From Candidatus Fermentithermobacillaceae bacterium (GTDB taxonomy: Bacteria; Bacillota; Sulfobacillia; Fermentithermobacillales; Fermentithermobacillaceae), in the NCBI GenBank assembly GCA_018052475.1, contig JAGPNG010000005.1, positions 11,355 through 75,354 on the forward strand: a DNA stretch of 64,000 bases, written 5' to 3'. How positions within the stretch are numbered: the first letter of the stretch is position 1; each line of letters starts with the position of its first letter. The notes beneath the pieces were generated by a model. It saw nothing but the letters and a program-made list of their open reading frames with translations, was not told the DNA's origin and searched no databases. This document shows, piece after piece, positions 1 to 64,000 of this stretch. The position numbers were made by a program, and so were the translations under genes.

Positions 1-140
1 GGCAGGTTAGAGCTTGTCCTCACTTGCGGGATTACCCGAGCCAAAGGCAAGGGCTTGAGAAAGGCGTTGCCGAAAATTCATCACAATCTGTCATTTATCG
101 CCATATATTCGGCACCTATCCGTTCTTTTGCGCCGAACTT

Positions 141-170
141 TTGGCATACGGCAGGCGCTTGGTTTATAAT
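141..170 (+). promoter_or_regulatory. sigma-70-like promoter (TTGGCA -35, 18-nt spacer, TATAAT -10) upstream of the sigma-54 activator gene
   Basis: TTGGCA at 141-146 and TATAAT at 165-170. A GGGGG Shine-Dalgarno at about 186-190 precedes the TTG start at 200. Confidence 0.4.
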
Positions 171-199
171 ATAAGCATTGACGAAGGGGGGTTGGGGCT

Positions 200-1726
200 T
201 TGGATTTGCGTGCTGCTCTCCTACAAATCGTAGAGGTAGCCAGTGAAGGCATTCACTTGGTTGACGAAAATGGCGTCACTCTCATATACAACAAAGCTGC
301 CTCAGAATTCGACGGCCTATCACCTGATGAAGTAATAGGTAGACACCTTCTAGATGTGTTTCCTTCTCTCACACATGATTCAAGCACCCTTTTGAGAGTG
401 CTCAAAACAGGGGTGCCCGAGATAGCAAGGCAACAGACTTTTTCGAATTTCAAAGGGAAGAAGATTACGACGATAAACTCAACTCACCCAATCATGTCTG
501 AAGGCAAGATTATAGGAGCGTGCGAGATATCTGCTGATATAACAAGGCTTAAAGACATGGCAGAAAAAATATCTGATCTGAGAGAGGAGTTAAGGAGCAA
601 AGAGCCAAGTCAGACCCTGGCATCTTTCCGGGAGAAAGAACGAGACTCTATCCTCTCCCATAGACTCTTCACCATAGACGACATTGTTGGAGAATCCACC
701 GCCATAAGAAATGTAAAGAGGAAGATAGTGCAGGTAGCCCGCACAAATTCTAGCGTGATAGTATGGGGTGAAACAGGTACCGGCAAAGAACTCGCAGTCC
801 AATCTATCCACTCCGCTTCAAATAGGGCCGATTTCCCGTTTGTGCCACAAAACTGCGCGGCGTTGCCCGAGACTCTCCTCGAGAGCCTAGTCTTCGGCAC
901 TTCAAAGGGCGGCTTTACGGGCGCTCAAGACCGTCCCGGACTTTTGGAGCTTGCATCCGGAGGCACATTGTACCTAGACGAAATCGACTCGATGCCCCTT
1001 GGCCTTCAGGTGAAGCTGCTCCGAGTGATTCAAGAAAAAAGAGTCCGCCGTCTGGGAGACGTAAAAGAACGCCCTGTAGATGTAAGGATAGTCGGCTCTA
1101 CAAGCATTCCGCCAAGAGATGCCGTACAAAAAGGATTGTTGAGATCTGATCTTTACTTCAGACTGGCAGTTGTAGAAATAGGAGTCCCGCCGCTTAGGGA
1201 AAGAAGAGAAGATATCCCGCTTTTGTGCTCTCATTTTGTCCACAAACATGCAAGATACCCGGAGAGGATTTCCATCTCCCCCGAGGTTATGTCAGCTTTC
1301 CTCTCTTACGATTGGCCGGGTAACGTAAGAGAGCTGGAGCATGCCATAGAAGGGAGCCTCGCCTTGGCAAAAGACAACGTCATAGATCTTGAGGACATAC
1401 CTGCAACAGTAAGGGGTGTTACAGCAGCAACCTACTTTTTCAAGGCAAGAACTAGCCAACCCATAGTTGAACCTGGGCAAGACTCGGAATCTCTAGCCTA
1501 CAGGCGAGACAGCGGTGCAAGAGGTAACTCAGACTCAGAAAATACCTGGCCTAACTCTATAAAGGACGACCTTAGGGCTGCCGAGAGGTCCGCCATCGAA
1601 AGAGCTTTGTCAGAGGGCGGTTCGGTATCTCAGGCAGCAAATCTCTTGGGGATTCCGAGGCAAACTCTTCAGTACAGGATGAAAATACTGTCTATCCCCA
1701 GCCCTCGAAAAAAGAGGGCCCCTTAG
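200..1726 (+). CDS. sigma-54-dependent transcriptional activator with N-terminal PAS sensor, AAA+ sigma-54 interaction domain and C-terminal Fis-type HTH
   Basis: AAA+ motifs VIVWGETGTGKELAVQSIH and ESLVFG (GAFTGA-like), and C-terminal SQAANLLGIPRQTLQYRMK. The N-terminal ~110 aa are PAS-like. TTG start. Confidence 0.85.
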   Translation: MDLRAALLQIVEVASEGIHLVDENGVTLIYNKAASEFDGLSPDEVIGRHLLDVFPSLTHDSSTLLRVLKTGVPEIARQQTFSNFKGKKITTINSTHPIMSEGKIIGACEISADITRLKDMAEKISDLREELRSKEPSQTLASFREKERDSILSHRLFTIDDIVGESTAIRNVKRKIVQVARTNSSVIVWGETGTGKELAVQSIHSASNRADFPFVPQNCAALPETLLESLVFGTSKGGFTGAQDRPGLLELASGGTLYLDEIDSMPLGLQVKLLRVIQEKRVRRLGDVKERPVDVRIVGSTSIPPRDAVQKGLLRSDLYFRLAVVEIGVPPLRERREDIPLLCSHFVHKHARYPERISISPEVMSAFLSYDWPGNVRELEHAIEGSLALAKDNVIDLEDIPATVRGVTAATYFFKARTSQPIVEPGQDSESLAYRRDSGARGNSDSENTWPNSIKDDLRAAERSAIERALSEGGSVSQAANLLGIPRQTLQYRMKILSIPSPRKKRAP

Positions 1727-1791
1727 GGGTAACCTCAGTAAATGGGCGTCTTCAACCCTGCACAAATCTACACAAAGATCGAACCTAGCGC

Positions 1792-3489
1792 TTACATAGA
1801 ATCAGGCGCTGATATGCCTGCCAATTTGAGTCCATTGGCCAGCACTATCTGGCATAAACGAGATAGATATAGCCTTGCGGAGCTCAGTTCTTTGTCTTCG
1901 CCTAGTACTCTGCACCTTGTGTAGAAAGAATGAAATGCTGAAGCCAGATTTGTAAGATACGTAATAAGTCTATTTGGTTCTCTGGCGCTTGCTATATCCC
2001 AAATCTCTTCAGGGAAAATCGCCAAGAGTTTCATGAGTTCTATCTCGGAAGGATCTCTTAACAATGAGAACTTTATCTCGTTTGGGCCCGAGGCAGGAAT
2101 GAAACCTTCTTGCTTCGCTTGCCTGTGGATGCTAGCGATCCTAGCGTGTGCATACTGTACATAGTAGACTGGGTTCTCATTAGATTGGAGTCTCGCAATA
2201 TCCAAATCGAAATCAAGGTGGCTAGACGGAGATCTCATCAGGAAGAAAAACCGAGCAGCATCTTTTCCTACTTCCTCCAAGAGTTCGTCCATAGATATGA
2301 ATTCGCCGCCGCGCTTGGACATCTTGACAACCTCTTCGCCTCTTACAAGCCTCACTGTCTGAACGATGATGACCTCAAGGACATTTTCCGGATAACCCAG
2401 AGCCATCACACCTGCTTTAAGCCTGTTTACGTAGCCGTGATGATCCGGGCCTAAGATATCTATGAGATGATCAAAACCTCTGTCCAGTTTGTTCTTGTGG
2501 TAGGCGATGTCAGGTACCAGATAGGTCATCTCACCATCTGACTTTACCAATACCCTATCCTTGTCATCTCCGAACTGAGTGGACTTGAACCATAGCGCCC
2601 CATCTTTCTCATAGATTAGATCCTTTTGTTTTAGGTCTTCGATGATCTGTTCGTGAGCTCCCGAATCCCTCAGCGCCTTCTCAGAAAACCAAGTGTCGTA
2701 TTTAAGGCCGTAGTTTTTCAAAGTCTGCTTTTGCCTCTCTACCATGTATGAAACGGCATAGTCTCTGAACCATTGGTGCCTCTCTTCGTCGGGCATTTCA
2801 AGAAGCGAGGATCCATGTTTGGAGACCAGCTCCCGAGCCATGTCCACAAGGTAATCACCGTGGTATCCGCCATCCGGTATGGGAGCCTCTTCGCCGAGAA
2901 CCTGCCTATACCTCGCCTCCAATGACGCAGACAGAAGTTCAACCTGACGTCCGGCATCGTTTACGTAAAACTCTCGGGAGACTTCGTGTCCGCAAGCGCT
3001 GAGAAGGGAAGCAAGGCAGTCGCCTACCGCTGCTGCCCTGGCGTTAACCACATTGAGTGGCCCCGTGGGATTTGCGCTCACGAATTCAACCAGGATCTTC
3101 TTGCCTTGACCGTAATCGGTGTGCCCATAAAGCGGTCCTTTCTTCCAGATATCCGCCATAGCTTTCTCTAGCCAAGCAGTGCTGAGGAAGAAATTGATGA
3201 ATCCCGGTCCCGCAATATCTACCCTTTGAATATATGAACCTTCTAAGGACAAGTGACGCACTATCGCGCCTGCAGCTGCGCGTCCGTCAACTTGGGCGTC
3301 CCGCGCTACCGACATGGCGACACCGGTAGCAAAATCTCCGAGTTCCGGCCTCTTAGGAGTTTCGATTTTTATCTCCGCTTCCACATATTCAGGTAGATCC
3401 CCTGCTTCCTTGGCTTTTTCGATAGCCTTTGCTATTCTTTTAACCAGGTCTTCCTTAACCTGACCTATTATGCTCATACCGGCATCCAT
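1792..3489 (-). CDS. argS: arginine--tRNA ligase
   Basis: Full-length class I aaRS, 565 aa, with HIGH-like region (PNPTGPLNVVNARAAAVGD) and KMSK (VKMSKRGG). Confidence 0.9.
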   Translation of the reverse strand: MDAGMSIIGQVKEDLVKRIAKAIEKAKEAGDLPEYVEAEIKIETPKRPELGDFATGVAMSVARDAQVDGRAAAGAIVRHLSLEGSYIQRVDIAGPGFINFFLSTAWLEKAMADIWKKGPLYGHTDYGQGKKILVEFVSANPTGPLNVVNARAAAVGDCLASLLSACGHEVSREFYVNDAGRQVELLSASLEARYRQVLGEEAPIPDGGYHGDYLVDMARELVSKHGSSLLEMPDEERHQWFRDYAVSYMVERQKQTLKNYGLKYDTWFSEKALRDSGAHEQIIEDLKQKDLIYEKDGALWFKSTQFGDDKDRVLVKSDGEMTYLVPDIAYHKNKLDRGFDHLIDILGPDHHGYVNRLKAGVMALGYPENVLEVIIVQTVRLVRGEEVVKMSKRGGEFISMDELLEEVGKDAARFFFLMRSPSSHLDFDLDIARLQSNENPVYYVQYAHARIASIHRQAKQEGFIPASGPNEIKFSLLRDPSEIELMKLLAIFPEEIWDIASAREPNRLITYLTNLASAFHSFYTRCRVLGEDKELSSARLYLSRLCQIVLANGLKLAGISAPDSM

Positions 3490-3528
3490 CAGGGCACATC
3501 TCCTTTTGGAACTTGTATTGATCTCACT

Positions 3529-4422
3529 TTATCTTTCATCAGGAGCAAGCAGCAACAGACTTTCTCTCACAAGCGCCGCCGCCAAAAGACCGGTCTCACC
3601 TGAGCAGTCGTAGGCTGGCGCCACTTCTACAAGATCGACTCCTACGATATTCATTCCGGAAAGATATGTAAGCGCATCAAGAAGCTCGCGTGAGGTAATT
3701 CCGCCGGGTTCCGGCACACCTGTTCCCGGTGCAAAAGCCGGATCGACCACATCAATGTCTATACTCAGGTAAACAGGCTTGCCTCGCAACTCCGGAACGA
3801 TCTTCTTGAGGGGCTCAAATACTTCGTAGAAGAAAACCTGAGATTGGCCTCTTGTTTCTTCTATCTCCTTTTCATCGGCTGAACGAATACCGAGTTGGTA
3901 CAATCTACCCGGTCCAAGTAATTCAATTACCCGGCGCATGACCGTGCCATGAGAAAACTCTGTACCTGTGAACCGGGACCTCAAATCGGCATGCGCGTCA
4001 AACTGAATTACGACCAAATCAGGATACTTTTGAAGCATGGCCTTCACTAACGGATAGGTTATTAGGTGTTCTCCACCGATGGCCATGAATTTCTGGCCTT
4101 TGTCGAGCACATCGGTTGCCGCGCTCTCTATAACCTTAAGAGCGTCTTCGACGTTCCCCATAGGCAATACTAGATCCCCTGCATCATAGTATCTGTCCGG
4201 GACCAGAGTTCTGCGCTGCCTCAGCGAAAACAGTTCAAGAGCCATCGATGATTCTCTTGCAGATGAAGGCCCGAATCGGGTCCCCGGACGAAACGATGTG
4301 GTTTCGTCAAGGGGTATTCCAAGCACCACATAAGGTGCCAAAGGATCTCGAGAACACCAAAGGAACTTATCAGAACGTACCCACTCGGTATCTAGGTTTT
4401 GCGTCAATGTGTGTCCCTCCAA
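3529..4422 (-). CDS. speB: agmatinase (arginase/ureohydrolase family)
   Basis: Mn-binding motifs GGEHLITYP, DAHADLR and SIDIDVVDPAFAPGTG. Operon context with speE. Confidence 0.85.
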   Translation of the reverse strand: MEGHTLTQNLDTEWVRSDKFLWCSRDPLAPYVVLGIPLDETTSFRPGTRFGPSSARESSMALELFSLRQRRTLVPDRYYDAGDLVLPMGNVEDALKVIESAATDVLDKGQKFMAIGGEHLITYPLVKAMLQKYPDLVVIQFDAHADLRSRFTGTEFSHGTVMRRVIELLGPGRLYQLGIRSADEKEIEETRGQSQVFFYEVFEPLKKIVPELRGKPVYLSIDIDVVDPAFAPGTGVPEPGGITSRELLDALTYLSGMNIVGVDLVEVAPAYDCSGETGLLAAALVRESLLLLAPDER

Positions 4423-4429
4423 GACGAAG

Positions 4430-5311
4430 CTAATCTGAAATACCCAAGTCTTTCTTGAGCTTTGGATTCAGAACGAATACCCTTTCATGGATCTCAGGCG
4501 AATAGAATTTGAGATCCCAAGACTCCTCGGGGTGGCGCAAAGGTTTGGAAGGATCTGTTCCTAAAGACGCGCAAGTGAAGCTCCACCAGCCGCCGGGATA
4601 GCAAGCCATAGGCACTGTAAAGAGTTTGCACACAGGGAAAACGGAAGATATTCTCTGGAATATGTCTCTTACCATCTCGGGCGTAGCTATTGGGCTTTCG
4701 GTCTGGGCGCACAACATTCCGCCGGGTTGGAGAATGTTGGATATAGACTTGTAGAACTCGGGGGCAAACAGTGCCTCGCCGGGACCCTCAGGATCTGTGG
4801 AATCTACTATAACCACGTCGAATTTTTCTTCGGTATCCGACACAAATTTGAGCCCATCTTGGATCAGAAGAGTCAGCCTTGGATCGTAAAAGCCCTCATT
4901 CCATCCGGGAAGGTACTTCTTTGACGCCTCAATCACTTCTCCGTCGATATCTACCATGGTAATTGCCTCGACGTTTTTGTGACGTGTTACCTCGCGCAAA
5001 GTCCCTCCATCTCCCCCACCGATTATAAGGACGCGCCGCGGATCCGGGTGGCTGCACAAAGGCACGTGAACGATACTCTCATGATACAGGTATTCATCCT
5101 TCTCGGTAGTCTGAATCACATTATCAAGCGTCAGCATGCGCCCAAACTCCGCAGTATCGAAGATCGCCAACTCCTGAAACTTCGTCCGCTTCGTATACAC
5201 CACCGAATCAACCTTCACCGACAGATACAACCCGTCAGTCCAATCCTCCACAAACCATACCTGCACTAAATTCCCCTCCAACACACATATTCCCAAACCG
5301 CCACCTAACAT
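4430..5311 (-). CDS. speE: spermidine synthase (true start probably an internal GTG/ATG a few codons in)
   Basis: The WFVEDWTDG...FQELAIFDTAEFGRMLTLDNVIQTTEKDEYLYHE region and GGGDGG SAM-binding motif are typical of SpeE. Confidence 0.85.
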   Translation of the reverse strand: MLGGGLGICVLEGNLVQVWFVEDWTDGLYLSVKVDSVVYTKRTKFQELAIFDTAEFGRMLTLDNVIQTTEKDEYLYHESIVHVPLCSHPDPRRVLIIGGGDGGTLREVTRHKNVEAITMVDIDGEVIEASKKYLPGWNEGFYDPRLTLLIQDGLKFVSDTEEKFDVVIVDSTDPEGPGEALFAPEFYKSISNILQPGGMLCAQTESPIATPEMVRDIFQRISSVFPVCKLFTVPMACYPGGWWSFTCASLGTDPSKPLRHPEESWDLKFYSPEIHERVFVLNPKLKKDLGISD

Positions 5312-5329
5312 CGAAACGAATTATATCAT

Positions 5330-5359
5330 GAAGCAAGGGGGACGGCACTTTTTGCTTCA
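5330..5359 (+). repeat. REP-like 30-nt imperfect palindrome, copy a (gaagcaagggggacggcactttttgcttca)
   Basis: Member of a four-copy family. It has 6-7 bp terminal inverted arms gaagca/tgcttc and lies between the RAYT stop and the speE start. Confidence 0.7.
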
Positions 5360-6235
5360 CTCTTCCCCCGAAGCAAAGGGCGAAGCAGGGGGGACGGCAC
5401 TTTCTGCTTCACCTTCATTTTCATTGGCGGCCTTCATTCTCCCCAAACTTACCCGATGCACTTGATTTGTACTGATCCCCATTAATCCCGCAATCCGCCG
5501 ATGGGTAAGACCAGGGACTTCGAGCAGCCTGCCTATTAGCTCCCTAGCGCTGTTTCTATCCAAGGAAGCCAACCTCTCCGCTTGGCAGTCGCCAATTGCC
5601 GCCGCTCCGATTTCCTTCTCTCGAAGATAGTCTAGTATGACGCTTTGCGCTCTCCTTGTCCTGTCCCTCTCGATCTCTTCGGGCACATCCATATACTCGT
5701 CATTATCAGTTTCTCTGTGAAATTTGACAAACTCGCTGATTCCGTGGAAAAATCCTAGGACGAATTGCTTTTGGTGTTCGCCTATTATATGCGGGAATTC
5801 GAGGTATTCATTGTAACTGCTCCAAGCATACTCATCCGGAAAGCGAACTAAGTTTGCGTTAACCGGGTTTCTGTGCACGTACCTTATAACACGAAGCAAA
5901 TGATGTTCGCTAAAGATCGCTTTGCTTTTATACCGATCTTGAAATACATGGCCTATTCTGCCCATGTCCCTATTGAATCGCATTGCGTATTGTATGTTTA
6001 TGCTCGACATTGCGTTGGCCAGACTGACAAGATCGCAGTGAACCACCATGTGCGCGTGGTTACTCATCACACAATAGGCTGCCAGATCAATCGCGCCTTC
6101 ATTAACTTTATTTTCTAGTAGTCCCATGAAGAAGGACCTTTCGTCTGGCCCCAAGAATACTGTTTCCCGGTTGTTGCCTCTCACTATCACGTGATAGTAA
6201 TCGAAGGCACTCTCCTGCCTGGCTTGTCTCCCCAT
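5357..6235 (-). CDS. REP-associated tyrosine transposase (RAYT; IS200/IS605 Y1 family) with C-terminal HTH domain
   Basis: HuH-Y1 motifs YHVIVRG, YCVMSNHAHMVV and QDRYKS. The C-terminal region LIGRLLEVPGLTHRRIAGLMGISTNQVHRV is a DnaA-domain-IV-like HTH. The start is proposed at ATG 6235, which has an AGGGGTG SD; the ORF could extend to 6472. Confidence 0.75.
   Translation of the reverse strand: MGRQARQESAFDYYHVIVRGNNRETVFLGPDERSFFMGLLENKVNEGAIDLAAYCVMSNHAHMVVHCDLVSLANAMSSINIQYAMRFNRDMGRIGHVFQDRYKSKAIFSEHHLLRVIRYVHRNPVNANLVRFPDEYAWSSYNEYLEFPHIIGEHQKQFVLGFFHGISEFVKFHRETDNDEYMDVPEEIERDRTRRAQSVILDYLREKEIGAAAIGDCQAERLASLDRNSARELIGRLLEVPGLTHRRIAGLMGISTNQVHRVSLGRMKAANENEGEAESAVPPASPFASGEE
5382..5411 (+). 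repeat. REP-like 30-nt element, copy b (gaagcaggggggacggcactttctgcttca), tandem with copy a
   Basis: Same orientation as copy a and separated from it by a degenerate partial copy. It overlaps the 3' end of the RAYT ORF. Confidence 0.7.
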
Positions 6236-6575
6236 GCATATCACCCCTGTAACCAGAGTACTTCGAACCGACGGGCGCATGTCTCCCCTTCTACGCTCCC
6301 AACCCGGCACTGTCGCCGACATTATACCACCATTTCCCATTTCAATCATTATATGCCACCCCTTGTGCCCGGCTCGCGCAAAAGACCTTTCGACCGCGCT
6401 TGAACTCACTTGCTCGTGGGCAATAAGGCGAGAGAAGGGCAACCGATGGGCCGGCAAATTGCCGAGATGCACAGCCGTTACGCCTGTCCAAATGAAGTGA
6501 CGCCGAGCGAGAGAACGGAGAGCACTATGAATGGGAACGTAATGATAATGACTTCAGTGTGACTTCAAGAGCAAA

Positions 6576-6605
6576 GAAGCAGAAAGTACCGTCCCCCTTG
6601 CTTCA
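6576..6605 (-). repeat. REP-like 30-nt element, copy c (gaagcagaaagtaccgtcccccttgcttca), inverted relative to a/b
   Basis: It is the reverse complement of copies a and b at 27/30 positions and lies in the RAYT upstream region. Confidence 0.7.
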
Positions 6606-6663
6606 GCTTGCACCTGGCGTTGAAGACTGGTAAGCTTTCTGATCTGGAAAGGAGTCATGAGAT

Positions 6664-8934
6664 ATGTCGAAGACTCATAGCGGACCTGAGGCTACTTCTG
6701 GTGCTGACAAGTATACTCAGGTTAAGCGTGTTTTGTTTATGCTACTGAAAATTGCGCTTGCTCTGGCTCTAATAGGAGTGATTGCGTTTGGTGTGGTTTT
6801 TGCGTTCGTAGACTTGCCTGAGCTGACAGTTCCTGAGTCTACTCGCATTTACGATGTAAACGGCAAGACAATTTCCTCTCTGTTTGTCGAAAACCGTGTG
6901 GTGGTGCCTCTGGAAGAAATCCCGGAGTCGTTGAAACAAGCAGTACTTGCAGTAGAGGACAAAAGGTTTTATTCCCACAACGGCATCGACCCTCGCGCTA
7001 TCGGAAGAGCTCTACTCAGAAACATTGCAGCATTAAGGATCGTAGAAGGCGGAAGCACCATTACTCAACAACTCTCTTGGAATTTGTTCCTCAGTCACGA
7101 ACAGACGCTCAAGCGCAAAGCTATGGAAGCAGTCTATGCTCTCAAACTTGAACAGGAATACACGAAAGACGAAATTCTCGAAATGTACCTAAACGTTATT
7201 TACCTTGGACATGGGACCTACGGATGTGAGACAGCAGCGCGCCTTTACTTTGGCAAGTCAGTAAGAGATTTGACTCTCGGTGAATCTGCTACTCTTGCCG
7301 GGATAATAAAAGGTCCCGAATACTATTCGCCTTACAACAATATGGAATTAGCCATCCAAAGGCGAAATTTGGTACTCGATCTCATGGCTGAGCAGGGGAT
7401 CATCGATGAGGAAGTCGCGGAAAGTACGAAAGCCGAACCTATAAACCTGGCAGGAATGCCTAAAAATACTGCCGCCTATTTCACGGATTTTGTTATAGCT
7501 CAAATAAGGGAAATCAATCCCGAAATATCCTCCAATATTTACAAAGGCGGCTACGAGATTTACACCACGCTAGATCTAGATATGCAGCTTGCTGCCGAAA
7601 AGGCTTTTGCTAATTACATCCCAGAAGGAGAAAAAGACGGAGATGGTATCACGCAGCCACAGGGCGCGCTGGTTGCTATAGAGCCCGGAACCGGCTACAT
7701 CAAGGCCCTTATCGGAGGCAGGGATTGGACGGAAACCCAGTTCAATCGAGCTTACCAAACGAGACGTCAATCCGGTTCCGCCTTCAAGATGTTTGTATAT
7801 GCGGCAGTATTGGATCTAGGCCACCCAATCTGCGAAGAAAAAGTGTGCGAACCAATCGAGTTTCCGGGCGGTTCTCCCGGTGAAGTCTACACGCCAAAAG
7901 ACTTCGGTTGGCCTCCTTACCATAATAGACCGCTAGATATACGCGAAGCGGTAGCCATCTCCGACAACGTAGTAGCAGCTAGGTGGGCTGACGAGATAGG
8001 TCCACGGACCATAATCAAGTATGCAAGGGAACTGGGCGTGAAAAGCCCAATGCAGCCAAACATACCTCTTGCATTAGGCGCTTCCGAAGTGAGTCCCATG
8101 GAAATGGCCGCTGCGGGTGCTGCATTATCAGCACAAGGAGTCTACGCCGAGCCTATAGCAGTGCTCAAAGTCGTTGATGCCGCGGGAAGAGTAGTCATAG
8201 ACAACAAGACCAGTACACGTCAAGCGCTAAATCCCGTAACGTCATACATGCTTACCAACGTCCTAAGTTCAGTGCTAGAGCCGGGTGGAACAGGCGCCGG
8301 GCTAAGAAACTACATAGGTGGAAGACCTGCAGCAGGCAAAACCGGCACCTCAGACGGACAGTTGGAAGCATGGTTTGTGGGGTATACGAAGGAAATCTCT
8401 TGCGCAGTCTACGTAGGCTGGGACAACAGAGAAAAAGCGCTTTCCGGAACGGGTGGTTCCGTTGCGGGTCCTATTTGGGCAAGTTTCATAAGTAACGCCC
8501 TTGCCGGGAGGCCCTATAGAACCTGGGATATGCCCGAGGGCCTCGCATGGAAAGCGGTATGCAACGAAACCGGGCTTCTCGCAGGTGAGACCTGTACAGA
8601 CGTGCGGCAAGAACTTTTCAGGACCGATATTGAGTGGCCCGTTTGCACAGGCGAACACGAAAAAGAGCCTGGGGAAGAGGAACAACTCCCGAACGACGAA
8701 ACTGGCGAAAACCAGGAAGAAGGCCCAATGCCCGAAGGCGATCTACCTGAGGGTGATACAACCCAAGATGAACTTCCAAATGAAAATCCAGACAACGAAG
8801 AGAGCCAAAGCGATGGCAAGGGACATGAGAACGATGCCCCCTCTAAGGAGCCGGGCACAGAAGATACCGAACCTGAGGGCGATGACTCAAAGGACGAGAT
8901 AACTGATAACGAGGGAAAGAAGGGCTCTCCCTGA
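6664..8934 (+). CDS. ponA: class A penicillin-binding protein 1A (glycosyltransferase + transpeptidase) with acidic low-complexity C-terminal tail
   Basis: N-terminal TM anchor, GT51 motifs EDKRFYSHNGID and RIVEGGSTITQQL, transpeptidase SxxK (SGSAFK) and KTGT. SD ggaaaggagtc precedes the ATG. Confidence 0.9.
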   Translation: MSKTHSGPEATSGADKYTQVKRVLFMLLKIALALALIGVIAFGVVFAFVDLPELTVPESTRIYDVNGKTISSLFVENRVVVPLEEIPESLKQAVLAVEDKRFYSHNGIDPRAIGRALLRNIAALRIVEGGSTITQQLSWNLFLSHEQTLKRKAMEAVYALKLEQEYTKDEILEMYLNVIYLGHGTYGCETAARLYFGKSVRDLTLGESATLAGIIKGPEYYSPYNNMELAIQRRNLVLDLMAEQGIIDEEVAESTKAEPINLAGMPKNTAAYFTDFVIAQIREINPEISSNIYKGGYEIYTTLDLDMQLAAEKAFANYIPEGEKDGDGITQPQGALVAIEPGTGYIKALIGGRDWTETQFNRAYQTRRQSGSAFKMFVYAAVLDLGHPICEEKVCEPIEFPGGSPGEVYTPKDFGWPPYHNRPLDIREAVAISDNVVAARWADEIGPRTIIKYARELGVKSPMQPNIPLALGASEVSPMEMAAAGAALSAQGVYAEPIAVLKVVDAAGRVVIDNKTSTRQALNPVTSYMLTNVLSSVLEPGGTGAGLRNYIGGRPAAGKTGTSDGQLEAWFVGYTKEISCAVYVGWDNREKALSGTGGSVAGPIWASFISNALAGRPYRTWDMPEGLAWKAVCNETGLLAGETCTDVRQELFRTDIEWPVCTGEHEKEPGEEEQLPNDETGENQEEGPMPEGDLPEGDTTQDELPNENPDNEESQSDGKGHENDAPSKEPGTEDTEPEGDDSKDEITDNEGKKGSP

Positions 8935-9034
8935 GACGATAGACCAACTCCGCCTTCACTAGGGCAAAACGAAAGCGGCCCAATCTGGTTCCGGGCCGCT
9001 TTGGCATTGTCGAATCGCAAAGCAAGTGCTCCTA

Positions 9035-10249
9035 TTACGAGGTCGGAGCTTCTCCCAAAACAACCTCAACTTCTCGAGTCTGGCCCTGGCGTTGGAATTT
9101 CACTACGACCGTTGCTCCCGGAGACTTTTCGGCCAGATAAGCGATTAGAGACCCTGCGTCATTTACCTTGCGCCCGTCAAACTCTATGATAACGTCGCCT
9201 TCGCGGATGCCGGCTTTCGCAGCGGGACCACCTGAAACAACTTCGTAGACATATACACCTTGGTCGATTTTCACATTGGGTAGATACAGGCTGACTTCAC
9301 TTTTATCCAAGAAACTTATGCCCAGATAAGCTCTTCTTACTTTGCCGGTTTCTATCAATTCTTCCACAATTCTTTTGACTTGGTTCGAAGGGATTGCAAA
9401 ACCCATGCCCTCAACGGCAGTTACGTTGAGTTTGACCGAGTTAAGCCCAATTACCTCGCCATTTCCGTTGATCAACGGCCCGCCGCTGTTACCCGGGTTT
9501 ATCACCGCATCAGTCTGAATCAGCCTCATATAGCTGTCTCCAACGCTAAGCACTCTATCTAGCCCTGAGATAACACCCGCCGTAACCGACCTGTTAAATT
9601 CAATTCCCAGAGGGTTACCTATAGCTATTGCCAACTGCCCGGGCCTGAGAGCATCTGAGTCGCCAAACACAGCCGTAGGAAGATTGGCCCCTTCTATCTT
9701 TATAACGGCTAGATCTGTAGCTGGGTCAGTTCCGACTATTTGAGCGGACTTGCTGGTTCCGTCCGACAAAAAGACTGTCAGTTTTCTGGATGTTCCTGAT
9801 ACAACATGATTGTTGGTAACGATGTAACCGTCCTCTGTCAGGATCACGCCTGATCCCGAAGTATCCCTTAGATATTCTCTACCGAAAAAGTCATACGCAG
9901 TCTGCGTGTTCACTATGCACACGACCGACGGACTGACTTTTTCCGCTGCATCTACAACAATTTGCCAAGGATCGACGTTCGACCCGGAAACCAAAGGCAG
10001 TACCGTAGACCCGTTCTGACCCGTAGAGGTGCCCGAGCCCGGTACTGAAAGCTGCAAAGACTCCATTTTGCTCAGTATTACCTGTGGCATCACAGCTACA
10101 ACCACTAGCCCTCCAATAATCGCGCCCACCAGCCCTACCAAGAGAAACCACAGGATTTGCGGCGTCCTGGACTTCTTTCCACCCTGCGGAGCAGGAACCT
10201 CATTACCTTCGATAACCATCGATAACACCCCCAACCCTTGAATTATCAT
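9035..10249 (-). CDS. htrA: HtrA/DegP-family serine protease with N-terminal TM anchor and C-terminal PDZ domain
   Basis: Trypsin-like catalytic GNSGGPL, His/Asp regions (TNNHVV, DLAVIKI) and PDZ-like GVYVYEVVSGGPAAKAGIREGDVII. Confidence 0.85.
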   Translation of the reverse strand: MIIQGLGVLSMVIEGNEVPAPQGGKKSRTPQILWFLLVGLVGAIIGGLVVVAVMPQVILSKMESLQLSVPGSGTSTGQNGSTVLPLVSGSNVDPWQIVVDAAEKVSPSVVCIVNTQTAYDFFGREYLRDTSGSGVILTEDGYIVTNNHVVSGTSRKLTVFLSDGTSKSAQIVGTDPATDLAVIKIEGANLPTAVFGDSDALRPGQLAIAIGNPLGIEFNRSVTAGVISGLDRVLSVGDSYMRLIQTDAVINPGNSGGPLINGNGEVIGLNSVKLNVTAVEGMGFAIPSNQVKRIVEELIETGKVRRAYLGISFLDKSEVSLYLPNVKIDQGVYVYEVVSGGPAAKAGIREGDVIIEFDGRKVNDAGSLIAYLAEKSPGATVVVKFQRQGQTREVEVVLGEAPTS

Positions 10250-10448
10250 TATGTGCAGTCAGACGTCTCTTTAAGACTATGCTTTCAGTCATATTATCTA
10301 GTGTGTGATGCCAGGCTTTGCCAATGATAGTCTCCCTGCATTAATAATATTTTACGAGAAAACATGCGGCAAGTAACGATCTTTGTTCAGCGTTTGGTCT
10401 TTCATTTAGGGACTTTCCGAATGAAAAAAGCCAACTTTGTCTGTCAGT

Positions 10449-10488
10449 AAAAAAAGAGCCCTAACAGTAGGTACAGGGCTCTTTTTGT
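10449..10488. terminator. bidirectional rho-independent terminator (8-bp stem agagccct/agggctct flanked by an A-run and a T-run)
   Basis: aaaaaagagccctaacagtaggtacagggctctttttg. It lies downstream of the ABC permease on the minus strand and also insulates the htrA promoter region. Confidence 0.7.
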
Positions 10489-10556
10489 GGTTCTACGTGC
10501 CTCACAATCAGTGATATAGGAACGGCACCCAAAAGGTTTGCTAAGCTGAAGCAGAA

Positions 10557-10586
10557 AGTGCCGTCCCCGCTGCTTCATATGTCTGG
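10557..10586 (-). repeat. REP-like 30-nt element, copy d (gaagcagaaagtgccgtccccgctgcttca)
   Basis: Same family as the RAYT-flanking REPs. It overlaps the stop codon of the ABC permease gene. Confidence 0.7.
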
Positions 10587-12035
10587 CGTGTCTTCGACTT
10601 TTCCTGAGACCGCGGTCCTGGGCTTGCTTTTCCATGCGTGCATTGCCAAAGATACAGCTATGACTCCATAGGCTACGAATACTCTGAAATACTCGCCTAG
10701 TTGAGGATTCCTGAAAAGACGAGTGCCAGCCTGAGGTGCGACTATAAATAGGGTATGGAATAGTATTACTCCTATTATAGCCTGGCTATTCGTAGCTTTT
10801 TGGATCGATGCGCCGCCTACCAGCAGAGCCGCTATGGCGAACAAACTCACCTGTGTGTGAGCAGCATATGTTGCGAAAGTGCCTATGTTCTGAAGGTATA
10901 TTAGCTGCCCCCAACATGCCAGGACCGTTGACAGAACCATAGCTATTATCCTGGTCCTATCGACGTTAATGCCGGCTACGTTCGCAACTACACGGCTATG
11001 GCCGACAGTGCGCATGTTCTGACCTAGCCTCGTCCCGAGAAGCATATTGTTGAATACACATAGAAGAACGATGCTCAGATAAGTAGCAACGGGAATGTCA
11101 ACATAGACCAAGATCTCTCTCACAGGCTGCACGTAGGTAAGCAAGAAACCTGCTCCGCACAGCACGATTATCGCCAGAGGCATCCATACACTGAAGTCCT
11201 CATTGCGCTTTATGATCTTATTGTCCACGATCTTCCACAGCTGAAATCCTGCAAGTGCTACAAGAGCGATAATGACGCCGTCTAGCAACAAAAGCCTGTC
11301 TGTCCCCATGAAACCCTTTATCGCAGGTACGTTCGTAAGTCCGTAAATCAATAGGGCTCCGACCGCCAGAGCCGCGTCGTGAGCAATTGGCCCCTCCAAC
11401 TTCCCCATGACCCTAAGAACCACTCGAATGCCTACAATTGCTACGAGGACCCACATGGCAACTTTGGCCAAAGAGAGCATGGAGACTGTATCCAGCGCAT
11501 ATTTTAGATTGCCCGTCAGGTCTATTGTGTTTTTTACTCCGACTCCGCCCTTGATTATCAAGGTTTCATTCTGAACTGGAATAACGCCGCCTATAATGAA
11601 TAGAAAGAAGAGCTGATACAGGCCGTCGGCGAAATAACCTAAGATCATGCCGGCGATCATCTCTGCCCCTTTCATTGTGTTGAATAGCTTGCCTACCAGC
11701 CATCCAAAAAACATCGCTATGGGAGTAGCAATGACTACCGTCAGCAGGAATCCGCTTATGCCCCCAAAACCCCAATAGACCACCCAGAACATAGCGATCT
11801 GGGCCGCTATCGCGCCTATAGTTATTCCAAAGTTAAGACCCATGCCTGCCAAAATGGGGATAAGAAGGGAAAGAACCATGAACCCGTTTCTGCCAATACG
11901 GGTGAACAGCTCACGGGCAACAAAAGTAAGGGGATCGCCTGAAATATATATGGCGCCAATGCACAGGACAATAAACAAAACCACAACCTTATTATTGCTG
12001 AGTACATCCAGCGCTTTACGTCCGAAGTTGTCCAT
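10575..12035 (-). CDS. ABC transporter permease (CUT2/BMP-type uptake system), second permease
   Basis: Polytopic membrane protein, about 486 aa from the MDNFGRK start at 12035. Translationally coupled to the upstream permease. Confidence 0.75.
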   Translation of the reverse strand: MDNFGRKALDVLSNNKVVVLFIVLCIGAIYISGDPLTFVARELFTRIGRNGFMVLSLLIPILAGMGLNFGITIGAIAAQIAMFWVVYWGFGGISGFLLTVVIATPIAMFFGWLVGKLFNTMKGAEMIAGMILGYFADGLYQLFFLFIIGGVIPVQNETLIIKGGVGVKNTIDLTGNLKYALDTVSMLSLAKVAMWVLVAIVGIRVVLRVMGKLEGPIAHDAALAVGALLIYGLTNVPAIKGFMGTDRLLLLDGVIIALVALAGFQLWKIVDNKIIKRNEDFSVWMPLAIIVLCGAGFLLTYVQPVREILVYVDIPVATYLSIVLLCVFNNMLLGTRLGQNMRTVGHSRVVANVAGINVDRTRIIAMVLSTVLACWGQLIYLQNIGTFATYAAHTQVSLFAIAALLVGGASIQKATNSQAIIGVILFHTLFIVAPQAGTRLFRNPQLGEYFRVFVAYGVIAVSLAMHAWKSKPRTAVSGKVEDTPDI

Positions 12036-12036
12036 G

Positions 12037-13104
12037 TCAGTTACCTTCTTTCGTCTTCGACAGAGCATAGAGTATTATGCCGTTTGAGATTATGATTCTC
12101 ATGACGTCGGCGAGGTTTGTACCGGGTAGGAGCTTATTGGCTACCGGCAATGCTACTGCTAATATCCCTTGGAACAGGAATGTCCCGATAATGGCGTGTG
12201 ATATTCTTGCCCTCTTCACAGTAGCGCCCCCTATAAGTACAGCTGCTACGCAGTGAAACCCCATCATTAAGGGAGCGTTGTAAAGCTGGAGAAAACCATA
12301 GCTCTGAGAGTATGTAACGATGCCGATAGCGCCCAGTACGGTAGATATTGTCGTACCGAGAATCCTCATCTTATCCACTTCAATCCCCGACGCACGTGCG
12401 AACACAGGATTGGCGCCTGCGGCGCTCATAGCGATGCCTGTCCTACTTCTCATAAACAGCCACAGCAAAACACACATTAGCATGAAGAAGAGTATTAACC
12501 CTGTTGGGATAAAGGCACCGTGTACCGGATCGCCAATCCTTGTGCTCAGGAAATTGTTTAAAACTCCTCCGAAACTGTCTGCCAGACTAATCGTGTTTCT
12601 AAGACCTTGTCCCCCCAGCGGCCATATTAGGGTGCCGCTTTTGAACGGAAGCGAAAGCCACACCAGATTCATGAAAGCGACTATGGAAAAACCCACATAC
12701 GTAGACACGGTCATCTCAGAACCTTTTACCCTATTCAAGAGAAACCCGTATCCAATGCCTAAGGGCGTAGCTACTAAGGCCCCAACCAACATAGCCATAC
12801 CCAAACTCAGCCAGGGGTTGGGTATGGCCATTTCAATGGCTACCGTAGAACCCAAGAGTCCGGCAACTATACCTATGCTGACCCCGAAATTGAGGTTTAT
12901 GCCGCACTCTACGCCGGGCACCATTGCAAGGACTAGTACTCCATACATAGCCCAACGGCGAACAGCGTCGCTCAAAAGGCCACCGACATTAAGGCCGAGA
13001 GGTACAGCGGTGACCAGCAGCACCACAAAAAAGGCGATGATTATGAGGCGCGGAAGGCCTAGGTTTTCATATATCGCACTTAGCTTTTCACGCAATATTC
13101 GCAC
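12037..13104 (-). CDS. ABC transporter permease, first permease
   Basis: 355-aa polytopic membrane protein. It overlaps the ATPase gene end, and the gene order SBP-ATPase-permease-permease is preserved. Confidence 0.75.
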   Translation of the reverse strand: MRILREKLSAIYENLGLPRLIIIAFFVVLLVTAVPLGLNVGGLLSDAVRRWAMYGVLVLAMVPGVECGINLNFGVSIGIVAGLLGSTVAIEMAIPNPWLSLGMAMLVGALVATPLGIGYGFLLNRVKGSEMTVSTYVGFSIVAFMNLVWLSLPFKSGTLIWPLGGQGLRNTISLADSFGGVLNNFLSTRIGDPVHGAFIPTGLILFFMLMCVLLWLFMRSRTGIAMSAAGANPVFARASGIEVDKMRILGTTISTVLGAIGIVTYSQSYGFLQLYNAPLMMGFHCVAAVLIGGATVKRARISHAIIGTFLFQGILAVALPVANKLLPGTNLADVMRIIISNGIILYALSKTKEGN

Positions 13105-14689
13105 CCTCTTTCCTCAAACCGGCCATTGCAAGACCAAACTGTGCGTCTGGAGCATCAGGTTCTAGTATCGCCGCTACTTTCCCGCCAGATACTATGGCTA
13201 TTCGATCGCATAGAGAACGCAGTTCAACCAATTCCGAGCTCACCATGACTATAGTCAGTCCTTCCTCGCGGTTGAGTTTTAGAAGGTGCTCAAGCACCAG
13301 TCTTTTTGCGCCAATATCTATGCCTCGCGTAGGCTCTGAGACGATGAGTAGGTCAGGTCGCATGGTAAGGGCCCGGGCTAAGCACACCTTCTGCTGATTC
13401 CCTCCCGAGAGGCTTCCTACCGCCTGCTTTGGGCCGGTACAACGGATGTCTAGGACCTTTATCATTTCAAGGGCATGTTCCCTCGCCTTTCTCCAGTCAA
13501 AAAGACTGATGGGTCCAAGTTTGATGAGGAAGTCGCCTTTTATCTGCATAGCGGAAAACGCAATATTGAATTCGATAGATTCATCCAAGAGCAATCCCAC
13601 ACCTCTTCTGTCTTCCGATACAAATGCGATCCCGCTGCGAAGTGCCTCGCCAAGCTTGGTCAAATCAAGTATCTTGCCAAACACTTCGACAGTGCCCGTT
13701 GATTTGTAAAGACCCATGATGCCATTGGGAATTCCCAATTTTCCTTGACCCGCAAGGCCGCCAATGCCAAAAATCTCTCCATTTCGAACATCCAAACTAA
13801 GTCCGTTTACCCTCTCGCCCGGCATCTCAACATAAAAATCTCTGATCGAAAGAGCTATATCGGTGTCGCTGAGAGTCCTATGGTCGGAAGGAGCTTCTAC
13901 CAGTTTTTCAATCTTGCGGCCTATCATGAGTTCTGCAACTCGCTCTACGGTTGTCTCCTTTGAGTTCAACGTGGCAACAACTTCTCCGTCTCGCAATATC
14001 GTAAGCCTATCGGACACCGCCATAACTTCGTCGAGTCTGTGGGTTATGAACACGATCCCTATGCCTTTTGCCGCAATCAACCGCATTATCTCAAGCAAGT
14101 GATCTGCTTCGGATTCGGTAAGCACGGCAGTAGGTTCGTCAAATACCAATAGTTTGCTGCCAGTCTTATCAATTTCCCTTGCGATCTCTATGAACTGAAG
14201 GTATCCAATTGGTAGACCCGCAATTCTCACATATTCTTCGATGTTTAGTCCGATGGTGTCGAGAGCGACTCTGGCATCCTTCCTCATCTTCTCGACATCG
14301 AGAACCTCTAGGTCTTGCCCAAATATCTTGCTTAAGAAAGTAGGGTTAGATATCTCTCTGCCGACCTTGATGTTCTCGGTAACAGTAAACCCTGGAATGA
14401 GCATAAACTCCTGATGAACCATTCCTATGCCATAATCCATAGCTTTGTGAGGGCCATCAATCATTGCAGGTTGACCGTCGATCTTGATTTCTCCTTCGTA
14501 GCCACCGGTTGCATATATAACTGGCATGCCGAACAGGATGTTCATTAGAGTGGATTTCCCAGCACCGTTTTCGCCAACCAAAGCATGGATTTCTCCAGGT
14601 TCTACCTGCAAGTTAACGTTTTTGAGAACGCGGTTACCATAATACTCCTTCGATATGTTGCTCATTTCTAATACATATCTGCTTCCCAA
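13088..14689 (-). CDS. ABC transporter ATP-binding protein with two fused nucleotide-binding domains
   Basis: Two Walker A motifs (GENGAGKST, GLAGQGK), two signature/Walker B regions (LSGGNQQK, LLVFDEPT / LLIVSEPT). 533 aa. Confidence 0.85.
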   Translation of the reverse strand: MGSRYVLEMSNISKEYYGNRVLKNVNLQVEPGEIHALVGENGAGKSTLMNILFGMPVIYATGGYEGEIKIDGQPAMIDGPHKAMDYGIGMVHQEFMLIPGFTVTENIKVGREISNPTFLSKIFGQDLEVLDVEKMRKDARVALDTIGLNIEEYVRIAGLPIGYLQFIEIAREIDKTGSKLLVFDEPTAVLTESEADHLLEIMRLIAAKGIGIVFITHRLDEVMAVSDRLTILRDGEVVATLNSKETTVERVAELMIGRKIEKLVEAPSDHRTLSDTDIALSIRDFYVEMPGERVNGLSLDVRNGEIFGIGGLAGQGKLGIPNGIMGLYKSTGTVEVFGKILDLTKLGEALRSGIAFVSEDRRGVGLLLDESIEFNIAFSAMQIKGDFLIKLGPISLFDWRKAREHALEMIKVLDIRCTGPKQAVGSLSGGNQQKVCLARALTMRPDLLIVSEPTRGIDIGAKRLVLEHLLKLNREEGLTIVMVSSELVELRSLCDRIAIVSGGKVAAILEPDAPDAQFGLAMAGLRKEGANIA

Positions 14690-14795
14690 TTGCAGCCCTC
14701 CTGACCATGCAAAGTAGACTGACCTGCCGAAAGGTATAACAAAATCGCCAGCTACCGAACAAGCCGGCGATTTTGTACCCTCCTAGCTGCAATCA

Positions 14796-15944
14796 CTAGC
14801 TGCTAAAATCATAGTAGTCGCATAGTATGAGGAAGAAGTTCTCGAGCGGCTCACCGCCTACCTCATATTTGCTAAGTTTGGCTTTGCCTTCCCCTCCTGC
14901 GATCCTGCTGATGATTTCATTCAGGACCTTCTCGTCAAGTCTGCCTTCTGTCCTGCCTTCTAGAAACTCTATCGCATAGTCTACGCCGGCTTCTACCATC
15001 AACATGTTTACCGGAACCGGCCAGGTTGACATGCGCTTTTCCTGACCCTTTTCCTTCAGTTTCGCAGCTATGGCGTCGAGGATGTACTGAATGTCGCCCT
15101 CATGCCCTGTCACATCGATATTCAAGGCTGCCGGGTACCCATGGTATGGGCTCGGACAACACTGCTGAACCAATATGGCTCCTTGTTCCCACACTGAACG
15201 GATCAATGGCTCCTGCATGCCGCAGTTCGTGGAGAAGAAGCATGTATCCTTACCATATTCTGCTATCTGCCTCGGGACATCTTCAAGAATGAACTGCTGA
15301 GCACCGGACAACCCTGCATCACCGGTCGGATCGGGGGCTGTTACATCGACAAACTTTATGCCCAGTTTCTCACACTCTTCTATCATTATCTGCCGACGGG
15401 CCGCTATAGTCTCCATGGACAGGTGCCGCGGGAAAGAATAGTGGATTAGTGTCGTAGCTCCCATTTCTTTCGCCTTTTGCGGGATTGTATAGCCCATGGA
15501 AATCTCGTCACTATTTAGTACTATATCTGCTTTACTTGCCACCGTTGCCGGATCTTCATGTGCCACACCGAAGATAAACAGCATGTCAGGTCGAGTTTCT
15601 CTGACTTTGTCTACAGCCGCACAGGCTCCCGGCACTGCCTGAATAAACACTATAGCCTTAACATCAGGGTCCGATGCCATTGAGATTACGTTAGCGATGG
15701 TTGTTTCCGTTTCAGATGAGAAGTTGTCCGGATAGGTTGCGGTCACGATTTTGTCGCCATACTTCTCCGCCATGTTCTGGGCTGCTCTGAACTCCTCTTC
15801 CCCTTGGGAAACAGTTCCGGTCATTATGCCGATCTTGTAGGTTTCTTCAGCTTCGGGCGGCGCTTCAGGCTCTTTAGGCCCGCAACCTGCAAGTCCGAGC
15901 ATCATAACAAAAGCCAAGCACAGACAAATTGCTTTCTTACCCAT
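14796..15944 (-). CDS. ABC transporter substrate-binding lipoprotein
   Basis: Start at ATG 15944 preceded by an AAGGAGG SD. Lipobox LGLAGC. Periplasmic-binding-protein-like fold. The ligand is unknown (sugar or nucleoside type). Confidence 0.7.
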   Translation of the reverse strand: MGKKAICLCLAFVMMLGLAGCGPKEPEAPPEAEETYKIGIMTGTVSQGEEEFRAAQNMAEKYGDKIVTATYPDNFSSETETTIANVISMASDPDVKAIVFIQAVPGACAAVDKVRETRPDMLFIFGVAHEDPATVASKADIVLNSDEISMGYTIPQKAKEMGATTLIHYSFPRHLSMETIAARRQIMIEECEKLGIKFVDVTAPDPTGDAGLSGAQQFILEDVPRQIAEYGKDTCFFSTNCGMQEPLIRSVWEQGAILVQQCCPSPYHGYPAALNIDVTGHEGDIQYILDAIAAKLKEKGQEKRMSTWPVPVNMLMVEAGVDYAIEFLEGRTEGRLDEKVLNEIISRIAGGEGKAKLSKYEVGGEPLENFFLILCDYYDFSS

Positions 15945-16338
15945 TAAGTTTTCCTCCTTGCAGTACAAAATTAGTGTTGTAGACGGCCTCTGGCAATATA
16001 AGTAATTTGTTACGGTGATACGCAAAAATACCTGCGTTCGGGTCATGCAATACGGGTGCAAATAACAATTCACGAAAGACGAAAAGCAACATGTGTGATG
16101 ACTGTTTAAGGTAGGTGGCTAGTAGTGGCTGCAATTGTTTCTCGATTCAAAAAACCATTTGTTTCTTATGATGCCCTAATTATTGGTATCGATCACACTC
16201 CTTTCAATTAATAGTACGGCCTAGATCATTTTACCAATTTGAAGTACTGTGTCTACCGACAGTATACAGGCAGAATTGTGTTGCTTCAACTTTAACTTTG
16301 TCCAAACCCCAACACTGACTGTCGCCTTTGAATCTCGT

Positions 16339-17589
16339 CTACGGAGCGACCTCAACCTCGGCTCCTAGCGATCTCAGTTTGTCTATGATTGAGTCATATC
16401 CTCGTTCTATTATCTCGAGCCCATGGATTTCAGTGGTGCCTTCAGCTGAAAGACCCGCAATCACAAGACTGGCACCGGCTCTAAGGTCACTGACAGTTAC
16501 CGGAGCCCCTGTAAGTTTCTCAACACCCTCGATAATTGCTGTCCTTCCCTGGACTCTAGCTTTGGCTCCCATCTTGACCAGCTCGTTTATGTGCCCCAAC
16601 CTATTGTCATACATGGATTCATGGACTATGCTGACACCTGTGGCACGTGCAAGAACCGCCGTAAGAGGTTGCTGCGCATCAGTAGGAAATCCGGGGTACG
16701 GCATGGTTCTCACATTAACAGACTTAGGCCTCTCGGGTCCTGATACTTCTATGAAGTCCCCATTTTGCTCAATGTGCGCATCGGCTTCTTTTAGCTTAGC
16801 TACAATAGGCTCTAAGTGTTTTGTAATCACGCCTTTGATCTCTATGTCGCCTCCTGTGGCTACTGCCATCATCATATATGTAGCGCTCTCCATGTCATCG
16901 GGGATTATTGAGTGCCCGGTTCCTCGTAATTCCTTGGTGCCTTTAACCCTTATCACATCAGTACCTGCCCCGTGAACGCTGGCGCCCATAGCGTTTAGAA
17001 AGTTCGCGAGGTCGACCACGTGCGGCTCTTTTGCCGCGTTCTCAATTGTTGTGGTGCCCTCTGCCATAGAAGCAGCTAGCATGATGTTGATCGTCGCGCC
17101 AACGCTCGGCATATCCAAATACACAGGCGCACCTCGCAGATGGTCAGCTTTGAGTCTGACTATTCCGCCCTCAACAACCACATCCGCACCTAAGGCTCGA
17201 AAACCCTTGAGATGTTGGTCAATTGGCCTTGGGCCAATGTCGCATCCCCCTGGAAGCCCAACCTCCGCCCTGCCAAATTTGGCCAAAAGCACCCCCATCA
17301 GATAATACGATGCTCTGAGTTTGCGAACTAGTTCATAATCAGTCACGTACGTCGAAAATCCGTTAGGAGAAATGGTCATGACGCCTTGTTCCATACTAAC
17401 GTCTACTCCCAAGGCCCTAATAATCTGGGCAAACACCTGCACATCACGTATAGCAGGAACGTTTTCAAGTACTGTAGTACCTTCTCCAAGAAGTGCAGCC
17501 GGAATAATTGCGACAGAAGAGTTTTTCGAACCGCTTATGTTAACTTCGCCTGCAAGAGGCCGCCTTCCTGTAATTAAAAGCTTCGACAT
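16339..17589 (-). CDS. murA: UDP-N-acetylglucosamine 1-carboxyvinyltransferase
   Basis: MSKLLITGRRPLAGEVNISGSKNSSVAIIPAALL N-terminus; 416 aa; active-site loop Cys (LPGGCDIGPRPID). Confidence 0.92.
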   Translation of the reverse strand: MSKLLITGRRPLAGEVNISGSKNSSVAIIPAALLGEGTTVLENVPAIRDVQVFAQIIRALGVDVSMEQGVMTISPNGFSTYVTDYELVRKLRASYYLMGVLLAKFGRAEVGLPGGCDIGPRPIDQHLKGFRALGADVVVEGGIVRLKADHLRGAPVYLDMPSVGATINIMLAASMAEGTTTIENAAKEPHVVDLANFLNAMGASVHGAGTDVIRVKGTKELRGTGHSIIPDDMESATYMMMAVATGGDIEIKGVITKHLEPIVAKLKEADAHIEQNGDFIEVSGPERPKSVNVRTMPYPGFPTDAQQPLTAVLARATGVSIVHESMYDNRLGHINELVKMGAKARVQGRTAIIEGVEKLTGAPVTVSDLRAGASLVIAGLSAEGTTEIHGLEIIERGYDSIIDKLRSLGAEVEVAP

Positions 17590-17804
17590 ATATACCTTCT
17601 CCCGGATATTCGATTTTTGCCATGCACAAATCGGCAGTCGGATGTGGCCTCATAGATCCAGGTTTACTTATCTTCACGTTGCGGGTAACAAGCGTGCCAC
17701 CGGTATCAGATACCCGTGGCACGCCATGACTACAATCAGTCGTCTCTGGCAAGGCCCTGCCGACTTCTTTATTCATGTATCAAAACGTCTAGGTCAACTT
17801 TCAG

Positions 17805-19310
17805 CTATTTGTAGAAGTCCAAGGGATTCTGAGCAACTCCGTCTACATGAACTTCGAAATGAAGATGCGGGCCTGTCGCAGATCCTGTCATCCCCACGTA
17901 ACCGATTACGTCACCTTTTGAAACCTTATCCCCAGTGCTCACTGCGAACTTAGACATGTGAGCATACCACGTCACCATTCCGCCGTGGTCTATTTTCACC
18001 AGATTACCGTAGCCGCCGCTATATCCCACAAAAGTTACGACCCCTGCATCAGCAGCCTTGATAGACGTACCCGAAGAAGCTCCGATGTCGATTCCTCGAT
18101 GGAAAGCGCCCCAGCGCCAGCCATAGTAGGAGGTAATCGAACCCTGGCAGGGCCAAGCAAGTGTTCCTGACCCCATGGCCGGAACCTCTTTGCTACCCCT
18201 TACGATCTTCTTCGCAACAGGGTAAGAAACTATTGTCTCGGATATTTTGGTTCTTGAGACCTCTTTGCCATTCTCCCTTACGATCTGCTCCACAATCTCC
18301 TTCTGGCCGCTTTTGCCCTCCTGCGTGACTGTCTCTTGCCACGGCCACATCGAAGAGTCGTAAGAAACCTCAACCGAAAAAGGAATAGATTCAGTATACG
18401 TCAGGGTTTCCCGGCTGGTCAAAGTAACGTAAGGATCCGGTACCACTAAATTCAGGGCATCCCCTTCATGTATCAAATCACCGCTCACCGTCGGATTTGC
18501 CCTCTTCAGGTCGTCCACGGTAAGGTTGTTAGCATTGGCTATGGCCCAAAGACTATCTCCGCGCTGCACTGTGTAGCTGAGTATTTTGTCAGTCCCGCGT
18601 GTGAGGATCTGCTCAGCTTCTGCTCTGGTTCTGAATATGGCAGTTGACACTTCTTTCTGAACTATGTCTATCTTTTCTTTTATGAGCACTTCGTCACAAG
18701 TTGCGTGGCCCGGCTCAATGATGTTCTTTATGTAGTTCTCTCTAAGGTCAGAAAGAGTTCCTCTTGCTTCTTCTTCGGAAGACAAAGCGACGACGTCCTT
18801 GCCGTCAACACAAATGACATAACTCATTGCCTGAAACGAAATCTTGTCTTTTATGGTCTGACCAAGTTCTTCAGGATCGCTAAGTTCTATCTCCTTGTCT
18901 CCCTTAGCGACTTCAGTAGTTATATCGGTAGCGACCTTTGCTTCTGCACCAACCCTAAAAGATTCTTCTTCTGCTAATCTGTCAACGATCTGGTTGACAA
19001 GGTCTACTTCCTCTACATAGCCAACTGTTTCGCCATCCATCATGACAGCGTAAATCTTTGGACGCGACAACATTACGCCGGCTGTAACTGCTATTATCAG
19101 CGCTACAGCTACGCTTAGTGCTATGTAGGGGTTTTTTGTGTATTTTAGGTTCTTAAATCTACCGGTAATCTCACTAAAAATGTCCGACTTCCCGGTGCGA
19201 GCCACTTTCTTTCGCCGCCTCGGGCGCGATTTCTTCGGGCTCACACCTTCGGAACACAAGATGTTTTCTTCCATGAATTTCGCCGCACTTAGAAACTGTA
19301 CAATTCCCAA
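17805..19310 (-). CDS. membrane-anchored LysM + M23 (LytM-type) peptidoglycan endopeptidase
   Basis: TM helix, LysM YTVQRGDSLWAIANANNLTVDDLKRANP, and C-terminal M23 motifs HRGIDI and GPHLHFEV. TTG start (or ATG at 19274). Confidence 0.8.
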   Translation of the reverse strand: MGIVQFLSAAKFMEENILCSEGVSPKKSRPRRRKKVARTGKSDIFSEITGRFKNLKYTKNPYIALSVAVALIIAVTAGVMLSRPKIYAVMMDGETVGYVEEVDLVNQIVDRLAEEESFRVGAEAKVATDITTEVAKGDKEIELSDPEELGQTIKDKISFQAMSYVICVDGKDVVALSSEEEARGTLSDLRENYIKNIIEPGHATCDEVLIKEKIDIVQKEVSTAIFRTRAEAEQILTRGTDKILSYTVQRGDSLWAIANANNLTVDDLKRANPTVSGDLIHEGDALNLVVPDPYVTLTSRETLTYTESIPFSVEVSYDSSMWPWQETVTQEGKSGQKEIVEQIVRENGKEVSRTKISETIVSYPVAKKIVRGSKEVPAMGSGTLAWPCQGSITSYYGWRWGAFHRGIDIGASSGTSIKAADAGVVTFVGYSGGYGNLVKIDHGGMVTWYAHMSKFAVSTGDKVSKGDVIGYVGMTGSATGPHLHFEVHVDGVAQNPLDFYK

Positions 19311-19538
19311 ATCGGCTCAAACAACGCCTCTAAACCTCAAAATGCATATAAGTGCAGCCTAGCCCTCCTTTCACAACGTAATCTCTTGTTTTATTGGTAG
19401 AATAGTCTTGTTCTGTCATGGGTATTGTGATGGAACATATTCATTGGTGTCTTGCGTTTCTGATCCCGGTCAGCCACATCTGTAGGGCATTTTCGGCAAT
19501 CCCCCGTCGCGACCAATGGAACATATTCTATCCCCCAT

Positions 19539-20999
19539 TCAAAACTCCTGCATAACTTTTAGATATTGTATATACAATGCAAACTCCAGTCTTAGTTTCA
19601 TGATCGAGCACGACAAAGGAACAGGATCAAGGGTGCTTCCCGTAGCCCCAAGTGAACCCGCGTGACAGCCGCCTCCGCATAGATACCTTGCCCAGCAGTC
19701 CATGCATTTCGGCTTGTTGGGCACGCGAGAAAGGAAAAACCTCCTTGCCAGTTCTTCCCTTTTGCCGCTCTCTTCGACTTTGCCTCTACCCCACGGCTCG
19801 TGTATGTAACCCATTGCAAACTCTTCTTGTCCAACCAATTGGTGACACGGGTATATTTCTCCGGTAGGCGTAACCGCCAAATACTCATATCCTGCGCCGC
19901 AGCCTGTGATCCGTCGCTCTTTGCACACTCCATGCGTAAGACCTATCTCAAAGTGATAGAAGTCTAGAGGGTCTTTGCTTCTGTAGCATTCTTCCCAGAA
20001 ATCAGTAAGCCGCAAATACGATTCTTCCAAAGCGGGAAGATCGCTTTCTGAGATAGCCCAATCCGTATCGACTCCTATGGCAGGTTCTAATGATATTTTC
20101 CTAAACCCTATATCATATAGATACTTCACGTCGTTGTAGAAATCCAGGTTGTACTTTGTGTAAGTACCTCTCACGTAGTAGTCGGAACCGCCCCTAGACT
20201 CAACAAGGGAAAGAGCGTTTTTCAATGCGTCATCGTGGCTCGTTCCACCATCTCGATATCTTCTCATCCTGTTGTGAGTCTCGGGTCTGCCGTCAAGGCT
20301 GAGGATGGCACTTATGCGCCACTCATTGAGGAAGTCTATAATGTCTCTGGTCAGAAGGGTGCAGTTGGTAGTGATGGTAAACCGGAATACCTTATCATGC
20401 TTCTTGGCCTTCTCGGCGGCGTAAAGCACAGTCTGTTTTACTGTATCGAAGCATAGAAGCGGTTCTCCGCCGAAAAAGTCTACGTCGAGGTATCGTCTGT
20501 TACCTGATGCATCCACCAGAAAGTCTATGGCTTTTTTGGATGTCTCAGGAGACATTAACATGGGATTTCCCCCAAAACGCCCTTGAGATGCAAAACAGTA
20601 CCGACACACGAGGTTACAGTCATGAGCAACATTAAGGCACATTGCTTTAGGGGTAGGCAGATGTAAAAGCGTATCATCGCTACCGGGTTTTAGCACCCCG
20701 TGTTCCCCGAAGACGTCATCACGTCCCCATATGGTCTTGCCCGACTGTGAGCGTATCTCATCCCAAGCATCCTGTATGTCATTAGGCGAGAATTCCGGAG
20801 ACAGCAAACACACAGCCCTATCCATCTCGGCCCGTTCTTCTTCCGCACTTGAGAATGAAAGAAGATCCAGTTCTTGTTCGATACAATAGTCAACCAGAGC
20901 TCTTCCAACCCGATCAAGTTTCAGCAAAGAACCTGTAGCCGAATCATAGGCAAAATCCGAACCACTAATGCTAAAGACATGGACCTGATTCGGCCTCAT
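19539..20999 (-). CDS. radical SAM/SPASM peptide maturase (SCIFF/ranthipeptide thioether synthase type)
   Basis: CNLVCRYC radical-SAM cluster motif, C-terminal SPASM cysteines (CGAGYEY...CHQ, CMDCWARYLCGGGCHA) and an N-terminal ~110-aa RRE-like extension. The start is proposed at ATG 20999 (MRPNQ), 2 nt after the precursor stop. Confidence 0.85.
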   Translation of the reverse strand: MRPNQVHVFSISGSDFAYDSATGSLLKLDRVGRALVDYCIEQELDLLSFSSAEEERAEMDRAVCLLSPEFSPNDIQDAWDEIRSQSGKTIWGRDDVFGEHGVLKPGSDDTLLHLPTPKAMCLNVAHDCNLVCRYCFASQGRFGGNPMLMSPETSKKAIDFLVDASGNRRYLDVDFFGGEPLLCFDTVKQTVLYAAEKAKKHDKVFRFTITTNCTLLTRDIIDFLNEWRISAILSLDGRPETHNRMRRYRDGGTSHDDALKNALSLVESRGGSDYYVRGTYTKYNLDFYNDVKYLYDIGFRKISLEPAIGVDTDWAISESDLPALEESYLRLTDFWEECYRSKDPLDFYHFEIGLTHGVCKERRITGCGAGYEYLAVTPTGEIYPCHQLVGQEEFAMGYIHEPWGRGKVEESGKREELARRFFLSRVPNKPKCMDCWARYLCGGGCHAGSLGATGSTLDPVPLSCSIMKLRLEFALYIQYLKVMQEF

Positions 21000-21001
21000 G
21001 C

Positions 21002-21157
21002 TTACTTTTCGGGACATGGCTGATTAGAGACAGTACACGAAGTTTTGCACGCCGACTGACAAGAAGCCTGGCATGACTCACAATTAGGAGTTTTCCTACT
21101 CCAATCAGGCACTATAACCGGAACAACGTGATTGCCTTTGCGTATCTTCTTATCCAT
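21002..21157 (-). CDS. SCIFF-family Cys-rich ribosomal peptide precursor (51 aa): MDKKIRKGNHVVPVIVPDWSRKTPNCESCQASCQSACKTSCTVSNQPCPEK
   Basis: Not in the ORF track because it is under 60 aa. GGAGGG SD lies 11 nt upstream. Six Cys match the SCIFF core C.ECQ.SCQSACKTSC...NQ.C. Immediately upstream of the rSAM maturase on the same strand. Confidence 0.8.
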   Translation of the reverse strand: MDKKIRKGNHVVPVIVPDWSRKTPNCESCQASCQSACKTSCTVSNQPCPEK

Positions 21158-21513
21158 ATTCAAAATCCCCCTCCATATTCACGACACTAATTCTACAAGG
21201 AATACACGCCAGCTATCAAGGCGAACAGGTTTTCGCGTGTTCTTCTGCCTGATCTGGCCACAGTTTGATTGAGATAGGAACAGGTATTCCTACTCATAAT
21301 ATCGAATAATTACATACGTTATGGAATCTGCCGTTGATAACAGGATTTGTTTTTGAAAAGTCTGTTTCTTTAATCGCGTTGTTCTATGGTTCGGGCACGA
21401 CGGGAAATATCAAGATTGAAGGTAGGTGGTATAGGGACTCAATTTCTGCAGTGATGCAGCTAACCTCTAGGGATGCAAGACGCACTCAGATTGATAATCA
21501 GGGAGGTGTTTCC

Positions 21514-22290
21514 ATGATAGCCGCCGGAAAACAATTTTCATTTTCGGTTCTAGTTCTGCTCTTCGTTCTGTTCGTCTATTGCATAGACTCATCTAGAAAA
21601 GGCAAAGTGCCGTCTATTAGAAAGCTGCCCGCTCTCGACGCTATTGAAGAAGCCGTAGGCAGGGCCACAGAGATGGGAAGACCGGTTCACTTTAGCCCAG
21701 GTATTGTGGAGTTGACCCATGAACGAGCCCCTCAGACCTTGGCTGGTCTGTCAATCCTTTCTTACGTAGCCGGGCTTTGCGCAAAGTACGATACAGACCT
21801 AATAACCACGATTATGATGCCCGATGTGTACGTTGTCGCCGAAGACGTGGTCAAACAACGATTTCTTGCAGAAGGCAAAGCTAGCCAATACAAACCGGAA
21901 ATGGTCCGGTTCATCGGCGCAGAACAGTTTGCCTACGCTGCAGCCGCAGTCGGAATAATGTACAGGGAACAAGTGGCAGCGAACATAATGATTGGAGCAT
22001 GGTACGCCGAGTCGCTGCTCTTAACCGAAGCTGGAGCCCAAACCGGAGGCATTCAGATTACAGGTTCAGCAACGGTAGCTCAGCTTCCATTCTTGGTCGT
22101 TGCTTCTGACTATTGCTTAATAGGCGAAGAGATATACGCAGCTAGCGCCTATCTTTCTAGGGATCCGGTTGAGCTGGGGGTCATCCTTGGCCAGGATATC
22201 GCGAAAGCCGTGACTATAGGGTTGATGATAGCGGGAGCCTTATTCCTTGCGTTCGGAAACGAGACAATTGTAAATCTCGTTACGATGTAG
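21514..22290 (+). CDS. hypothetical membrane protein (gene 1 of a four-gene cluster)
   Basis: ATG 21514 is preceded by an AGGGAGGTG SD. N-terminal TM helix (FSFSVLVLLFVLFVYC) and C-terminal hydrophobic segments. No recognisable domain. Confidence 0.6.
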   Translation: MIAAGKQFSFSVLVLLFVLFVYCIDSSRKGKVPSIRKLPALDAIEEAVGRATEMGRPVHFSPGIVELTHERAPQTLAGLSILSYVAGLCAKYDTDLITTIMMPDVYVVAEDVVKQRFLAEGKASQYKPEMVRFIGAEQFAYAAAAVGIMYREQVAANIMIGAWYAESLLLTEAGAQTGGIQITGSATVAQLPFLVVASDYCLIGEEIYAASAYLSRDPVELGVILGQDIAKAVTIGLMIAGALFLAFGNETIVNLVTM

Positions 22291-22320
22291 GCCTTTAGAG
22301 CATACGGAGGTGAATTACAA

Positions 22321-22950
22321 TTGAAGGACACGATACCTGTAGCAATAATGACGGTGATCGCTCTTGTAATGATATTGGATTTCTTCATAGGCGACAGTAC
22401 CGCCCTTGATTGGATCAACAACACAGCTGTAATTACCAGGTCATGGGGAATCGTCATTTCTGCGTTTGCGATGGGGCTCGGTGCTATTAACCTATTGCGG
22501 AGGCACTCTAGGTCCATAGTAAGGCGTGATGACAATGCATTTTACAGTTTCCTGCTGGTAGCCTCAATGCTGGTTATGATCGTTCTCGGCGTAGCCTCCG
22601 GCACTGAAAGCCCAGGCTACGACTTTATGTTTTCAAACATCTTGTCTCCGGCCTCAAGCACCATGTATGCGTCAATAGCCTTTTACATCGTGACAGCAGC
22701 TTATAGATCCTTTTCGGCGCGAAACCTAGAAGGATGGCTACTTCTAATCACCGCGGTAATCGTTATGCTTGGCAAAGCCCCTATTGGCAGCGTCATTTCA
22801 GACTTTTTCCCAGTAGCCAGTAACTGGATTGAATCAGTACCGAATACTGCAGGTATGCGCGCTATCATGATGGGAGCTGCTCTAGGAGTCATCTCTAGCG
22901 CAGTTAAGATGTTTCTGGGTCTGGACAAAAGTTATCTGGGACAACGCTAG
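22321..22950 (+). CDS. hypothetical polytopic membrane protein (gene 2)
   Basis: TTG start with a GGAGGTG SD. About 5-6 predicted TM helices. No recognisable domain. Confidence 0.6.
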   Translation: MKDTIPVAIMTVIALVMILDFFIGDSTALDWINNTAVITRSWGIVISAFAMGLGAINLLRRHSRSIVRRDDNAFYSFLLVASMLVMIVLGVASGTESPGYDFMFSNILSPASSTMYASIAFYIVTAAYRSFSARNLEGWLLLITAVIVMLGKAPIGSVISDFFPVASNWIESVPNTAGMRAIMMGAALGVISSAVKMFLGLDKSYLGQR

Positions 22951-22968
22951 GAAAGGAGGAAACGCACA

Positions 22969-23829
22969 GTGGCACAAAAATTGCAGTCGATACCAAAAAC
23001 GTGGATGTATGTACTTCTTTTGGCGGTACTAATCGGTCCTCTTTTGAAGCCGATTGGCATTCCTATAAAGATCAGCGAGGGCACACAGTCTGCTTACGAC
23101 GTAATCGACAGTCTTGAGCCTGGATCGAAAGTAGTCTTTGGATTTGACTACTCTCCAGGCAACGCGGCAGAAATGGAGCCTCAAGCTATTGCAATTCTTA
23201 AGCATCTTCTTTTAAAAGATGTAAAAGTGATTGGTATCTCTTTTCAGGCTCAAGGGCCCATGCTGGCTGTCAAAGCCTTTGAGGCAGCAGGGTGGACCGA
23301 AAAGGAATATGGCACAGACTATGTGAATCTAGGCTACAGAGCCGGAGGTCAAGGAGCAGTGGCAGCATTTGCCTCTGATGTTCCCGGGACGTTTAACACT
23401 GACTATCAGGGAAAGAGCGTTTCGTCCTTTCCCATTATGCAAGGAGTAAAAACTGCAGCCGACGTCGACATGATAATAACTATAGCTCCAGGTACGCCCG
23501 GTCCGGAAGACTATGTGCGACAGGTCTACAGCACCTACAAGACGCCTTTGGTGTGCGGAGTGCCTGCGGTTGCTATTACCCAAGTAGCTCCATATGTTCA
23601 AGCCCAGCAAATCAAAGGTATTCTTGGAGGACTCCCTGGAGCCGCTGAATATGAGCTTCTTATGAATCAACCGGGCAAGGCAGTTGCAGCTATGGACGCA
23701 CAATCCCTGGCTCACCTGCTAATAGTGGCGCTCATCATCTTGCGAAACGCAGCTAATATCTTCAGCAAATCGTCGCCCAAGTCGCAAACTACTGCAAGCG
23801 CTGGTAGCAGCGCAGGAAGGGATGTGTGA
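22969..23829 (+). CDS. hypothetical protein with N-terminal signal/TM anchor, soluble domain and C-terminal TM helix (gene 3)
   Basis: GTG start with an AAGGAGG SD 8 nt upstream. Hydrophobic stretches WMYVLLLAVLIGPLL and LAHLLIVALIIL. Confidence 0.6.
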   Translation: MAQKLQSIPKTWMYVLLLAVLIGPLLKPIGIPIKISEGTQSAYDVIDSLEPGSKVVFGFDYSPGNAAEMEPQAIAILKHLLLKDVKVIGISFQAQGPMLAVKAFEAAGWTEKEYGTDYVNLGYRAGGQGAVAAFASDVPGTFNTDYQGKSVSSFPIMQGVKTAADVDMIITIAPGTPGPEDYVRQVYSTYKTPLVCGVPAVAITQVAPYVQAQQIKGILGGLPGAAEYELLMNQPGKAVAAMDAQSLAHLLIVALIILRNAANIFSKSSPKSQTTASAGSSAGRDV

Positions 23830-23832
23830 TAT

Positions 23833-24423
23833 ATGAGTCTCAACTTTGGCACATGGGTAGCGGGGTTGATTACCATCGCCATAATGAGTCTTGTGTGGAA
23901 AGAAAACCCCTTCTATCGGTCTGCCGAACACCTTTATGTTGGAGTAAGTGCGGGTCATGCTGTGGTTATGGCCTATAACAACATAAAAGACATGGCATTT
24001 CAACCGCTCGCTGCAGGGCAGTTTGTCTGGATTATCCCAATAATACTGGGCATTCTCCTTTATGCAAGATACACAAAACAGGCCTGGCTTGCCAGATATC
24101 CTGTATCGGTAATAGTAGGCATAGGTACAGGGGTTGCGGTGCGCGGGGCAATTCATGGAGACTTTACTCAGCAGGTCGCAGCGACCATGAAAGTCGGCAG
24201 CGCGAACGAGATACTCTTGCTGGTCTTCGTGGTGATGTCTTTGAGTTATTTCTTTTTCTCAAGAGAATTTCAAGGGCCGATTAGCATCATCCCGAAAGCA
24301 GGTAGATTGGTTTTGATGGTAGCCTTTGGCGCCGCCTTTGGCACAACCGTAATGGGTAGAATGGCACTGCTCATAGGACGAATTCAATTTGTACTCGGCG
24401 ATTGGTTAGGTATACTCAGATAG
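23833..24423 (+). CDS. hypothetical polytopic membrane protein (gene 4)
   Basis: GGAAGGGA SD and ATG 4 nt after the gene-3 stop. About 5 TM helices. Confidence 0.6.
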   Translation: MSLNFGTWVAGLITIAIMSLVWKENPFYRSAEHLYVGVSAGHAVVMAYNNIKDMAFQPLAAGQFVWIIPIILGILLYARYTKQAWLARYPVSVIVGIGTGVAVRGAIHGDFTQQVAATMKVGSANEILLLVFVVMSLSYFFFSREFQGPISIIPKAGRLVLMVAFGAAFGTTVMGRMALLIGRIQFVLGDWLGILR

Positions 24424-24429
24424 CAAAAA

Positions 24430-24465
24430 GGGGAGCACACGATTAGATCTTGTGCTCCCCCTTTC
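24430..24465. terminator. bidirectional rho-independent terminator (9-bp stem ggggagcac/gtgctcccc)
   Basis: caaaaaggggagcacacgattagatcttgtgctcccccTTTCTTT lies between the convergent gene 4 (+) and recR (-). Confidence 0.75.
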
Positions 24466-24509
24466 TTTGGTTCAAACGAAGTGAAACCGGACACCCTTAT
24501 CTAGGGCTT

Positions 24510-25115
24510 TCACATCTCACGGCGCCCTTCCAGTGACCTGGCAAGGGTTACTTCATCCGCATAGTCCAAGTCAGCGCCAAAAGGTAAGCCTCTAGCAAGG
24601 CGCGTGACTTTTATGTCCATCTGCTTTAGGAGTCTCGCTATGTACAAAGCGGTAGTTTCACCGTCTATGTTAGGATTTGTGGCAAGTATGACCTCTTTTA
24701 CCTTTTCTTTGCTATCTTTTACACGCTTTATAAGTTCTTTGATCCTTATGTCTTCTGGGCCGATACCTTTTAGTGGTTCGATGTAGCCGTGCAGCACATG
24801 ATACAGTCCTTGGTAGCCGCCAACTCGTTCTATTGCCAGAACATCTTTAGGATAACCTACCACGCAAATGATCCCCTGGTCCCTCTTGGGATCTCTACAG
24901 ATGCTACATGGGTCGGCATCGGTTAAGTTACCGCATATTGTACAATAACCTATCTCATCTCTGACTTGCTGAAGGCTTGATACCAGCCGGTCGATTTCCG
25001 ATTTCCCTGAAACCACTAGGTGAAATGCCAAGCGTTGGGCTGTTTTCGGCCCTATACCGGGAAGTTTTCTGAGTTCATCTATCAACTCGGCAATCGGTTT
25101 TGGGTAATCATACAT
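24510..25115 (-). CDS. recR: recombination protein RecR
   Basis: HhH N-terminus (KLPGIGPKTAQRLAFH), C4 zinc finger (CTICGNL...CSIC), Toprim. 201 aa. Confidence 0.92.
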   Translation of the reverse strand: MYDYPKPIAELIDELRKLPGIGPKTAQRLAFHLVVSGKSEIDRLVSSLQQVRDEIGYCTICGNLTDADPCSICRDPKRDQGIICVVGYPKDVLAIERVGGYQGLYHVLHGYIEPLKGIGPEDIRIKELIKRVKDSKEKVKEVILATNPNIDGETTALYIARLLKQMDIKVTRLARGLPFGADLDYADEVTLARSLEGRREM

Positions 25116-25121
25116 GACATC

Positions 25122-25457
25122 TTACCACTTTGTCGGCATATTCAGCCCGCCGGTTACTTTGGCCATCTCTTGTTGACTTACTTCCTTAGCGGTTGTCATA
25201 GCGGCATTCAAAGCTGCGACGATCAAATCCTGAAGCATCTCTATATCTTCTGGATCAACCACTTCAGGTGATATCTCTATGGATTTGATCTCAAAAGAAC
25301 AGGTAACCTCTGCTTTGACCATCCCGCCACCGGATGTTCCTTCCACCGTTTTGTTGGCTAACTCTTCTTCTACTCTTTCTATCTCAGCTTGCATTTTCTG
25401 TGCTTCTTTCATGATACGCTGCATATCAAATCCGCCTGGCCCGGGGAATTTAGGCAT
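25122..25457 (-). CDS. ybaB: YbaB/EbfC nucleoid-associated DNA-binding protein
   Basis: 111 aa. It sits between dnaX and recR, with a characteristic MQKMQ..ELA region. Confidence 0.85.
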   Translation of the reverse strand: MPKFPGPGGFDMQRIMKEAQKMQAEIERVEEELANKTVEGTSGGGMVKAEVTCSFEIKSIEISPEVVDPEDIEMLQDLIVAALNAAMTTAKEVSQQEMAKVTGGLNMPTKW

Positions 25458-25500
25458 TTACATTCTCCTCCTATACATCTGACTTTTCTTCATCTAAAAT

Positions 25501-27153
25501 CTAACTTACGATCTTCCCGTCAAGTATGTTTATCGCAGCTTCTACGAGCGGATGCAAATCATCGCCGTTGCCATTTGTGCCTGAACTGGTGTTTGCATCA
25601 GGTCTATCAACTTCGACTGATAAGTCAAGTCGGATTTGTAGGATCTTTTCCAGGTACTCCTGCACTACTCGCTTATGACTATCAGAAAGGATTTGCTCCA
25701 TGTGCGTAGCATACCCTTCTGGATACGCAAGCACCAATGTCTTTCCATCAATAACTCTAGATGGCCTCGCCGGAAGAAGATACGCCCTAGCCTGGATTCT
25801 TCGCTTTTTCTGTAACTCATCGAGCAGCGTTGGCCAGGCCTGCTTCACGGCTTCCAATATGCTATCAGGTGTACTAAAGTCTTTTGGACCTGTATAATGG
25901 CTCTCTAATGCTGTGTCTTGTGAGATACCGCTATCTGCATCGGTCGGAACCGTAAACGATTCTGAGGGTAAAGGCGATGAATCTGAGTCGTCGCCAACCT
26001 TCTTTCTTGAGGCTTTGCTCGTGCTATAGGTGTAGGGTTTCTCGAAGAAAACGTCCTTTCCATTTGCATCGGAACCCGCAAACAGGCCCAACAGCGCAAT
26101 ATCAACGACAAGTCTCTGATTGTCAGTGTTTCTCATCTGCGCTATCGCATTGGATGTTGCTTCAAGCACCTTTATTAGCAGGTCCCTAGAAAGCCGTCCT
26201 GACAATTGCAACATGTCTCCAATCTCATCTTCAGTTCTTCCAAGGTCAGTTCCAACGCCCCCTGAACTCAGGAATAAGAGATCTCTGGCAAAAGCGCCTA
26301 TCTCCTGACAGAATTCACCCATATCCTTGCCGCGTTCAGATACCTCCTTGGTGACATCCATGACACCCTTTAGGTCTTCCGTTGAAAGGGCGCTAAAGAG
26401 ACGCACCATAACCTCGCCCGCAGTTTCCCCAAGGACTTCGCGCACGTCTTTCTCCAAGATCTTGTTCTCTCCATATGTCAGGCAAAGGTCAAGTACGGAC
26501 AGAGCATCGCGCATGGACCCCAGAGCCGCCCTTGCGATTAGCCTCAAAGCACCCGGTTCCCACTTAACATCTGATGAAACAAGGATTTTCTCCAGTTGAC
26601 CCTCTATGTCGTTGATAGATAGCCTGCGGAACTCAAGTCGTTGGCATCTGGATGCAATGGTAACCGGGATTTTATGTGCAGCTGTAGTGGCGAGTATGAA
26701 TATGACATGTTCAGGGGGTTCTTCAAGCGTCTTCAAAAGCGCATTGAACGCCTCTTGTGTAAGCATATGGACTTCATCTATTATATAGACCTTGTACTTG
26801 CCCATTACCGGCAGGTACCTCACGCTCTCCCTTAGGCTTCTTATCTCATCTATACCTCTATTCGAAGCGGCATCAATCTCAATAACATCCACCGAGGTAC
26901 CCTGAGCGATAGCGCTGCAGGTATCACATTCATTGCACGGTTCAGCGCCTTGCCTGTAGGGACAGTTAACAGCCTTGGCTAGGAGCCTTGCAACAGTGGT
27001 TTTCCCGGTTCCCCGTGGACCCGAAAAGAGGTATGCATGAGACACTTTGTTCTCTACAAGCGCATTTTCAAGAATCCTAATTACCGGCTTCTGATTAACC
27101 ACGTCTTCCCACCTGGCAGGACGCCAGACCCGGTATAGAGCAGTATAAGACAA
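25501..27153 (-). CDS. dnaX: DNA polymerase III subunits gamma/tau
   Basis: MSYTALYRVWRP N-terminus, Walker A GPRGTGKTT and zinc module CNECDTC. TTG start with a GGAGGA SD. Confidence 0.92.
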   Translation of the reverse strand: MSYTALYRVWRPARWEDVVNQKPVIRILENALVENKVSHAYLFSGPRGTGKTTVARLLAKAVNCPYRQGAEPCNECDTCSAIAQGTSVDVIEIDAASNRGIDEIRSLRESVRYLPVMGKYKVYIIDEVHMLTQEAFNALLKTLEEPPEHVIFILATTAAHKIPVTIASRCQRLEFRRLSINDIEGQLEKILVSSDVKWEPGALRLIARAALGSMRDALSVLDLCLTYGENKILEKDVREVLGETAGEVMVRLFSALSTEDLKGVMDVTKEVSERGKDMGEFCQEIGAFARDLLFLSSGGVGTDLGRTEDEIGDMLQLSGRLSRDLLIKVLEATSNAIAQMRNTDNQRLVVDIALLGLFAGSDANGKDVFFEKPYTYSTSKASRKKVGDDSDSSPLPSESFTVPTDADSGISQDTALESHYTGPKDFSTPDSILEAVKQAWPTLLDELQKKRRIQARAYLLPARPSRVIDGKTLVLAYPEGYATHMEQILSDSHKRVVQEYLEKILQIRLDLSVEVDRPDANTSSGTNGNGDDLHPLVEAAINILDGKIVS

Positions 27154-27233
27154 GCCTCATTCCTCCGAAATCGAAGTGCCTGCAGACGATCAAACATTGC
27201 GGAAATCACTGTGTAACCTATATATGTCCGGTA

Positions 27234-27503
27234 TACAAAAATTGGCCGTGCACTTATCTCCGAACGTCCTCCCCAGGCGGTACCGGCGTAGCCGGCTCCA
27301 GTCAGGAATCCCTGCGGCACATGAGAAAATCCGCTTACCGCTGCTTCCTCCCGGACCTGACGGGGTTCACGGGCTCTCATTGCGCAGGACCCAACCTTCA
27401 ACGCTACCCGCGCCAGCCAGACCCTAAAGAGGAGCGCCCTCGGATAAGCTTCAACCCCGCTATAGCGGATTGCGGGTTACAGGGCACCGCTATCTCCCCG
27501 TCT
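27234..27503 (-). ncRNA. ffs: signal recognition particle RNA, long Bacillus-type (scRNA/ffs, ~270 nt, with Alu domain)
   Basis: The minus-strand sequence contains the domain IV motif GTCAGGTCCGGGAGGAAGCAGCGG and the Alu-domain motif GCGGTGCCCTGTAACCCGCAATCCGCT. Its 5' GGCCGTGC pairs with its 3' GCACGGCC. It sits immediately upstream of dnaX, as scr does in B. subtilis. Confidence 0.85.
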
Positions 27504-27551
27504 AGCACGGCCAAACTTCAAACCCAAAGCGAGTTTCAAAAGACACTGATA

Positions 27552-27641
27552 TGGCGGAGGGAGTGGGATTTGAACCCACGAGACGCTTACGCGTCTACAC
27601 GCTCTCCAGGCGTGCTCCTTCAGCCGCTCGGACATCCCTCC
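27552..27641 (-). tRNA. tRNA-Ser (anticodon GGA)
   Basis: Cloverleaf with long variable arm, anticodon loop CTGGAGA, T-loop GGTTCAAATCC and 3' CCA encoded. Confidence 0.85.
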
Positions 27642-27679
27642 ATGTACACATGAACCTCGCCTTATTATACCAACTGCTC

Positions 27680-27769
27680 TGGCGGAGGGGGTGGGATTCG
27701 AACCCACGAGGCGCTCACACGCCTACCCGCTTTCGAGGCGGGCTCGTTCAACCGCTCCGACACCCCTCC
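27680..27769 (-). tRNA. tRNA-Ser (anticodon CGA)
   Basis: Anticodon stem-loop cccgc-CTCGAAA-gcggg, long variable arm and GGTTCGAATCC T-loop. CCA encoded. Confidence 0.85.
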
Positions 27770-27786
27770 CCTTAAGGAGTGGACAG

Positions 27787-28218
27787 CTAAAACCTAAGGC
27801 CGCGAAAAAACGACTCTAGGAGTTCTCGACACTCTCTTTCCATCACACCGAACTTTATCTCAACTTGGTGGTTTAGTCTCGGATCCGAGACTATGTTCCA
27901 CAAAGAGCCGCAAGCCCCTGTTTTAGGATCTTTAGTCCCTATAACCAATCTGGGGATCCTCGCCATAACGATGGCGCCTGCGCACATGGGACACGGCTCC
28001 AATGTAACGTACATAGTAGACTCCAATACTCGCCAACCTGTAACGTTCCGCGCAGCTTCGCGTATGGCCATCATTTCAGCATGTGCTGTCGGATCGCCCA
28101 ACGTCTCCTTCAGATTGTGCCCTCTGCCTACAACCGTGCCTTCTTTTAGGATTACTGCGCCAACCGGCACCTCGCCTAGGCAATACGCTTTGCGGGCTTC
28201 AACAAGGGCCATCTCCAT
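27787..28218 (-). CDS. tadA: tRNA-specific adenosine deaminase (the ORF could extend to 28293)
   Basis: CDA zinc motifs HAEMMAI and PCPMCAGAI. It lies next to tRNA-Arg(ACG), its substrate. Confidence 0.88.
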   Translation of the reverse strand: MEMALVEARKAYCLGEVPVGAVILKEGTVVGRGHNLKETLGDPTAHAEMMAIREAARNVTGWRVLESTMYVTLEPCPMCAGAIVMARIPRLVIGTKDPKTGACGSLWNIVSDPRLNHQVEIKFGVMERECRELLESFFRGLRF

Positions 28219-28297
28219 CCCGTAGAGATCGTAGCAATCTGCCCTCGAAAATTCGTCCAACTCGATAAACCACCATTCAAACCCGTCTATCAAAATC

Positions 28298-28376
28298 TGG
28301 TGCGCCCGGGAGGACTCGAACCTCCGGCTGACGGGGATTAGGAATCCCCCGCTCTGTCCACCTGAGCTACGGGCGC
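28298..28376 (-). tRNA. tRNA-Arg (anticodon CCT)
   Basis: Anticodon loop TTCCTAA in a gggga/tcccc stem, GTTCGAGTCC T-loop. CCA encoded. Confidence 0.85.
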
Positions 28377-28427
28377 ATCGTCAGAAACCTATAATCACCA
28401 GTGTGTCTTCCCACCACCGAAAACAAG

Positions 28428-28504
28428 TGGTGCGCCTGGCGGGATTTGAACCCACAACCTACAGATCCGTAGTCTGTCGCTCTATCCAATTGAGCTACAG
28501 GCGC
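28428..28504 (-). tRNA. tRNA-Arg (anticodon ACG)
   Basis: 77 nt. D-arm GCTCAATTGGATAGAGC, anticodon loop CTACGGA, T-loop GGTTCAAATCC. CCA encoded. Confidence 0.9.
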
Positions 28505-28534
28505 GAGATAAAATCCGTGGCGTTGGTCCTTAGG

Positions 28535-28624
28535 TGGCGGAGAGGGAGGGATTCGAACCCTCGAAGGGGGTTACCCCTTAACGGTTTAGCAAACCGTCGC
28601 CCTCGGCCTCTAGGCGACCTCTCC
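28535..28624 (-). tRNA. tRNA-Ser (anticodon GCT)
   Basis: Anticodon stem-loop acggt-TTGCTAA-accgt, long variable arm. CCA encoded. Confidence 0.85.
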
Positions 28625-28680
28625 GCAGAATAAAGGGCCTCGCCCTTTAGATATTATCACGTCTTCCTATGGGATGCTAG

Positions 28681-28771
28681 TGGCGGAGGGGGTGGGATTC
28701 GAACCCACGGAGGGCTATGAACCCTCAACGGTTTTCAAGACCGCCGCATTCAACCGCTCTGCCACCCCTCC
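28681..28771 (-). tRNA. tRNA-Ser (anticodon TGA)
   Basis: Anticodon loop CTTGAAA, long variable arm, GGTTCGAATCC T-loop. CCA encoded. Confidence 0.85.
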
Positions 28772-28882
28772 ACAGATCCCCGCCTTTATCCGCTCTTTTC
28801 GCTCCCGAATCCAAATATTATCACACGAGATTTGGGAAAGCAACGAACGTTGGCTATGCCTCTCCGAGGCGAAAAACTCAGG

Positions 28883-30268
28883 TCACTCCCGCGATGCGAT
28901 TCCCCGAGCCGCGATAACGCCTGAAACTGATGCTTGGGCAAGGCTCCGTGTTATTCCTGCTCCGTCTCCAATGGCATAAAGTCCCTCTATTTCTGAGCAC
29001 ATGTCCTTGTCAACCTTTACTCTAGCAGAATAGTACTTAACTTCAACCCCGTACAAAAGGGTGTGTCTGGCCCATACCCCCGGCATAAAACTGTTCAAAG
29101 CCTCCAACATCTCCAAAATGTTCTTTATGTATCGATAGGGTAATACCAAGGTGAGGTCTCCTGGGGTAGCATCTTTTAGCGTGGGTTCTACCATGCTCTT
29201 CGCAAGACGGCTGTAGGTTGATCTACGCCCTTCCCAAAGGTCCCCGAGTCTTTGAACTATTACTCCTCCTCCGAGCATATTAGCAAGGCTAGCGATGTAC
29301 TTTCCGTATGTTATAGGCTCCTTAAAGGGCTCAGTAAATGTCTTGGAAACTAAAAGAGCGAAATTGGTATTGTCGGTCGTCCGATGTGACCAAGAGTGAC
29401 CATTGACGGTAACAACTCCGTCTGTATTTTCTACGACCACTTCGCCCCTTGGACACATACAGAAGGTCCTTACAAGGTCATCAAAGGAATTGGAGTAATA
29501 ATGGATCTTTGATTCCCAGACTTTTTCTGTGATGGGGTCTGCAACTACCGCCGGAACCTCCACTCTAACCCCTATATCTACAGGGTTTATCGCTTGAGTA
29601 AGCCCCAGTCGTCTTGCCTCGTCAGAAAACCATGAGGAACCTTCCCTTCCGGGTGCTACAATGAGATAGCGGCACCTTTCCTCCTCGCCGCCTTTCAAAG
29701 TTACACCCTCTACCTTGCCATCGTGAACCAAAATGCTTTCTACCTCTGTTCTTGTACGTATCTCTACCTTAGGTTTCAGGTAAAGATACATATTGTTCAG
29801 GATCCTAGGACAGTTGTCACTTCCCAAATGGCGAATCTGAGCAGGGATAAGTTCTAAGCCACAAGCCGCTGCTTTTCGCACCAACTCATCTGTTGCCGCT
29901 TGATCTGTTCCGAAGACACGATCTGTCGCGCCGAACTCTAGCCACTTACCGTCGATATACTTTACGAGCGACATAAGTTCATCTTTTGAAACATATTCAT
30001 CCAGGAAGCCACCAAACTTGTTGGTAAGAGTAAGCTTACCGTCGCTAAAGGCACCGGCTCCTCCCCACCCGGAAGTAATGGCACATGGAGAGCAATTGAG
30101 GCATCCTCTAATTACTCCCTGTCTCGGACACTTCCTCGCATCCAAATCTGATCCTTTTTCCAAGATTAGTACTGACAGTTGTGGGGCTTCTTTAACGAGT
30201 TCTAAAGCCGCAAAAATGCCTGCCGGTCCTGAACCTACTATGATCACATCCCACTTGCTCAATCCCAA
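28883..30268 (-). CDS. FAD-dependent oxidoreductase (COG2509-like uncharacterised dehydrogenase)
   Basis: N-terminal Rossmann dinucleotide motif DVIIVGSGPAGIFAA. 461 aa. No specific function can be inferred. Confidence 0.7.
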   Translation of the reverse strand: MGLSKWDVIIVGSGPAGIFAALELVKEAPQLSVLILEKGSDLDARKCPRQGVIRGCLNCSPCAITSGWGGAGAFSDGKLTLTNKFGGFLDEYVSKDELMSLVKYIDGKWLEFGATDRVFGTDQAATDELVRKAAACGLELIPAQIRHLGSDNCPRILNNMYLYLKPKVEIRTRTEVESILVHDGKVEGVTLKGGEEERCRYLIVAPGREGSSWFSDEARRLGLTQAINPVDIGVRVEVPAVVADPITEKVWESKIHYYSNSFDDLVRTFCMCPRGEVVVENTDGVVTVNGHSWSHRTTDNTNFALLVSKTFTEPFKEPITYGKYIASLANMLGGGVIVQRLGDLWEGRRSTYSRLAKSMVEPTLKDATPGDLTLVLPYRYIKNILEMLEALNSFMPGVWARHTLLYGVEVKYYSARVKVDKDMCSEIEGLYAIGDGAGITRSLAQASVSGVIAARGIASRE

Positions 30269-30322
30269 ACCTCCTAGCGCACAATATGCACCAACATGAT
30301 AAGACCAATCCGCTAGACTAGC

Positions 30323-31660
30323 CTACGCGGAACCATCTCCCGGGACATGTATTACGTCGAGATCCCCAAACCTACAAATCTCCCGTGAGAAAAACAACTT
30401 GAGATTACCGGTAGGACCGTTACGCTGTTTTGCGACAATGAGCTCTATCAGATTGTTCTGCTCAAGTTCCGGTTCAGTGTACAAAAACATGACCACGTCT
30501 GCGTCTTGTTCTATGGCACCCGATTCTCTGAGATCCGACAACACGGGCCTTCTATCTTGCCTCTGCTCTACCGCCCTAGACAACTGCGACATGGCGATAA
30601 TAGGAACATCAAGTTCCCTCGCCAGACCTTTGAGCGATCTGGAGATTTCTGAGATCTCTTGCTGCCGGTTCTCCTGTTTCCGGGTCCGCATAAGCTGCAG
30701 ATAGTCTACAACCACGAGCCCCAAGCCGTGTTCGGCTTTGATCCGTCTCGCTTTCGCCCGAAGTTCCATAACCGATATACCCGGAGTATCGTCTATGAAT
30801 ATCTTGGCCTCTCCGAGCCGCCCCAGGCCGATAGACAGTCTACGCCACTCGTCATCGCTTAGAAAACCATTTCTGAGTTTCTGACTGTTTATAGCAGACT
30901 CAGAGCATAGCAGTCTCTGCGCCACTTGCTCACGCGACATCTCAAGGCTGAAAACCGCTACCGAGCAGTCTTCTCGTATCGCTATGTTTCTGGCTATATT
31001 GAGTCCAAGAGAAGTCTTGCCCACAGAAGGACGAGCAGCAAGGATTATAAGGTCCGATGGCTGAAACCCTGAGGTAATAGAATCTAAATCAGAAAAACCG
31101 CTTGAGAGCCCGACCACATTTCCTTTGTGGGAGGCAAGATACTCCAGCTTCTCCATGGTTTCCACAAGGACATCTTTGAGATGGACGTATCCTTGAGTTG
31201 TCCTACCCTGGGATATCTGGAATATGGTCTCTTCGGCTTTGTCTAGAATTTCATCGACCTCGTATTGAGAATCATATGCGCTGGCAGCTATTTCAGTAGA
31301 TGCAGCGATTAGGCGCCTAAGGACGGATTTCTCCGCTACGATCCTAGCATAGTACTCAACGTTTGCAGCAGTCGGTACGAAGTTTGCAAGCCTGGCTAGT
31401 TCTGCAGCCCCACCAATTTTTTCTAGGTACCCTGCGTTTTTCAAGTTTTCAGCCAGGGTAACAAGATCAACCGCCTCAAGTTTATCGGCCATTTCAGCGA
31501 TTTGCCTAAATATTATCCTGTGGTTTTCCTTATAAAAGTCTTCAGGCTTGAGAATTTCAAGTGCTGATATTACAGCGTTTTGCTCGATGAGCATCGAGCC
31601 TATAACCGCTTCCTCTGCCTCAATGTTCTGCGGCGGTACTCTCTCACGCACCTGAGACAA
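30323..31660 (-). CDS. dnaB: replicative DNA helicase (DnaB family; DnaC in B. subtilis nomenclature)
   Basis: Walker A ARPSVGKTS, RecA-like C-terminal domain, N-terminal PPQNIEAEEAVIGSML. 445 aa, so no intein. Confidence 0.92.
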   Translation of the reverse strand: MSQVRERVPPQNIEAEEAVIGSMLIEQNAVISALEILKPEDFYKENHRIIFRQIAEMADKLEAVDLVTLAENLKNAGYLEKIGGAAELARLANFVPTAANVEYYARIVAEKSVLRRLIAASTEIAASAYDSQYEVDEILDKAEETIFQISQGRTTQGYVHLKDVLVETMEKLEYLASHKGNVVGLSSGFSDLDSITSGFQPSDLIILAARPSVGKTSLGLNIARNIAIREDCSVAVFSLEMSREQVAQRLLCSESAINSQKLRNGFLSDDEWRRLSIGLGRLGEAKIFIDDTPGISVMELRAKARRIKAEHGLGLVVVDYLQLMRTRKQENRQQEISEISRSLKGLARELDVPIIAMSQLSRAVEQRQDRRPVLSDLRESGAIEQDADVVMFLYTEPELEQNNLIELIVAKQRNGPTGNLKLFFSREICRFGDLDVIHVPGDGSA

Positions 31661-31677
31661 CTCAATTCCCCCTCATT

Positions 31678-33594
31678 TTATGCGCCAATCGCCGACTCAC
31701 GCCAGGTAGGACAAATACAGTCAAGAGCATCTTTCAGATCACTTACGTATTTTACCTCGATGCCCCGAATTTCCTTTAGGCCCTTTTGATTCTCGGAAGG
31801 TACTAAAATAGTTTTCATCCCTGCCTGCTTTGCGCCATAAATCTTTTCATATATTCCGCCTATGGCTTTAACTTCACCGGTTAACGATACCTCTCCCGTA
31901 ACTGCTACATCCTGTCTCAGCGGCAAGCCCGTAATGGCCGAAAACACCGCGAGAGTTATGGCCAAACCAGCTGAAGGACCATCTATCTGTCCGCCTCCAA
32001 TTATGTTTACGTGTATGTCCCAACTGTAGAGATCGATATCGAACGTCTTACGAAGGGCAGATCCTGCATTGAACATAGAATCTTTCACCATAGATCCTGC
32101 TGTATCATTGACACGCAAAGCTCCCTTACCGGTTTCTCTTGCGGGGAAACTTACGGTTTCTATCTCGATTACCGACCCGAGATAACCCAGAACCCCAAGG
32201 CCAAAAGCCTTGCCAATCTCTGGGGTGTCCTTGGCCTTGGCTATGACGCTAGGAAGAATCCTGCCAGTTTCTATAGCCAACTTTACGTCTTGCGCAGAAA
32301 TCGGCAAGAAACCTTTCTCCGGAAATCTGCCGGCATTGTGAAGGGCAATCGCATACGCATCTGCCAGAAGGCCTACCGCCTTGCGCCCTTCGATAGTATG
32401 TTCTGCGATCAGCTCGCATACCTCTTTTGAAACTTTGGCTCTAAGTCTTCTAGCTGCGCCCTTTACGATTTTTACAACGTCATCAGGCGTCAGGGCGTCA
32501 AAGAATACTTCCGCACATCTAGACCTAAGCGCAGGACTTATTTCGGAAGGGTCCCTAGTAGTTGCGCCGACCAACACAAAATCTGCCGGTGCTCCGTGGC
32601 TAAAAAGACGCCTAACGTATTCGGGAACTCTGGGGTCATCAGGATCGTAATACGAAGAATCGAAATAGACCCTCTTATCTTCCAAGACCTTAAGGAGTTT
32701 GTTCTGAAGAAGTGGATCCATCTCTCCTATCTCATCTATGAAAAGGACTCCTCCGGTTGCCGAGGTTACAAGTCCTAACTTCGGTTCCGGAACTCCCCCG
32801 TCAGCTAGGTCACGCCTTGCTCCTTGATATATAGGATCGTGGACCGATCCCAAAAGAGGATTGGTTATTTCCCTGGGGTCCCATCGCAAAGTCGAACCAT
32901 CTGTCTCAACAAACGGGGCTTCTTTGCTAAAGGGCGAAAAGGGTAATCTCTTTGCTTCTTCTAGGACCAGTCGTGCCGCAGACGTCTTGCCTATACCCGG
33001 CGGCCCGTAGAGGATAACATGTTGCGGATACGGGCTTGCGATCTTGGCCAATAACGCTTGTATTGCCCTATCTTGTCCCACAATGTCTTTGAGTTGTCTT
33101 GGTTTGACAATGGCAAGAGCCGAGTGAGACAAAGACCTACTTTCTAGTTTCAGTATAGACTGTAGTTTCTTGAGGGTCTCTTGGGTTTCGGGACCATCGT
33201 TTTCGGTCAGTATCTCTCTTTTTATGTCGGACAGGTACTCCTCATGCTTGTCTTGCATTTTCTGGGCAACCAAATCTTCAATCTCTTGTTCAATTGCTTG
33301 TCTGGCTATTCTTTCTGCGATCTCCTCCTGACAGTCCTCCAAAATACCCGGTATTTCATGGGGTAAGGGAACAGTGTCAATCGTGGGATCATCGAAAACC
33401 ACTTGTTGTAGCGCGACTATTTGCTCAAGCACATCCTGGGACTTCATTCCTTTGAGCGCTCCTAGCTTGCCTGCCTTTAGAACCAGTTTCTCCGGTCCGT
33501 ATATATCTGCGAGGTAGCCAAACATGGCGCCTACCCGCTCCTTGATCATATCCTCGTTTTCTGCACTCTCAGTTTCAGGTATTTTGCGTCCCAA
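31678..33594 (-). CDS. Lon-like ATP-dependent protease (LonC/LonB-type: AAA+ module plus C-terminal Lon Ser-Lys protease domain; no Lon N-domain)
   Basis: Walker A GPPGIGKTS, and a protease domain with DGPSAG (catalytic Ser) and KAIGG...K. The position between rplI and dnaB is typical of spore-former LonC. Confidence 0.8.
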   Translation of the reverse strand: MGRKIPETESAENEDMIKERVGAMFGYLADIYGPEKLVLKAGKLGALKGMKSQDVLEQIVALQQVVFDDPTIDTVPLPHEIPGILEDCQEEIAERIARQAIEQEIEDLVAQKMQDKHEEYLSDIKREILTENDGPETQETLKKLQSILKLESRSLSHSALAIVKPRQLKDIVGQDRAIQALLAKIASPYPQHVILYGPPGIGKTSAARLVLEEAKRLPFSPFSKEAPFVETDGSTLRWDPREITNPLLGSVHDPIYQGARRDLADGGVPEPKLGLVTSATGGVLFIDEIGEMDPLLQNKLLKVLEDKRVYFDSSYYDPDDPRVPEYVRRLFSHGAPADFVLVGATTRDPSEISPALRSRCAEVFFDALTPDDVVKIVKGAARRLRAKVSKEVCELIAEHTIEGRKAVGLLADAYAIALHNAGRFPEKGFLPISAQDVKLAIETGRILPSVIAKAKDTPEIGKAFGLGVLGYLGSVIEIETVSFPARETGKGALRVNDTAGSMVKDSMFNAGSALRKTFDIDLYSWDIHVNIIGGGQIDGPSAGLAITLAVFSAITGLPLRQDVAVTGEVSLTGEVKAIGGIYEKIYGAKQAGMKTILVPSENQKGLKEIRGIEVKYVSDLKDALDCICPTWRESAIGA

Positions 33595-33596
33595 GA

Positions 33597-34049
33597 CTAC
33601 TTGCCTCCTTCCGGCCGTATATCGACGATAACCTCTGCTTTTACTCCCGGATGGAGCTGAATCTGAACCCTATGCTGCCCAAGTTCTTTTAAGTTCTCTT
33701 GAAGAAGTACCTTCCTTTTGTCCACGGGTATCTTAAAAGAAGAACGGATCTTTTCCGCTATGTCCGAAGAAGTGACAGAACCGAATATTCGATCGGGCCC
33801 CGCCTTTGCATGAAAAACGATAGTCTTGCCGTCTATCTTGGCGGCCGACTTCTTAGCCTCGAAAAGAAGCCTTTCTTCTTTTTCCTCCTGAGCTTCAGAC
33901 AGGTTCTTCTGCTCACGCAGCGCACTTGGTGTCGCAACTACTGCAAGACCTTTTGGAATTAGATAGTTCCTAGCGTACCCATCTTTGACTTTAACTACGT
34001 CGCCCGCACGTCCCAACCCGGCAACCTCTTTTTTCAGTATGACTTGCAT
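33597..34049 (-). CDS. rplI: 50S ribosomal protein L9
   Basis: MQVILKKEVAGLGRAGDVVKVKDGYARNYLIP N-terminus. 150 aa. Confidence 0.92.
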   Translation of the reverse strand: MQVILKKEVAGLGRAGDVVKVKDGYARNYLIPKGLAVVATPSALREQKNLSEAQEEKEERLLFEAKKSAAKIDGKTIVFHAKAGPDRIFGSVTSSDIAEKIRSSFKIPVDKRKVLLQENLKELGQHRVQIQLHPGVKAEVIVDIRPEGGK

Positions 34050-34196
34050 TTCTAACCCCCCTTAAGGAACAAATCGCCGATCTCACATATACTCGAGATA
34101 TTGTATAAGTTATGTATAATGCCGACATGAAGTAATTTCATATGACTTGTGTTGCCATCGCACGGACCATTCTTCTTGGCACCGGAATCTCAAATC

Positions 34197-35156
34197 CTAT
34201 ATCTCGTCTAACCAACCATACCTCAAATGCCTCAAATCGAAAAGTATGTCTGTAAGGCCCACTAACATCACTATCGTGTTGATACCCTGGGCAAAGTACA
34301 GGTAGACGATCAAAGCGCCAACTAAAAGCCGAGGAAAACGCGCGCGCAGAAGATAGTAAGATATAAGCGAAGCTCCCTGGATAAACAGAATCAAAGAGAA
34401 CATAAAAAAGGCGTTCTCGCCAATTCGAGACAAAACATCGACGGCGTATTGTTGCCCTAAGACCAATGCGACGAAAGACATGATTGCCCCAAATCCCACA
34501 TACTCGGGAAATATCCATTGTGAAAAAGGCGGAAGCGGTTCAAGATCGTACCCTACCTTCACCAAAACTCGTCTTCCTACCTCGAAATTCAAGTAAGATT
34601 GGAACAAGGCAGAAACCAAGACCGCTCCAGGCATAATACGAAGAAGCTGCTGTTTTATGTCTTCAAAGTCTCCAAATTGATTCTCTATTGCACCTGGTCC
34701 AAGTACCTTCTCACTCATCTCCGAGGCAGATTTGATGGCGTTTATGTAATTGTCCAACAGATCAGACGGAGTAAAACCTGCCATGACGTAAAGTGACAGA
34801 AACGATACAAGCACACCTACAAGAAAAGCCACGCTTGTTAGGAGTATCACTGTAAGTGAGGAATATCCCTTTCTGATTGCATATCCAAACGTTATTCCCG
34901 TAAGCGCGAAAAGGACCCAAAGCCCAAGGGCAGTAAACCAATCCATGAAAAGAAGGAGCGCCAACCCTGTAACAATAGAGGATAAGAGTCCCCATCTGGG
35001 CCCATGCCTTAAGACAGCTATGGCAGATGGGAGCGGCCACAGAAACATGGCTATGGTACCGAGAATTGGCGCATAGTAACCGATTAACACCAAAACTACG
35101 CCTATTGCAGCCAATAGTGCACTTTCCACTAAAGCCCTAGTCATTTGTCCCTGCAA
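34197..35156 (-). CDS. YybS-like DUF2232 polytopic membrane protein
   Basis: Polytopic membrane protein at the conserved rpsR-yybS-(gdpP)-rplI position. No gdpP is present here. Confidence 0.7.
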   Translation of the reverse strand: MQGQMTRALVESALLAAIGVVLVLIGYYAPILGTIAMFLWPLPSAIAVLRHGPRWGLLSSIVTGLALLLFMDWFTALGLWVLFALTGITFGYAIRKGYSSLTVILLTSVAFLVGVLVSFLSLYVMAGFTPSDLLDNYINAIKSASEMSEKVLGPGAIENQFGDFEDIKQQLLRIMPGAVLVSALFQSYLNFEVGRRVLVKVGYDLEPLPPFSQWIFPEYVGFGAIMSFVALVLGQQYAVDVLSRIGENAFFMFSLILFIQGASLISYYLLRARFPRLLVGALIVYLYFAQGINTIVMLVGLTDILFDLRHLRYGWLDEI

Positions 35157-35231
35157 TGATTTACCTCCAAAATAGTAGAGTATACCGGACCAGAGCCAAT
35201 GGATGCATAGTCTCCAGTCCGGTATTATTCC

Positions 35232-35462
35232 CTATTCTATAGTATACGGCATGAGTGCCATCACGCGTGCCTTTTTAATTGCATTAGTAAGAAGGCGCTG
35301 ATGTTTTGCACAGTTGCCCGTTATTCTTCGAGGCAGTATCTTACCACGTTCCGTAATATATCTACGCAACTTTGCAGTATCTTTGTAGTCGATATAAGTC
35401 GCGCCGTCTACGCAGAAAGAACACATGCGTTTCTTCGACTTTCGTCCATGCTCTCGCCTCAA
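35232..35462 (-). CDS. rpsR: 30S ribosomal protein S18
   Basis: 76 aa with the conserved motifs CSFC...IDYKD...[18 protein letters not shown]. Confidence 0.92.
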
Positions 35463-35500
35463 ACAAAACCCTCCTTTGAACCCTCATCCGAAACACGTTC

Positions 35501-35887
35501 TCATTCGGTAAACGTAGAATCTTGTTCGCTATATTCCTCTTCGGAGTTTGCAGTCTGATCCTGAGACTTAGGCTTACCGTCGAGAAACTGTATGGAATCA
35601 GCTATAACTTCCCAAGACTTTCGCTTCTGCCCGTCTTTGGTCTCCCAGCTCCTGCTCTGCAGTCTACCTTCTACAGCAACCAAACGCCCTTTGTCCATGT
35701 ATTGACATGTTACGTCAGCCAGCCTGCCAAAAAGCACGACATCTATGAAGTCGGTCTCCTTCTGACCGCCCTGGCTTGGACGCCTATCTACTGCAAGCGT
35801 GATAGTAGTTACTGAGGTCCCGCCGGGAGTAATCCTCAGCTCGGGTTGCCTGGTCAATCTACCTATCAATATAACGCGGTTGAGCAC
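35501..35887 (-). CDS. ssb: single-stranded DNA-binding protein
   Basis: OB-fold N-terminus MLNRVILIGRLTRQPELR and an acidic C-terminal tail. 128 aa. Confidence 0.9.
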   Translation of the reverse strand: MLNRVILIGRLTRQPELRITPGGTSVTTITLAVDRRPSQGGQKETDFIDVVLFGRLADVTCQYMDKGRLVAVEGRLQSRSWETKDGQKRKSWEVIADSIQFLDGKPKSQDQTANSEEEYSEQDSTFTE

Positions 35888-35926
35888 GTTCTCCCCTCCA
35901 AGATTTAACTATATCGTGGTTCTTTG

Positions 35927-36367
35927 TTAAACTTCCTTAGGTTGTACTATTGTCTCTTCTTCGGGCTCCGATTCCTCAACGACTTCAGCCTCCGGTCTTG
36001 CCTGGCTCTTAGTGCCTTTCTCAGACCTTGCTCCTTCAGATGCCGCTCTTCCCTTTTGGGATCTGGCAGCTTGCTTGGGGATGTTATCGATGCGGGAAAT
36101 CATATGCCTTATCACTTGTTGATCGATCTTCATCAGTCTGTCTAGTTCCGTAACGATCTCCGGAGTCCCTTCAAAGGTTAATATTAGGTAATTACCCTCT
36201 TGGAATCCCGCGATTTCGTAGGCAAGCCTGCGCTTTGCCCACTTTTCGGCTGTTAAAACTACTCCCCCATCATTTACGATAACATCTTTGTATTTCTGGA
36301 GCATCGCAGCAATTTGCTCTTCGTCAAAATCGGGGCGTACAATAAATAAAATCTCGTAAGTGCGCAA
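35927..36367 (-). CDS. rpsF: 30S ribosomal protein S6 (with acidic C-terminal extension)
   Basis: MRTYEILFIVRPD N-terminus. Gene order rpsF-ssb-rpsR. Confidence 0.92.
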   Translation of the reverse strand: MRTYEILFIVRPDFDEEQIAAMLQKYKDVIVNDGGVVLTAEKWAKRRLAYEIAGFQEGNYLILTFEGTPEIVTELDRLMKIDQQVIRHMISRIDNIPKQAARSQKGRAASEGARSEKGTKSQARPEAEVVEESEPEEETIVQPKEV

Positions 36368-36502
36368 TACTCTATACCTCCTCCCATGGACTCAAATGGC
36401 CCCTTATTGGGGCGGGAGTAATCGGAAGCATCCCTCCGCGTCGCTCAACCGGCGCAGGACAATTATAAACTTATGGCAAAAGAAACTCAAGACGCCGGAA
36501 AG

Positions 36503-36709
36503 CTAAATACCATTATTTGCTATTTTCACCCGCGATTTGAACTTCGCGGAGAACTCCCGCCTGTCTAAAAGGATTACTCTGCCGCATTGAGTGCACTTTA
36601 GCCGGACATCGGAGCCGGCGAAAAGCACCTGCCATAGATCGTTACCACATGCATGCCTCTTTTTGAGTTTTACAATATCGCCTGGCCTAAGAGGCGGATC
36701 TAGCAGCAT
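36503..36709 (-). CDS. DUF951-family small protein (YyzM-like)
   Basis: 68 aa with paired Cys motifs (HACG...CTQCG). Conserved position upstream of rpsF in Firmicutes. Confidence 0.7.
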   Translation of the reverse strand: MLLDPPLRPGDIVKLKKRHACGNDLWQVLFAGSDVRLKCTQCGRVILLDRREFSAKFKSRVKIANNGI

Positions 36710-36743
36710 CGTGATAATCTCCTTTCACATCTATAGCCCGGGT

Positions 36744-37466
36744 CTACTTCTTCACGCCTGGTGCGATCCGTGCCAGAGCGGGCGGAATCATCGCGCGATA
36801 TATCGCTATGAGAATCGGTACGAAATGGGACGTAGACAACATATCTCTTATTGGCTCGAGAATTCCGAGCCCTACAAGCGGATAGATGATTCCTACCACA
36901 AGAGACAACCACATGGCAGACAGGCACAGCTGGAGTATCCCGCCAAGTATTCTATTTGCGAGAGACATGGCCGCAATGCCTGAAAAGGTCCTTGCCAATA
37001 ACGACCACACCAGCCTCAATATGATTATAAGGGCAAAGAATGCTATGCTAGCGACTAAGATCTGTGCTATAAGAAGTGGTAGTATCTCTCCCCACGTGGC
37101 GCCCGGACCGGCAATAGCCTCAACTTCCAAAAAATGATCTTTTATCAGAGCAGAAATGGGTTTTAGCCATTCAATTGAGTCTATCCCTTGGAAAAACTCG
37201 GCTACCGAATTCGGATCGTAAGGTTTGGCGTAATTGGGTAAAAACACAAATGCCCCATCCCACCACGCCGCAACCTTACTTACAACTCCCCATGTTTTCT
37301 GCAAATAACCTACTAAGGGCGCTGTAAGGAAATAGGCACCAATTAGACCGATCACCGTCCCGGCCAGTGCCAAAACAGACGCCCAAAACCCCTTCAGAAA
37401 GCCTTTGACAAAACCGACTATGAGAATTGCCAAGATCACTATATCCACGTAGTTCACGATTATCAC
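36744..37466 (-). CDS. CvpA-family membrane protein
   Basis: N-terminus MIIVNYVDIVILAILIVGFVKGFLKG is typical of CvpA (colicin V production protein family). 240 aa, polytopic. Confidence 0.6.
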   Translation of the reverse strand: MIIVNYVDIVILAILIVGFVKGFLKGFWASVLALAGTVIGLIGAYFLTAPLVGYLQKTWGVVSKVAAWWDGAFVFLPNYAKPYDPNSVAEFFQGIDSIEWLKPISALIKDHFLEVEAIAGPGATWGEILPLLIAQILVASIAFFALIIILRLVWSLLARTFSGIAAMSLANRILGGILQLCLSAMWLSLVVGIIYPLVGLGILEPIRDMLSTSHFVPILIAIYRAMIPPALARIAPGVKK

Positions 37467-37482
37467 CTTCTAGCGCAGGACA

Positions 37483-37818
37483 TTAGGATTGAGCATTGTC
37501 AACAAACTCGTCGATCAGCGCAAACACCACTGCAGGCACACCCGGCCCTCCGGTCTTGCCTGAATACAAGGAGATCTGTCCGTCAAAATACCATGCCAAA
37601 CATGCAATCCCAATACATAACACAAATCCCAGCAAAACATCCTCAAGATACGCAGTGGCCAGCTTACGTTTATGCGAAAAGAGGATCTTTCCTGTTAAGT
37701 AAACCGCAACGAACACCGATATATACCAGCCAATCTCGCTAATCCCAGACAGCAATCTCTGGACAATAAGAGCCACCATTAATAGTGCAACTATACGTAG
37801 CATGGTCTTTGAGCCCAA
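37483..37818 (-). CDS. hypothetical small membrane protein
   Basis: 111 aa, three hydrophobic helices, no recognisable domain. Confidence 0.5.
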   Translation of the reverse strand: MGSKTMLRIVALLMVALIVQRLLSGISEIGWYISVFVAVYLTGKILFSHKRKLATAYLEDVLLGFVLCIGIACLAWYFDGQISLYSGKTGGPGVPAVVFALIDEFVDNAQS

Positions 37819-37950
37819 AATGGACCTCCTTGCGGCTGCACTTTACGGATATGCGCCTCTCTTAATCTAAAGGCTATCACACCGTTAGCGGTGATCGCAA
37901 TTATGACATCCATTACAAAAGGTGCTGTTTGCTGCGATCGGCGTGAACGG

Positions 37951-38451
37951 TCAATCGGCAAATCTCAAATACAGGAACAATACCAGAAGTATAGCTATCG
38001 CCACGAAGAAGATGAATTTCCCGTTGGCAGAAAGATGGCAGAGGGTCTCGTAGTTTTTGAAAGCCAAAAGCGCCTTCTCAAATTGTCCTAATTGCAGGTA
38101 AGCAAGACACATATTGTACCTTGGTTCGGGAGAAAACGGATCTCGTAGACAAGCTTTGCGGTACATTTTCAGTGCAAGATCGGGGTCCCCTAACAGTAAT
38201 TCGACGTTGCCGAGGTTGTTTGCTATTCTGGGATCCCTAGGACTTTCTGACAGGGCCACCCACAATAAGTCCCTGGCTGCTTCCAAGTCCCCTAGTTTTG
38301 CCTTGCAAATGGCTAGGTAGTTCGCATGTGAAGGGGACATCGTCGGGCTCTCTAGAGCCTTCCTTTCAAGTTCGTCAACTGCACTTCGTATGTCATTGCA
38401 CTTTATCATATGAACAACTCTACGCTCAAATCGCACCAGGCACCACCCCAT
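37951..38451 (-). CDS. TPR-repeat protein with C-terminal TM helix
   Basis: Tetratricopeptide-like repeats (ARDLLWVALSESPRDPRIANNLGNV..., ALKMYRKACLRDPFSPEPRYNMCLAY). C-terminal hydrophobic segment. Confidence 0.6.
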   Translation of the reverse strand: MGWCLVRFERRVVHMIKCNDIRSAVDELERKALESPTMSPSHANYLAICKAKLGDLEAARDLLWVALSESPRDPRIANNLGNVELLLGDPDLALKMYRKACLRDPFSPEPRYNMCLAYLQLGQFEKALLAFKNYETLCHLSANGKFIFFVAIAILLVLFLYLRFAD

Positions 38452-38476
38452 ACAAGAAAGCCCCGTTGGAACCGGT

Positions 38477-39115
38477 TCACTGGGACATAAAAGGAGATAG
38501 TATGTCTTTTACTTCGTCGTCGGATGTTTGGCCAAATTCAACATAACACTGACCCACAGCGTAAAAATACAAGGGGACAAGAGGACAAACCTCAACATCC
38601 ACGTAGTCCGCTAAAAAGTCTAGTGTGGCTTGCGGAGCGCAAGGAACTGCAAGGATAATCCGGTTGGGGCGATGCCTACGCAAATACTTTATCGCAGCCA
38701 GGGCGGTCAAGCCTGTAGCCAATCCATCGTCTACAAGAATGACATCTCTCCCCAATATGTCACGGGGAGAATTGCCGTTCCTGTAATAATCCAGTTTCCT
38801 CTCGATCTCACGTTGTAACGCTTCGGCTTCGGCTCTGATATAGTCCAGATAAGGAAAGTGCTGCTCTTCTTCGAGGAGTGTAATGTTACCTTCAACATCT
38901 ACAGCGGCAATTGCGAATTCTGGATTGAACGGGGCACCCACTTTCTTAGCCATCACCACATCCAGATCTGCCCCCAGCCCGGCGGCTACTTCTCCGGCAA
39001 CCACTACGCCTCCCCTGGGTATCCCAAGTACCAGCGGATTCTGAAAATCCATATGTTCTAAGTGCCTAAGAAGATGCCTCCCGGCGTCTTTTCTATCCTT
39101 GTACACCAGGACCAT
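38477..39115 (-). CDS. phosphoribosyltransferase-domain protein (COG1926-type)
   Basis: PRTase type I PRPP-binding loop VILVDDGLATGLT. 212 aa. Confidence 0.75.
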   Translation of the reverse strand: MVLVYKDRKDAGRHLLRHLEHMDFQNPLVLGIPRGGVVVAGEVAAGLGADLDVVMAKKVGAPFNPEFAIAAVDVEGNITLLEEEQHFPYLDYIRAEAEALQREIERKLDYYRNGNSPRDILGRDVILVDDGLATGLTALAAIKYLRRHRPNRIILAVPCAPQATLDFLADYVDVEVCPLVPLYFYAVGQCYVEFGQTSDDEVKDILSPFMSQ

Positions 39116-39136
39116 CCGCCTTTCATCCTGGACGCA

Positions 39137-39526
39137 CTATTGTCTAGGCCCCTGTGGAATTTTCGATTGCCTCTCGGTATCAACCATGTGAAACGAGCCG
39201 GTGAATTTAGCCCCTTCCGACACCACTAGACCACTCGAATAAACTTCGCCTTTTAGATTTCCGGTAGAGAGGAGATCAAGTTTCCCCGAAGCTTTCACAT
39301 TGCCGACGACGGTACCGGCTATGATGACGTTTTTCGCTTCAATGTCTGACTCGACGGACGCCGTTTCTCCTATCATTACGTCTCCCAAAGATTCGATTTT
39401 CCCCTTGACTTCGCCATCGATCCTAATGCTGCCTTTAGTTCGTATCGTACCTTCTGATTGGGTCTCTTTACTCAAAACGCTGTCAAAGACCCCCGGGCGT
39501 TGATTACTCTCTTTAGACATAAACAT
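39137..39526 (-). CDS. bactofilin (DUF583 polymer-forming cytoskeletal protein)
   Basis: Beta-helical repeat pattern IRIDGEVKGKIESLGDVMIGETASVESDIEAKNVIIAGTVVGNVKASGKLDL. 129 aa. Confidence 0.8.
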   Translation of the reverse strand: MFMSKESNQRPGVFDSVLSKETQSEGTIRTKGSIRIDGEVKGKIESLGDVMIGETASVESDIEAKNVIIAGTVVGNVKASGKLDLLSTGNLKGEVYSSGLVVSEGAKFTGSFHMVDTERQSKIPQGPRQ

Positions 39527-39544
39527 CCTTGCGACCTCCGTATA

Positions 39545-40543
39545 CTACCTGGAAAGAAAATCTACCGGGTTCTGAGTCAAACCGTTCTTATGGACCTCGT
39601 AATGAAGGTGGGGACCAGTGGTAATACCGGAAGTACCAACGTAGCCTATTACGTCCCCGCGCTCCACGTTTTGCCCGACCTTCACCTTAGTTGAGCTACA
39701 ATGGCTATACAACGTCTCATAGCCATATCCATGGCTGATTACTATGGTGCGCCCATACCCAAATTTATAACCTACAAAGGTCACCCTGCCGTAGGCCGAT
39801 GCCTTTATTGAGGTACCATAAGAAGCTGATATATCTATGCCTGAATGAAAGTCAGTTCTTCTTGTGATGGGATGTCTTCGCCATCCATATCCAGAAGTAA
39901 TGCTCCCACTTACAGGCCATGTGTTCGGCACAGCACGCGCATAAGAAACAACTTCCGTAGCTTGTTCCTGCAATGATTCAACCCGCTGCTCTACACTACT
40001 TACCTGTTCGGCCAACTCAGTAGCTGACTCTTCAAGTGCCGCAAGCAGGGGCGAGACCCCCTGAAGAGAAATAGGTCGTAACCTGCTTACGCCGTCTCTC
40101 GACGCGACCATCGCAACACTCTGTCTTGAGGCGATGGAAGCCTGTATGGTCTCCTCCGGTGTTGTCTCTTCAATAAGGCCTTCTTGCTGAAGCATCGCCC
40201 TTGTTTGGCTTTCATTTAGCTCAGTTTGAGCGAGCCTTTCCGAAACCTCTGCCAACAAGTCTTGTATATCTTGAATCTTCTGTTGCTGGATATCAGCAAC
40301 TTCATATAAATACGATAGTTCCTGGTTCTCCGCTTTTATGTTCTTGTAGGAATTCACAAAAAGCCCCAAACCCGTAAGTGCAACACACACAACACATAGA
40401 CCTGCGATAAGCGAATTGAGACTGAAGGTTGACGTATAAGTTTTCCCATGTGAATAAACTATCAAAAAAGTAAACCTTCGTTCTCGGTTACTGTGTGGCT
40501 TCTTCAGCCTGTGCGCCTTGTTCCCATAAGTAATCAAAAGCAC
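39545..40543 (-). CDS. membrane-anchored coiled-coil M23 peptidase (EnvC/LytM-like)
   Basis: TM helix, ~150-aa coiled-coil, and a C-terminal M23 domain with HSGIDI and GPHLHYEV. Confidence 0.8.
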   Translation of the reverse strand: MLLITYGNKAHRLKKPHSNRERRFTFLIVYSHGKTYTSTFSLNSLIAGLCVVCVALTGLGLFVNSYKNIKAENQELSYLYEVADIQQQKIQDIQDLLAEVSERLAQTELNESQTRAMLQQEGLIEETTPEETIQASIASRQSVAMVASRDGVSRLRPISLQGVSPLLAALEESATELAEQVSSVEQRVESLQEQATEVVSYARAVPNTWPVSGSITSGYGWRRHPITRRTDFHSGIDISASYGTSIKASAYGRVTFVGYKFGYGRTIVISHGYGYETLYSHCSSTKVKVGQNVERGDVIGYVGTSGITTGPHLHYEVHKNGLTQNPVDFLSR

Positions 40544-40713
40544 AACCTCACAATCCCTTTGAACTCAGACTAGCAATTACACATTATTCAGTTCGGTCTG
40601 GCTACGTTCTTCGCAGCGATTCTCGATATGTATTCGACGCCCGAAGAAAAACTCCTCCCCTAAGTATGCCGATAAGTGCGTTAGATAGCAACCCCTTCCG
40701 GTAAGGTCTAGCC

Positions 40714-41844
40714 TCATTTCAAATAGACCCGAGGAACGCGTGCGGTTATACCCGTGAGTATCTCATGGGTAATTGTCCCTACCAAACCAGCCACTTCGTC
40801 CAAAGTGATTTCCTCTGTTCCGTCTACGCCTATAAGTGTCACAATATCGCCGAGAGTCACACTCGATGCACGGCCGATATCTACCATAAGCTGATCCATA
40901 CAGATTCTTCCAACAACTGGGTATCTACAGCCTTTTATGAGTACCGAACCTATGTTCGATAGTTTTCTGGGATAACCGTCTGCATAACCTATCGGAACTG
41001 TTGCGATAGCGGTATCCTCATGGGTCTCATATGTAAGCCCATAACCCACTTTGGTTCCAGCGGACACCTCCTTGACGTGAGAAACACGCGCCTTCAGCGA
41101 AAAAACGGGGTACAGAGGCGCCCTATCTGCCAACGCTTCATTGGGATAACAGCCATACAGCATGATCCCGGGTCTAACCAGGTCATAATGAGATTCTGGC
41201 CATGCCAGTATGCCCGCAGAATTTGCGGTGTGGAGGTAGCGTGGTCGGATACCTCTTCGTGAAAGGCAGATAACTGCATCTTTGAATCTTGCGAGCTGCA
41301 TTTCTGTATACTTCGAATCCACGTCGGCTGCCGCAAAGTGAGTAAAAGCCCCTTCGAGCTCAACATAGCAAGACCCCGCTATCTGGTCTAGGGCACTCTC
41401 AAGTTCTGCGCCAGGACGAAATCCAATGCGCCCCATTCCGGTATCAATCTTAAGATGCACTTTCGCTTTCTTGTTAAAGCGCTTTGCTGCATTCTCAGCA
41501 TCAGCAAATCCTTGCACTGACGTGACGGTAAGTGAGACCCCTAGGTTGACTAGTACTTCAGCAGCCTCACTAGTTACTGCTCCAAGAACCAGTATGTTCG
41601 CCTCAGGCAGCGCCTCTCTGAGTTCTACGGCTTCGTCTGGCGTAGCTACTGCCAACCACGAAGCGCCAGCCTCAAGCGCTGCTTTGGATGCAGGGACTGC
41701 TCCAATCCCATATGCATTTGCCTTGACTACTGCCATTATCTCCGAGGTTTTCGGAATCAAGTCTCGTACAACGCCTATATTCTTTTTGAAGTTTGATAGG
41801 TCTATCTCAGCCCATACCGGCCTCAATGTCTTGGCATTTGGCAT
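40714..41844 (-). CDS. alr: alanine racemase
   Basis: PLP-binding N-terminus AVVKANAYGIG. 376 aa. Both the TIM-barrel and C-terminal beta domains are present. Confidence 0.9.
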   Translation of the reverse strand: MPNAKTLRPVWAEIDLSNFKKNIGVVRDLIPKTSEIMAVVKANAYGIGAVPASKAALEAGASWLAVATPDEAVELREALPEANILVLGAVTSEAAEVLVNLGVSLTVTSVQGFADAENAAKRFNKKAKVHLKIDTGMGRIGFRPGAELESALDQIAGSCYVELEGAFTHFAAADVDSKYTEMQLARFKDAVICLSRRGIRPRYLHTANSAGILAWPESHYDLVRPGIMLYGCYPNEALADRAPLYPVFSLKARVSHVKEVSAGTKVGYGLTYETHEDTAIATVPIGYADGYPRKLSNIGSVLIKGCRYPVVGRICMDQLMVDIGRASSVTLGDIVTLIGVDGTEEITLDEVAGLVGTITHEILTGITARVPRVYLK

Positions 41845-41937
41845 TCTTTAATATCCCCCTAGACTGCAAACATATTGCGAATGTTTCACGTGAAACATTC
41901 GCAAAGTATATCCAATTCGTCGCTCCAGCCTGGCCCT

Positions 41938-42777
41938 CTATCCCTCTAGGTTGCCCTGGATCAATTCTACCACTCGCTCTAGGTCTTCCATCCCGTAGAA
42001 CGAGATGGTGATAGAACCCTTCTCTCCTTGCTTCTTGACAACAACAGGGCTCCCGAGCAACGACGAAAGAACCTCTTCAGCTTCCTTCAGTCGGATTGCT
42101 GACTGAACCTTCTTGTCTCCCTTGCGCCCCTTTGCCGAAACTGCTTCCTCAACGCTTCTAACCGAAAGCCCCTTCGTAACTATTCTCTTTGCAAGCCTGA
42201 GCTGTTCCTCCCTCTCAAGCCCTATAAGCGCCCTTCCATGGCTTCCGCTTATTTTCCCTTGGTTGATAAGTTCTTTGACCTCATCCTCCAGCTTTAACAA
42301 CCGCAATGTGTTGGTCACGTCAGGCCGACTCTTGCCAACTCTCTTAGCGATCTGCTCCTGTGTCAAACCAAATTCATCAGACAAGCGCTGATAGGCCTCG
42401 GCCTCCTCGATGGGGCCGAGATCTTCTCTCTGCAGGTTTTCAACCAAAGATATCTCCATCGCTTCCCTGTCAGTCATGTCCCTTACGACCACGGGCACTT
42501 TCTCAAGGCCCGCCATCATGGCTGCCCTCAAGCGTCGTTCTCCTGCCACCAATTGATAACGAGAACCCAACCTTCTTACTATCAATGGTTGAATAACTCC
42601 ATGTTCCTTCATTGACGCCGCCAGATCCTGAATTTTCTCATCATCAAAAATCTGTCTAGGCTGATAGGGGTTCGCTTCAATTTCTTGCGGCAAGACCTCA
42701 ATAATCTCTTCGTTATCTCCAATAGCAGCTCCCGGGATAAGCGCATCAATACCTTTACCTAGTCCCCTCTTGGCCAC
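41938..42777 (-). CDS. parB: chromosome partitioning protein ParB/Spo0J (start uncertain; probably GTG near 42777)
   Basis: KRGLGKGIDALIP N-terminal motif, ParB box GERRLRAA and HTH. The ORF-track start at 42858 would overlap parA by 100 nt. Confidence 0.85.
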   Translation of the reverse strand: MAKRGLGKGIDALIPGAAIGDNEEIIEVLPQEIEANPYQPRQIFDDEKIQDLAASMKEHGVIQPLIVRRLGSRYQLVAGERRLRAAMMAGLEKVPVVVRDMTDREAMEISLVENLQREDLGPIEEAEAYQRLSDEFGLTQEQIAKRVGKSRPDVTNTLRLLKLEDEVKELINQGKISGSHGRALIGLEREEQLRLAKRIVTKGLSVRSVEEAVSAKGRKGDKKVQSAIRLKEAEEVLSSLLGSPVVVKKQGEKGSITISFYGMEDLERVVELIQGNLEG

Positions 42778-43531
42778 GACGCAGCACCTCCTCTGCAAGT
42801 TCCCTATACACCTCTGCACCTTTCGACCTATTATCATAGATAGTGATCGGCTTCCCATAAGAGGGAGCCTCGGAAAGCCTCACATTTCTAGGTATAATCG
42901 TGGAGTAAACTTTCTCTTTGAAAAACCTCTTGACCTCATCTGCGACCTGAATCGATAGGTTAGTGCGCCCATCAAACATCGTCAATAAGACCCCTTCAAT
43001 TTCCAGATTCGCATTTAGCCTGCCCCTCACTAGTTTTATGGTACTAAGCAACTGAGTGAGTCCCTCTAATGCGTAGTACTCGCACTGGATGGGGATGAGA
43101 ACAGAGTCCGCCGCCACAAGGGCATTGACCGTGAGCAAGCCGAGAGACGGAGGACAATCTATGAAGACGTAATCGTAGTCATCTCTGACTTTTCCCACTA
43201 TGCGTCGGAGCCTATGTTCCCGTTTATCTAAACCTACGAGTTCTACTTCTGCTCCGGCTAAATGAATTGAGGATGGTAAAACCCAGACCCCCTCAAATTC
43301 TGTCTCCACTACAGCACTATTTGTGTCCACATCATTTATGAGGCAGTCGTAGACAGACACATTAATGTCGTTCCAATCAATCCCCAAACCGCTGGTTGCG
43401 TTCCCTTGTGGGTCCGCATCAACAATCAGAACCCTGCACCCAAGCTCCCCTAGGCAAGCCCCAAGGTTCACAGCCGTGGTAGTCTTACCCACTCCACCTT
43501 TTTGATTGGCTACAGCAATGACTTTTGACAT
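42755..43531 (-). CDS. parA: chromosome partitioning ATPase ParA/Soj
   Basis: Deviant Walker A KGGVGKTT. 258 aa. Confidence 0.9.
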   Translation of the reverse strand: MSKVIAVANQKGGVGKTTTAVNLGACLGELGCRVLIVDADPQGNATSGLGIDWNDINVSVYDCLINDVDTNSAVVETEFEGVWVLPSSIHLAGAEVELVGLDKREHRLRRIVGKVRDDYDYVFIDCPPSLGLLTVNALVAADSVLIPIQCEYYALEGLTQLLSTIKLVRGRLNANLEIEGVLLTMFDGRTNLSIQVADEVKRFFKEKVYSTIIPRNVRLSEAPSYGKPITIYDNRSKGAEVYRELAEEVLRRGQEGTR

Positions 43532-43759
43532 ATCCCTACCCTCTCAAACGCTCCGGACTACCCTCTTCTTGGCCGATTACAATGTTCGTCCTTTGCTCTC
43601 TCAAATCCTGCTCTATTCATTGTATCCCATATCTCCGAATAAGGCCCTTTCATGAAGATAACTCATGATACAAAACGAGAAAAACTAATGCCTTGCCCAA
43701 ATGGGTACTTAAAGCGCAGAAACCATGGCAGGCACAAGGTGCAGTTCTACTTCAACAAT

Positions 43760-44518
43760 CTATTGCAGACTCTTACGTGAAGCCCTCTTTATGCTTGCGT
43801 AACTACGGGGTATGTCTTCCTCTACGAAAGACTCTTTCAAATATAGTATCAATAACCGATCACCCATACCGTGCGGCAGGCAATATCCATGAGTAAAAAG
43901 ATGTCGCAACCCAAACTTGACTAGGTAATCCGCTTCCTTTGGGAATTTCTGTCCCGGGCCAACCCACAACGCAACTTGGCCTCCCTGCTTCAAAAATCCT
44001 GTTGAAAGTTCGAGGCAAACAGGCGGATCTGCCACAGCCCGACTAGTAACAAGACTATACTGCTCACGCTGGGAAGATACATGGGCAACCTCTTCAGCCC
44101 TCGCCTCAAGAACCTCAACTCCAGAAAGTCCGGCCGTTTCTATGTATCCTTTCATGAAATCACACGATCCCTTCCGCGAGTCCAAAAGCGTAACGTGTGC
44201 ATCAGGAAATAGCGCCTTAACCGCCAAACCTGGCCATCCATTCCCGCTTCCGATGTCAAGAGCCCGTAATGGACAAATATCTCCGGCAGCATAGGAAATG
44301 GCGAAAGAGTCAGCGAGCAACTTAACAGCGATGTCCTCAGGGTTCTCAAAACCTACCACTCTTCTGCCCTTCCACCTCACAAAATACCGAATCCAGGACT
44401 CTATGATGAGGTCCGCAGTCTGAGGGGCATCGATCTCCATGAGATCCAAAGCCTCGCGAAACGCCTTGCATACTTTTCTTATGAACTCCTCAGTTTGGGG
44501 AGCTTCGCCACTAATCAT
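43760..44518 (-). CDS. rsmG: 16S rRNA (guanine527-N7)-methyltransferase RsmG (GidB)
   Basis: SAM motif ALDIGSGNGWPGL. Position between mnmG and parA. Confidence 0.88.
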   Translation of the reverse strand: MISGEAPQTEEFIRKVCKAFREALDLMEIDAPQTADLIIESWIRYFVRWKGRRVVGFENPEDIAVKLLADSFAISYAAGDICPLRALDIGSGNGWPGLAVKALFPDAHVTLLDSRKGSCDFMKGYIETAGLSGVEVLEARAEEVAHVSSQREQYSLVTSRAVADPPVCLELSTGFLKQGGQVALWVGPGQKFPKEADYLVKFGLRHLFTHGYCLPHGMGDRLLILYLKESFVEEDIPRSYASIKRASRKSLQ

Positions 44519-44561
44519 TCAAATCTCTCCCTGACACCCTACTAACGAGAAACAAATCGCC

Positions 44562-46424
44562 TTACTCAGCCTCGACCTTCGGCTCCAAAAAGCCCAGTTT
44601 GCCTGCTCTTAACCATGCAAGGATCACCAATACATCAGATGGGGACACACCAACATCCAACGCTCTACCAACAGAATCCGGCTTGAACCTAATCAGTTTA
44701 TCTACTGTCTCACGAGACAATCCCTGAACACCGCGCCAATCCACGTCACGAGGCAGTCTTCTTCCAAGATCCTTTTGAAGTCTTCTGGCCTCACGATTCT
44801 GCCTATCGATAAATCCTTTATATCTGGCCTCAATCTCGATTTCGGACAGAATCTCCTCCGGCAGACTATCTAGTCCTTCTATCACCCCTAAAAACTCCTC
44901 TATGTGACACGATGGCCTTCGCAGCAAATCCTTAACTGGAGTTCCGGACACTTTTTCTTCGAGCAATCTTCTACCCTTTGCAAGAAGAGCCTCGCGTAGA
45001 CAATATGCTTCCCATCGCGCGTCGGATACCAACCCAACCCTGCGCCCTAAGGGAGTAAGCCTCGAAGGCGCATTGGAATGTCTCAATATCAGCCGGTACT
45101 CAGCTCTGGATGTAAGCATTCTGTACGGTTCCATAATCGTAGTGCTAGTAAGATCATCGACCAAAACTCCAATGTATGCCTCTTTGCGTCCAAGAATCAA
45201 AGGCTCCTCTCCTCTTATTGCCATCGCCGCATTAATACCAGCCAAAAGCCCTTGAGCTGCAGCCTCTTCGTAGCCCGATGTACCGTTTATCTGCCCCGCC
45301 GTGTAAAGGCCATATATGCCTTGCGTTTCAAGAGTCGGCATCACTTGAGCAGGTACAAGGTAGTCGTATTCGATTGCATAACCGGGTCGCGTTATCTCTG
45401 CTCTAGAAAGCCCCGGAAGCGTATGGACCATCTCGCACTGAATGTCTTCCGGAAGACTCGTAGATAGACCAAGAATATACACGTCTGTGCTCTCCTCGGA
45501 CTCGATCTCTAGGTATACCTGATGACGACTTCTATCAGGAAATCTCATTACTTTATCCTCGATGGAGGGACAGTATCTCGGTCCTACCCCCTTTATAGTG
45601 CCGTCGAAAAGAGGCGCCCTGTGTATGTTGCTCCTTATTACCTTATGCGTGGCTTCATTTGTGTACGTCGAATAGCAAACATCCTTGTTCCACATCTTAG
45701 GCTCTGACATGAACGAGAACCTAACGGGCCTATCTATGCTCTGTTCAGGGGTAAGCTCATCCCAGTCTACGCTATCTTTATGAATCCTAGGAGAAGTGCC
45801 TGTCTTAAACCTCCTCATCTCAAATCCCAAAGAAGCAAGGCAACCCGACAATCCTCTAGCGTTGCTCTCCCCCATAGGCCCTGATTCCACGATCTTTTCT
45901 CCTATGATAATGCGACTCTCGAGGTAGACACCGGTGCACAGAATGACGCACTGAGCATAGATCTCGCTTCCATCCTCTAGCTGCACTCCATCTACCCTAT
46001 CTCCGGACACAGATACCGCAGTAACCATGCCTTGAATAAGAGTAATACCGGCGGCTAAAATACGCTCTTTCATGTATCGAGAGTATGCCGCCTTGTCTAT
46101 TTGTGCTCTCAAAGATTGGACCGCAGGCCCCTTAGACGCGTTAAGAAGCCTCATCTCTATCGCACAATTATCTGCAGCCAAGGCCATCTCTCCGCCGAGG
46201 GCATCAATCTCTGCAACGATCTGAGCCTTGCCCGGCCCCCCAATCGCTGGGTTACATGGCATACCGGCGATGTTCTCTGTATCCAGTGTTATGATTGCGG
46301 TTTGCATTCCAAGTCGCCGGGCAGCCAAAGCGGCCTCACAACCTGCATGACCACTCCCAACTACCACAACATCGAACTTCCTCACGCTTAGATCCTTTGC
46401 TCCTTTCACATACCAATTCCACAA
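44562..46424 (-). CDS. mnmG: tRNA uridine-5-carboxymethylaminomethyl modification enzyme MnmG (GidA)
   Basis: FAD motif DVVVVGSGHAGCEAA. 620 aa. Confidence 0.92.
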   Translation of the reverse strand: MWNWYVKGAKDLSVRKFDVVVVGSGHAGCEAALAARRLGMQTAIITLDTENIAGMPCNPAIGGPGKAQIVAEIDALGGEMALAADNCAIEMRLLNASKGPAVQSLRAQIDKAAYSRYMKERILAAGITLIQGMVTAVSVSGDRVDGVQLEDGSEIYAQCVILCTGVYLESRIIIGEKIVESGPMGESNARGLSGCLASLGFEMRRFKTGTSPRIHKDSVDWDELTPEQSIDRPVRFSFMSEPKMWNKDVCYSTYTNEATHKVIRSNIHRAPLFDGTIKGVGPRYCPSIEDKVMRFPDRSRHQVYLEIESEESTDVYILGLSTSLPEDIQCEMVHTLPGLSRAEITRPGYAIEYDYLVPAQVMPTLETQGIYGLYTAGQINGTSGYEEAAAQGLLAGINAAMAIRGEEPLILGRKEAYIGVLVDDLTSTTIMEPYRMLTSRAEYRLILRHSNAPSRLTPLGRRVGLVSDARWEAYCLREALLAKGRRLLEEKVSGTPVKDLLRRPSCHIEEFLGVIEGLDSLPEEILSEIEIEARYKGFIDRQNREARRLQKDLGRRLPRDVDWRGVQGLSRETVDKLIRFKPDSVGRALDVGVSPSDVLVILAWLRAGKLGFLEPKVEAE

Positions 46425-46465
46425 AGCCTCTCAATGAGACGACAGAATCCCAGACAAAGTATTTT

Positions 46466-47908
46466 CTATTTCCCCACACAAAACTGAGCGAATATCCTAT
46501 CCAAGGTCGCCTCATTAACCTTCTTACCTGTGAGTTCCATTAGCGCATCTGTAGCCTCTTCCACACACAGCACGATCACATCGTCAGTCCAACCCTCGTC
46601 CATGTATTTCAGCGCTTCCTTGACAGACTCATATGACCGCCTGAGACAGTCGACCTGACGCGCTGACCCTGGCAGAATTGCTTCAGGATCGGCTAGAGAT
46701 GTGAACATCCCTTGGACCATCATCTTAAGGTCCTCTATTCCCTCTCCGGTTACGGATGATACTTTCACCCACCTAGATCCAACTTTCTTTTCCAACAGCC
46801 CGGTATCGATCCGGTGGTGCCCTAAGTCAGCCTTTGTCACCACTGCTATGCAGAATCTGTCTTTCCAGCTTTCTAGCCATGCAAGATCTTCATCCAAGAT
46901 CTCCTCGGTATCGTCAAGAATATACAAAATCACATTTGCCTCCTGGGCGGCGCTCTTGGCTCTCTCTACACCCATTGCTTCAACTACCTCTTCTGTGGGC
47001 CTAAGCCCTGCTGTATCGAGGAGGACAACGGGCAACCCGTACCACTCGGTTCTTTCGCTTATCACGTCCCTAGTTGTACCCGGCATATCTGTAACTATAG
47101 CCCTATCTCTCGAAAGAAGAGCGTTGAACAAAGAGGATTTTCCGACATTAGGCCGACCCACAAGGCACACATCCAAGCCTCCTGAAAGCGCAAGCCCCAG
47201 AGGCGCTTTGTTCAGAGTTGCATCCATTTCTTGCGCCGCTCGATTCAGGATCGTCTTCACCCGTTCGCGTTCACCCTCTGAATCTATGCTCTCCGGGAAA
47301 TCAATTGGCCCTTCAAGCAAAGCCAGGGCGTCTACCAGCGAGTTCTCCCATGTTTCAATCAAAGCGCCAAATTCGCCCTTTAATCGGCGCCCGGCCTGAT
47401 AAAGAGAAGCTTCACTAGCAGAAGTAACTACGTCGAGTACTGCTTCGGCTTCATCCAAAGTTATTCTGCCATTTAAGAATGCCCTCTTCGTGAACTCGCC
47501 TGGCTCAGCAGGCCTAGCGCCCAATTGATAAGCAATGCTTAGGACCTTTTGGGCTACAAGCATCCCACCGTGACACTGGATTTCCACTACGTCTTCGCCG
47601 GTATAAGACCGCGGGGCTTTCATCACGAGGACAATTGCCTCGTCTACAACCAAACCGGTTTTCGGCTCTACTATGTCGCCAAGACCCATAAACCACTTGC
47701 GCATGCGGTTGACTCGCTTACCGCTCCTTAGCCTCACCATCTGATCGCAGATGTCTAGAGACTTTCCGCCACTGATCCTACAGATCGCAATGCCACCGGT
47801 TCCCATAGGCGTAGCGACCGCTGCTATGGTCTCAGCATACATATCTTGTGGATCCTCTATCGGGTTACACATACATCCACTCTCCAAAATCAACTCTTGC
47901 CTGGCCAA
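46466..47908 (-). CDS. mnmE: tRNA modification GTPase MnmE (TrmE)
   Basis: G-domain GRPNVGKSS and DTAG, and C-terminal CxGK (FCVGK). Confidence 0.92.
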   Translation of the reverse strand: MARQELILESGCMCNPIEDPQDMYAETIAAVATPMGTGGIAICRISGGKSLDICDQMVRLRSGKRVNRMRKWFMGLGDIVEPKTGLVVDEAIVLVMKAPRSYTGEDVVEIQCHGGMLVAQKVLSIAYQLGARPAEPGEFTKRAFLNGRITLDEAEAVLDVVTSASEASLYQAGRRLKGEFGALIETWENSLVDALALLEGPIDFPESIDSEGERERVKTILNRAAQEMDATLNKAPLGLALSGGLDVCLVGRPNVGKSSLFNALLSRDRAIVTDMPGTTRDVISERTEWYGLPVVLLDTAGLRPTEEVVEAMGVERAKSAAQEANVILYILDDTEEILDEDLAWLESWKDRFCIAVVTKADLGHHRIDTGLLEKKVGSRWVKVSSVTGEGIEDLKMMVQGMFTSLADPEAILPGSARQVDCLRRSYESVKEALKYMDEGWTDDVIVLCVEEATDALMELTGKKVNEATLDRIFAQFCVGK

Positions 47909-47958
47909 GCTGAATGCCTATACTCATTAAATTATACACGTAAGCGATAGGTCGCACC

Positions 47959-47984
47959 AAAAAAAACGGACCTCTACTAGGTCC
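47959..47984 (-). terminator. rho-independent terminator downstream of jag (5-bp GC stem ggacc/ggtcc followed by a T8 run on the minus strand)
   Basis: Plus strand reads AAAAAAAAcggacctctactaggtcc. The stem is short, so this is only a moderate prediction. Confidence 0.45.
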
Positions 47985-48045
47985 ACATACTTATTTAGTC
48001 GCCTACAGTTTCAGACACTTATGGTAGGTTCTTACTTTAGATTAA

Positions 48046-48693
48046 CTATCGTTGCCTTGATACCTGGTTCGTCCCTCCCCGAGGTGAGATAACGACTCTC
48101 CTAAATGGCTCATCTCCTTGGCTTTGTGTAACCACCCTGGCGTTTCTCTGAAGGGTCATATGTATGATGCGTCTGTCTCTTGCATCCATAGGGCGCAATG
48201 CGGTGCTTCTTCCGGTTCTTTCAACCTTCCTTGCTGCATTTCTCGCCATATCTTCTAAGTCCCTTTCTCTACGCTTCCTGTATCCATTGGCATCTACTAG
48301 GATCCTTCTCGCATCGCCTGCTCCTTTTGCAGAAACTACGTTTGTAAGAAACTCAAGGCTCCTCAAAGTCTCTCCGTGTCTACCGATAAGAAGACCAAGA
48401 TCGTCACCGCTTATTTCCACTACCCTCGCATCTCCGTCTTCTAATACCTGGATCTCTCCTTCAATACCCATATATTGCAGCAAGTTTTCGATGAACTCAC
48501 ATGCGAGTTCAACCTTATCTTGCTTTCGGGTTACTCTCACTCTTGCATCGCGGCCACCTATGATTCCCAAGAATCCCTTGGTCGGTTCGTCAAGTATTTC
48601 AATATCAGCTTCTTCTTCTGAAATGCCTAAGTCGCTAAGAGCGCTTTCGACAGCTTCTTCGATGGTGCGTCCGGTTCTTTCTATGCTTCTCAC
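48046..48693 (-). CDS. jag: Jag/KhpB RNA-binding protein (Jag-N, KH and R3H domains)
   Basis: Domain order and the conserved position downstream of yidC. Confidence 0.88.
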   Translation of the reverse strand: MRSIERTGRTIEEAVESALSDLGISEEEADIEILDEPTKGFLGIIGGRDARVRVTRKQDKVELACEFIENLLQYMGIEGEIQVLEDGDARVVEISGDDLGLLIGRHGETLRSLEFLTNVVSAKGAGDARRILVDANGYRKRRERDLEDMARNAARKVERTGRSTALRPMDARDRRIIHMTLQRNARVVTQSQGDEPFRRVVISPRGGTNQVSRQR

Positions 48694-49352
48694 TTAGACT
48701 TAGCTCCTTCCTTAGCTGGGCTTACAGGTGGTACGACTAACCGTTCAACTAAGCCCATAAGGTTAGCAGTTATTATATATATTGACACAGACCAGGAAAA
48801 CTTGATCGAAAAGTAGCTTAGAACTACAAACATGACAGCCATCATAATCTTCTGACTCGTCTGCTGTTGTGTATCGGCGCTCATCGAAGGGGAGAATCGC
48901 ATCGACAAGTATGAGCTCAGAAGTGTAAGGATTATTACAATAACTCCATAGACGGTACCCTGCGACATGGCGGGTTCGCCAAGTTTCAAGCCTAAGAACA
49001 ATCCGTCCTTTAGGGCAGGATGGCTTTCCAGAGACCTGAACATTGCCAGAAGTATAGGTAACTGGATAATAGGCAGAATGCAGCTAGTGGCTGGATTAGC
49101 ATTGTAACGGCTGTACAAATCCATCATCTCAAGATTAAGCCTCTCAGGATCGTCTTTGTACTTCTTTTGTATTTTCTCAAGCTCAGGTTGCATAGCCGTA
49201 ATCGCCTGAGTAGAACGTGCAGATTTTATGGTCAAAGGCAATAGTATAAGCCGGATGAGCACAGTCAATCCTACGATAGTAATGCCCCAGCTGCCGGTTA
49301 TCCCGTAGATAAAGTCCAGTATCTGGACCATTATATTAATTATATACGACAA
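48690..49352 (-). CDS. yidC: membrane protein insertase YidC/SpoIIIJ (short Firmicutes form)
   Basis: 220 aa, polytopic. Conserved position between jag and yidD/rnpA. Confidence 0.88.
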   Translation of the reverse strand: MSYIINIMVQILDFIYGITGSWGITIVGLTVLIRLILLPLTIKSARSTQAITAMQPELEKIQKKYKDDPERLNLEMMDLYSRYNANPATSCILPIIQLPILLAMFRSLESHPALKDGLFLGLKLGEPAMSQGTVYGVIVIILTLLSSYLSMRFSPSMSADTQQQTSQKIMMAVMFVVLSYFSIKFSWSVSIYIITANLMGLVERLVVPPVSPAKEGAKSK

Positions 49353-49601
49353 TTATCGAACCTCCTTGACTTTGGGCAAGCCTGACTGCGGAACAGGATC
49401 GTAGCCGCCATGAGAAAATGGATTACACCGCAGTAATCTCCACGCTGCAAGAATGACACCCTTAAAAGGGCCATGAATCAATATGGCTTGCCGAGCATAC
49501 TCGGAACACGTGGGATAATATTTACAAGTCGGGTACCGCTTCAAAGGAGAAATGTACTCCTGATAGCACTCGATTAGGTACAAAAGCGCTTTAGTAAGCA
49601 T
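49353..49601 (-). CDS. yidD: membrane protein insertion efficiency factor YidD
   Basis: 82 aa with the CRFYPTCSEY-like motif ([12 protein letters not shown]). Confidence 0.88.
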
Positions 49602-49925
49602 CTAAATTAATTCCATCCTCTTAAGAAGTTCTTCGACTGCTCTCGATATCTCGTCGTAGGAACACGAAGCGGCTCTGGGTCGGGCAACAATAACAAATTC
49701 TCCTGTCAATTCCAAACCATCCACATGATGCCTAAAACTCTCCTTAATGAGCCTTTTAACCCTGTTGCGCGAAACCGCCTTGCCGACCCGTTTCGAGGCA
49801 ACTACCCCCAACCTTACCGGCAAACGATCCTCAAGATGATACATCACCAGATATCTATTGGCTACTGATCGACCTTCCTCGTACACCCTTCGGTAGGATG
49901 GAGCAGGGAACTTTCCAGATACCAA
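49602..49925 (-). CDS. rnpA: ribonuclease P protein component
   Basis: 107 aa. RNR-like motif VSRNRVKRLIKESFR. Confidence 0.9.
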   Translation of the reverse strand: MVSGKFPAPSYRRVYEEGRSVANRYLVMYHLEDRLPVRLGVVASKRVGKAVSRNRVKRLIKESFRHHVDGLELTGEFVIVARPRAASCSYDEISRAVEELLKRMELI

Positions 49926-50021
49926 ATAACCTGCCTCGCTTCTAATATTACTCCAACTCTTGGCCCAAGGAAAACCTAGAACTAGTAAACCGGACGAAAG
50001 ACCAAACGTCTTCCGCGGCGG

Positions 50022-50156
50022 TTACACAGCCAACCGCTCTCTCTTTTTCTTGCGTCTTCTTTTTATGACTTTCTGCCCACTCTTGCTACTCATTCTAGTC
50101 AAAAAGCCGTGAGTCTTCTGCCTCTTTCTACGCTTTGGTTGATATGTCCTCTTCAT
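50022..50156 (-). CDS. rpmH: 50S ribosomal protein L34 (44 aa: [44 protein letters not shown])
   Basis: Not in the ORF track because it is under 60 aa. Found by translating the minus strand. Canonical L34 N-terminus MKRTYQP and the position upstream of rnpA. Confidence 0.9.
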
Positions 50157-50678
50157 TGCCCCGTTCCTCCTAACCGTGCTGCTAAAAATAGCCCTTGCGA
50201 TCTACCGAATTATATCTTAGCAATTAGAAAAGTGTCAATAAACCCCGTTCTTACTGGTATTTCTCTAGCATCAACAGTATATTTCCTCCTAATCCAGACA
50301 GATTTCACCACAGTTTTGCCGTTGCGACTTCTGATTTCCCTTGATATAGTCCTATTGAAATGTCATTTCGCTTTTGACAATCGCTCTTACCGCCGTAAAA
50401 CATATCCACACCTGTGGATATGTATGTGCATAACTTGTGAGCTTGTTATACGAATGACACGAGCACGAGTTTTGGACGCGAAAGGGTTGTTCATACTAAC
50501 AAAGCCGCAGTCTTCCTAGTTCGGAACATATTCGTTGATGTATAAGGCCGATTACCGTGGGGTTTTGTTAGATATACTCATCTTTACGCTGTGGTAGGTT
50601 AGATGAGTTTGCAGTGTTGCAGTTTCAAAAAAGGCTTAGAATAAAGAAGAACCGAAAAAATGGTAGGTGAGTTGTAGC
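50157..50678. promoter_or_regulatory. oriC region, rpmH-dnaA intergenic part, containing an inverted pair of DnaA boxes ATATCCACA-cc-TGTGGATAT (50402-50420) and the dnaA promoter region
   Basis: Perfect 9-bp inverted repeat in which each half matches the DnaA box consensus TTATCCACA at 8/9 positions. Confidence 0.6.
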
Positions 50679-52049
50679 ATGAGCAAAGATCTTGACGAGC
50701 TCTGGGATGACACACTTTCCAGAGCTTCTCTGAATTTCTCAAATCCAGGGTTCATCCAAAGTTGGCTTAAAGATACGAAGCCTACCGAGCTAACCGAAAA
50801 CATTCTTACCATTGCCGTTCCGAGCGAATTTGCGAAAAACTGGATTGAAACCCGATATAAAGAGGAACTATATAAAGCATGGGAAGAAGTATATGGGGCG
50901 GCATTGGAGATCCAATTCACAGTTGCTCAGCCCGCTAGACTTGTTCCGGAGACTCTGTTCCCACAAGATGGCAGTAACTCCTTTTCGCAGAAGAAACGTC
51001 CTCAAGAGGATAGGGTAGCCCAGATCAGGCACCTCAACCCAAGATATGTGTTTGAAAACTTCATCGTAGGAACCTCGAATAGGTTTGCACATGCTGCGTC
51101 ATTGGCTGTAGCCGAAAGCCCTTCTAAGGCATACAATCCGCTTTTTCTCTATGGAGGAGTAGGACTTGGTAAGACACACTTAATGCAAGCTATCGCTCAG
51201 TATGTATTTATGCATCACAACAACCTAAAAATCTGTTACGTTTCTTCTGAGGCTTTTACTAACGAACTTATTCTTGCAATCCAGGAAGGTAGAACACCAG
51301 AATTCAGAAACAGATATCGAAGTGCCGATGTACTCTTAGTAGACGACATTCAGTTTGTGGCCGGTAAGGACGCCACACAGGAAGAATTCTTCCACACGTT
51401 CGATGCACTTCACCAATCATCCAAGCAGATAGTAATCTCTTCAGATAGACCGCCGAAAGAAATCGCCACTTTGGAAGAAAGACTACGCACTCGATTCGAA
51501 TGGGGGCTTATCTGTGACATACAACCGCCTGACCTTGAAACACGTATAGCCATTCTCCGCAAAAAAGCCGAGTTAGAAGGAAGAGAAGTTCCTCTTGAAG
51601 TGTGTGAATACATAGCAGAAAACATCACCACGAACATCAGAGAGTTAGAAGGGGCCCTAATTCGCGTGTTGGCCTATACATCTCTAAACAGCAAAGAGGT
51701 AACCTTAGCTACCACTCAGGAAGTTTTGCGAGACCTACTTCCAGAAAAAAAAGTGACACCTGTGACTCTCAGAGGAATACAAGAAGCGGTAGCTGCTCAC
51801 TACAAAATAGGGCTCAGTGATTTTTCAAGTAAGAAACGCACGCGTAGCATCGCATTTCCAAGGCAGGTAGCGATGTATCTTTGCAGAAAACTCACAGACC
51901 TTTCCCTTCCTCAGATAGGTACAGCGTTTGGTGGCAGAGATCATACCACTGTATTACACGCTTGTTCGAAAATCGAATCGGAAATGGGCTCCAGCCCAGA
52001 CCTTGCGCGTACAATAGAGGAATTAACCAAGACAATCAGAGAAGGTTAA
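50679..52049 (+). CDS. dnaA: chromosomal replication initiator protein DnaA
   Basis: AAA+ Walker A GGVGLGKTHL and domain IV IGTAFGGRDHTTVLHA. Start at ATG 50679 (MSKDLDELW) with a GGTAGGTGAG SD. Confidence 0.93.
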   Translation: MSKDLDELWDDTLSRASLNFSNPGFIQSWLKDTKPTELTENILTIAVPSEFAKNWIETRYKEELYKAWEEVYGAALEIQFTVAQPARLVPETLFPQDGSNSFSQKKRPQEDRVAQIRHLNPRYVFENFIVGTSNRFAHAASLAVAESPSKAYNPLFLYGGVGLGKTHLMQAIAQYVFMHHNNLKICYVSSEAFTNELILAIQEGRTPEFRNRYRSADVLLVDDIQFVAGKDATQEEFFHTFDALHQSSKQIVISSDRPPKEIATLEERLRTRFEWGLICDIQPPDLETRIAILRKKAELEGREVPLEVCEYIAENITTNIRELEGALIRVLAYTSLNSKEVTLATTQEVLRDLLPEKKVTPVTLRGIQEAVAAHYKIGLSDFSSKKRTRSIAFPRQVAMYLCRKLTDLSLPQIGTAFGGRDHTTVLHACSKIESEMGSSPDLARTIEELTKTIREG

Positions 52050-52348
52050 AAACGTCTCTGTGCAGAATTATGTGGATAGACATAGGATTACTTGTGGAGG
52101 AGTTGTGTACAAGATGACCAGCGCCGGATTTTCTTCTTCTTATCCAGATCTCTTCACAATCCGTACACATCTCCATCCACAGAGAAGATCCACAAGTTTC
52201 ATAGGAGAGAGATACATCTTCCACAAATTCACACCCTCTATTACTACTACTGTTTTTGAGATATACACATCAATAATAGATAAGGAAGGTATTTTTCTTG
52301 TGCAAACTTCACAAGAACGAGAATTGATAACGATAGGGAGGCCTATAT
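52050..52348. promoter_or_regulatory. oriC region, dnaA-dnaN intergenic part: cluster of DnaA-box-like 9-mers (TGTGGATAg 52071, TTATCCAGA 52139, cATCCACAg 52174, gATCCACAA 52188, TTCCACAAA 52219) followed by an AT-rich unwinding element (about 52251-52300)
   Basis: Box motifs read directly from the sequence. The AT-rich run ATATACACATCAATAATAGATAAGGAAGGTATTTTT lies just upstream of dnaN, as in Firmicutes oriC. Confidence 0.65.
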
Positions 52349-53485
52349 ATGCATTTCACCATACCTAAGGAAAAACTAGCATGGCTTCTTCAAACAGCAT
52401 CACGTCCCATACCGGCACGTAGTACCTTACCGTCTCTAAAGGGTTGCCTTATTGAAGCCCTTTCAGACAGAGTAATCTTCTCCGGTACAAACCTCGATTG
52501 GGGAGTAAAGGTGTCGTCAGAGGCAGACGTACTTTCTTCGGGATCGCTTGTGGTGTCCTCCAAGATCTTGGAGGACATAGTAAGGACTATTTCGTTGCCT
52601 GAGGTTACTCTTTCGCTAGATGAATCAGCGTGGGCTCTTACTGTGAAAGCGGGCAATTCAGAAATAGTCCTCAACGCAGTGCCGGCGGAAGATTTTCCAA
52701 AGTGGCCGGAACCTCCTGGCAAGGAAAGCATATCTCTGAAAGATAAGATCTTCAAAGAACTGGTAAGAGTTGGTTCAACCTGCGCAGTCACTAATCCGGC
52801 AAGACCCCTTTGGGGTGCATGCCTTATAGATCTGCTGGGTGATAGAATTGTCCTTGTGAGTACGGACCAGTTTGCCCTGTCTCAAGCTCAGATACGAGCC
52901 AATGTTCCGAAGGCACGCGCTATTGTTCCCGCAAACGTGCTTCAAGATATTTCAAGGCTTAAAGATGTGGATGATGGCGATGAAATCTCATTGGAGCTTG
53001 CAGGAGGTTATCTCTACCTCTCAGGAAAGAACTTTTCTAGTTTTAGCAGATTGATTGAAGGACAGTACTACGCATATGATCAAGTTATTCCAAAATCATG
53101 TGCCTCTAGCGCTAAGGTGACAACCAGCGAGATAGCGGGTGCGGCTTCTCGGGCTGCGATCGTCGCTAGTGAAGAGGATAGAGCGATGAGGATTATTCTT
53201 GATAAAACTAATCAGACAGTGACAGTGAAAGCAGCTTCACCCGAAAAAGGGAAAATGGAAGAAGTGCTGCCGGCTTCGGTGACTGGGGAAGACGTAGAGA
53301 TTTGGGTGCAGCACAAGTATGTTATTCAAGCATTAAGCAGGATCAGTGACGAAGAAGTGTCTCTTGGAATGACTGGGCAAGTTAGCCCAATGGTTATTGA
53401 GCCGGTGAGGAAGGAAACACCCTCCCAAGACTCGGTTCTATCTACGTTTGTGATTATGCCTATGAGTCCTAAAGGAGCCTTTTAG
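52349..53485 (+). CDS. dnaN: DNA polymerase III beta sliding clamp
   Basis: 378 aa with three-domain clamp architecture. MHFTIPKEKL N-terminus. Confidence 0.92.
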   Translation: MHFTIPKEKLAWLLQTASRPIPARSTLPSLKGCLIEALSDRVIFSGTNLDWGVKVSSEADVLSSGSLVVSSKILEDIVRTISLPEVTLSLDESAWALTVKAGNSEIVLNAVPAEDFPKWPEPPGKESISLKDKIFKELVRVGSTCAVTNPARPLWGACLIDLLGDRIVLVSTDQFALSQAQIRANVPKARAIVPANVLQDISRLKDVDDGDEISLELAGGYLYLSGKNFSSFSRLIEGQYYAYDQVIPKSCASSAKVTTSEIAGAASRAAIVASEEDRAMRIILDKTNQTVTVKAASPEKGKMEEVLPASVTGEDVEIWVQHKYVIQALSRISDEEVSLGMTGQVSPMVIEPVRKETPSQDSVLSTFVIMPMSPKGAF

Positions 53486-53488
53486 ATA

Positions 53489-54595
53489 GTGCGGTTTTCT
53501 TTTGTCTATTTGAACAATTTCCGCAACTATCGGAAATTGGAACTTGAGATACCCAAGGGTGCGTCACTTTTTATAGGGAAAAACGCCCAGGGCAAGACAA
53601 ACTTGCTTGAGGCTTTTTATTATCTTTCTTCCCTCAGTTCACCAAGATCTGAGAAAGAATCAGACCTAGCATATTGGGGAGAAACGTCTTTTTCCGTAGG
53701 TGCCAGACTCGAAGAGGCTGGAGCCACCAACACGATTGAAGTAGAAACGCGGGTTATCCCATCAGTTCGGCGAACCATCCGCATAAACGACCGAGCTGCG
53801 AAGAGACAGGAGCTTCTGTCGATATGTCCATGTGTTTACTTCTCACCTGACGATCTTTACATAGCAAAAGGCAGTTCGAGTGTGAGACGCTCCTTTATGG
53901 ATTCCCTTCTTTCAAGACAAGATCCTGTTTATTCACGGCAGTTGTCACGGTATAATAGCACGGTCTCGCGGCGTAATATGGTTCTAAAGAGAGCGAATCA
54001 AGATCCTTCGTGGGCGAAGAGTCTCGATAGTATAGATGAGCTTTTGATAAATATTGGGTCTGAGATCATCGAGAAGCGTTCGATATTGGCCGAGAAGTTA
54101 GATACACTGGTTAAGGAAAGCTACAGACTTATGTCTATGGATGGTTGCGAGATACGATATATATCTACCATAGGTGATATCCCAGACGGTATAACTGGTA
54201 TTCGCGAGGAGTTCTCAACCAAACTAAAAAGCGTTTCCAAGGAAGAGCGTGCTCGGGGTATAACTTTAATGGGTCCTCATAGAGACGAGTTACTTCTATC
54301 GTTCCACGGCAAGACTTTCCGCTACTTCGGTTCTCAGGGTCAGCAACGAAGCGTTGTGCTTGGGCTCAAAATGGCAGAGGCGCATATTCTAGAAGAAACT
54401 TTTAACACGAAGCCTGTTCTCTTATTGGACGATGTGCTTTCTGAGCTTGACTCTGACAGAAGGACAAAAGTCGTCTCTTTGTGTGACATGGGGTATCAGA
54501 TCCTTATGACTTCGACTGAGGCTTCCGGAGTAGACCAGTCTAGATTCTCTAGGTTCGTAGTGGAAAACGGTACTTTATACACCGAGGTACTATAA
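53489..54595 (+). CDS. recF: DNA replication and repair protein RecF
   Basis: NFRNY motif, Walker A GKNAQGKTN, and signature/Walker B LLLDDVLSELD. GTG start overlaps the dnaN end. Confidence 0.92.
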   Translation: MRFSFVYLNNFRNYRKLELEIPKGASLFIGKNAQGKTNLLEAFYYLSSLSSPRSEKESDLAYWGETSFSVGARLEEAGATNTIEVETRVIPSVRRTIRINDRAAKRQELLSICPCVYFSPDDLYIAKGSSSVRRSFMDSLLSRQDPVYSRQLSRYNSTVSRRNMVLKRANQDPSWAKSLDSIDELLINIGSEIIEKRSILAEKLDTLVKESYRLMSMDGCEIRYISTIGDIPDGITGIREEFSTKLKSVSKEERARGITLMGPHRDELLLSFHGKTFRYFGSQGQQRSVVLGLKMAEAHILEETFNTKPVLLLDDVLSELDSDRRTKVVSLCDMGYQILMTSTEASGVDQSRFSRFVVENGTLYTEVL

Positions 54596-54611
54596 AGATT
54601 GGAGCCATTAC

Positions 54612-55556
54612 ATGCGGCCACCTGAACCAGTTGATTCTGTAATAGAAAAAGTTCTGAGCGGCATGGATCTTCTGACCCAGACTAGAAGGTATCAGATATT
54701 CTATTACTGGCCGAAGATAATGGGGGATATCAGCGATCACGCTAAACCGCGGCGCATCGATGGTGACGTCTTGTATGTAGCGACGTCATCGTCTACATGG
54801 GCGCAAGAACTAACCATGATGAAAAGGGATATCATTAAAAAAATAGAGAGCACTTTAGGCGGAAAGTACATAAATGACATCTATTTCTCGGAGCATCTTT
54901 GGGGCACGACGGAAACTGAGAACAGCTTATCTGCCCAGAACGGGGCTTTGGAAAGAGATTTCTATTATAAAGAGTACAAAGCATTCAAATCGAAGAACGT
55001 CTCTCGCGTAAAGAAAGAATTGGCGCAATTGCAGGCATCAGAAGTCCTCCAAAATGATCCAAGATTGTCCTTGACTTTCCAGAAGTTTACTGTTACTATG
55101 AATATTAGGCAAGAGTATCTTTTGCAGCAGGGTTATAAGAAATGCCCTGTCTGCGGATATTTATATAATCCTAAAAAGGTGTGTCCCCACTGCAGAAATG
55201 CCCGGGAATACGAGAACCATCAGCGAATATTATCTATCCTTAAGCACCATCCTGAGATATCGGATGACGGTCTGTCCAAAGCTACAGGGATCGCTGATAG
55301 ACTTCAATTTGAGAGAGCTCGCGGAGAATTCGACTCCAAGTTGCAGGATATGGTGACAAATGGGGTGTTCAAAGCAATATCCGGGTCCTTGTCTAAGGAG
55401 GAAAAAGATCAGCTCCGAGATTCGGTGCAAGACCTACTAAAGCTTCGTACTGGCAAGACCGTGCAGAACTTGACCGAAGGAGAGATAAAAGAAGCCATCG
55501 GGAAGAGGCTTTTTCAGCTGATCAAAAGAGCCGGGGTGAATATTAATAATCATTAA
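54612..55556 (+). CDS. DUF721 (DciA/RemB/YaaB-like) domain protein with a ~200-aa C-terminal extension containing a CxxC...CxxC zinc ribbon
   Basis: The N-terminal 100 aa (RRYQIFYYWPKIMGD...GDVLYVATSSSTWAQELTMMKRDI) match the DUF721 core found between recF and gyrB. The extension has CPVCGYLYNPKKVCPHCRN and a charged helical tail. Confidence 0.7.
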   Translation: MRPPEPVDSVIEKVLSGMDLLTQTRRYQIFYYWPKIMGDISDHAKPRRIDGDVLYVATSSSTWAQELTMMKRDIIKKIESTLGGKYINDIYFSEHLWGTTETENSLSAQNGALERDFYYKEYKAFKSKNVSRVKKELAQLQASEVLQNDPRLSLTFQKFTVTMNIRQEYLLQQGYKKCPVCGYLYNPKKVCPHCRNAREYENHQRILSILKHHPEISDDGLSKATGIADRLQFERARGEFDSKLQDMVTNGVFKAISGSLSKEEKDQLRDSVQDLLKLRTGKTVQNLTEGEIKEAIGKRLFQLIKRAGVNINNH

Positions 55557-55655
55557 ATGATAACAATCCTGCAATTCCAAGCGATCATTTGATGTCAGCC
55601 TGCATTTTAGCGAACATGGATTCCCGGCGTGAACTGTGCTAACATCTAGAAGTGA

Positions 55656-57599
<1,944 letters not shown>

Positions 57600-57615
57600 A
57601 AGGGGAGCTTTATCG

Positions 57616-60045
57616 ATGACAGACACTGCTCAGAAAATAGTTGTAGCACCAATAGAAGAAGAGATGAAACGCTCTTACATTGACTATTCTATGAGCGTTA
57701 TCGTCTCTAGAGCTCTTCCTGATGTGCGTGATGGTCTAAAGCCTGTTCAGCGAAGGATCATCTATTCCATGAATGAGCTTGGTGTAAGACACGATAAGCC
57801 GCACAAAAAATGTGCCAGGCTTGTAGGAGAGGCCATGGGAAAATACCATCCCCATGGCGATCAAGCGATCTACGACGCTCTTGCAAGAATGGCGCAACCT
57901 TTCAACATGCGGTATCCCCTTGTAGATGGGCACGGCAACTTTGGTTCAGTTGACGGAGATCCACCGGCTGCCATGCGTTACACTGAAGCAAGACTAACAG
58001 CGATAGCAGAGGAACTTCTCGTGGATTTGGACAAAGAAACGGTTGACTTTGTGCCAAACTTCGACGATTCACTCAAGGAACCAGCGGTGCTACCTTCCCG
58101 AATTCCAAACCTACTCGTAAATGGATCAGCCGGAATTGCTGTAGGTATGGCAACAAACATACCGCCGCATAATCTAAATGAAACGATAGATGCACTGGTT
58201 GCGTTAATTGAAAATCCGGACCTGAGTTCCCTCGAGCTTATGAAGCATATTAAAGGACCCGACTTTCCCACGGGCGGTCTAATAGTTGGGCTGGAACCCG
58301 TAAGGTCCTTATATACTACAGGCCGGGGAATCATGAAGGTCCGAGCCAAGGCCCGGATCGAGAAAGAAAAAACAGGAAAGCAATTAATAATTGTAGATGA
58401 GCTTCCATATCAGGTGAACAAGGCCAAGTTGATAGAAAACATAGCCGAGCTTGTGCGGGAGAAAAAAATCCAAGGTATTGCTGATTTAAGAGATGAAAGC
58501 GACAAAAGTGGACTAAGGATAGTTGTCGAGGTAAGGAAAGATGTCGATGCCAAAGTAGTGCTGAACCAACTTTTCAAGCATACTTCCATGGAAGTTAGCT
58601 TCGGGGGTATAATGCTTGCCCTGGTGAATGGGCGGCCTGAAGTGTTAACACTCAGAGATATGCTCTTTCACTACATATCGCACAGGGAAGAGGTTGTTAC
58701 CCGCCGCACTAGATACGAACTTAGGAAAGCCGAAGAAAGAGCTCATATTCTAGCCGGACTGGAGATAGCCCTCGCCAACCTCGATGAAGTGATTGCCATA
58801 ATAAGGCAGTCGGCAGATGGGCAAGAGGCAAGAGAAAGACTGATGGGAAGGTTCAATCTCGACGAGATACAAGCAAAAGCTATCCTGGATATGAGGCTCG
58901 AACGGTTAACAAGCCTCGAGAGAGATAAGATCATCGAAGAACGGCGAGCATTACTTAAAGAAATTGAGTATTTAAGAGCCGTCCTGAGTTCAGAAAAAAT
59001 GATACTAGGCATCGTCAAACAAGAATTGGAGGATGTCAAGGCAAAATACGGAGATCCTCGTCGTACCCGTATTTTGGCAAAAGCTGAAGAAATTCAAGAC
59101 GAAGATCTCATAGTTGAACAAGAAGTATCTGTAATTTTGACCGGCATGGGATACATCAAGCGCATGCCCCTAGATGTCTATAGGAATCAACGAAGGGGTG
59201 GATTTGGCTCTACGGCTATGCAGACACGAGACGAGGATTGGGTGGAGAAAGTAGTCTCCACAACCACCCGGGATTCTCTACTCCTATTTACTTCGCACGG
59301 TAAGGCGTACTCACTCAGAGTTTTTGATATACCCGAAGCTGGTAAACAGGCCAAAGGGCACCTTTTGTCCAGGCTTGTTGCGCTAGACAAAGATGAAAAG
59401 GTGACCGCGCTCATCCCGATTCCTTCCGACCCGGAAAATGCCGGGGACTTGTTCTTTGTCACCAAATATGGCATGTGCAAAAGAACGCCGTTTGCGGAAT
59501 ACTCGAGGCCTAGGAAGACGGGTCTCAAAGCGATAAACCTAAAGAAAGGTGATTCCCTCATCCTAGCTCGACTTGTTGAAGACGGGGATCAAGTTCTGAT
59601 TGGAACTTCTATGGGCAAAGGCCTCAGAATGCAAGTCGATGACGTTAGGCCCATGGGCAGGACCGCTACAGGAGTGATAGGGATAAGGCTTGAAGATGAC
59701 GACTATGTCATAGGCGCAGACCCTGTTGCTCCGGATTCCAATGTGCTGCTCGTAAGCGAATTTGGGTACGGTAAGATAACAAAAGCTTCAGACTTCCCTC
59801 TTCAGAAACGCGGGGGGAAAGGAGTCATAGCCCTCAAAGTAACTGAAAAGAGCGGTCGGCTAGCTATAATGCGAGTAGTCTCGTCAAAGGCAGAGGAGGC
59901 TTTGCTCGTTACTGCAGAAGGGATAGCAATTCGGATCAGGCTATCGGAGGTCAAGATCAGCCGCCGAGCAAATCTAGGCGTTCGTCTGATGAAGATAGAA
60001 CCGGAAGATAGGTTGAGTGCATGTAGCATTATTGAAGGAGAATGA
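57616..60045 (+). CDS. gyrA: DNA gyrase subunit A
   Basis: Active-site Tyr region ([10 protein letters not shown]) and GyrA-box/beta-pinwheel repeats. 809 aa. Confidence 0.93.
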
Positions 60046-60054
60046 CCCCATGGG

Positions 60055-60489
60055 GTAGGTTTCGAGATCATAAGCCATGTCGCAGATGTCACGGTCAAAG
60101 CCTGGGGAACTTGCCTATCGGATGTGTTTGTCCAGATCTCAAAGGGTATGTGGTCACTTATACTAGGCGACCACATTGTTCCTTGTAAGAGAAAATGGAT
60201 CATCGAAACATATGCCATGGATATAGAGGAACTCTTGGTTAATTTCCTCAACGAACAGATTCTACTTCTAGAAGTAAAGGGGCTAGCTGTCTCTGACATT
60301 GAGGAGATCGTCATAGAGCAAGTAGGTACATCGGAGAGCGCTTCAGGATGTGAGTTTCACCTAAGGTCAACTATGTTGGGTAGCCGTATATCTGAAGTGA
60401 CTATCGAACCCGAGATCCAGGTTAAGGCAGCCACTTTTTACGAAATTGAGGTCAGCCCTACACATGCCCAAGTCACCTTTGACGTCTAG
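60055..60489 (+). CDS. archease (RtcB activator); the conserved N-terminus GFEIISHVADV is in frame from 60055 but there is no in-frame canonical start, and a well-placed ATG at 60050 is 1 nt out of frame
   Basis: Archease N-terminal motif FE.I.H.ADV.V.A.G..L. The ORF track only calls it from GTG 60124, which would delete that motif. It lies upstream of rtcB, as expected for archease. Confidence 0.6.
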   Translation, partial: VGFEIISHVADVTVKAWGTCLSDVFVQISKGMWSLILGDHIVPCKRKWIIETYAMDIEELLVNFLNEQILLLEVKGLAVSDIEEIVIEQVGTSESASGCEFHLRSTMLGSRISEVTIEPEIQVKAATFYEIEVSPTHAQVTFDV

Positions 60490-60531
60490 ATACTATGGTG
60501 TCTGACTGTGTCTATCGGATAGAAGGATACT

Positions 60532-61995
60532 TTGAGGGGAGTGGTACTTGTGGGCACAGATTTGCAGTTGGTTCCCGGACAAAAGTGCCATTGGGTGATG
60601 CGTAAGCACGACGGCATGAAAGTGGATGGCATCGTCTTTGCAACCGACGAAATCATCCAAGATCTAACAGGCACCAAAGCCTTATCGCAGGTAAAAAATG
60701 TTGCATACCTGCCGGGGATCCTCAAGGCATCTCTTGCCATGCCTGATATCCACGAAGGCTACGGATTTCCAATTGGGGGCGTCGCGGCGACGGACCTTGA
60801 GGAAGGCGTGATTAGTCCCGGAGGAATAGGGTATGATATCAACTGTGGCGTCCGCCTGATGGTCTCGCATCTATCAAAGCCCAATCTAGATGGTCATATG
60901 GATGATCTGGTGGAAGAGCTTTTTTCATCAATACCATCAGGTTTAGGCAAGACTGGGGCCATAAGACTGTCCAAGGCTGAGCTTTCAAAAGTTCTAACGC
61001 AAGGGGCAAAATGGGCTGTTACTAACGGATATGGATGGCCCGAAGATTTGGAATACTGCGAAGAGAAAGGATGCATGGATGGTGCCGATCCTAAAAACGT
61101 AACTGAGCGCGCGTTTTCTCGCGGCGCAGGGGGATTGGGGACTCTGGGCTCGGGAAACCATTTCATTGAAGTAAGTTACGTTGAACGGATCTATGATGAA
61201 AACGCGGCTGAGGCATTTGGCCTTTTTGAGAATCAAGTCGTCTTCTGGGTACATTCTGGTTCTCGGGGTTTGGGCCACCAAGTCTGTACCGACTATCTAA
61301 ACATAATGAGAAGAGCCGTTTCTAAGTATGGGATCTCCCTTCCCGATAGGCAATTGGATTGTGCGCCAACTATGTCTGATGAAGGGAAACGGTACTTTTC
61401 GGCCATGGCCGCAGCGGCCAATTATGCCTGGGCAAACAGGCAGGTCCTAACTCATTATGTTCGAGAAGCCACAGCTAAGACTTTGGGAAAGAGCGCTGAG
61501 GAATTGGGCATGCACTTAATGTATGATGTAGCTCACAATATTGGTAAGATAGAAGAACATAACATTGACGGAAAGAAGAAAAAGGTGCTTGTGCACCGAA
61601 AAGGGGCTACTCGAGCATTTGGCCCCAACCATCCGGATATCCCTCGCAAATACGCAGAAGTAGGTCAGCCAGTCTTGGTTCCCGGAGATATGGGCAGAGC
61701 TTCTTACGTGCTTAAGGGTTCGAAGAGAGCCATGGAGTTTTCTTTTGGGTCTGCATGCCATGGTGCCGGAAGGGCTCTTTCGAGGACACAAGCGAAAAAA
61801 GGGATTTCGGCTGACGAATTGCGGAAGGACCTTAAGCGTTCGGGTGTCATAGTTAGATCTGCCACGACGAAGGGTTTGGTTGAAGAAGCTCCGGAGGCGT
61901 ACAAAGATGTTGACGTAGTTGTAGAAGCTACGGCTTGCGCAGGTTTGGCGGACAAGGTAGCCCGTCTGCGCCCCATGGGAGTGATCAAAGGATAA
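60532..61995 (+). CDS. rtcB: RNA-splicing ligase RtcB (3'-phosphate/5'-hydroxyl RNA ligase)
   Basis: Metal-binding motifs MPDIHEGYGFPIGGVAA, GSGNHF and HNIG. 487 aa, so no intein. Confidence 0.92.
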   Translation: MRGVVLVGTDLQLVPGQKCHWVMRKHDGMKVDGIVFATDEIIQDLTGTKALSQVKNVAYLPGILKASLAMPDIHEGYGFPIGGVAATDLEEGVISPGGIGYDINCGVRLMVSHLSKPNLDGHMDDLVEELFSSIPSGLGKTGAIRLSKAELSKVLTQGAKWAVTNGYGWPEDLEYCEEKGCMDGADPKNVTERAFSRGAGGLGTLGSGNHFIEVSYVERIYDENAAEAFGLFENQVVFWVHSGSRGLGHQVCTDYLNIMRRAVSKYGISLPDRQLDCAPTMSDEGKRYFSAMAAAANYAWANRQVLTHYVREATAKTLGKSAEELGMHLMYDVAHNIGKIEEHNIDGKKKKVLVHRKGATRAFGPNHPDIPRKYAEVGQPVLVPGDMGRASYVLKGSKRAMEFSFGSACHGAGRALSRTQAKKGISADELRKDLKRSGVIVRSATTKGLVEEAPEAYKDVDVVVEATACAGLADKVARLRPMGVIKG

Positions 61996-62036
61996 CGGCC
62001 GGCACTTAGATACCCGGCAGAAGGAGGAGGTATATT

Positions 62037-62846
62037 GTGATTTGTACAGAAAAAAGAGCTGATATTGGCGTTATCGGCGGAACCGGTTTCTACACTTTTT
62101 TAGATGATGCGGAAGAAGTTCAGGTTGACACTCCGTACGGTTTCACGTCCGATGCAATCTCATTGGGAGTTTTGGCAGGAAAGAAAATTGCGTTCTTACC
62201 GCGACACGGGAAGAAGCACCAGTATCCGCCGCACATGGTAAATTACAGGGCAAATTTGTGGGCACTGAAGAAGCTGGGAGTATCTAGAGTTTTAGGTCCT
62301 TGCGCGGTCGGGAGTTTACAGCCCGACGTGCACCCGGGCGATTTTGTTTTTTGCGATCAATTTGTTGATCGAACCACCGGGAGAAAAGACACTTTCTATG
62401 ACGGACCCAAGACTGTTCACTTGAGTTCGGCGGATCCTTATTGCTCCGAGCTTAGGGAGATAGGAATATGCGCTGCGGAGAAACTGGGTCTACGGTATCA
62501 TCGTGATGGCACTATGGTGGTAATCCAAGGACCGAGATTCTCTACGAGGGCGGAATCTAAGTGGTTTTCATCGATGGGCTGGAAGGTAGTGAACATGACT
62601 GGGTATCCTGAGGTCATGCTGGCGCGGGAACTGGGTATGTGTTACCTGAACCTATCGCTAATAACTGACTACGACGTTGGACTTGAGGGTAGGCCTGACA
62701 TAAAGCCTGTGACTGCAGAAGAAGTTACAAGAGTATTTGAGGAGCATAACGAACTTCTTAAGCGCCTTGTCGCGAAAATCATAGAAGACATTCCTGACAC
62801 AGTTCATTGTTCATGTCATGATGAACTCCAAAAGATAAGAGGTTAA
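62037..62846 (+). CDS. mtnP: S-methyl-5'-thioadenosine phosphorylase (PNP/MTAP family)
   Basis: GVIGGTGFY phosphate-binding N-terminus. GTG start with an AAGGAGGAGG SD. 269 aa. Confidence 0.85.
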   Translation: MICTEKRADIGVIGGTGFYTFLDDAEEVQVDTPYGFTSDAISLGVLAGKKIAFLPRHGKKHQYPPHMVNYRANLWALKKLGVSRVLGPCAVGSLQPDVHPGDFVFCDQFVDRTTGRKDTFYDGPKTVHLSSADPYCSELREIGICAAEKLGLRYHRDGTMVVIQGPRFSTRAESKWFSSMGWKVVNMTGYPEVMLARELGMCYLNLSLITDYDVGLEGRPDIKPVTAEEVTRVFEEHNELLKRLVAKIIEDIPDTVHCSCHDELQKIRG

Positions 62847-62859
62847 GGAGCGCAGAAGG

Positions 62860-63927
62860 ATGATATCTGCAGTCAAATGGGATGATGGGGTCCTATGGTT
62901 ACTGGACCAAAGAGCCATACCGTGGCGTGTAGAGTATGTTAGATGTGCAGACTTTAGGCAGACTGCAAAGGCCATAAGGGACATGGTTGTACGGGGCGCT
63001 CCTGCGATAGGAATAGCCGGAGCGTACGGTATGGCGTTAGCAGCAATCGAGGCAGCCAGTAAATTTGGATCGGAAATGTACGAAGTTAAGACTTTTCTAA
63101 CGGAGGCTGCTCAATGCCTTGTTTTCGCGCGGCCTACCGCTGTGAACTTGCAATGGGCTGTTACCCGTGTACTTCAAAAGACCCTAGACGCTATGAATGC
63201 ACAAGGGTTAGAAAGCATAGTAGAATGTTCAGCCCTGGAGGCAGCAGCAATACATAGTGAAGACATAGAGATGAATCATAGGATCGGCCAAAATGGCTCG
63301 GGTTTGATAAAAGATGGATCAAGAGTACTTACTCACTGTAATGCCGGTGCTCTGGCTACAGGTGGTTGGGGTACTGCGTTGGGAATAGTTAGACAGGCCT
63401 GGTGTGACGGAAAGATAGCGAAAGTCTACGCAGATGAAACCCGTCCCTTTCTTCAGGGGGCCCGACTTACAGCATGGGAACTTGAGCAAGATGGCATAGA
63501 CGTGACGGTTCTTTGTGATAGCGCAGCAGGCTACCTTATGAAACTAGGTATGATAGATGCTGTTATAGTAGGTGCGGATAGAATAGCGTCAAATGGCGAT
63601 GTAGCAAACAAAATAGGCACTTACTCGTTGGCGTGCTTATGCAGTCACCACCGCATTCCTATATATGTTGCCGCTCCTACTTCTACTTTCGATCTGTCTA
63701 TAGCAGATGGCGACCGGATACCGATTGAGTACAGGGACGAAAAAGAAGTTTTGGAGTTTATGGGGAAGCGCGTGGCTCCTCATGGCACTACTGCTTTCAA
63801 CCCATCTTTTGATGTGACTCCGAATACGATGATCTCTGCAATCGTAACCGAGATTGGAGTCATATTTCCGCCCTATAGAGAGAATATCGAAAGCGTGATC
63901 TCAGAGGCGCGTATCCATGGGGCATAG
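62860..63927 (+). CDS. mtnA: methylthioribose-1-phosphate isomerase (eIF-2B alpha/beta/delta family)
   Basis: GAPAIGIAGAYGMALAA N-terminus, catalytic-region Cys (HCNAGALAT) and Asp (GADRIASNGD). 355 aa. Confidence 0.88.
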   Translation: MISAVKWDDGVLWLLDQRAIPWRVEYVRCADFRQTAKAIRDMVVRGAPAIGIAGAYGMALAAIEAASKFGSEMYEVKTFLTEAAQCLVFARPTAVNLQWAVTRVLQKTLDAMNAQGLESIVECSALEAAAIHSEDIEMNHRIGQNGSGLIKDGSRVLTHCNAGALATGGWGTALGIVRQAWCDGKIAKVYADETRPFLQGARLTAWELEQDGIDVTVLCDSAAGYLMKLGMIDAVIVGADRIASNGDVANKIGTYSLACLCSHHRIPIYVAAPTSTFDLSIADGDRIPIEYRDEKEVLEFMGKRVAPHGTTAFNPSFDVTPNTMISAIVTEIGVIFPPYRENIESVISEARIHGA

Positions 63928-64000
63928 GAGGTAGCGGGACGGAGTGGATGAAACTGTTGAGGTGGCGACAAGGTTCATTGATTCAGGATGGCGCATAACG

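Follow-up and report, generated by a model that had tools for sequence, protein, structure and literature searches.

A probable REP/REPIN system with an HTH-bearing Y1 tyrosine nuclease in a Candidatus Fermentithermobacillaceae genome

A gene for a Y1-type tyrosine nuclease that stands between inverted copies of one short hairpin repeat raises the question of whether gene and repeat belong together and, if they do, as what: a mobile element with its ends, a regulator with its operators, or an immobile enzyme with the repeat family on which it acts. Such a locus was found in a 64-kb stretch of Candidatus Fermentithermobacillaceae DNA (the window; 64,000 nucleotides) and had been read as a REP-associated tyrosine transposase (RAYT) flanked by its REP sequences. 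The fold and profile likeness to TnpAREP, the invariant catalytic residues, the extragenic dispersal of the repeat, its inverted doublets and the syntenic single-copy gene all bear out this arrangement. We therefore regard it as probable that the locus is a REP/REPIN system together with its cognate, domesticated tyrosine nuclease, a Y1 (HUH) enzyme that bears an HTH (subclass 2.1/TIRYT). To our knowledge, work on REP/RAYT systems has been confined almost entirely to Proteobacteria. The surroundings of the gene are as they had been described: speE, speB and argS follow downstream in the same orientation, and the locus does lie near the origin, since dnaA, dnaN, recF, gyrB and gyrA occupy 50.6–60 kb of the window, with dnaA about 45 kb from the RAYT gene. 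The neighbour on the opposite side encodes a class A PBP, and no tnpB is present at the locus.

The RAYT-like gene and its protein

The long open reading frame at 5357..6472 (minus strand) was confirmed; it contains YHVIVRG, YCVMSNHAHMVV, QDRYKS and LTHRRIAGLMGISTNQVHRV, and the HuH/Y1 motifs of IS200/IS605-type TnpA proteins noticed in it are seconded by an HMM scan (Pfam Y1_Tnp, E=4.5e-12). The gene proper is assigned to 5357..6235 (minus strand) and encodes 292 amino acids, comprising an N-terminal Y1/HUH nuclease domain (aa 1–150), a helical linker and a C-terminal helix-turn-helix (HTH). Its start is placed at ATG 6235 because 33 aligned homologs begin with MxRxAR at this position. The 340 nt 5′ of this ATG are 70% conserved, with indels, in a sister genome comparison in which the flanks are 91–98% conserved. 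An in-frame N-terminal extension, beginning at GTG 6472 or as in the 330-aa NCBI model, was rejected in view of the MxRxAR start and the weakly conserved upstream sequence. The consensus promoter scan yielded no convincing promoter for the RAYT gene. Two annotation errors touch the gene, namely a start called too far upstream and a 3′ end lengthened by REP sequence; the 3′ REP copies encode the final ~26 residues (GEAESAVPPASPFASGEE), which more distant homologs lack.

Both histidines of the HUH motif, H60-A-H62 within NHAHMVV (6050..6058, minus strand), are invariant in 34 homologs. The same holds in the 34-sequence alignment for Tyr119 (5879..5881, minus strand), N123 and P124, which spell YVHRNP and thereby the Y---NP signature given for class-2 TnpAY1 proteins in PMC6006769, while W138-S139-S140, located 19–21 residues past Y119, is invariant or nearly so and is a candidate for the conserved serine motif that follows the tyrosine in subclass 2.1. 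The residue aligned to Tyr119 in E. coli TnpAREP is Y115. The catalytic tyrosine, whose loss upon alignment would have spoken against the RAYT reading, is thus kept, but it is not the one of QDRYKS to which the original prediction had pointed: that position varies between Y, F and L among homologs and corresponds to Phe98 of E. coli TnpAREP, and the residue in question is Y119 in IRYVHRNP instead. Profile and fold comparisons lead to the same relative. The NCBIfam model NF047646 (REP_Tyr_transpos) matches with 65.6 bits and E=4e-18, below its equivalog cut-off of 80 bits, which marks the protein as a homolog outside the curated equivalog. The top PDB profile match is TnpAREP (4ER8, E=1e-6), at an identity of ~16%, and 4ER8 is also the top Foldseek match of the predicted model (pLDDT 86.6; E=4e-7, TM 0.69), followed by IS608/ISDra2 at E of at least 1.5e-4.

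The C-terminal HTH (aa 234–261; 5453..5536, minus strand) is predicted as three short helices with pLDDT 82–92 and is matched weakly by HTH_23 (E=0.009–0.011, under the Pfam cut-off), a profile found in 13 of 34 distant relatives; Bac_DnaA_C is found in only four of these 34. The domain as a whole is helical in prediction, and its top Foldseek matches are all HTH proteins, at E ~1 and with generic folds. An HTH at the C-terminus, as originally proposed, is therefore upheld by the weak HTH_23 match and the helical model, but its specific resemblance to DnaA domain IV is not. Bac_DnaA_C has no Pfam match in the protein; hhalign gives a probability of 2% against domain IV of the host's own DnaA and of 17% (E=0.0015, register as expected) against the Bac_DnaA_C-bearing relatives; and DnaA is absent from the Foldseek top 50 for this domain as well as from the top 150 of 1.84 billion representatives. 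Homology to DnaA domain IV was thus pursued by four approaches, none of which reached significance. Nor is the fusion uncommon, as had been supposed: it matches TnpAY1 subclass 2.1/TIRYT, the second largest subclass in the account of Quentin et al. 2018 (PMC6006769).

The repeat in the window and in sister genomes

The repeat unit measures 29 nt, (T)GAAGCA-nn-GGGGACGGyACTTTy-TGCTTC(A), or 31 nt with the frequent flanking T and A. Four full 29-mers (at most three mismatches) occur in the window, where 0.00 are expected. The upstream REP at 6576..6604 (minus strand) carries its G-rich strand, GAAGCAAGGGGGACGGTACTTTCTGCTTC, on the RAYT coding strand and is separated from the start codon by a fast-evolving non-coding leader of 340 nt (6236..6575, minus strand); the record of genome E has a run of N in this interval. 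Downstream, the distal copy (5382..5410, plus strand) lies inside the 3′ tail of the RAYT open reading frame, and the proximal copy (5330..5358, plus strand), 100% conserved in three genomes, overlaps the stop codon of the RAYT gene and directly adjoins the putative promoter box of speE; between the two full copies, a partial 5′-half REP, GAAGCAAAGGG, is found at 5370..5380 (plus strand). The inverted arms around the gene, 5330-5358(+) and 5382-5410(+) versus 6576-6604(−), are 93% complementary. Two copies on the 3′ side and one inverted copy on the 5′ side are as first described, but the palindrome is not the proposed 30-mer gaagca-N18-tgcttc: since the unit has 29 nt, the spacing is N17. A fourth, solitary REP (10548..10576, minus strand), missing from the first description, overlaps the stop codon of the open reading frame 10575-12068, upstream of a terminator hairpin. 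The window thus holds one direct pair plus singlets, and no inverted REPIN doublet occurs within its 64 kb. Directly after the proximal REP, an extended −10 box (TGATATAAT; 5320..5328, minus strand) can be read from the sequence as a putative speE promoter, followed by a ribosome-binding site (GGAGGGG, 5273-5279) and a GTG start at 5266. This box, which the −10/−35 scan did not report, is conserved between the window and genomes B and E.

The G-rich strand of the repeat folds stably into a hairpin—an 11-pair stem including G-T pairs with a 7-nt loop in the distal downstream copy—and one copy is terminator-like by score. Read in the direction of RAYT and speE transcription, the REPs show their C-rich strand, which folds weakly. 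The earlier suggestion that they supply a promoter, a terminator or an attenuator to the speE operon is conjectural, and speE has a conserved extended −10 box of its own right behind the REP. In the sister-genome copies, the bounds of the repeat are sharp at 29–31 nt, with random flanking bases. Repeat positions 7 and 23 do not covary, and the perfect outer stem is therefore 6–7 bp long. The GTAG tetranucleotide guides classical RAYTs; position counts over 92 copies place it (as GT[AG]G) at neither end of the REP. Most copies lack a T-run behind them, and an Rfam scan of 4–12 kb at E≤1 returned no match.

Genome-wide numbers were taken from two sister MAGs, the source organism being represented by the window with its four copies. 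The 29-mer is not confined to the window: one MAG has at least 36 copies and the other at least 53, and essentially none occur elsewhere among 185,579 species genomes. Long open reading frames cover 84% of the bases yet hold only 7 of 93 copies, all seven at their ends. No preference for convergent, divergent or tandem gene contexts or for gene 3′ ends was seen among the copies, and no target-site duplication was found. The pairing into REPIN doublets that had been anticipated is evident in the sister genomes, where 14 inverted doublets with gaps of 4–26 nt all show the polarity "+ −", as in REP-gene-REP. In three pairs of doublets, the REPs and the spacer are 91–97% identical and the flanks unrelated, which shows inverted doublets to have been copied, spacer included, into unrelated sites. 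The gene behaves differently from the repeat, being present once in the window and once, at the same syntenic site and likewise flanked by inverted REPs, in each of two sister genomes that are 92% and 82% identical (loci L012 and L016); at this one place in the chromosome, it is passed on vertically as a single copy. REP sites are shared by overlapping REP-centred 8-kb loci of the sister genomes, among which no pair of an empty and a filled site came to light, and several are orthologous between genomes that are 80% identical. Turnover is therefore slow, and on the same ground a host function of the copies is conceivable.

Relatives, proposed mechanism and rival explanations

Relatives of ~260 aa from other Clostridia, with 30–45% identity, are flanked by hairpins that have the GGGACGG core in common and differ in their self-complementary outer stems. 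GGGACGG upstream on the coding strand together with its complement downstream is found for 32 of 48 full-length relatives, against a background of 0.1 per kb per strand, and in most of them the upstream copy lies 58–75 nt from the start codon rather than 340 nt as at the window locus. Since loop length varies and the MAFFT alignment is ungapped, column-wise covariation was unusable and was replaced by a comparison of own-arm with cross-arm helices, in which the mean helix measured 6.7 for own arms and 3.9 for the cross-control; the outer stems, 25 of which are distinct, are thus lineage-specific. Half-copies such as that at 5370..5380 recur in six other lineages and break right after GGGACGG. 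The bases adjoining the core (TTCT or GGTT) follow no pattern with the HTH recognition helix across relatives. In Acetoanaerobium noterae, 14 copies of the core fall within 40 kb, and the replicon as a whole has at least 31 copies. On plasmids, the family gave one full-length match in 72,556 records—on a replicon of 2.6 Mb—and in phages one weak match.

If it acts like E. coli TnpAREP and IS608 TnpA, the RAYT-like protein would bind the hairpin of G-rich single-stranded REP DNA, a target whose outer stem is specific to the lineage, whose inner stem is rich in G-T pairs and whose apex, GGGGACGG, is conserved. Tyr119 and a metal bound by the HUH motif would cut this hairpin, and REP singlets or doublets would then be excised and reinserted in trans without duplicating the target site, while the gene does not move. 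More speculatively, the added HTH might read the conserved core, and it may also autoregulate the RAYT gene, given the short distance of the upstream copy from the start codon in most relatives. Judged from sequence, the apical motif may be HTH target and nick site both, the latter suggested by the break point of the recurrent half-copies; a nick after GGGACGG would resemble loop-nicking by the Rep proteins of rolling-circle replication. That HTH-bearing Y1 nucleases throughout Clostridia and other Bacillota form a widespread, genuine REP/REPIN-generating family, directed by the apical motif in a lineage-specific stem and not by a GTAG guide at the hairpin foot, is a tentative extension that we hold to be rather doubtful.

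The same features could be read as an operator network, in which the 29-nt palindromes serve as double-stranded HTH sites of a Y1-derived regulator or nucleoid-associated protein that controls neighbours such as speE and its own gene, their dispersal being ancient. The persistence of the GGGACGG core at 30–45% protein identity and its fixed position before the start codon, the contact of the proximal REP with a −10 box perfectly conserved in three genomes, and the REP sites orthologous at 80% identity would all suit such a network. It nevertheless appears improbable, as the HUH histidines and the tyrosine are still invariant, which argues that catalysis is retained, and as the copies are spread equally over convergent, divergent and tandem gene pairs. 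Moreover, doublets with identical spacers in unrelated flanks and the difference in copy number at an orthologous site—the fourth REP of the window is a singlet where genome E holds a doublet—indicate copying, and the G-T pairing, being strand-asymmetric, points to a single-stranded substrate.

Still less probable is an active autonomous insertion sequence of the IS200/IS605 type with the hairpins as its ends. A Y1_Tnp domain, hairpin-forming ends around the gene and insertion without target-site duplication are what such an element would show, but the ends are identical inverted copies and not distinct left and right ends, they far outnumber a gene that each genome carries at one syntenic site, tnpB is lacking, the best fold match is TnpAREP and not IS608 or ISDra2, and plasmids and phages are almost free of the family. 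The least credible reading, to which we give hardly any weight, takes the repeats as host RNA or terminator elements that adjoin the gene by coincidence. It could draw on the stable hairpin of the G-rich strand and its one terminator-like copy; against it stand the recurrence of this association of gene and repeat, with the same polarity, among relatives in unrelated hosts (32 of 48), the empty Rfam scan, and the lack both of a preference for gene 3′ ends and of T-runs after most copies. A REP/REPIN system with its cognate nuclease accordingly remains the preferred explanation.

Comparison with known systems

The general picture of REP biology is left unchanged by this locus. What the pairing with a RAYT accounts for is a family of short repeats found between the genes of Fermentithermobacillaceae-like MAGs. 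At the sequence level, the locus and its relatives also appear to offer a clean pairing of enzyme and hairpin for the HTH-bearing subclass, which is not known to have a REP-type DNA partner, with the GGGGACGG apex and covarying stems. As the relative in Acetoanaerobium noterae DSL2 comes from a cultured strain with a complete genome, recognition target of the HTH and cut site are directly testable there.

With the TnpA proteins of IS608 and ISDra2, the system shares the Y1 HUH fold, the lack of target-site duplication and, by analogy, an expected recognition of single-stranded hairpins; it differs in a gene that is not multi-copy and mobile, in the missing tnpB and in identical inverted ends in place of distinct left and right ones. 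Closer is E. coli TnpAREP (RayT/YafM; REP/BIME; 4ER8), the best sequence and fold match, with equally placed HUH motif and tyrosine, a single-copy gene, inverted flanking REPs and REPs between genes. However, the 5′ GTAG guide is missing here, the GTAG-contacting WQxRFWEH is replaced by FQDRYKS, and the window protein has an extra HTH domain of ~110 aa. The REPIN-RAYT systems of Pseudomonas fluorescens (PMC3116915, PMC5581495) resemble it in their inverted doublets of fixed polarity copied as units, their vertically inherited single-copy RAYT and their repeat populations of tens of copies. In contrast to P. fluorescens REPINs, copies so far number tens rather than hundreds, many are singlets or direct pairs, and the window contains no inverted doublet. 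Clostridial Group 1 RAYTs are also on record (Bertels & Rainey 2011, PMC3116915; Bertels et al. 2017, PMC5581495), and their repeat counts are modest.

The closest systems are TIRYT/TIRtron (Di Nocera et al. 2013, PMC3733652) and TnpAY1 subclass 2.1, especially 2.1.2 (PMC6006769). Common to them and to the window locus are a long RAYT-like Y1 protein with Y---NP and a C-terminal HTH (HTH_23, HTH_28 or Bac_DnaA_C), and, for TIRYTs, inverted flanking repeats whose GGGG-led motif keeps a fixed, short distance to the gene and which in some species form moderately abundant families, dimers or clusters. The TIRYT consensus GGGG[AT][CG]A[CG] fits GGGGACGG at seven of eight positions, with G for A at position 7, and longer relatives found with the same profile (310–320 aa) carry terminal inverted repeats, GGGGTCAGGCTTGCA and GGGGTCAG, that agree with it. 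Unlike in TIRYTs, the motif here occupies the apex of a hairpin that is short and self-complementary, and not the tip of a long TIR, and the protein belongs to the short (~260 aa) version. Being a Clostridia-type example of known REP/RAYT (TIRYT) systems, the window locus is largely ordinary. Next to subclass 2.1 genes, Quentin et al. reportedly found no REP-like sequences (PMC6006769); compared with the subclass as published, the flanking repeat described here is a true REP, dispersed and with doublets of the REPIN type.

The REP-flanked gene and its product

The minus-strand open reading frame at 5357-6472 and every peptide motif quoted for it in the original prediction are present in the sequence. 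The interpretation of the locus as a REP-RAYT-REP unit was right in substance, with four corrections concerning the catalytic tyrosine, the DnaA domain IV relationship, the rarity of the fusion, and the role of the repeats at speE. An alignment of 34 homologs places the RAYT start at ATG 6235 (MGRQAR; consensus MxRxAR), yielding a protein of 292 aa. Since this start is conserved and the 340 nt on its 5′ side are poorly conserved (70%, with indels, in a sister genome, as opposed to 91-98% for the flanks), the 330-aa NCBI model and the 371-aa model of the longest reading frame, which extend into 6236-6472, are over-extended. An N-terminal over-extension of the same kind is seen in the close homolog P0005 (315 aa). 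In the same alignment, the final ~26 residues, encoded by REP copies, are missing in relatives below 75% identity. Among database entries, the RAYT protein best matches one labelled "transposase", from a Candidatus Fermentithermobacillaceae MAG.

The same-strand neighbours named originally, speE (4430-5311), agmatinase/speB (3529-4422), and argS (1792-3489), were confirmed; a class A PBP gene (6664-8934) lies on the other side of the RAYT gene. A sigma-54-dependent activator (PAS, AAA+, Fis-type HTH) at 200-1726 on the plus strand is convergent with argS and unrelated to the REP-RAYT unit. The stretch 44562-60045 constitutes the replication-origin region, with mnmG and mnmE on the minus strand, dnaA (50667-52049) followed by dnaN, recF, gyrB, and gyrA on the plus strand, and a flip in gene orientation at ~48-50 kb; these genes place the RAYT locus ~45 kb from the origin region.

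The expected Y1_Tnp domain was recovered by Pfam (E=4.5e-12), and the protein scored 65.6 bits against NCBIfam REP_Tyr_transpos, under the cut-off of 80. In a profile search, the first PDB match was E. coli TnpAREP (4ER8; E=1e-6). The AlphaFold model (pLDDT 86.6) likewise fits 4ER8 best (E=4e-7, TM 0.69), with the IS608, ISDra2, and IS200 transposases behind. H60, H62, Y119, N123, and P124 are invariant in the 34-sequence alignment. Y119 (IRYVHRNP) aligns to the DYIYINP stretch of 4ER8, whose tyrosine we take to be the catalytic Y115 of E. coli TnpAREP. The tyrosine of QDRYKS, a motif originally listed among the HuH/Y1 motifs, gives way to Y119 as the catalytic residue: its position is occupied by Y, F, or L among homologs and aligns with the phenylalanine of E. 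coli WQPRFWEH. The context of Y119 (YVHRNP) also fits the class-2 TnpAY1 signature Y---NP (PMC6006769). From these residues, the RAYT protein is predicted to be catalytically intact.

The RAYT protein carries an HTH, as originally claimed, but a specific relationship of this domain to DnaA domain IV is unsupported by profile, Foldseek, and hhalign comparisons. HTH_23 matches the RAYT protein weakly (E about 0.01) and is found in 13/34 relatives; Bac_DnaA_C is matched in only four of the 34, all distant. Modelled alone, the C-terminal domain forms a helical bundle that includes an HTH (pLDDT 76.8), for which every Foldseek match was an HTH protein (E about 1), none of them DnaA, and a PDB profile search returned weak generic HTH matches only. 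Alignment by hhalign gave 17% probability, in the expected register, against the DnaA_C-bearing relatives and 2% against host DnaA domain IV. A profile of the domain detected 1367 proteins at E<=1e-3 among 1.84 billion representatives, the full-length matches lying at the C-termini of ~255-270-aa proteins.

A dispersed population of REPs and REPINs

Two plus-oriented REPs (5330-5358 and 5382-5410) lie downstream of the RAYT gene and a minus-oriented copy (6576-6604) upstream, the inverted arms being 93% complementary. The flanking inverted repeats were thus correctly predicted, but not their form gaagca-N18-tgcttc: the spacing is N17 and the unit 29 nt. A scan with this 29-mer, allowing up to three mismatches, found four copies in the 64 kb, where 0.00 were expected. 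The additional copy, a solitary minus-oriented REP at 10548-10576, overlaps the stop codon of a permease-like ORF (10575-12068); the site is shared with sister genome E, which has a REP doublet there instead. Just downstream, a hairpin (AGAGCCCT...AGGGCTCT, 10454-10481) with A/T runs on each side looks like a bidirectional terminator.

When 185,579 species, each represented by one genome, were scanned with a 29-mer pattern, 43 loci matched, 41 of them from two MAGs, Ca. Fermentithermobacillaceae JAGPNE01 (E) and Bacillota JAPXKJ01 (B). When mismatches were allowed in a second scan, the retrieved loci contained at least 36 (E) and at least 53 (B) copies, in line with the genome-wide dispersal anticipated by the original prediction. 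The window's genome is a third one, ~92% identical to B and ~82% to E. In both sisters, the RAYT gene occupies the same speE-PBP interval with the same one-plus-two REP layout; an N run in E (locus L016, ~5048-5144; a masked stretch or scaffold gap) hides the spacing from the upstream REP to the gene. The gene-repeat association is fixed, the RAYT gene is vertically inherited, and the REPs are dispersed extragenically: long ORFs make up 84% of the loci but contain only 7/93 copies, all at ORF ends. The REP copies showed neither target-site duplications nor a gene-context bias.

The unit, (T)GAAGCA-nn-GGGGACGGyACTTTy-TGCTTC(A), has sharp boundaries beyond which the sequence is random, and this also applies to positions outside the search pattern. 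On the G-rich strand, the stem can be extended by G-T pairs to 11 pairs with a 7-nt loop; no such extension is possible on the C-rich strand. Positions 7 and 23 show no covariation. All 14 inverted doublets are "+ -" and none "- +" (gaps of 4-26 nt), the polarity also displayed by the REPs around the RAYT gene; 14 direct pairs and 38 singlets make up the other arrangements. In genome B, three doublet pairs share both REPs and the spacer (95%, 91%, and 97% identity) in unrelated flanks; the inverted doublet has thus been copied as a unit, the hallmark of a REPIN.

The RAYT protein would recognise the single-strand REP hairpin, and Tyr119 would cleave and rejoin REPs and REPINs, acting in trans. 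More speculatively, the HTH would read the conserved REP core and may autoregulate the RAYT gene. In six independent lineages (loci including L044, L050, L055, L079, and L130) and at one place in the window (5370-5380), a full copy is immediately preceded by a half-copy, made up of the REP 5′ arm and the core and interrupted either directly behind GGGACGG or 2-3 nt farther on. Such half-copies may indicate where, at the hairpin apex, cleavage or joining takes place.

The proximal REP and speE

Translation of speE probably starts at GTG 5266 (VQVWFVEDW), preceded by the RBS GGAGGGG (5273-5279, minus strand), rather than at ATG 5311. The proximal REP is abutted by TGATATAAT (5320-5328, minus strand), which is a perfect extended -10 box. 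This REP, the adjoining TGATATAAT, the RBS, and the GTG are 100% conserved in three genomes, and 5266-5328 is identical on the minus strand in these otherwise 82-92% identical genomes. The proximal REP therefore covers the -35 region of what is probably a speE promoter of the extended -10 type. Of the roles originally offered for the REPs (promoter, terminator, or attenuator), termination and attenuation seem unlikely, because in the sense of the speE transcript the REPs show their weakly folding strand.

The wider family and known systems

On other contigs, relatives at 38-45% identity are associated with inverted repeats of the same core and different stems. A metagenome scan recovered 80 loci. 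Among relatives of ~260 aa, GGGACGG lies upstream on the coding strand in 36/50 (in most cases at 58-75 nt from the start codon), its complement downstream in 38/50 (mostly 13-50 nt past the stop), and both in 32/48, against a background of 0.1 per kb per strand. The outer stems, of which there are 25 distinct 6-mers, vary with the lineage, but the two arms of an element pair with each other, with a mean helix of 6.7 for own arms versus 3.9 for arms swapped between elements. In Acetoanaerobium noterae DSL2, AATCA-nn-AGGGACGGTTCTTTT-TGATT flanks a homolog of 35% identity; the complete 2.63-Mb replicon contains 14 cores within 40 kb and gave BLAST matches at 31 or more places. Because it has both a member of the family and densely packed REPs, this strain is a possible experimental model. 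The replicon (NZ_CP154629.1) is deposited as "plasmid pTPELB2", a chromosome-sized 2.63-Mb circle with four annotated features. A full-length relative (28.5% identity) was also seen in MT835484.1, a 70.8-kb contig of human faecal origin that is deposited without annotation as "Bacteriophage sp.".

The protein fits TnpAY1 subclass 2.1, whose long members carry Bac_DnaA_C, HTH_23, or HTH_28 at the C-terminus (Quentin et al. 2018, PMC6006769). The fusion, originally regarded as uncommon, matches that of the second largest TnpAY1 subclass (PMC6006769). Quentin et al. found no REP-like sequences adjoining subclass 2.1 genes and treated the subclass as equivalent to the TIRYTs described by Di Nocera et al. 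2013 (PMC6006769), whose TIRs have GGGG[AT][CG]A[CG] in common and, in certain species, make up moderately abundant families, as dimers or clusters (PMC3733652). Group 1 RAYTs with modest repeat counts are known from Clostridia (Bertels et al. 2017, PMC5581495). Relatives of ~310-320 aa, matching in the Y1 domain only (L078, L081, L082, L091, L096, L104, L112, L113, L118, L126, and L128), have TIRs that start with (T)GGGGTCAGGCTTGCA ~45-55 nt before the start codon and match the published TIRYT consensus. In contrast, the motif at the window's RAYT gene is GGGGACGG and occupies the apex of a short hairpin acting like a classical REP/REPIN; the GTAG guide of classical REPs is missing. As a modest further point, the system shows clear REP/REPIN behaviour, together with an apical motif that is conserved, in a subclass reported to be without REPs.

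Follow-up and report, generated by a model that had tools for sequence, protein, structure and literature searches.

The locus described here consists of a small open reading frame (ORF), scfA, which is a genuine six-cysteine SCIFF precursor gene, and, beside it, scfB, which encodes its radical SAM thioether-forming enzyme. Very probably the two form the scfA–scfB operon of an uncultured bacterium of the Candidatus Fermentithermobacillaceae (Bacillota), with maturation proceeding as proposed below. Within this reading, the identity of the genes, their family membership, the fold, the conservation, purifying selection and the overlapping layout are directly supported. No second Cys-rich peptide and no second radical SAM gene occur in the window, the whole 64-kb stretch of DNA that was analysed. 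The features of the locus are as follows.

21190..21219, minus strand: candidate sigma-70-like promoter upstream of scfA, TTGATA-18 nt-TAGAAT, from consensus match and conservation
21167..21174, minus strand: Shine-Dalgarno (SD) sequence of scfA, GGAGGGGG, read from the sequence
21002..21157, minus strand: scfA, SCIFF precursor peptide, 51 aa, stop codon within the coordinates
21101..21130, minus strand: leader motif H10-VVPVIVPD-W19, subfamily consensus H[IV]xP[IV][IV]xPDW, presumed RRE-binding strand
21005..21082, minus strand: core C26-K51, CESCQASCQSACKTSCTVSNQPCPEK, six Cys spaced C-x2-C-x3-C-x3-C-x3-C-x6-C
20997..21017, minus strand: scfA/scfB junction, two in-frame ATGs around the scfA stop
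19539..20999, minus strand: scfB, radical SAM/SPASM thioether-forming SCIFF maturase, 486 aa (492 aa from 21017)
20745..20984, minus strand: predicted RRE (leader-binding) domain of ScfB, residues 6-85, from the AF2 model
20595..20618, minus strand: radical SAM cluster motif C128-NLV-C132-RY-C135, invariant in 100 homologues, with PF04055 and PF13353 matches
19608..19925, minus strand: SPASM region, eight invariant Cys, two auxiliary [4Fe-4S] clusters

The translated product of scfA is MDKKIRKGNHVVPVIVPDWSRKTPNCESCQASCQSACKTSCTVSNQPCPEK. It exceeds the cutoffs of two curated SCIFF models, TIGR03973 (52 bits, cutoff 50) and PF13165 (56.8 bits, cutoff 27), with E-values of 4.9e-14 and 2.1e-15, which bears out the SCIFF identity proposed in an earlier note on this DNA. 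Residues 20/21-48 alone align to the SCIFF profile, and its leader part is unmatched. Since the margin over TIGR03973 is only 2 bits and the match is confined to the core, while the enzyme clears its own model, TIGR03974, by 24 bits, the pair counts as borderline within the curated family. The six cysteines extend from C26 to C48 and thus span the last 26 residues, one more than the 25 originally counted.

The core is very well conserved. In an alignment of 13 subfamily peptides with 12 canonical or canonical-like ones (alignment A3), the spacing of the six cysteines and the SCQSACKTSCTV core are the same in the scfA peptide as in the latter 12. Subfamily and canonical SCIFFs share C26, C29, C33, C37, K38, T39, S40, C41, T42, V43, N45 and C48 without exception, so that the donor cysteine and both candidate acceptor threonines are retained throughout the alignment. 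C37, T39 and T42 are the counterparts of Cys32, Thr34 and Thr37 in CteA and Tte1186a. The chemistry of Cys-Thr thioether formation in SCIFF peptides has been described, and the position of the CteA crosslink is disputed, being Thr37 in vitro and Thr34 in vivo (PMC8326336, PMC8172795). By analogy, ScfB would form a thioether between a Cys sulfur and a Thr C-gamma in the scfA peptide.

The leader is far less typical. Canonical SCIFF peptides are ~45 aa long with an MKHIKTLN...KGG leader, whereas the scfA peptide has 51 aa, carries an N-terminal extension, and has Pro-Asn in place of the Gly-Gly before the first cysteine. This variant (extension, motif and absence of Gly-Gly) is common to the 13 subfamily peptides of the alignment. 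The extension ranges from ~6 to 27 residues across the subfamily, with 9 residues preceding the motif in the scfA peptide. The motif H[IV]xP[IV][IV]xPDW is conserved in all 13 apart from deviations in P0010 (Thr at the first Pro), P0009 (PNW) and P0005 (Arg at the His). The earlier description of the leader as atypical stands, and applies to the whole subfamily, but the leader does bear a relation to the canonical form. The motif aligns with MKHIKTLN, H10-V11 lying opposite MKHI, and H-[IV] are the only canonical leader positions kept. The N-terminal segment MDKKIRKGN was considered as the equivalent of MKHIKTLN and rejected, as the subfamily does not preserve it and MKHI falls on H10-V11 in the alignment. 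By analogy with the CteB-CteA structure (PMC6231123), the strand H10-W19 probably binds the RRE of ScfB.

The junction of the two genes contains two possible starts for scfB. The first, ATG 21017-21015, lies inside the Pro47-Cys48 codons and gives a 16-nt overlap with scfA. The second follows the scfA TAA after the two nucleotides GC, at 20999-20997, in the radical SAM frame, and leads to a product of 486 aa ending at 19539. This second arrangement was the one originally reported, and the overlapping ATG had been treated as a mis-call of the ORF track. The relatives indicate otherwise. A start at -16 is conserved in seven of nine related subfamily loci, and in the remaining two the nearest in-frame start is a -4 GTGA overlap. 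The +2 ATG is found only in the window among the subfamily loci examined. Loci L001, L082 and L086 do not have it, and there the overlapping ATG is the sole in-frame start ahead of the conserved N-terminus; in L084 and L088 the overlapping start is GTG. On this comparison, the overlapping start is at least as likely to be correct. However, conservation of the -16 start is not independent proof of its use, since the conserved Pro-Cys codons in part dictate that start codon. An 'obvious' non-overlapping start is thus not necessarily the right one.

The tight junction itself, from which translational coupling had been suggested, is real and common to the whole subfamily. The canonical arrangement is very different. 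Across 69 canonical loci the spacer is never shorter than 68 nt (median 100 nt), and it contains a hairpin and an SD sequence, where the subfamily has a stop/start overlap instead; 57 of 67 distinct canonical spacers are strongly structured. It could still be that SCIFF and ScfB are made without coupling, ScfB arising by weak, SD-less initiation at ATG 20999 (or 21017), with the close spacing reflecting genome compaction. The junction by itself does not prove coupling. In addition, locus L081 has AGGAGG and a GTG 20 nt past the stop, a potentially independent start, and L090, which has a canonical-like leader, shows an 18-nt gap between the genes. Independent initiation nevertheless appears unlikely, as neither ATG in the window is preceded by an SD sequence, and as the -16 or -4 overlap occurs in all nine subfamily loci, against canonical spacers of at least 68 nt with hairpin and SD. 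Coupled translation of scfA and scfB remains the preferred reading.

ScfB scores 449.4 bits against TIGR03974 (cutoff 425), and its predicted fold supports the same assignment. Both by sequence and by fold, the best solved relative is CteB (5wgg, E 6e-105 for the sequence match), on which the AF2 model (pLDDT 93.9) superposes over its full length, including the RRE, with TM 0.85/0.94 and 37% identity over 479 alignment columns. The RRE-like N-terminal extension claimed previously appears in the model as strands 6-11, 14-19 and 24-28 followed by helices 30-41, 52-66 and 72-85, with pLDDT above 90, and superposes on CteB. ScfB is accordingly predicted to have an N-terminal RRE domain of the PqqD-like winged-helix type. 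In an alignment of 100 sequences, H7, F9 and D19 hardly vary across the family. The CNLVCRYC motif (residues 128-135) and the twin-cluster SPASM cysteines reported before are likewise present and invariant in the 100-sequence alignment, the latter being C359, C367, C385, C432, C435, C441, C445 and C464 (alignment A2). TIGR04085 is matched well (62 bits, cutoff 27), and PF13186 falls slightly under its cutoff (21.0 against 21.5).

ScfB is only ~40% identical to canonical ScfB and gives significant partial matches to the models of other radical SAM/SPASM families, namely anaerobic sulfatase maturases (anSME), QhpD, PapB-type ranthipeptide synthases and the 'not_ScfB' orphans. Membership in any of these is very improbable, since TIGR03974 is passed and the score falls well short of the cutoff in each of the other families. 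The scores are 77.4 bits for anSME (TIGR03942, cutoff 349.45), 197 for QhpD (cutoff 453), 253 for PapB (cutoff 340) and 381.8 for the 'not_ScfB' exception model NF040492 (cutoff 855). The sulfatase maturase, which had been named beforehand as a family to check against, also has no RRE and superposes less well on ScfB (TM 0.61, with the N-terminal domain outside the alignment). A SCIFF precursor adjoins the enzyme gene, and no sulfatase or qhp genes are present among the neighbours examined. All of this argues for assignment as a SCIFF maturase.

The scfA frame is a 51-codon ORF on the minus strand, running from ATG 21157-21155 to TAA 21004-21002, with the end of GGAGGG 11 nt before the ATG. 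Re-reading the sequence gave the same ORF, coordinates, product and SD placement as first described. The SD sequence is kept in L001, with an insertion there. A TTG at 21163, two codons upstream of the ATG, is also a possible start, but has poor SD spacing. Among eight related loci, codon differences in the scfA frame are 529 synonymous against 219 non-synonymous, and by this comparison the frame is evidently under purifying selection. The precursor lies immediately upstream of a TIGR03974 maturase gene here, in nine subfamily loci and in at least 69 canonical loci, and in every subfamily locus examined except L089 it adjoins its cognate enzyme gene. That the ORF is a chance or decayed, untranslated frame, as its size below the 60-aa threshold and the skipping of its homologues in L086 and L087 by several gene callers could imply, is wholly implausible in view of HMM E-values of ~1e-14 to 1e-15, the strong SD, its conservation with a large synonymous excess, and the cognate enzyme adjacent in all subfamily loci examined but L089. 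RiPP precursors can evidently be hidden by a 60-aa ORF cutoff.

Upstream of scfA, the promoter candidate matches 10 of 12 consensus positions. The window and L001 hardly differ in this block, and the sequence further upstream has diverged. No riboswitch or leader RNA was found by an Rfam scan of positions 19000-21700 at a permissive E-value, which returned only a sub-threshold chance match to a snoRNA. The 228-nt gap 3' of scfB folds no better than shuffled sequence (z -0.18) and has no convincing terminator.

The following course of expression and maturation is proposed, in which homology is the basis for the chemistry, the contact between leader and RRE, re-initiation and all later steps. 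A sigma-70-type promoter ~35 nt upstream would produce a short-leadered transcript, from which scfA would be translated from ATG 21157 by means of its strong SD. Ribosomes ending at TAA 21004-21002 may then re-initiate at an SD-less in-frame ATG, either 13 nt upstream or 2 nt downstream, which would yield ScfB at a fixed, lower ratio to the peptide. The RRE of ScfB would bind H10-VVPVIVPDW19 by beta-sheet extension, like CteB with CteA. The radical SAM cluster would cleave SAM to give a 5'-deoxyadenosyl radical, which would remove a C-gamma hydrogen from one of the core threonines, T39 or T42 (Thr34 and Thr37 of CteA). A thioether to Cys37 (Cys32) would then be formed, presumably with the assistance of the SPASM auxiliary clusters.

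The closest known system is CteA/CteB (thermocellin, Clostridium thermocellum, PDB 5WGG/5WHY). Its maturase has the same three domains, RRE, radical SAM and SPASM, and the CteA core, CxxCxxxCxxxCKTSCTVxNQxC, is the same as that of scfA, including the donor Cys and the acceptor Thr. Sequence identity between the two systems is ~40%. In comparison with CteA, the scfA leader has the N-terminal extension and PxIxPDW in place of KTLNxxxL, the spacer to the first cysteine is two residues shorter with PN for Gly-Gly, and the tail, PCPEK, differs. The cysteine in the last helix ('RLECA') is replaced here by Phe, and subfamily members have Tyr or Phe. The scfA and scfB genes overlap, whereas in the CteA/CteB system a spacer containing a hairpin lies between the two genes. 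The same family includes Tte1186a/Tte1186 of Caldanaerobacter subterraneus, which was the earliest SCIFF to be characterised in vitro. Homologues L012 and L026 have core spacing identical to that of the scfA peptide. The leader of Tte1186a is the canonical MRRIITINKPTLRESLKKPG, and differences in spacer and context are as for CteA/CteB. PapA/PapB (freyrasin) and QhpD likewise involve radical SAM/SPASM enzymes that form non-alpha thioethers. However, their substrates and motifs differ (Cys-x3-Asp repeats and the QhpC protein, respectively), and ScfB falls below both HMM cutoffs.

The distinctive leader, the missing Gly-Gly and the gene overlap are common to a subfamily of ~47 maturase clusters (at 90% identity). 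The subfamily also has a constant place on the chromosome, with dnaX-ybaB-recR-yaaL-bofA on one side and a LysM/G5/M23 peptidase-murA-htrA-PBP block on the other. This synteny was not found in 80 canonical SCIFF loci within 4 kb on either side, so the neighbourhood is lineage-specific and gives no family-wide clue. No protease or exporter gene lies nearby. Tentatively, and with the balance leaning somewhat against it, the Fermentithermobacillia type of SCIFF may be a functionally distinct sub-type with a re-coded leader/RRE pair, stop/start re-initiation and a chromosomal position hinting at a link to sporulation or the cell wall. The re-coded pair would comprise the N-terminal extension, H[IV]xP[IV][IV]xPDW for KHIKTLN, and the loss of Gly-Gly, and overlap with re-initiation would take the place of the hairpin-plus-SD spacer of Clostridia. 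This sub-type reading, whether for leader/RRE, expression logic or position, was not found in the literature searched. The statement that the role of mature SCIFF peptides is unknown is somewhat dated, given that knock-outs in C. beijerinckii and C. ljungdahlii tied SCIFF peptides to quorum sensing and sporulation gene expression, according to Chen et al. 2020 as summarised in the reviews PMC8102284 and PMC8326336. This clostridial link is the one experimental lead on the role; a search of the 2021-2026 literature found no later functional SCIFF study. The subfamily provides a natural leader/RRE variant pair, and swaps with CteA/CteB could map how the RRE reads the leader. The overlap here, compared with the structured spacer in Clostridia, offers a simple test of how the ratio of precursor to enzyme is set in SCIFF operons.

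As a discovery the pair is of small value and ordinary, being already known and correctly identified, with a leader particular to its lineage and genes that overlap. Annotation pipelines automatically pick up SCIFF/ScfB, a curated family, and the label 'unannotated' holds only for the ORF track first used, with its 60-aa threshold; the identical 51-aa peptide is present in GenBank under the name SCIFF. The GenBank SCIFF entries for Fermentithermobacillaceae are automatic annotations, and a literature search found no experimental or published description of them. The peptide occurs on 25 contigs, and the identical maturase forms cluster P0034. Entries HON87507.1, HOV66710.1, HRC53825.1 and MBP8620368.1, from Candidatus Fermentithermobacillaceae MAGs, are attached to the identical 51-aa sequence, and the peptide QUL97876.1 of Ca. 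Fermentithermobacillus carboniphilus has the same leader motif and synteny as the scfA peptide.

The pair comprises scfA, encoding a 51-aa SCIFF precursor, and scfB, encoding its radical SAM/SPASM maturase. Minus-strand reading of 19400-21500, together with the ORF list, reproduces all coordinates in the earlier note.

21219-21190, minus strand: promoter-like TTGATA-18-TAGAAT, ~33 nt before the scfA ATG, in a block almost invariant with that of L001 (the closest genome locus)
21174-21167, minus strand: scfA Shine-Dalgarno (SD) sequence GGAGGGGG, upstream of the ATG
21157-21155 (ATG) to 21004-21002 (TAA), minus strand: scfA, 51-codon frame read from the sequence
21017-21015, minus strand: overlapping ATG of scfB, an extension made by the ORF lister; 492 aa, 16-nt overlap with scfA
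20999-20997, minus strand: alternative ATG of scfB, two bases past the scfA stop; 486 aa, frame ending at 19539

The scfA product is MDKKIRKGNHVVPVIVPDWSRKTPNCESCQASCQSACKTSCTVSNQPCPEK (51 aa). Its six cysteines (C26, C29, C33, C37, C41, C48) fall within the last 26 residues (C26 to C48), not the last 25 as previously counted. The cutoffs of TIGR03973 (NCBIfam; 52 bits, cutoff 50, E 4.9e-14) and PF13165 (Pfam; 56.8 bits, cutoff 27, E 2.1e-15) are both exceeded, which bears out the earlier identification as SCIFF. Both matches cover only the core (residues 20/21-48), leaving the leader part of both profiles unaligned. Codon differences in the frame among eight loci comprise 529 synonymous vs 219 non-synonymous changes, clearly indicative of purifying selection on the peptide. 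Between the window and the related locus L088 there are 27 synonymous and 6 non-synonymous differences (42 codons). The 64-kb window holds no other Cys-cluster peptide besides ScfA and no other CxxxCxxC protein besides ScfB.

ScfB matches TIGR03974 end-to-end (449.4 bits, cutoff 425; residues 6-478 on profile positions 1-449). Four rival identities are rejected, with scores far under each cutoff: not_ScfB (382/855), PapB (253/340), QhpD (197/453) and anaerobic sulfatase maturase (anSME; 77/349). By sequence, the closest solved structure is CteB, the Clostridium thermocellum SCIFF maturase (5WGG/5WHY; E 6e-105, vs 1e-8 for anSME). An AlphaFold2 model (100 homologues; pLDDT 93.9, pTM 0.92) begins with strands 6-11, 14-19 and 24-28, followed by helices 30-41, 52-66 and 72-85. 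This is the predicted topology of an RRE, or leader-binding domain; it superposes on CteB and supports the RRE-like N-terminal extension proposed earlier. A radical SAM barrel and SPASM domain follow. CteB is the top Foldseek match (479 alignment columns, TM 0.85/0.94, E 4.6e-43), while anSME lacks the N-terminal domain and reaches TM 0.61. The enzyme is thus of the SCIFF type, as had been claimed, and the grouping with anSME that the earlier note held could count against the pair is not seen, nor does the peptide fail on SCIFF models.

No homologue in the alignment departs from the CxxxCxxC motif (C128, C132, C135) or from the eight SPASM-region cysteines, and H7, F9 and D19 are nearly invariant. 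A ~9-residue insertion, PWGRGKVEE, occupies residues ~405-414 of the SPASM region (window ~19760-19790, minus strand); it is missing in most subfamily and canonical ScfB proteins, and the model is less confident there (pLDDT ~71). In the last helix of canonical (clostridial-type) ScfB, one Cys is well conserved (RLECA). It is replaced by Tyr or Phe in the subfamily of the window enzyme (RLEyAL; here F473, window ~19581-19583, minus strand), which rules this Cys out as an essential cluster ligand in the lineage.

The window pair is a real SCIFF/ScfB pair. It is not new in kind, because the family is well curated and public databases already carry labels for the pair. A search for the exact 51-aa sequence locates it in NCBI (HON87507.1, HOV66710.1, HRC53825.1, MBP8620368.1), JGI, ENA and Logan, across 25 contigs, and identical copies are labelled SCIFF; "unannotated" therefore holds only for the 60-aa ORF track used in the earlier note. 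The identical maturase is protein cluster P0034 (492 aa, starting at the overlapping ATG), and its relatives are labelled "thioether cross-link-forming SCIFF peptide maturase". P0024, a cluster of 52-aa SCIFF peptides (90%), also lists a 403-aa CCA tRNA nucleotidyltransferase from a cyanobacterial MAG, which looks like a clustering artefact of the protein collection. The lineage-specific leader, lost structured spacer and gene overlap are modest variations, for which no description was found in the searchable literature.

The maturase search shows a score break. Above it lie ~47 cluster representatives (48-100% identity, 480-1147 bits), the Fermentithermobacillia-type subfamily; canonical ScfB lies below (40-44% identity, <=437 bits). 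Thirteen subfamily precursors were collected. They share a variable, basic N-terminal extension and the motif H[IV]xP[IV][IV]xPDWx[KR], from which three peptides deviate slightly, then four variable residues and C[ED]SCQASCQSACKTSCTVSNQPCPE[KR]. The atypical leader noticed earlier is therefore real and common to the subfamily. Canonical loci (seventy-plus) instead encode MKHIKTLNKANLKESAVKGGCGECQASCQSACKTSCTVANQKCE... Since MAFFT places H-[IV] on canonical M-K-H-I, the subfamily leader is a derived form rather than an unrelated one. It differs in the extension (~6 to 27 residues as read from the alignment; 9 residues ahead of the motif in the window), a Pro/beta-branched-rich recognition strand terminating in PDW, a linker shortened by 2 residues, and the lack of Gly-Gly ahead of the first Cys.

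Two loci depart from this pattern. L090, labelled Ca. Fermentithermobacillaceae (6001-7683), encodes a SCIFF whose leader is closer to the canonical one (MKHIQLVVKGELDGIENRGCGEC); 18 nt separate it from its maturase gene, and its neighbours are recJ-apt-relA. Either the form is intermediate or the chromosomal site is a different one. L089 (5983-7455) carries a subfamily-type ScfB homologue (P0040, 50% identical) in an unrelated context, with an ANKH-like membrane gene after it. No SCIFF ORF was found upstream, and it may be an orphan maturase.

In canonical loci (n=69), the peptide stop and the maturase N-terminus lie a median of 100 nt apart, and never less than 68 nt. Most distinct spacers (57/67; L002-L080) fold much better than shuffles (z < -2; median z -3.5), and those inspected typically contain one GC-rich hairpin, often a T-run next, then an SD. 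The pattern is suggestive of a leaky terminator or 3'-stabiliser setting the precursor-to-enzyme ratio. The structured spacer is absent in 9/9 subfamily loci examined. There, two kinds of in-frame start lie closest to the conserved VH(V/T)F N-terminus on its upstream side. One is an ATG/GTG within scfA at -16, created by the Pro-Cys codons CC(A/G)TG(T/C); the other is a GTGA at -4, in which stop and start overlap. The ATG at +2 from the stop, preferred in the earlier note over a supposedly mis-called overlapping start, occurs in this window only (ACT in L001), and the comparison lends no support to dismissing the overlapping start. In the window, an SD is lacking in front of both scfB ATGs. 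The most economical reading of these junctions is termination-reinitiation coupling of scfA and scfB, and the overlap, compared with canonical spacers, supports the tight translational coupling suggested earlier. The 6 residues by which the two starts differ (MSRKVS) have no bearing on function, as the first RRE strand begins at residue 6 of the model.

Identity, fold, motif conservation, selection and overlap architecture are shown for this pair. Leader binding via the RRE and the thioether chemistry are carried over from characterised homologues. In CteB, according to PMC6231123 and PMC8326336, the leader adds as a beta-strand to RRE strand beta3. Because the corresponding enzyme strands are conserved (H7, F9, D19; group consensus sG.LH.Ld), we infer a CteB-like binding mode. 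ScfB would then bind the ScfA leader, cleave SAM reductively, and abstract a Thr side-chain hydrogen before that Thr is linked to the fourth Cys. Canonical Cys32, Thr34 and Thr37 correspond to C37, T39 and T42, all invariant in the peptide alignment. Both T39 and T42 are kept as candidate acceptors because the literature disagrees between Thr37 (in vitro) and Thr34 C-gamma (in vivo). In knock-out strains of C. beijerinckii and C. ljungdahlii, the expression of agr and of sporulation genes was changed (Chen et al. 2020, as relayed in PMC8102284).

The subfamily gene order is dnaX-ybaB-recR-DUF2508-bofA-(M23)-scfA-scfB-LysM/G5/M23-murA-htrA-PBP, and in the window the LysM/G5/M23 peptidase and murA lie 3' of the pair. 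This order was not found in canonical loci and is treated as lineage synteny, not functional evidence; Ca. Fermentithermobacillaceae is placed in its own class, Candidatus Fermentithermobacillia (Bacillota). The pair is accompanied by neither a protease nor a transporter, and the flanking intergenic regions contain no Rfam family or significant structure. L001 (a Ca. Fermentithermobacillaceae MAG) has neighbours at 87-95% amino-acid identity (MurA 95%, DUF6754 94%, M23 peptidase 87%) vs only 77% for ScfB; the maturase is evolving faster than the genes around it. Between recR and scfA, the window has four divergent membrane-protein ORFs (21334-24423, plus strand). The first, also in L001, encodes a DUF6754 protein; Pfam gives no match for the remaining three. 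In other subfamily genomes this place is taken by DUF2508 (yaaL)-bofA (and an M23 peptidase). In a related MAG (L082/L083, 3858-4637), an IS200/IS605-type Y1 transposase gene lies directly upstream of scfA, replacing bofA.

Follow-up and report, generated by a model that had tools for sequence, protein, structure and literature searches.

Type I ABC importers pair an outer, binding-type alpha/beta domain with two membrane subunits of ~6 transmembrane (TM) helices and a cytoplasmic alpha/beta domain that is the most conserved part of the system, the whole being encoded in one tight operon. Among binding-protein-dependent importers the usual order of conservation is NBD > TMD > SBP, and tandem paralogous copies are common for nutrient transporters. 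The four-gene membrane cassette analyzed here, whose members we call g1 to g4, appears to follow the same plan, including the tandem copies and the membrane anchoring of its putative outer domain (g3), as in Gram-positive bacteria and archaea. The likeness ends at the level of homology of sequence or fold. None of the four proteins carries a Walker A motif or ABC signature, the P-loop pattern [AG]xxxxGK[ST] is likewise missing from all of them, and ABC_tran, BPD_transp, and SBP families gave no matches. Furthermore, the presumed inner-domain subunit, g1, is itself held by two TM helices, and the operon includes no ATPase gene. Permease families (BPD_transp and ABC-2) also failed to give a consistent match among 29 g2 and 19 g4 homologs, even at an E value of ≤1.

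TRAP and TTT transporters offer a second comparison, in that their core works independently of ATP, binding is left to an extracytoplasmic component, they have at least two membrane subunits, and they occur in both bacteria and archaea. Their TM content is different (4 + 12 helices versus 6 + 6 + 2 + 2 here), they lack a subunit with a conserved cytoplasmic domain, and no subunit of the cassette showed similarity to DctP/DctQ/DctM or TctA/TctB/TctC in Pfam or NCBIfam. In the ECF transporters, the S components (~190 amino acids, 6 TM helices) correspond to g2 and g4 in size and number of helices, and the conserved arginines in the cytoplasmic loops of g2 and g4 recall the conserved Arg coupling helices of the EcfT component. 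Still, the cassette lacks matches to EcfA ATPases, EcfT, or S components, and an external binding domain would be out of place in an ECF system. Finally, GldG/ABC_transp_aux-type proteins presumably carry an alpha/beta ectodomain tethered at both ends by an N- and a C-terminal TM helix, an unusual topology shared with g3 and, in inverted orientation, g1. We treat this resemblance as a lead only. No Pfam match to that family was obtained at an E value of ≤1, and no ABC-2 permease or ATPase is associated with the cassette.

The window, i.e., the whole stretch of 64,000 nucleotides that was analyzed, carries the cassette on its plus strand as g1 (positions 21514 to 22290, ATG start, 258 amino acids), g2 (22321 to 22950, TTG start, 209 amino acids), g3 (22969 to 23829, GTG start, 286 amino acids), and g4 (23833 to 24423, ATG start, 196 amino acids). 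The original prediction had described four consecutive plus-strand genes at these positions, separated by 30, 18, and 3 nucleotides, and the open reading frame list and the sequence agree with it exactly. The unusual TTG and GTG starts of g2 and g3 are supported by the deposition of identical proteins of 258, 209, 286, and 196 amino acids as consecutive loci (KBI39_02705-02720) and by the conservation of the N termini in homologs. It had further been claimed that a strong Shine-Dalgarno sequence precedes each gene. Such a sequence is indeed present at all four, namely, AGGGAGG for g1 (21500 to 21506), GGAGGTG for g2 (22306 to 22312), AAAGGAGG for g3 (22952 to 22959), and AGGAAGGGA for g4 (23814 to 23822, within the 3' end of g3), but the last is weaker than the other three. 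The shared terminator proposed downstream of g4 is real: an intrinsic terminator on the plus strand (24430 to 24468) comprises a G+C-rich stem of 10 bp (24430 to 24439 and 24452 to 24461) followed by TTTCTTT, with a fold of -21.6 kcal/mol (z = -3.87 versus shuffled sequences, of which 1 in 200 folds as well). A simple terminator scanner missed this hairpin because of its long loop.

The 5' intergenic leader (21164 to 21513, plus strand), as delimited from the sequence, is shared with the divergently oriented SCIFF gene. It matches no Rfam family at an E value of ≤1, and a consensus promoter scan did not locate the promoter, returning weak matches only (9 found versus 4.9 expected). As had been noted, the four genes lie between the SCIFF locus, with the SCIFF peptide (TIGR03973) and its maturase (TIGR03974) upstream on the minus strand, and, downstream, recR, which is convergent to g4 and is accompanied by ybaB. 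These surroundings are shared only with the closest relative (L001). Other close relatives (L002 to L004) have their cassettes in other contexts with different neighbors, and we therefore reject a functional tie to SCIFF or recR and regard this neighborhood as incidental.

The layout of the proteins was likewise largely as foreseen. Of the two predicted polytopic membrane proteins, g2 shows five strong hydrophobic segments and one weaker one in its hydropathy profile and g4 three strong and about three weaker ones (~6 in all). For g2, this is read as six TM helices with both termini predicted inside. Its conserved residues include Arg129 and Arg134 in a putative cytoplasmic loop and Arg180 at the start of TM6, and its homologs fall in 57 clusters. 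Invariant in g4 are Asn25, Glu32, Trp85, Arg88, and Arg176, and a Gly-rich segment (FGAxFGxTVMxR) is present as well. A comparison of TM2-3 with TM4-5 of g4 gives a weak hint of an internal repeat (hhalign probability, 39%), whereas paralogy of g1 with g3 or of g2 with g4 was rejected, all hhalign probabilities being below 2%. The two other proteins had been assigned a single N-terminal TM helix or anchor plus a soluble domain, with an additional C-terminal TM helix in g3 only. The latter helix is found in g3 (residues 239 to 257), but g1 also has one (residues 229 to 247).

The g1 protein consists of a TM helix (residues 8 to 26), a six-stranded alpha/beta domain (~30 to 225), and the C-terminal TM helix. 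Its N terminus is probably outside and its domain cytoplasmic, as suggested by a basic cluster following TM1 and by long paralogs in which TM1 is preceded by a signal peptide and an FN3-like domain. It is the only subunit with a family assignment: it matches DUF6754 (PF20539) over its full length (E = 2.9e-82; 276.1 bits against a cutoff of 27; residues 7 to 254 on profile positions 10 to 255 of 257). The Pfam entry describes g1 only and assigns no function, and Pfam holds no model for the three obligate partners. The g1 family exceeds 6,000 clusters at 90% identity. An alignment of 45 sequences has 25 invariant columns, with signature motifs GRATEMGRP, AES..L.E.G, and DYxLIGEE and a clustering of the invariant Glu and Asp residues. 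His and Cys are not conserved among 95 homologs (H59, 35%; C89, 22%; C201, 14%). The AF2 model of g1 is confident (pLDDT, 91.8; pTM, 0.86). Foldseek found no significant structural neighbor for it, only generic Rossmann-like folds (best E = 8e-3; TM score, ≤0.38), with a phosphosugar-binding SIS domain as the top, nonsignificant hit. The g2 model, in contrast, is poor (pLDDT, 67.5) and its Foldseek matches are noise.

In g3, a TM helix (residues 15 to 33) is followed by an alpha/beta domain (~36 to 235) that ends in the conserved motif GAAEYE...MDAQS.H, the C-terminal TM helix, and a basic, low-complexity tail placed in the cytoplasm. Here the N terminus is likely inside and the domain external, considering the charge distribution, the fusion of cytoplasmic-type zinc ribbons to the N terminus of homologs, and the occurrence within the domain of a large repeat insertion or a tandem duplication. 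Fusions of g3 to g1, g2, or g4 were not encountered among the top matches, the long homologs being explained by these insertions and duplications. The g3 family counts 5,484 representatives at 50% clustering.

The central observation is the conservation of the cassette as a unit. In 82 of 88 evaluable occurrences of g1 in bacteria and archaea, the order g1-g2-g3-g4 is kept, with median gaps of 13, 11, and 0 nucleotides and overlap of g3 and g4 in 26 of 54 loci. Conserved cassettes were found in Bacillota, Zixibacteria, Eisenbacteria, Ignavibacteria, WOR-3, Nitrospira, Planctomycetota, and four archaeal groups (among the archaeal carriers are Bathyarchaeia, Methanomethylicia, and Nitrososphaerota). 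The four genes form one operon. Since bacteria and archaea alike inherit them together as a constant, tightly packed set, their products very probably assemble into one hetero-oligomeric complex of the cytoplasmic membrane, in line with the dedicated complex of uncharacterized membrane proteins that had been envisaged. The opposite view, that the hypothetical genes are unrelated and adjacent by chance or are overcalled open reading frames, has nothing beyond the missing annotation in its favor and is refuted by the fixed order across domains of life; we consider its probability negligible. Each frame has hundreds to thousands of homologs in the same order, which also excludes overcalling. A mobile or defense element was rejected, as none of the four proteins matched a PADLOC family and the cassette is absent from phage and plasmid collections.

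The original prediction had found no known family for these proteins, and a placement in a well-characterized family did not emerge from our searches either. Every source labels all four proteins as hypothetical. Matches to g2, g3, and g4 were lacking in Pfam, NCBIfam, PADLOC, and the PDB, sequence and profile searches of the PDB were negative for all four proteins, and censuses of weak matches among 40 g3, 29 g2, and 19 g4 homologs pointed to no consistent family. Our literature search on DUF6754, PF13941, and GlmL with membrane operons yielded nothing relevant and no paper naming DUF6754. A respiratory or redox role finds no footing, as there is no conserved Cys and none of the Rnf, Nqr, Nuo, or cytochrome families was matched. 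A single weak match to DsbD_TM (E = 0.011) was not reproduced in homologs, and only two His residues, g3 H249 (95%) and g4 H33 (82%), are well conserved. Sporulation families (SpoIII, SpoV, or similar) were not matched, and a role in sporulation is unlikely, since the cassette extends beyond endospore formers to diderm phyla and archaea (Zixibacteria, Eisenbacteria, Ignavibacteria, Nitrospira, and archaeal groups).

What, then, might the complex do? Transmembrane movement of a small nutrient is the most plausible role, and our leading, if tentative, reading, to which we give less than even weight, is a new type of solute importer that depends on a binding domain. In this reading, g2 and g4 would form the membrane core and translocation path, while the variable alpha/beta domain of g3, held at the outer face by a TM helix at each end, would capture a small organic substrate. 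The conserved acidic domain of g1 would gate or couple transport from inside, probably docking on the Arg-bearing cytoplasmic loops of g2 and g4. The bare four-gene form present in the window would be run by an ion gradient, since there is no ATPase in the core. Two ~6-TM subunits flanked by one domain outside and one inside make up a transporter-like layout. Transporter-like, too, is the conservation gradient, which falls from g1 as the most conserved subunit (domain identity, 55% over 47 loci) through the TM subunits (38 to 39%) to g3 as the least conserved (ectodomain identity, 35%) and resembles the order generally known for NBD, TMD, and SBP. Consistent with nutrient uptake are the tandem paralogous copies of the whole cassette in 9 loci (several loci have two or three copies) and a TonB-dependent receptor downstream of the cassette in four Eisenbacteria loci. 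Amide hydrolases (Amidohydro_1/3, M20, amidase, and MlrC) lie nearby in 16 of 83 loci and directly adjoin the cassette in L032, L012, L024, L003, and L004; the leading candidate substrates would be small peptides, N-acyl amino acids, or other amide-containing nitrogen compounds. However, this link covers only ~19% of loci as a raw count without background control, and the hydrolases belong to generic subfamilies, below equivalog cutoffs. No subunit is homologous to a transporter family in Pfam, NCBIfam, the PDB, or the homolog censuses, and neither the generic neighbors of the g1 model nor the unreliable g2 model lends help. Riboswitches or other ligand-reporting elements were absent from the window and 20 other loci (a TPP riboswitch at L014 is part of another operon). 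Moreover, the g1 domain is 55% identical across domains of life, a level seldom expected of a module that does no more than gate transport, and g1 could be an enzyme.

The neighbors of the cassette in other lineages point elsewhere. In Zixibacteria and Ignavibacteria, PGI/PMI and a sugar-1-phosphate nucleotidyltransferase are co-operonic with it, the stop codon of c9 overlaps the g1 start, and in WOR-3 loci a Wzi-like outer-membrane protein is encoded downstream. These associations would fit a machine for envelope biogenesis or export that moves or modifies a glycan, a lipid-linked intermediate, or a surface polymer, with g3 acting at the outer face and g1, which might be an acidic, metal-dependent enzyme, at the cytoplasmic one. 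The FN3-like and repeat modules on the presumed outer side, the clustering of invariant Glu and Asp residues in g1 as in an active site, and the SIS domain as its nonsignificant fold neighbor are compatible with such a role. We nonetheless consider it unlikely, as the groups that share the cassette (monoderm Bacillota, diderm phyla, and archaea) have fundamentally different envelopes. No glycosyltransferase, flippase, or polymerase family was matched, and linked envelope genes are absent from the window and most loci. Moreover, the synteny in Zixibacteria and Ignavibacteria also takes in Obg, DprA, MetK, and AhcY and may stem from common ancestry and not from a joint function.

In 9 loci of the Zixibacteria/Ignavibacteria type, HPr, PtsI, and PGI/PMI form one tight array with g1-g2-g3-g4, and PMI typically accompanies PTS operons of the mannose class. 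An unconventional group translocator, in which the cassette would be a new Enzyme II fed by HPr and Enzyme I, is nevertheless very improbable and was rejected for want of conserved phospho-acceptor residues: g1 has no conserved His or Cys, and H59 is replaced by F, L, or Y in exactly the PTS-linked lineages. EIIA, EIIB, EIIC, and EIID families gave no matches, and cassettes are common in archaeal and Bacillota loci without nearby PTS genes. The position of HPr and PtsI directly upstream in 9 loci could also be read in terms of a transmembrane sensor or regulator, in which an external cue sensed by g3 would be passed to the inside by g1, possibly with HPr/Enzyme I or the ASKHA protein discussed below as its partner. 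A variable outside and a conserved inside domain, the zinc-ribbon fusions to g3, and Ser/Thr kinases among the codirectional neighbors in 2 loci speak for this, but two dedicated ~6-TM subunits and a total of ~16 TM helices are hard to explain for a sensor. The subunits contain no signaling output domain (kinase, GGDEF, HTH, or receiver), the lack of a conserved phospho-acceptor in g1 applies here as well, and most loci have no regulator gene near the cassette. We judge this option quite unlikely.

An accessory module occurs next to some cassettes. In 19 of 80 loci, although not in the window, the cassette is adjoined by an ASKHA protein (c5) and two unknown partners. This protein belongs to the same family as GlmL/MutL (PF13941; Pfam E = 1e-124), the accessories of B12-dependent mutases, but with 219 bits it falls far below the equivalog cutoffs (475 for GlmL and Or-4), it has an extra C-terminal domain of ~130 amino acids, and it is accompanied by the two unknown proteins and the membrane cassette instead of a mutase. 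Possibly, this module, present in about one-quarter of loci, processes the imported substrate or assists the complex. In its widest form, the proposal would be that g1 to g4 represent an unrecognized class of multisubunit transporter, with a doubly tethered outer binding domain, a likewise tethered and highly conserved inner alpha/beta domain of the non-P-loop kind, and two ~6-TM subunits, spread over many bacterial phyla and TACK archaea and served in some lineages by an ASKHA-fold ATPase instead of an ABC/P-loop motor; we regard this as possible but rather doubtful.

In conclusion, the cassette resembles nothing characterized. Its phylogenetic range is very wide, yet Pfam covers only one of the four families, and that one as a DUF. 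Its absence from the classic model organisms is probably why it has not been studied. With its signature motifs, constant gene order, and accessory ASKHA module, the system is open to direct tests. Should it prove to be a transporter, the few transport machineries known would gain a new architecture, and it would help to explain how poorly understood lineages of anaerobic peptide degraders, among them Zixibacteria, Eisenbacteria, Bathyarchaeia, and the Bacillota of digesters, take up nutrients. If it is instead an envelope or signaling machine common to bacteria and archaea, it would be at least as interesting.

The operon comprises four consecutive plus-strand genes, g1 (21514-22290, ATG start, 258 aa), g2 (22321-22950, TTG start, 209 aa), g3 (22969-23829, GTG start, 286 aa), and g4 (23833-24423, ATG start, 196 aa), and both the ORF list and the sequence agree with the original prediction in these coordinates and in the intergenic gaps of 30, 18, and 3 nt. 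The strong Shine-Dalgarno motif assigned to every gene was found for g1 (AGGGAGG), g2 (GGAGGTG), and g3 (AAAGGAGG), all purine-rich, but not for g4, where a weaker AGGAAGGGA stands. A shared terminator, also predicted, follows g4 at 24430-24468 as a 10-bp G+C stem and TTTCTTT (fold, -21.6 kcal/mol; z = -3.9). A deposited Candidatus Fermentithermobacillaceae MAG encodes identical products of 258, 209, 286, and 196 aa at consecutive loci (KBI39_02705-02720), each named "hypothetical protein." These exact-length products, together with N termini that are kept in homologs, make the non-ATG starts of g2 and g3 credible. The g1 frame continues upstream without a stop as far as a TTG at 21334 (21334-21513), which some public gene calls use, giving versions of 318 or 282 aa. 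The ATG at 21514 with its AGGGAGG and the length of most g1 homologs (257 to 265 aa) argue that such calls are over-extended. Upstream of the four-gene cassette, neither the window nor 20 other loci showed a riboswitch or any other Rfam element.

The neighbors are those originally described: upstream, the SCIFF peptide with its radical-SAM maturase; downstream, recR and ybaB. The SCIFF locus (19539-21163, minus strand, divergent from g1) is complete: TIGR03973 identifies a six-cysteine ranthipeptide precursor (52 bits; cut-off, 50), and TIGR03974 identifies a radical-SAM/SPASM maturase (449 bits). Beyond the closest relative, the SCIFF locus no longer adjoins the cassette. Farther downstream, a minus-strand block (27246-28771) holds a large bacterial SRP RNA (27246-27510, 208 bits) and then six tRNA genes (Ser-GGA, Ser-CGA, Arg-CCT, Arg-ACG, Ser-GCT, and Ser-TGA), with which a tadA-like deaminase ORF (27787-28293) is interleaved.

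A g1 profile scan of a genome collection gave 584 confirmed loci, and the 80 kept are the best-scoring subset of at least that number. Genes in these loci were located by searching six-frame ORFs first with g1-g4 of the window and afterwards with HMMs derived from their matches; gene calls are crude (stop-to-stop or longest ORF). At 96% identity, the closest locus assigns the window to Ca. Fermentithermobacillaceae. The genes occur in the same order and orientation in 82 of 96 g1 occurrences, across bacteria and archaea, and the predicted cluster is thus kept as a unit; eight occurrences are cut by contig ends, and the six exceptions are four lone long-form g1 genes, one g1 duplication standing before a full cassette, and one partial second copy. 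Packing is tight everywhere (median gaps, 13, 11, and 0 nt), with a g3-g4 overlap in 26 of 54 loci. Chance adjacency of the four genes, to which we give next to no probability, is refuted: they encode four co-inherited membrane proteins from one operon. Carriers include Bacillota (among them Symbiobacterium, Alkalicella, and Anaerobranca), Zixibacteria, Eisenbacteria, Ignavibacteria, WOR-3, Stahlbacteria, Planctomycetota, Myxococcia, and Nitrospira, as well as the archaeal Bathyarchaeia, Methanomethylicia, Nitrososphaerota, and Culexmicrobium; the cassette was absent from plasmid and phage collections.

Two or three complete cassettes occur in nine loci, with three each in L022, L031, L052, and L066 and two each in L012, L023, L035, L041, and L076, arranged convergently in L023 and in tandem in the other eight. 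Where Zixibacteria/Ignavibacteria arrays are triplicated, a signal peptide and a fibronectin type III (FN3)-like module stand before the first transmembrane (TM) segment in two of the three g1 paralogs. That three paralog types are kept between phyla implies that the triplication is old. Some loci depart from the canonical layout. Downstream of the lone long-form g1 genes (L016, L040, L058, and L074), no g2-g4 were detected within 4 to 7 kb, and that of L074 stands after a 528-aa protein containing the domain of c7, a recurrent neighbor family. In L083 (5576-9362) and L084 (51-2866), a PPC-domain protein is followed by g2 and then by a g3 of 450 to 474 aa fused to N-terminal double zinc ribbons; g1 and g4 are not recognizable there, and g2-g3 can apparently pair with other partners. 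An Ignavibacteria cassette, canonical in all other respects, has about 2.3 kb with three ORFs (433, 194, and 115 aa) inserted between g2 and g3 (L025, 8363-10744).

None of the four proteins had originally been assigned to a known transporter, secretion, sporulation, or respiratory family. For g2, g3, and g4, Pfam, NCBIfam, PADLOC, and the PDB (by sequence and by profile) gave nothing above noise, and 19 to 40 diverse homologs of each gave no recurrent weak Pfam match. Over its full length, g1 belongs to Pfam DUF6754 (E = 2.9e-82), a name that a literature search found in no paper. The families are large (more than 6,145 g1 clusters at 90% identity; 5,484 g3 representatives at 50% identity, 4,481 of them with E <= 1e-10) and show no detectable relatedness to one another (hhalign probabilities below 2%). 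Within g4, residues 34-83 and 93-145 (TM2-3 and TM4-5) give a weak hint of an internal repeat that by itself falls short of significance (hhalign probability 39%, P = 3e-4). Tests of the cassette for membership in ABC, TRAP/TTT, or ECF transporters or in sporulation-specific, defense, or redox families were negative.

The two predicted polytopic proteins are g2 and g4, with about six hydrophobic segments each. By the positive-inside rule, g2 has six TM segments, N-in/C-in, and a cytoplasmic loop that bears the conserved Arg129 and Arg134; in g4, Asn25, Glu32, Trp85, Arg88, and Arg176 are invariant. A C-terminal TM helix had been ascribed to g3 only; g3 does have one, but so does g1. The confident AlphaFold2 model of g1 (pLDDT, 91.8; pTM, 0.86) begins with a TM helix (7-28), continues with an alpha/beta domain of six strands, and ends in a long helix holding the second TM segment. 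Foldseek found no significant PDB neighbor, the best matches being generic Rossmann-like folds with a SIS domain on top (E = 8e-3, TM <= 0.38). A basic cluster, SRKGKVPSIRK, follows TM1, and in diderm lineages long g1 paralogs are extended ahead of TM1 by a signal-peptide-like segment and about 100 further residues; this extension contains no Pfam domain, and its top PDB matches are all FN3 (titin, 7e-4; "Fn3-like protein," 1.6e-3; Robo3, 6e-3). Together, these features suggest that the g1 N terminus lies outside and the DUF6754 domain in the cytoplasm. In g3, basic residues precede TM1 and a basic tail follows the last TM segment, and some homologs have N-terminal zinc ribbons. One homolog (838 aa) has a repetitive ectodomain insertion of about 550 aa, whose units of about 110 aa look Ig-like or CARDB-like by eye and had no match in the PDB, and another (630 aa) carries a tandem duplication of the whole ectodomain. 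These features point to a g3 domain outside the cell membrane. In 47 single-copy loci, g1 averages 48% pairwise identity (55% in its soluble domain), g2 38%, g4 39%, and g3 36% (35% in the ectodomain). Across 45 sequences, 25 positions of the g1 domain are invariant, and many of these are acidic (E46, E53, E172, D199, E205, E206, and D228); g1 has no conserved His or Cys, and no P-loop is present in any of the four proteins. The four would form a single complex with about 16 TM helices, in which the external domain (g3) is variable and the internal one (g1) highly conserved.

All flanking ORFs were clustered and recurrent clusters annotated. No fifth universal partner emerged; four associations are lineage specific, and their counts are raw, without a formal background. 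A module built on a protein of the ASKHA fold class is co-oriented with the cassette and directly upstream or downstream of it in 19 of 80 loci, in Bacillota, Eisenbacteria, Planctomycetota, and one Desulfuromonadaceae-labeled MAG (e.g., L015, 10070-14443; L081, 7678-7974 and 11003-13944), and is absent from the window. It comprises c5 (about 610 aa), a GlmL/MutL-family protein (Pfam E of 1e-124, but with a score well under the GlmL equivalog cut-offs) that has an additional domain at its C terminus, c6 (about 375 aa), and usually c7 (about 100 to 200 aa); c6 and c7 matched no family, and the c6 N terminus resembles a barrel-sandwich or lipoyl-type domain. Bacillota modules are often preceded by another, shorter c5-like gene and by c18, a 2-TM protein. 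Nine Zixibacteria/Ignavibacteria-type loci share a fixed PTS/sugar-nucleotide array, Obg-DprA-HPr-PtsI-PGI/PMI-[g1-g4]-(lipoprotein)-sugar-1-P nucleotidyltransferase-MetK-AhcY, in which the PGI/PMI stop abuts the g1 start. We nonetheless consider an unconventional PTS Enzyme II very improbable, as a phospho-acceptor is lacking; the corresponding membership test was negative. Of 83 loci, 16 have amide-bond hydrolases near the cassette (M20 amidohydrolases in 10, Amidohydro_1/3 in 9, amidase in 2, MlrC in 2), some of them immediately beside it, as three in tandem after g4 in L032, one between two cassettes in L012, one after g4 in L024, and one beside the cassette in L003 and L004; their subfamilies are generic (PRK09061-like, Xaa-Pro-dipeptidase-like, SsnA). 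Outer-membrane proteins are encoded downstream, a TonB-dependent receptor in four Eisenbacteria loci and a Wzi-like protein in WOR-3 loci. The sugar-nucleotide and Wzi contexts, like the enzyme-like conservation of g1, would fit an envelope-biogenesis or export machine, which we consider rather unlikely, and a sensor or regulator is less probable still.

We tentatively favor, at somewhat below even probability, a new type of binding-domain-dependent importer, since layout and conservation gradient mirror those of binding-protein-dependent importers; the remaining probability falls to something not yet imagined. Import would proceed via the binding domain, the four-gene core would be driven by an ion gradient, and in some lineages an ASKHA ATPase module may supplement it. 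The likeness to binding-protein-dependent transporters is one of layout only, as no subunit is homologous to theirs and the cassette lacks a nucleotide-binding motif. We know of no characterized system in which two oppositely oriented "domain-between-two-TM-helices" subunits flank two 6-TM subunits. With homology absent for all four, we would rate the cassette as outside every known kind; better structural comparison, of g3, g4, and the assembled complex above all, could still link it to a known superfamily. Whole-cassette paralogy, the recurrence of nearby peptidases and amidohydrolases, and the TonB-dependent receptors suggest a role in nutrient uptake, for which small peptides or N-acyl amino acids may lead among the candidate substrates.

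Follow-up and report, generated by a model that had tools for sequence, protein, structure and literature searches.

The analysed window, a 64,000-nucleotide stretch of a Candidatus Fermentithermobacillaceae genome, carries an archease gene between gyrA and rtcB. The order gyrB-gyrA-archease-rtcB-MTA phosphorylase-mtnA is identical across all related loci, and here the archease-rtcB pair lies directly behind gyrBA, in the origin region. The final codons of gyrA (GAA GGA GAA) include the Shine-Dalgarno (SD) sequence of the next gene. The features of this junction, with base variants given for the four lineages compared below, are:

57616–60045, + strand: gyrA, 809 aa (Pfam DNA_topoisoIV and DNA_gyraseA_C), with its stop TGA at 60043–60045
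60034–60042, + strand: SD sequence GAAGGAGAA, core AGGAG at 60036–60040, 9 nt 5' of ATG 60050 and 11 nt 5' of the G run
60050–60052, + strand: zero-frame start ATG of a two-codon ORF (ATG/ATG/ATG/GTG across lineages, GTG being that of L012)
60052–60055, + strand: candidate slippery run G_GGG, an invariant G4 in all contigs of the four lineages
60055–60489, + strand: archease frame after the putative shift, GTA GGT TTC GAG ... GTC TAG (Pfam PF01951, full length)
60056–60058, + strand: invariant zero-frame stop TAG directly 3' of the shift codon (a 'shifty stop')
60067–60072, + strand: in-frame ATC ATA (Ile7, Ile8), candidate non-canonical starts, with GGGGTAGGT (60052–60060) as candidate SD
60124–60126, + strand: GTG, the first canonical in-frame start (121-aa product), with a weak SD (−5.5 kcal/mol); used by gene callers
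60550–61995, + strand: rtcB RNA ligase, 481 aa from GTG 60550 (Pfam RtcB, E = 1e-178); the ORF listing offers TTG 60532

The frame read from 60046 (PHGVGFEIISHVADVTVKAWG...) is open until the stop at 60487–60489, and in the window sequence it contains no ATG, GTG or TTG before GTG 60124, which is where the ORF listing places the archease start. The frame of ATG 60050 reads ATG GGG TAG. A single G inserted into the run would restore a normal gene; no lineage has one. The original prediction had given the positions of the gyrA stop, ATG, G run and TAG exactly as above, and had placed the archease N-terminus from about 60055 with no in-frame start before GTG 60124, which both the frame and the Pfam match confirmed. 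The SD that it proposed for ATG 60050 is present as well, at a spacing of 9 nt from the core and not the 10 nt it had stated.

Two other ways of reading the junction were considered and rejected. TAG could be a sense codon (for example for pyrrolysine), but the ATG frame then meets TAA five codons on, and since both the archease gene and the gyrA of L002 end in TAG, it is a genuine stop here. A +1 shift from ATG 60042, which overlaps the gyrA stop (ATGA) and opens a 48-aa ORF, was discarded: this ATG is missing in L002 and L012, and the ORF had no Pfam match. The locus had no match in Rfam, and no tRNA-Gly genes were found within the window.

The translation from 60046 matched PF01951 over the entire profile (E = 8.3e-23, positions 1–136 of 136, residues 6–147). 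The domain starts at the Phe encoded at 60061, and therefore upstream of any canonical start. The NCBIfam PRK00407 match was below cut-off (60 versus 126 bits), so the protein is a divergent member of the family. His10, Asp13 and Asp145-Val146 are invariant in the four lineages. In a profile match to PDB entry 4n2p, beginning at F5, His10 and Asp13 align to His9 and Asp12 of Pyrococcus horikoshii archease, which are required for RtcB activation (PMC3973293). The HMM alignment stops short of the C-terminus, where Asp145-Val146 and Asp141-Ile142 correspond as the final Asp-X pairs. Given translation from upstream of 60076, the product would have the N-terminal His/Asp and the C-terminal Asp-X of the archease metal site. 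An AlphaFold2 model from a 23-sequence alignment had a pLDDT of 93.6 and a first strand at G4–S9 (a single-sequence run, with a pLDDT of 34.7, was useless, and the alignment-based model was used instead). Its best Foldseek matches were 4n2p, 8odo, 8btx and 1jw3, with TM scores of 0.72–0.82 (0.81 for 4n2p). As modelled, the shifted product is a complete archease with an N-terminal length equal to that of sister proteins. Next to it lies an intact rtcB, whose ligase this candidate archease may stimulate.

The sequence [A/G]TG GGG TAG G, followed by archease in the −1 frame, was found in every one of more than 30 independent contigs from four Candidatus Fermentithermobacillaceae lineages. Among these lineages GyrA is 86–96%, RtcB 83–96% and archease 52–90% identical (52–100% at its widest). 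Using an archease profile, genome and metagenome scans and RtcB homologues, we found no frameshift-bearing lineages beyond these four; the next RtcB relatives (≤77% identity) have normal archease starts.

This comparison bears on two explanations that the original prediction had listed: a homopolymer sequencing or assembly error hiding a true G5, and readthrough of the gyrA TGA to give a GyrA-archease fusion. G runs are error-prone on some platforms, and in the window the archease frame is the gyrA frame across a single TGA, as had been noted. However, G5 is absent from every one of the more than 30 contigs, which come from independent samples, different projects and assemblers and all four lineages, and genuine low-coverage assembly breaks in L027 and L039 sit at other, non-conserved places. 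The shared frame is true of the window but not conserved in its relatives. The gyrA stop is TGA, TAG or TAA depending on the lineage, and in L012 a 1-nt indel takes archease out of the gyrA frame, which there runs into the TAG of the cassette, while the −1 relation of archease to GTG GGG TAG is kept. We regard the chance of either an artefact or a fusion as negligible.

The four lineages diverged long ago. At fourfold-degenerate sites of gyrA and rtcB only 30.5% are identical between the window and L012, which is near saturation, and other intergenic spacers are barely alignable among lineages. Directly 5' of the start codon there is free variation, including an indel (the four preceding bases are CCCC, CCCT, CCTG or -AAA, with all four nucleotides seen at 60049), and substitution of the start codon itself is limited to ATG to GTG. 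Position 60057, which in the archease frame is the fourfold-degenerate site of GTA (Val), never varies; the third positions of both codons 2 and 3 are invariant, compared with a neutral three-way invariance of 16.8% at gyrA and rtcB fourfold sites across three deep lineages. Sister lineages are unshifted and have a normal start, M-x-x-G-F, in which residues 2 and 3 are hypervariable (TQ, QK, SR, PA and others in the seven loci examined). In the frameshift clade not one nucleotide of GGG GTA varies, for which the chance would be about 2e-5 if the two codons were unconstrained. Within the window RTGGGGTAG occurs three times against 0.68 expected, and it is only in the comparative sense, being kept at an exact site in four diverged lineages, that the motif is far beyond chance and not neutral.

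Codons 3–25 had a dN/dS of 0.02–0.4 (Fisher p 3e-7 to 0.01), although these statistics rest on few substitutions because just four lineages of one clade, with one known origin, carry the arrangement. The values indicate that codons 3–25, among them those of His10 and Asp13, are under purifying selection. This, with a run length that never varies, refutes a further suggestion of the original prediction, that the frameshift is inactivating or phase-variable. A truncated or decaying gene would have suffered an inactivating lesion, leaving a short protein from a downstream start such as GTG 60124, or RtcB on its own. Gene callers do yield truncated proteins of 117–133 aa, and some RtcB enzymes function without archease (PMC10630183). 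However, selection acts upstream of the downstream starts; the positions of these starts differ between lineages (giving 133, 121 and 117 aa); the 121-aa product of GTG 60124 lacks the essential His10 and Asp13; and along its full length the ORF has remained open during the saturation of synonymous sites. We consider truncation or decay most improbable.

Could the frame instead be corrected in the RNA? Polymerase slippage, or another event adding a G to G4, would produce AUG GGG GUA GGU. This would also account for an MGVGFEI product and for the conservation of the G run and the ATG. A correction of this kind does not need the TAG, however, and so leaves the invariant fourfold site 60057 unexplained. 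Productive transcriptional slippage also needs much longer homopolymers, typically of 7 or more A or T. Correction at the RNA level is thus very unlikely.

The codons that follow GTA bear on where translation of the archease frame begins. Codons 4–6 (GGT TTC GAG) each vary, at third positions only and synonymously only, and the G4-F5 that they encode matches the G-[FY] of most aligned normal archeases, including all of the closest ones. Archease-frame translation therefore begins upstream of 60058, where neither the window nor L002 has a canonical or near-cognate start in that frame. Overall, the comparison shows a conserved cassette, translation in the archease frame of the codons directly behind it, and no reversion of the arrangement.

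Initiation at the in-frame ATC or ATA, which lay outside the options of the original prediction, is the main surviving rival. Here ribosomes, possibly supplied by termination on the Met-Gly mini-ORF, would initiate weakly at an AUH codon (AUC 60067, which is AUA in the L012 lineage, or AUA 60070) with GGGGUAGGU (60052–60060) as SD. The product, (M)ISHVADV..., would keep His10 and Asp13 and lose G4-F5-E6. The predicted duplex with the anti-SD is −8.1 kcal/mol (−7.3 to −9.3 in relatives) and lies 6 nt from the AUH codon, and PGAP annotates an ATA start for the L012-type gene (P0004). AUA and AUC initiate at about 0.02–3% of the level of AUG in E. coli (10.1101/063800), and E. coli reporters with G_GG.G showed some initiation, at a low level, from an AUA 7 nt further on (PMC4066793). 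All lineages have AUH at Ile7, but this conservation is uninformative because Ile is encoded by AUH only. Against such a start, codons 4–6 upstream of it are constrained at positions 1 and 2 and free at position 3 only (P ~8e-4 for the TT and GA positions if they were untranslated spacer), and the G-F that they encode is homologous to that of normal archeases. The modelled first strand spans G4–S9. An AUH start also fails to explain why an RTG is conserved two codons ahead of the TAG and why the −1 frame relation stays fixed across the upstream indel, and a strong SD and AUG 17 nt upstream would occlude the site. For these reasons we think AUH initiation unlikely.

The reading that we favour, with a probability of roughly 65% on the comparative evidence, is that archease in this clade depends on an obligatory −1 ribosomal frameshift at its second codon, one retained by selection. 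Slippage of tRNA-Gly by −1 on G_GGG while TAG occupies the A site was the remaining one of the four options of the original prediction, and it is the one favoured by the comparison of orthologous loci, which was among the checks proposed there. The shift-requiring ORF architecture is conserved, with extra conservation of synonymous sites within the cassette, as is characteristic of programmed −1 sites. The Gly codon occupies 60053–60055 in the zero frame and 60052–60054 in the −1 frame; as it is GGG in both, G_GGG permits fully cognate re-pairing of tRNA-Gly one base back.

An SD-like element lies 5' of the shift site in all lineages, within the 9–14 nt at which SD sequences stimulate −1 shifts (PMC5009743). 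Its GGAG is invariant in the four lineages and ends 10–11 nt before the G run, and the duplex of GAAGGAGAA with a Bacillota-type anti-SD is predicted at −9.5 kcal/mol, a strength that matches neighbouring genuine starts. We infer that GAAGGAGAA serves both as the initiation signal and as the stimulator of −1 frameshifting; the use of one SD for both has a precedent in an IS element (PMC5009743). No stable or conserved hairpin or pseudoknot was found downstream in the three lineages folded (z +2.1, +0.5 and −1.75, with differing folds), the window sequence (z +2.1) folding worse than its shuffles. A palindrome, CCCCATGGGG, was rejected as a structure since it is unconserved, relatives having CCCT, CCTG or AAAG. 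A 3' structure is not obligatory for programmed −1 frameshifts, and a stop codon may substitute for it.

In the proposed mechanism, as the geometry of SD and start suggests, AUG 60050 would be the start for ribosomes that either load on the AGGAG in the last codons of gyrA or have terminated on gyrA and re-initiate. One translocation would bring fMet-Gly-tRNA-Gly into the P site on GGG 60053–60055, with UAG in the A site. The helix between the initiation SD and the anti-SD, 10–11 nt upstream, would probably still be intact at this point, at the spacing of −1 stimulation. The tRNA-Gly of a fraction of ribosomes would then, as at other 'shifty stops' and SD-stimulated −1 sites, re-pair with GGG 60052–60054, GUA 60055–60057 would enter the A site to be read as Val, and translation would continue to a 146-aa archease (MGVGFEIISHVADV...). 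The predicted product of the shift is MGVGFEIISHVADVTVKAWG...TFDV, beginning MGVGFEI, and the peptide GVGFEIISHVADVTVK (after M) would be expected from it and not from an AUH start. Ribosomes that did not shift would terminate and release Met-Gly. E. coli reporters gave no detectable shift on G_GG.G, and their signal was explained by SD-like initiation from an AUA further on; these constructs had no stop codon right after the motif and no SD 10 nt upstream (PMC4066793).

The purpose of such a shift could be a fixed low output of archease, or a response to the status of termination or elongation. A more speculative proposal, which we hold to be improbable, is that the cassette is a translational sensor and not just a fixed attenuator, in which the shift competes with RF1-dependent termination at UAG after one peptide bond. 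If so, impaired termination or elongation, as from RF1 shortage or from damaged tRNA or rRNA, would raise archease output and with it multiple-turnover RtcB repair, and the RNA-repair module would receive feedback directly from the state of the translation machinery. Met-Gly would then also be the shortest known zero-frame ORF in a programmed frameshift.

Should the frameshift be confirmed, a bacterial gene that is cellular and non-mobile would depend wholly on a −1 shift at codon 2 for its functional product. Such a shift would place the archease:RtcB RNA-repair pair under translational control, and the site, about 25 nt long, would make a minimal system in which to study how ribosomes that have just initiated maintain or lose frame. 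At present every gene caller mis-annotates this archease, as a 117-, 121- or 133-aa truncation or with an ATA start, and to homology-blind pipelines the RNA-repair module of these anaerobic-digester Bacillota would accordingly look defective.

How does the cassette compare with known recoding systems? It combines a two-codon zero-frame ORF, an initiation SD as stimulator and a stop codon in place of a 3' RNA structure, a combination that does not appear among the described bacterial recoding sites that we found; nor did titles and abstracts on archease and frameshifting contain a report of archease recoding. One likeness is to prfB (RF2), whose zero-frame ORF is also short and early and whose functional protein lies wholly in the new frame. 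It likewise has one P-site tRNA slipping with a stop in the A site, an SD:anti-SD stimulator and conservation across species (PMC5009743). The prfB site is a +1 shift on CUU_UGA_C at codon 26 with an SD spacing of 3 nt. The archease site shares the stop directly 3' of the shift codon, but its shift would be −1, at codon 2, with an SD spacing of 10–11 nt. In addition, the prfB stop is read by its own product, giving autoregulation, whereas the archease stop is the RF1-specific UAG and the product is an activator of an RNA ligase that does not decode stops, with no evident loop. If it acts as a sensor, the cassette would be an RF1/UAG-dependent counterpart of the RF2/UGA logic of prfB; for RF1 genes themselves, no UAG/RF1 counterpart is known according to a review (PMC5009743).

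The −1 sites of dnaX and IS elements (A_AAA_AAG) likewise have an upstream SD at 9–14 nt (PMC5009743). In those sites the slippage is tandem, on a heptamer, the shift codons are A/U-rich, a 3' hairpin or pseudoknot is usually present and two useful products result, whereas the archease site would use a single tRNA on a G_GGG tetramer, with a stop codon replacing the 3' structure and just Met-Gly as the non-shifted product. In 'savior indel' frameshifting on G runs, as in the G7/G8 thymidine kinase mutants of herpes simplex, a low-level shift similarly offsets a 1-nt indel to give a little full-length protein (PMC5009743). Those mutants are recent, drug-selected and unconserved, while the archease state has been kept through synonymous saturation together with an adjacent conserved stop and start. 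Genes that initiate at AUU, AUC or AUA (infC, IS911 OrfB) resemble the locus in having an in-frame AUH after a purine-rich SD-like element at a suitable spacing, but the archease coding signature extends upstream of the AUH codon, a pattern not expected from a start there. Finally, the locus, although set directly behind gyrBA, resembles the archease-RtcB tRNA splicing/RNA repair operon known from P. horikoshii and human: archease lies immediately upstream of rtcB, and it keeps the fold, the His/Asp near its N-terminus and the C-terminal Asp-X carboxylate.

Archease had been predicted to lack an in-frame start upstream of rtcB, with a strong ATG displaced from its frame by one nucleotide, and the junction with gyrA confirms this:

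57616-60045: gyrA (Pfam DNA_topoisoIV and DNA_gyraseA_C), 3' end ...ATT GAA GGA GAA TGA
60050-60052: out-of-frame ATG, four bases past the gyrA end
60053-60055: GGG codon, directly 3' of the ATG
60056-60058: TAG stop of the ATG frame, directly 3' of the GGG

The archease frame lies one base back from the ATG frame, coincides in the window with the gyrA frame, and reads PHGVGFEIISHVADVTVKAWGTCLSDVFVQISK... up to the TAG at 60487-60489. It has no ATG, GTG or TTG before GTG 60124, where the ORF listing opens, and neither a canonical nor a near-cognate start between the upstream stop and 60058 (CCC CAT GGG GTA GGT in the window, CCT GAT GGG GTA GGC in the L002 lineage). As the Pfam Archease profile (PF01951) matches over its full length (1-136/136, E 8e-23) between F (60061) and the C-terminus, about 20 true archease residues are encoded upstream of this first canonical start. 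The gene is followed by rtcB (Pfam E 1e-178). The SD duplex of ATG 60050 (predicted -9.5 kcal/mol) is on par with those of neighbouring genes.

Several further features of the window were recorded. A 48-aa ORF in the third frame (60042-60188), whose ATG overlaps the gyrA stop (ATGA), is probably not a gene, because it has no Pfam match and its ATG is missing from the L002 and L012 lineages. The 11-mer CATGGGGTAGG of the junction also occurs inside gyrB (56040-56050), where it codes in frame for the HGVG in the ATPase motif GLHGVGVS; this recurrence appears to be coincidence. The pattern RTGGGGTAG has three matches in the window, one of them this gyrB site, against 0.68 expected. The rtcB start is ambiguous (60532-60552) between TTG 60532 (487 aa, ORF listing) and GTG 60550 (481 aa), the latter having a much stronger SD (GAGGGGAG, -12.3 vs -6.4 kcal/mol); two near-identical contigs, L016 and L017, are called with GTG and TTG, respectively. 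Among sigma-70-like promoter matches in the region, which are no more numerous than expected from shuffling, the best (CTGAAA-16-TATAAT, 10/12, 59843-59870) lies inside the gyrA 3' end, ~180 nt 5' of where archease starts. Positions 50667-57599 show the chromosomal origin-type order dnaA, unassigned 102-aa ORF, dnaN, recF, 314-aa protein (with an N-terminal DciA domain), gyrB, gyrA, so the RNA-repair pair sits directly behind the gyrase genes. The large SRP RNA adjoins six tRNA genes (four Ser, two Arg; 27246-28771 overall), and no tRNA-Gly gene was found within the 64 kb.

52060-52368: 102-aa ORF, overlapping the dnaN start
27246-27510, minus strand: bacterial large SRP RNA

A protein search returned only four close archease clusters, all truncated at the N-terminus by gene callers, at a different place in each (133 aa from GTG, 121 aa, 117 aa, and 133 aa from ATA). 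The non-canonical ATA start is that of the NCBI PGAP annotation of the L012 lineage (P0004; contigs L012-L015, 3001-3402). No annotation in the four lineages, by PGAP or other pipelines, captures the conserved N-terminus. Contigs encoding these clusters, together with scans of GTDB species representatives and of metagenomes, yielded over 30 contigs, drawn from independent samples (ENA, JGI, NCBI, Logan) and falling into four lineages of Candidatus Fermentithermobacillaceae (Bacillota). The order gyrB-gyrA-archease-rtcB-MTA phosphorylase-mtnA is the same in all four.

Junction sequences by lineage
Window type: GGAGAATGACCCC ATG GGG TAG GTTTCGAGATC
L001 type: GGAGAATGACCCT ATG GGG TAG GTTTCGAGATC
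L002 type: GGAGAATAGCCTG ATG GGG TAG GCTTCGAGATC
L012 type: GGAGAATAA-AAA GTG GGG TAG GTTTTGAAATA

Every contig has G4, with archease in the -1 frame relative to the ATG or GTG, which rules out both a sequencing or assembly error and phase variation. Real assembly frameshifts look different: in two low-coverage (~3x) contigs of sister lineages (L027, 571-2998; L039, 690-1160), gyrA falls into three ORFs and archease is broken mid-gene, with unshared breaks at random positions, at sites other than this junction. On one GTDB representative MAG contig (L018, JAPXKJ010000031.1) the junction is present twice, at 2772 and 2999, flanking N runs, which reflects duplication during scaffolding or assembly, not biology. 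The proposed readthrough fusion to GyrA also fails, as the gyrA stop may be TGA, TAG or TAA. A 1-nt indel in L012 shifts archease off the gyrA frame, which there enters the TAG of the GTG GGG TAG.

The nine bases TGGGGTAGG are invariant in the four lineages, and the base before them is A or G, keeping a start codon; the four bases further upstream differ in each. The lineages themselves are well diverged, and the remaining intergenic spacers of the operon are scarcely alignable between them.

Divergence between lineages
GyrA identity: 86-96%
RtcB identity: 83-96%
Archease identity: 52-90%
Fourfold sites of gyrA and rtcB, window vs L002: 51.5% identical
Fourfold sites of gyrA and rtcB, window vs L012: 30.5% identical
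Fourfold sites of gyrA and rtcB, three deep lineages together: 16.8% invariant

Codons 3-25, from the junction to the first canonical start of the window, show dN/dS of 0.02-0.4 and an excess of synonymous change (Fisher p 3e-7 to 0.011). This purifying selection contradicts an inactivating frameshift, and likewise decay or truncation of the gene. Codons 4, 5 and 6 (GGT TTC GAG) each vary between lineages, at third positions only and always synonymously (GGC, TTT, GAA). In contrast, no change is seen at the third position of codon 2 or of codon 3, which the protein would leave free but the G run and TAG require, and residues 2-3, hypervariable in sister lineages, are here encoded by an unchanging GGG GTA. 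H10 and D13, both within codons 3-25, are the aligned counterparts of His9 and Asp12 in the Pyrococcus horikoshii protein, where their substitution abolishes RtcB activation (PMC3973293); thus, a product from GTG 60124 would be inactive. In an AlphaFold model (23 sequences, pLDDT 93.6), which superposes with archease structures (TM ~0.8), G4-S9 form the first beta-strand. Together, these data indicate that the N-terminus is translated and needed.

Of the causes first proposed, this leaves a -1 ribosomal slip at codon 2, to which we give a probability of roughly two in three from comparative sequence. It is the economical reading, because the archease frame has no start before 60058 and a conserved ATG/GTG with a good SD lies one base off. 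After the first translocation, fMet-Gly-tRNA-Gly would occupy GGG while the A site holds UAG; the tRNA could slip back one base with perfect re-pairing, which would expose GUA (Val). The stop codon would provide the pause (a 'shifty stop'), and the initiation SD would act as the -1 stimulator. Its core ends 10-11 nt before the G run, within the 9-14 nt published for SD-stimulated -1 shifts; the SD:anti-SD helix lasts through 5-7 nt of translation, and an IS element can use a single SD for initiation as well as for frameshifting (PMC5009743). No conserved downstream RNA structure was found. Transcriptional slippage at the G run is unlikely, as the run has just four Gs and slippage would not need the TAG.

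Archease might instead start at the in-frame AUC 60067, with GGGGUAGGU as SD. This sequence, 6 nt upstream, is complementary to the anti-SD (predicted -8.1 kcal/mol), the L012 equivalent of the AUC is the AUA picked by PGAP, and a product starting at Ile7 retains H10 and D13. Initiation at AUU, AUC or AUA reaches ~0.02-3% of the AUG level (10.1101/063800), and in E. coli Sharma et al. explained a G_GG.G reporter signal by SD-like initiation at an AUA further downstream rather than by frameshifting (PMC4066793). However, the coding signature and G-F homology persist upstream of Ile7, the start, stop and frame relation of the Met-Gly mini-ORF are conserved, and such a start would be masked by the strong initiation site upstream of it; as Ile is encoded only by these codons, their conservation at Ile7 is uninformative. 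We therefore rank initiation at Ile7 below the ribosomal slip, as the main alternative but an improbable one; both routes could contribute.

Sister lineages, likewise Fermentithermobacillaceae (archease identity 44-45%, RtcB identity ≤77%), were found by profile and RtcB-based searches to have ordinary archease starts, overlapping the gyrA stop or 2 nt past it. Their N-termini (MTQGF, MQKGF, VSRGF, MPAGF, MSMAKGF, MSMQEGF) match the -1 shift product, MGVGF..., in length and G-F. Most simply, the common ancestor of the four lineages would have lost one base, once, from a start of the type ATG GGG GTA GGT, and the loss would have been kept since. Reversion would need only one insertion in the G run and is seen in no lineage, which argues that the shifted state is selected, not just tolerated. 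The ribosomal slip may set a low, fixed archease level or respond to termination or elongation status.

A search of titles and abstracts for 'archease' plus 'frameshift' found no paper on archease recoding, and a recoding review (PMC5009743) does not mention archease. The site is a candidate for programmed -1 frameshifting at the second codon, with an ORF0 of two codons, and is relevant to recoding specialists and to the annotation of RNA-repair modules, within a narrow phylogenetic range. Compensatory frameshifting on G-run indels is alike, but the archease state differs in being anciently conserved. Closest in logic is prfB, with its early short ORF, P-site slip at a stop and SD stimulator; the archease site would shift in the opposite direction, has dnaX-like SD spacing and lacks the autoregulatory link.
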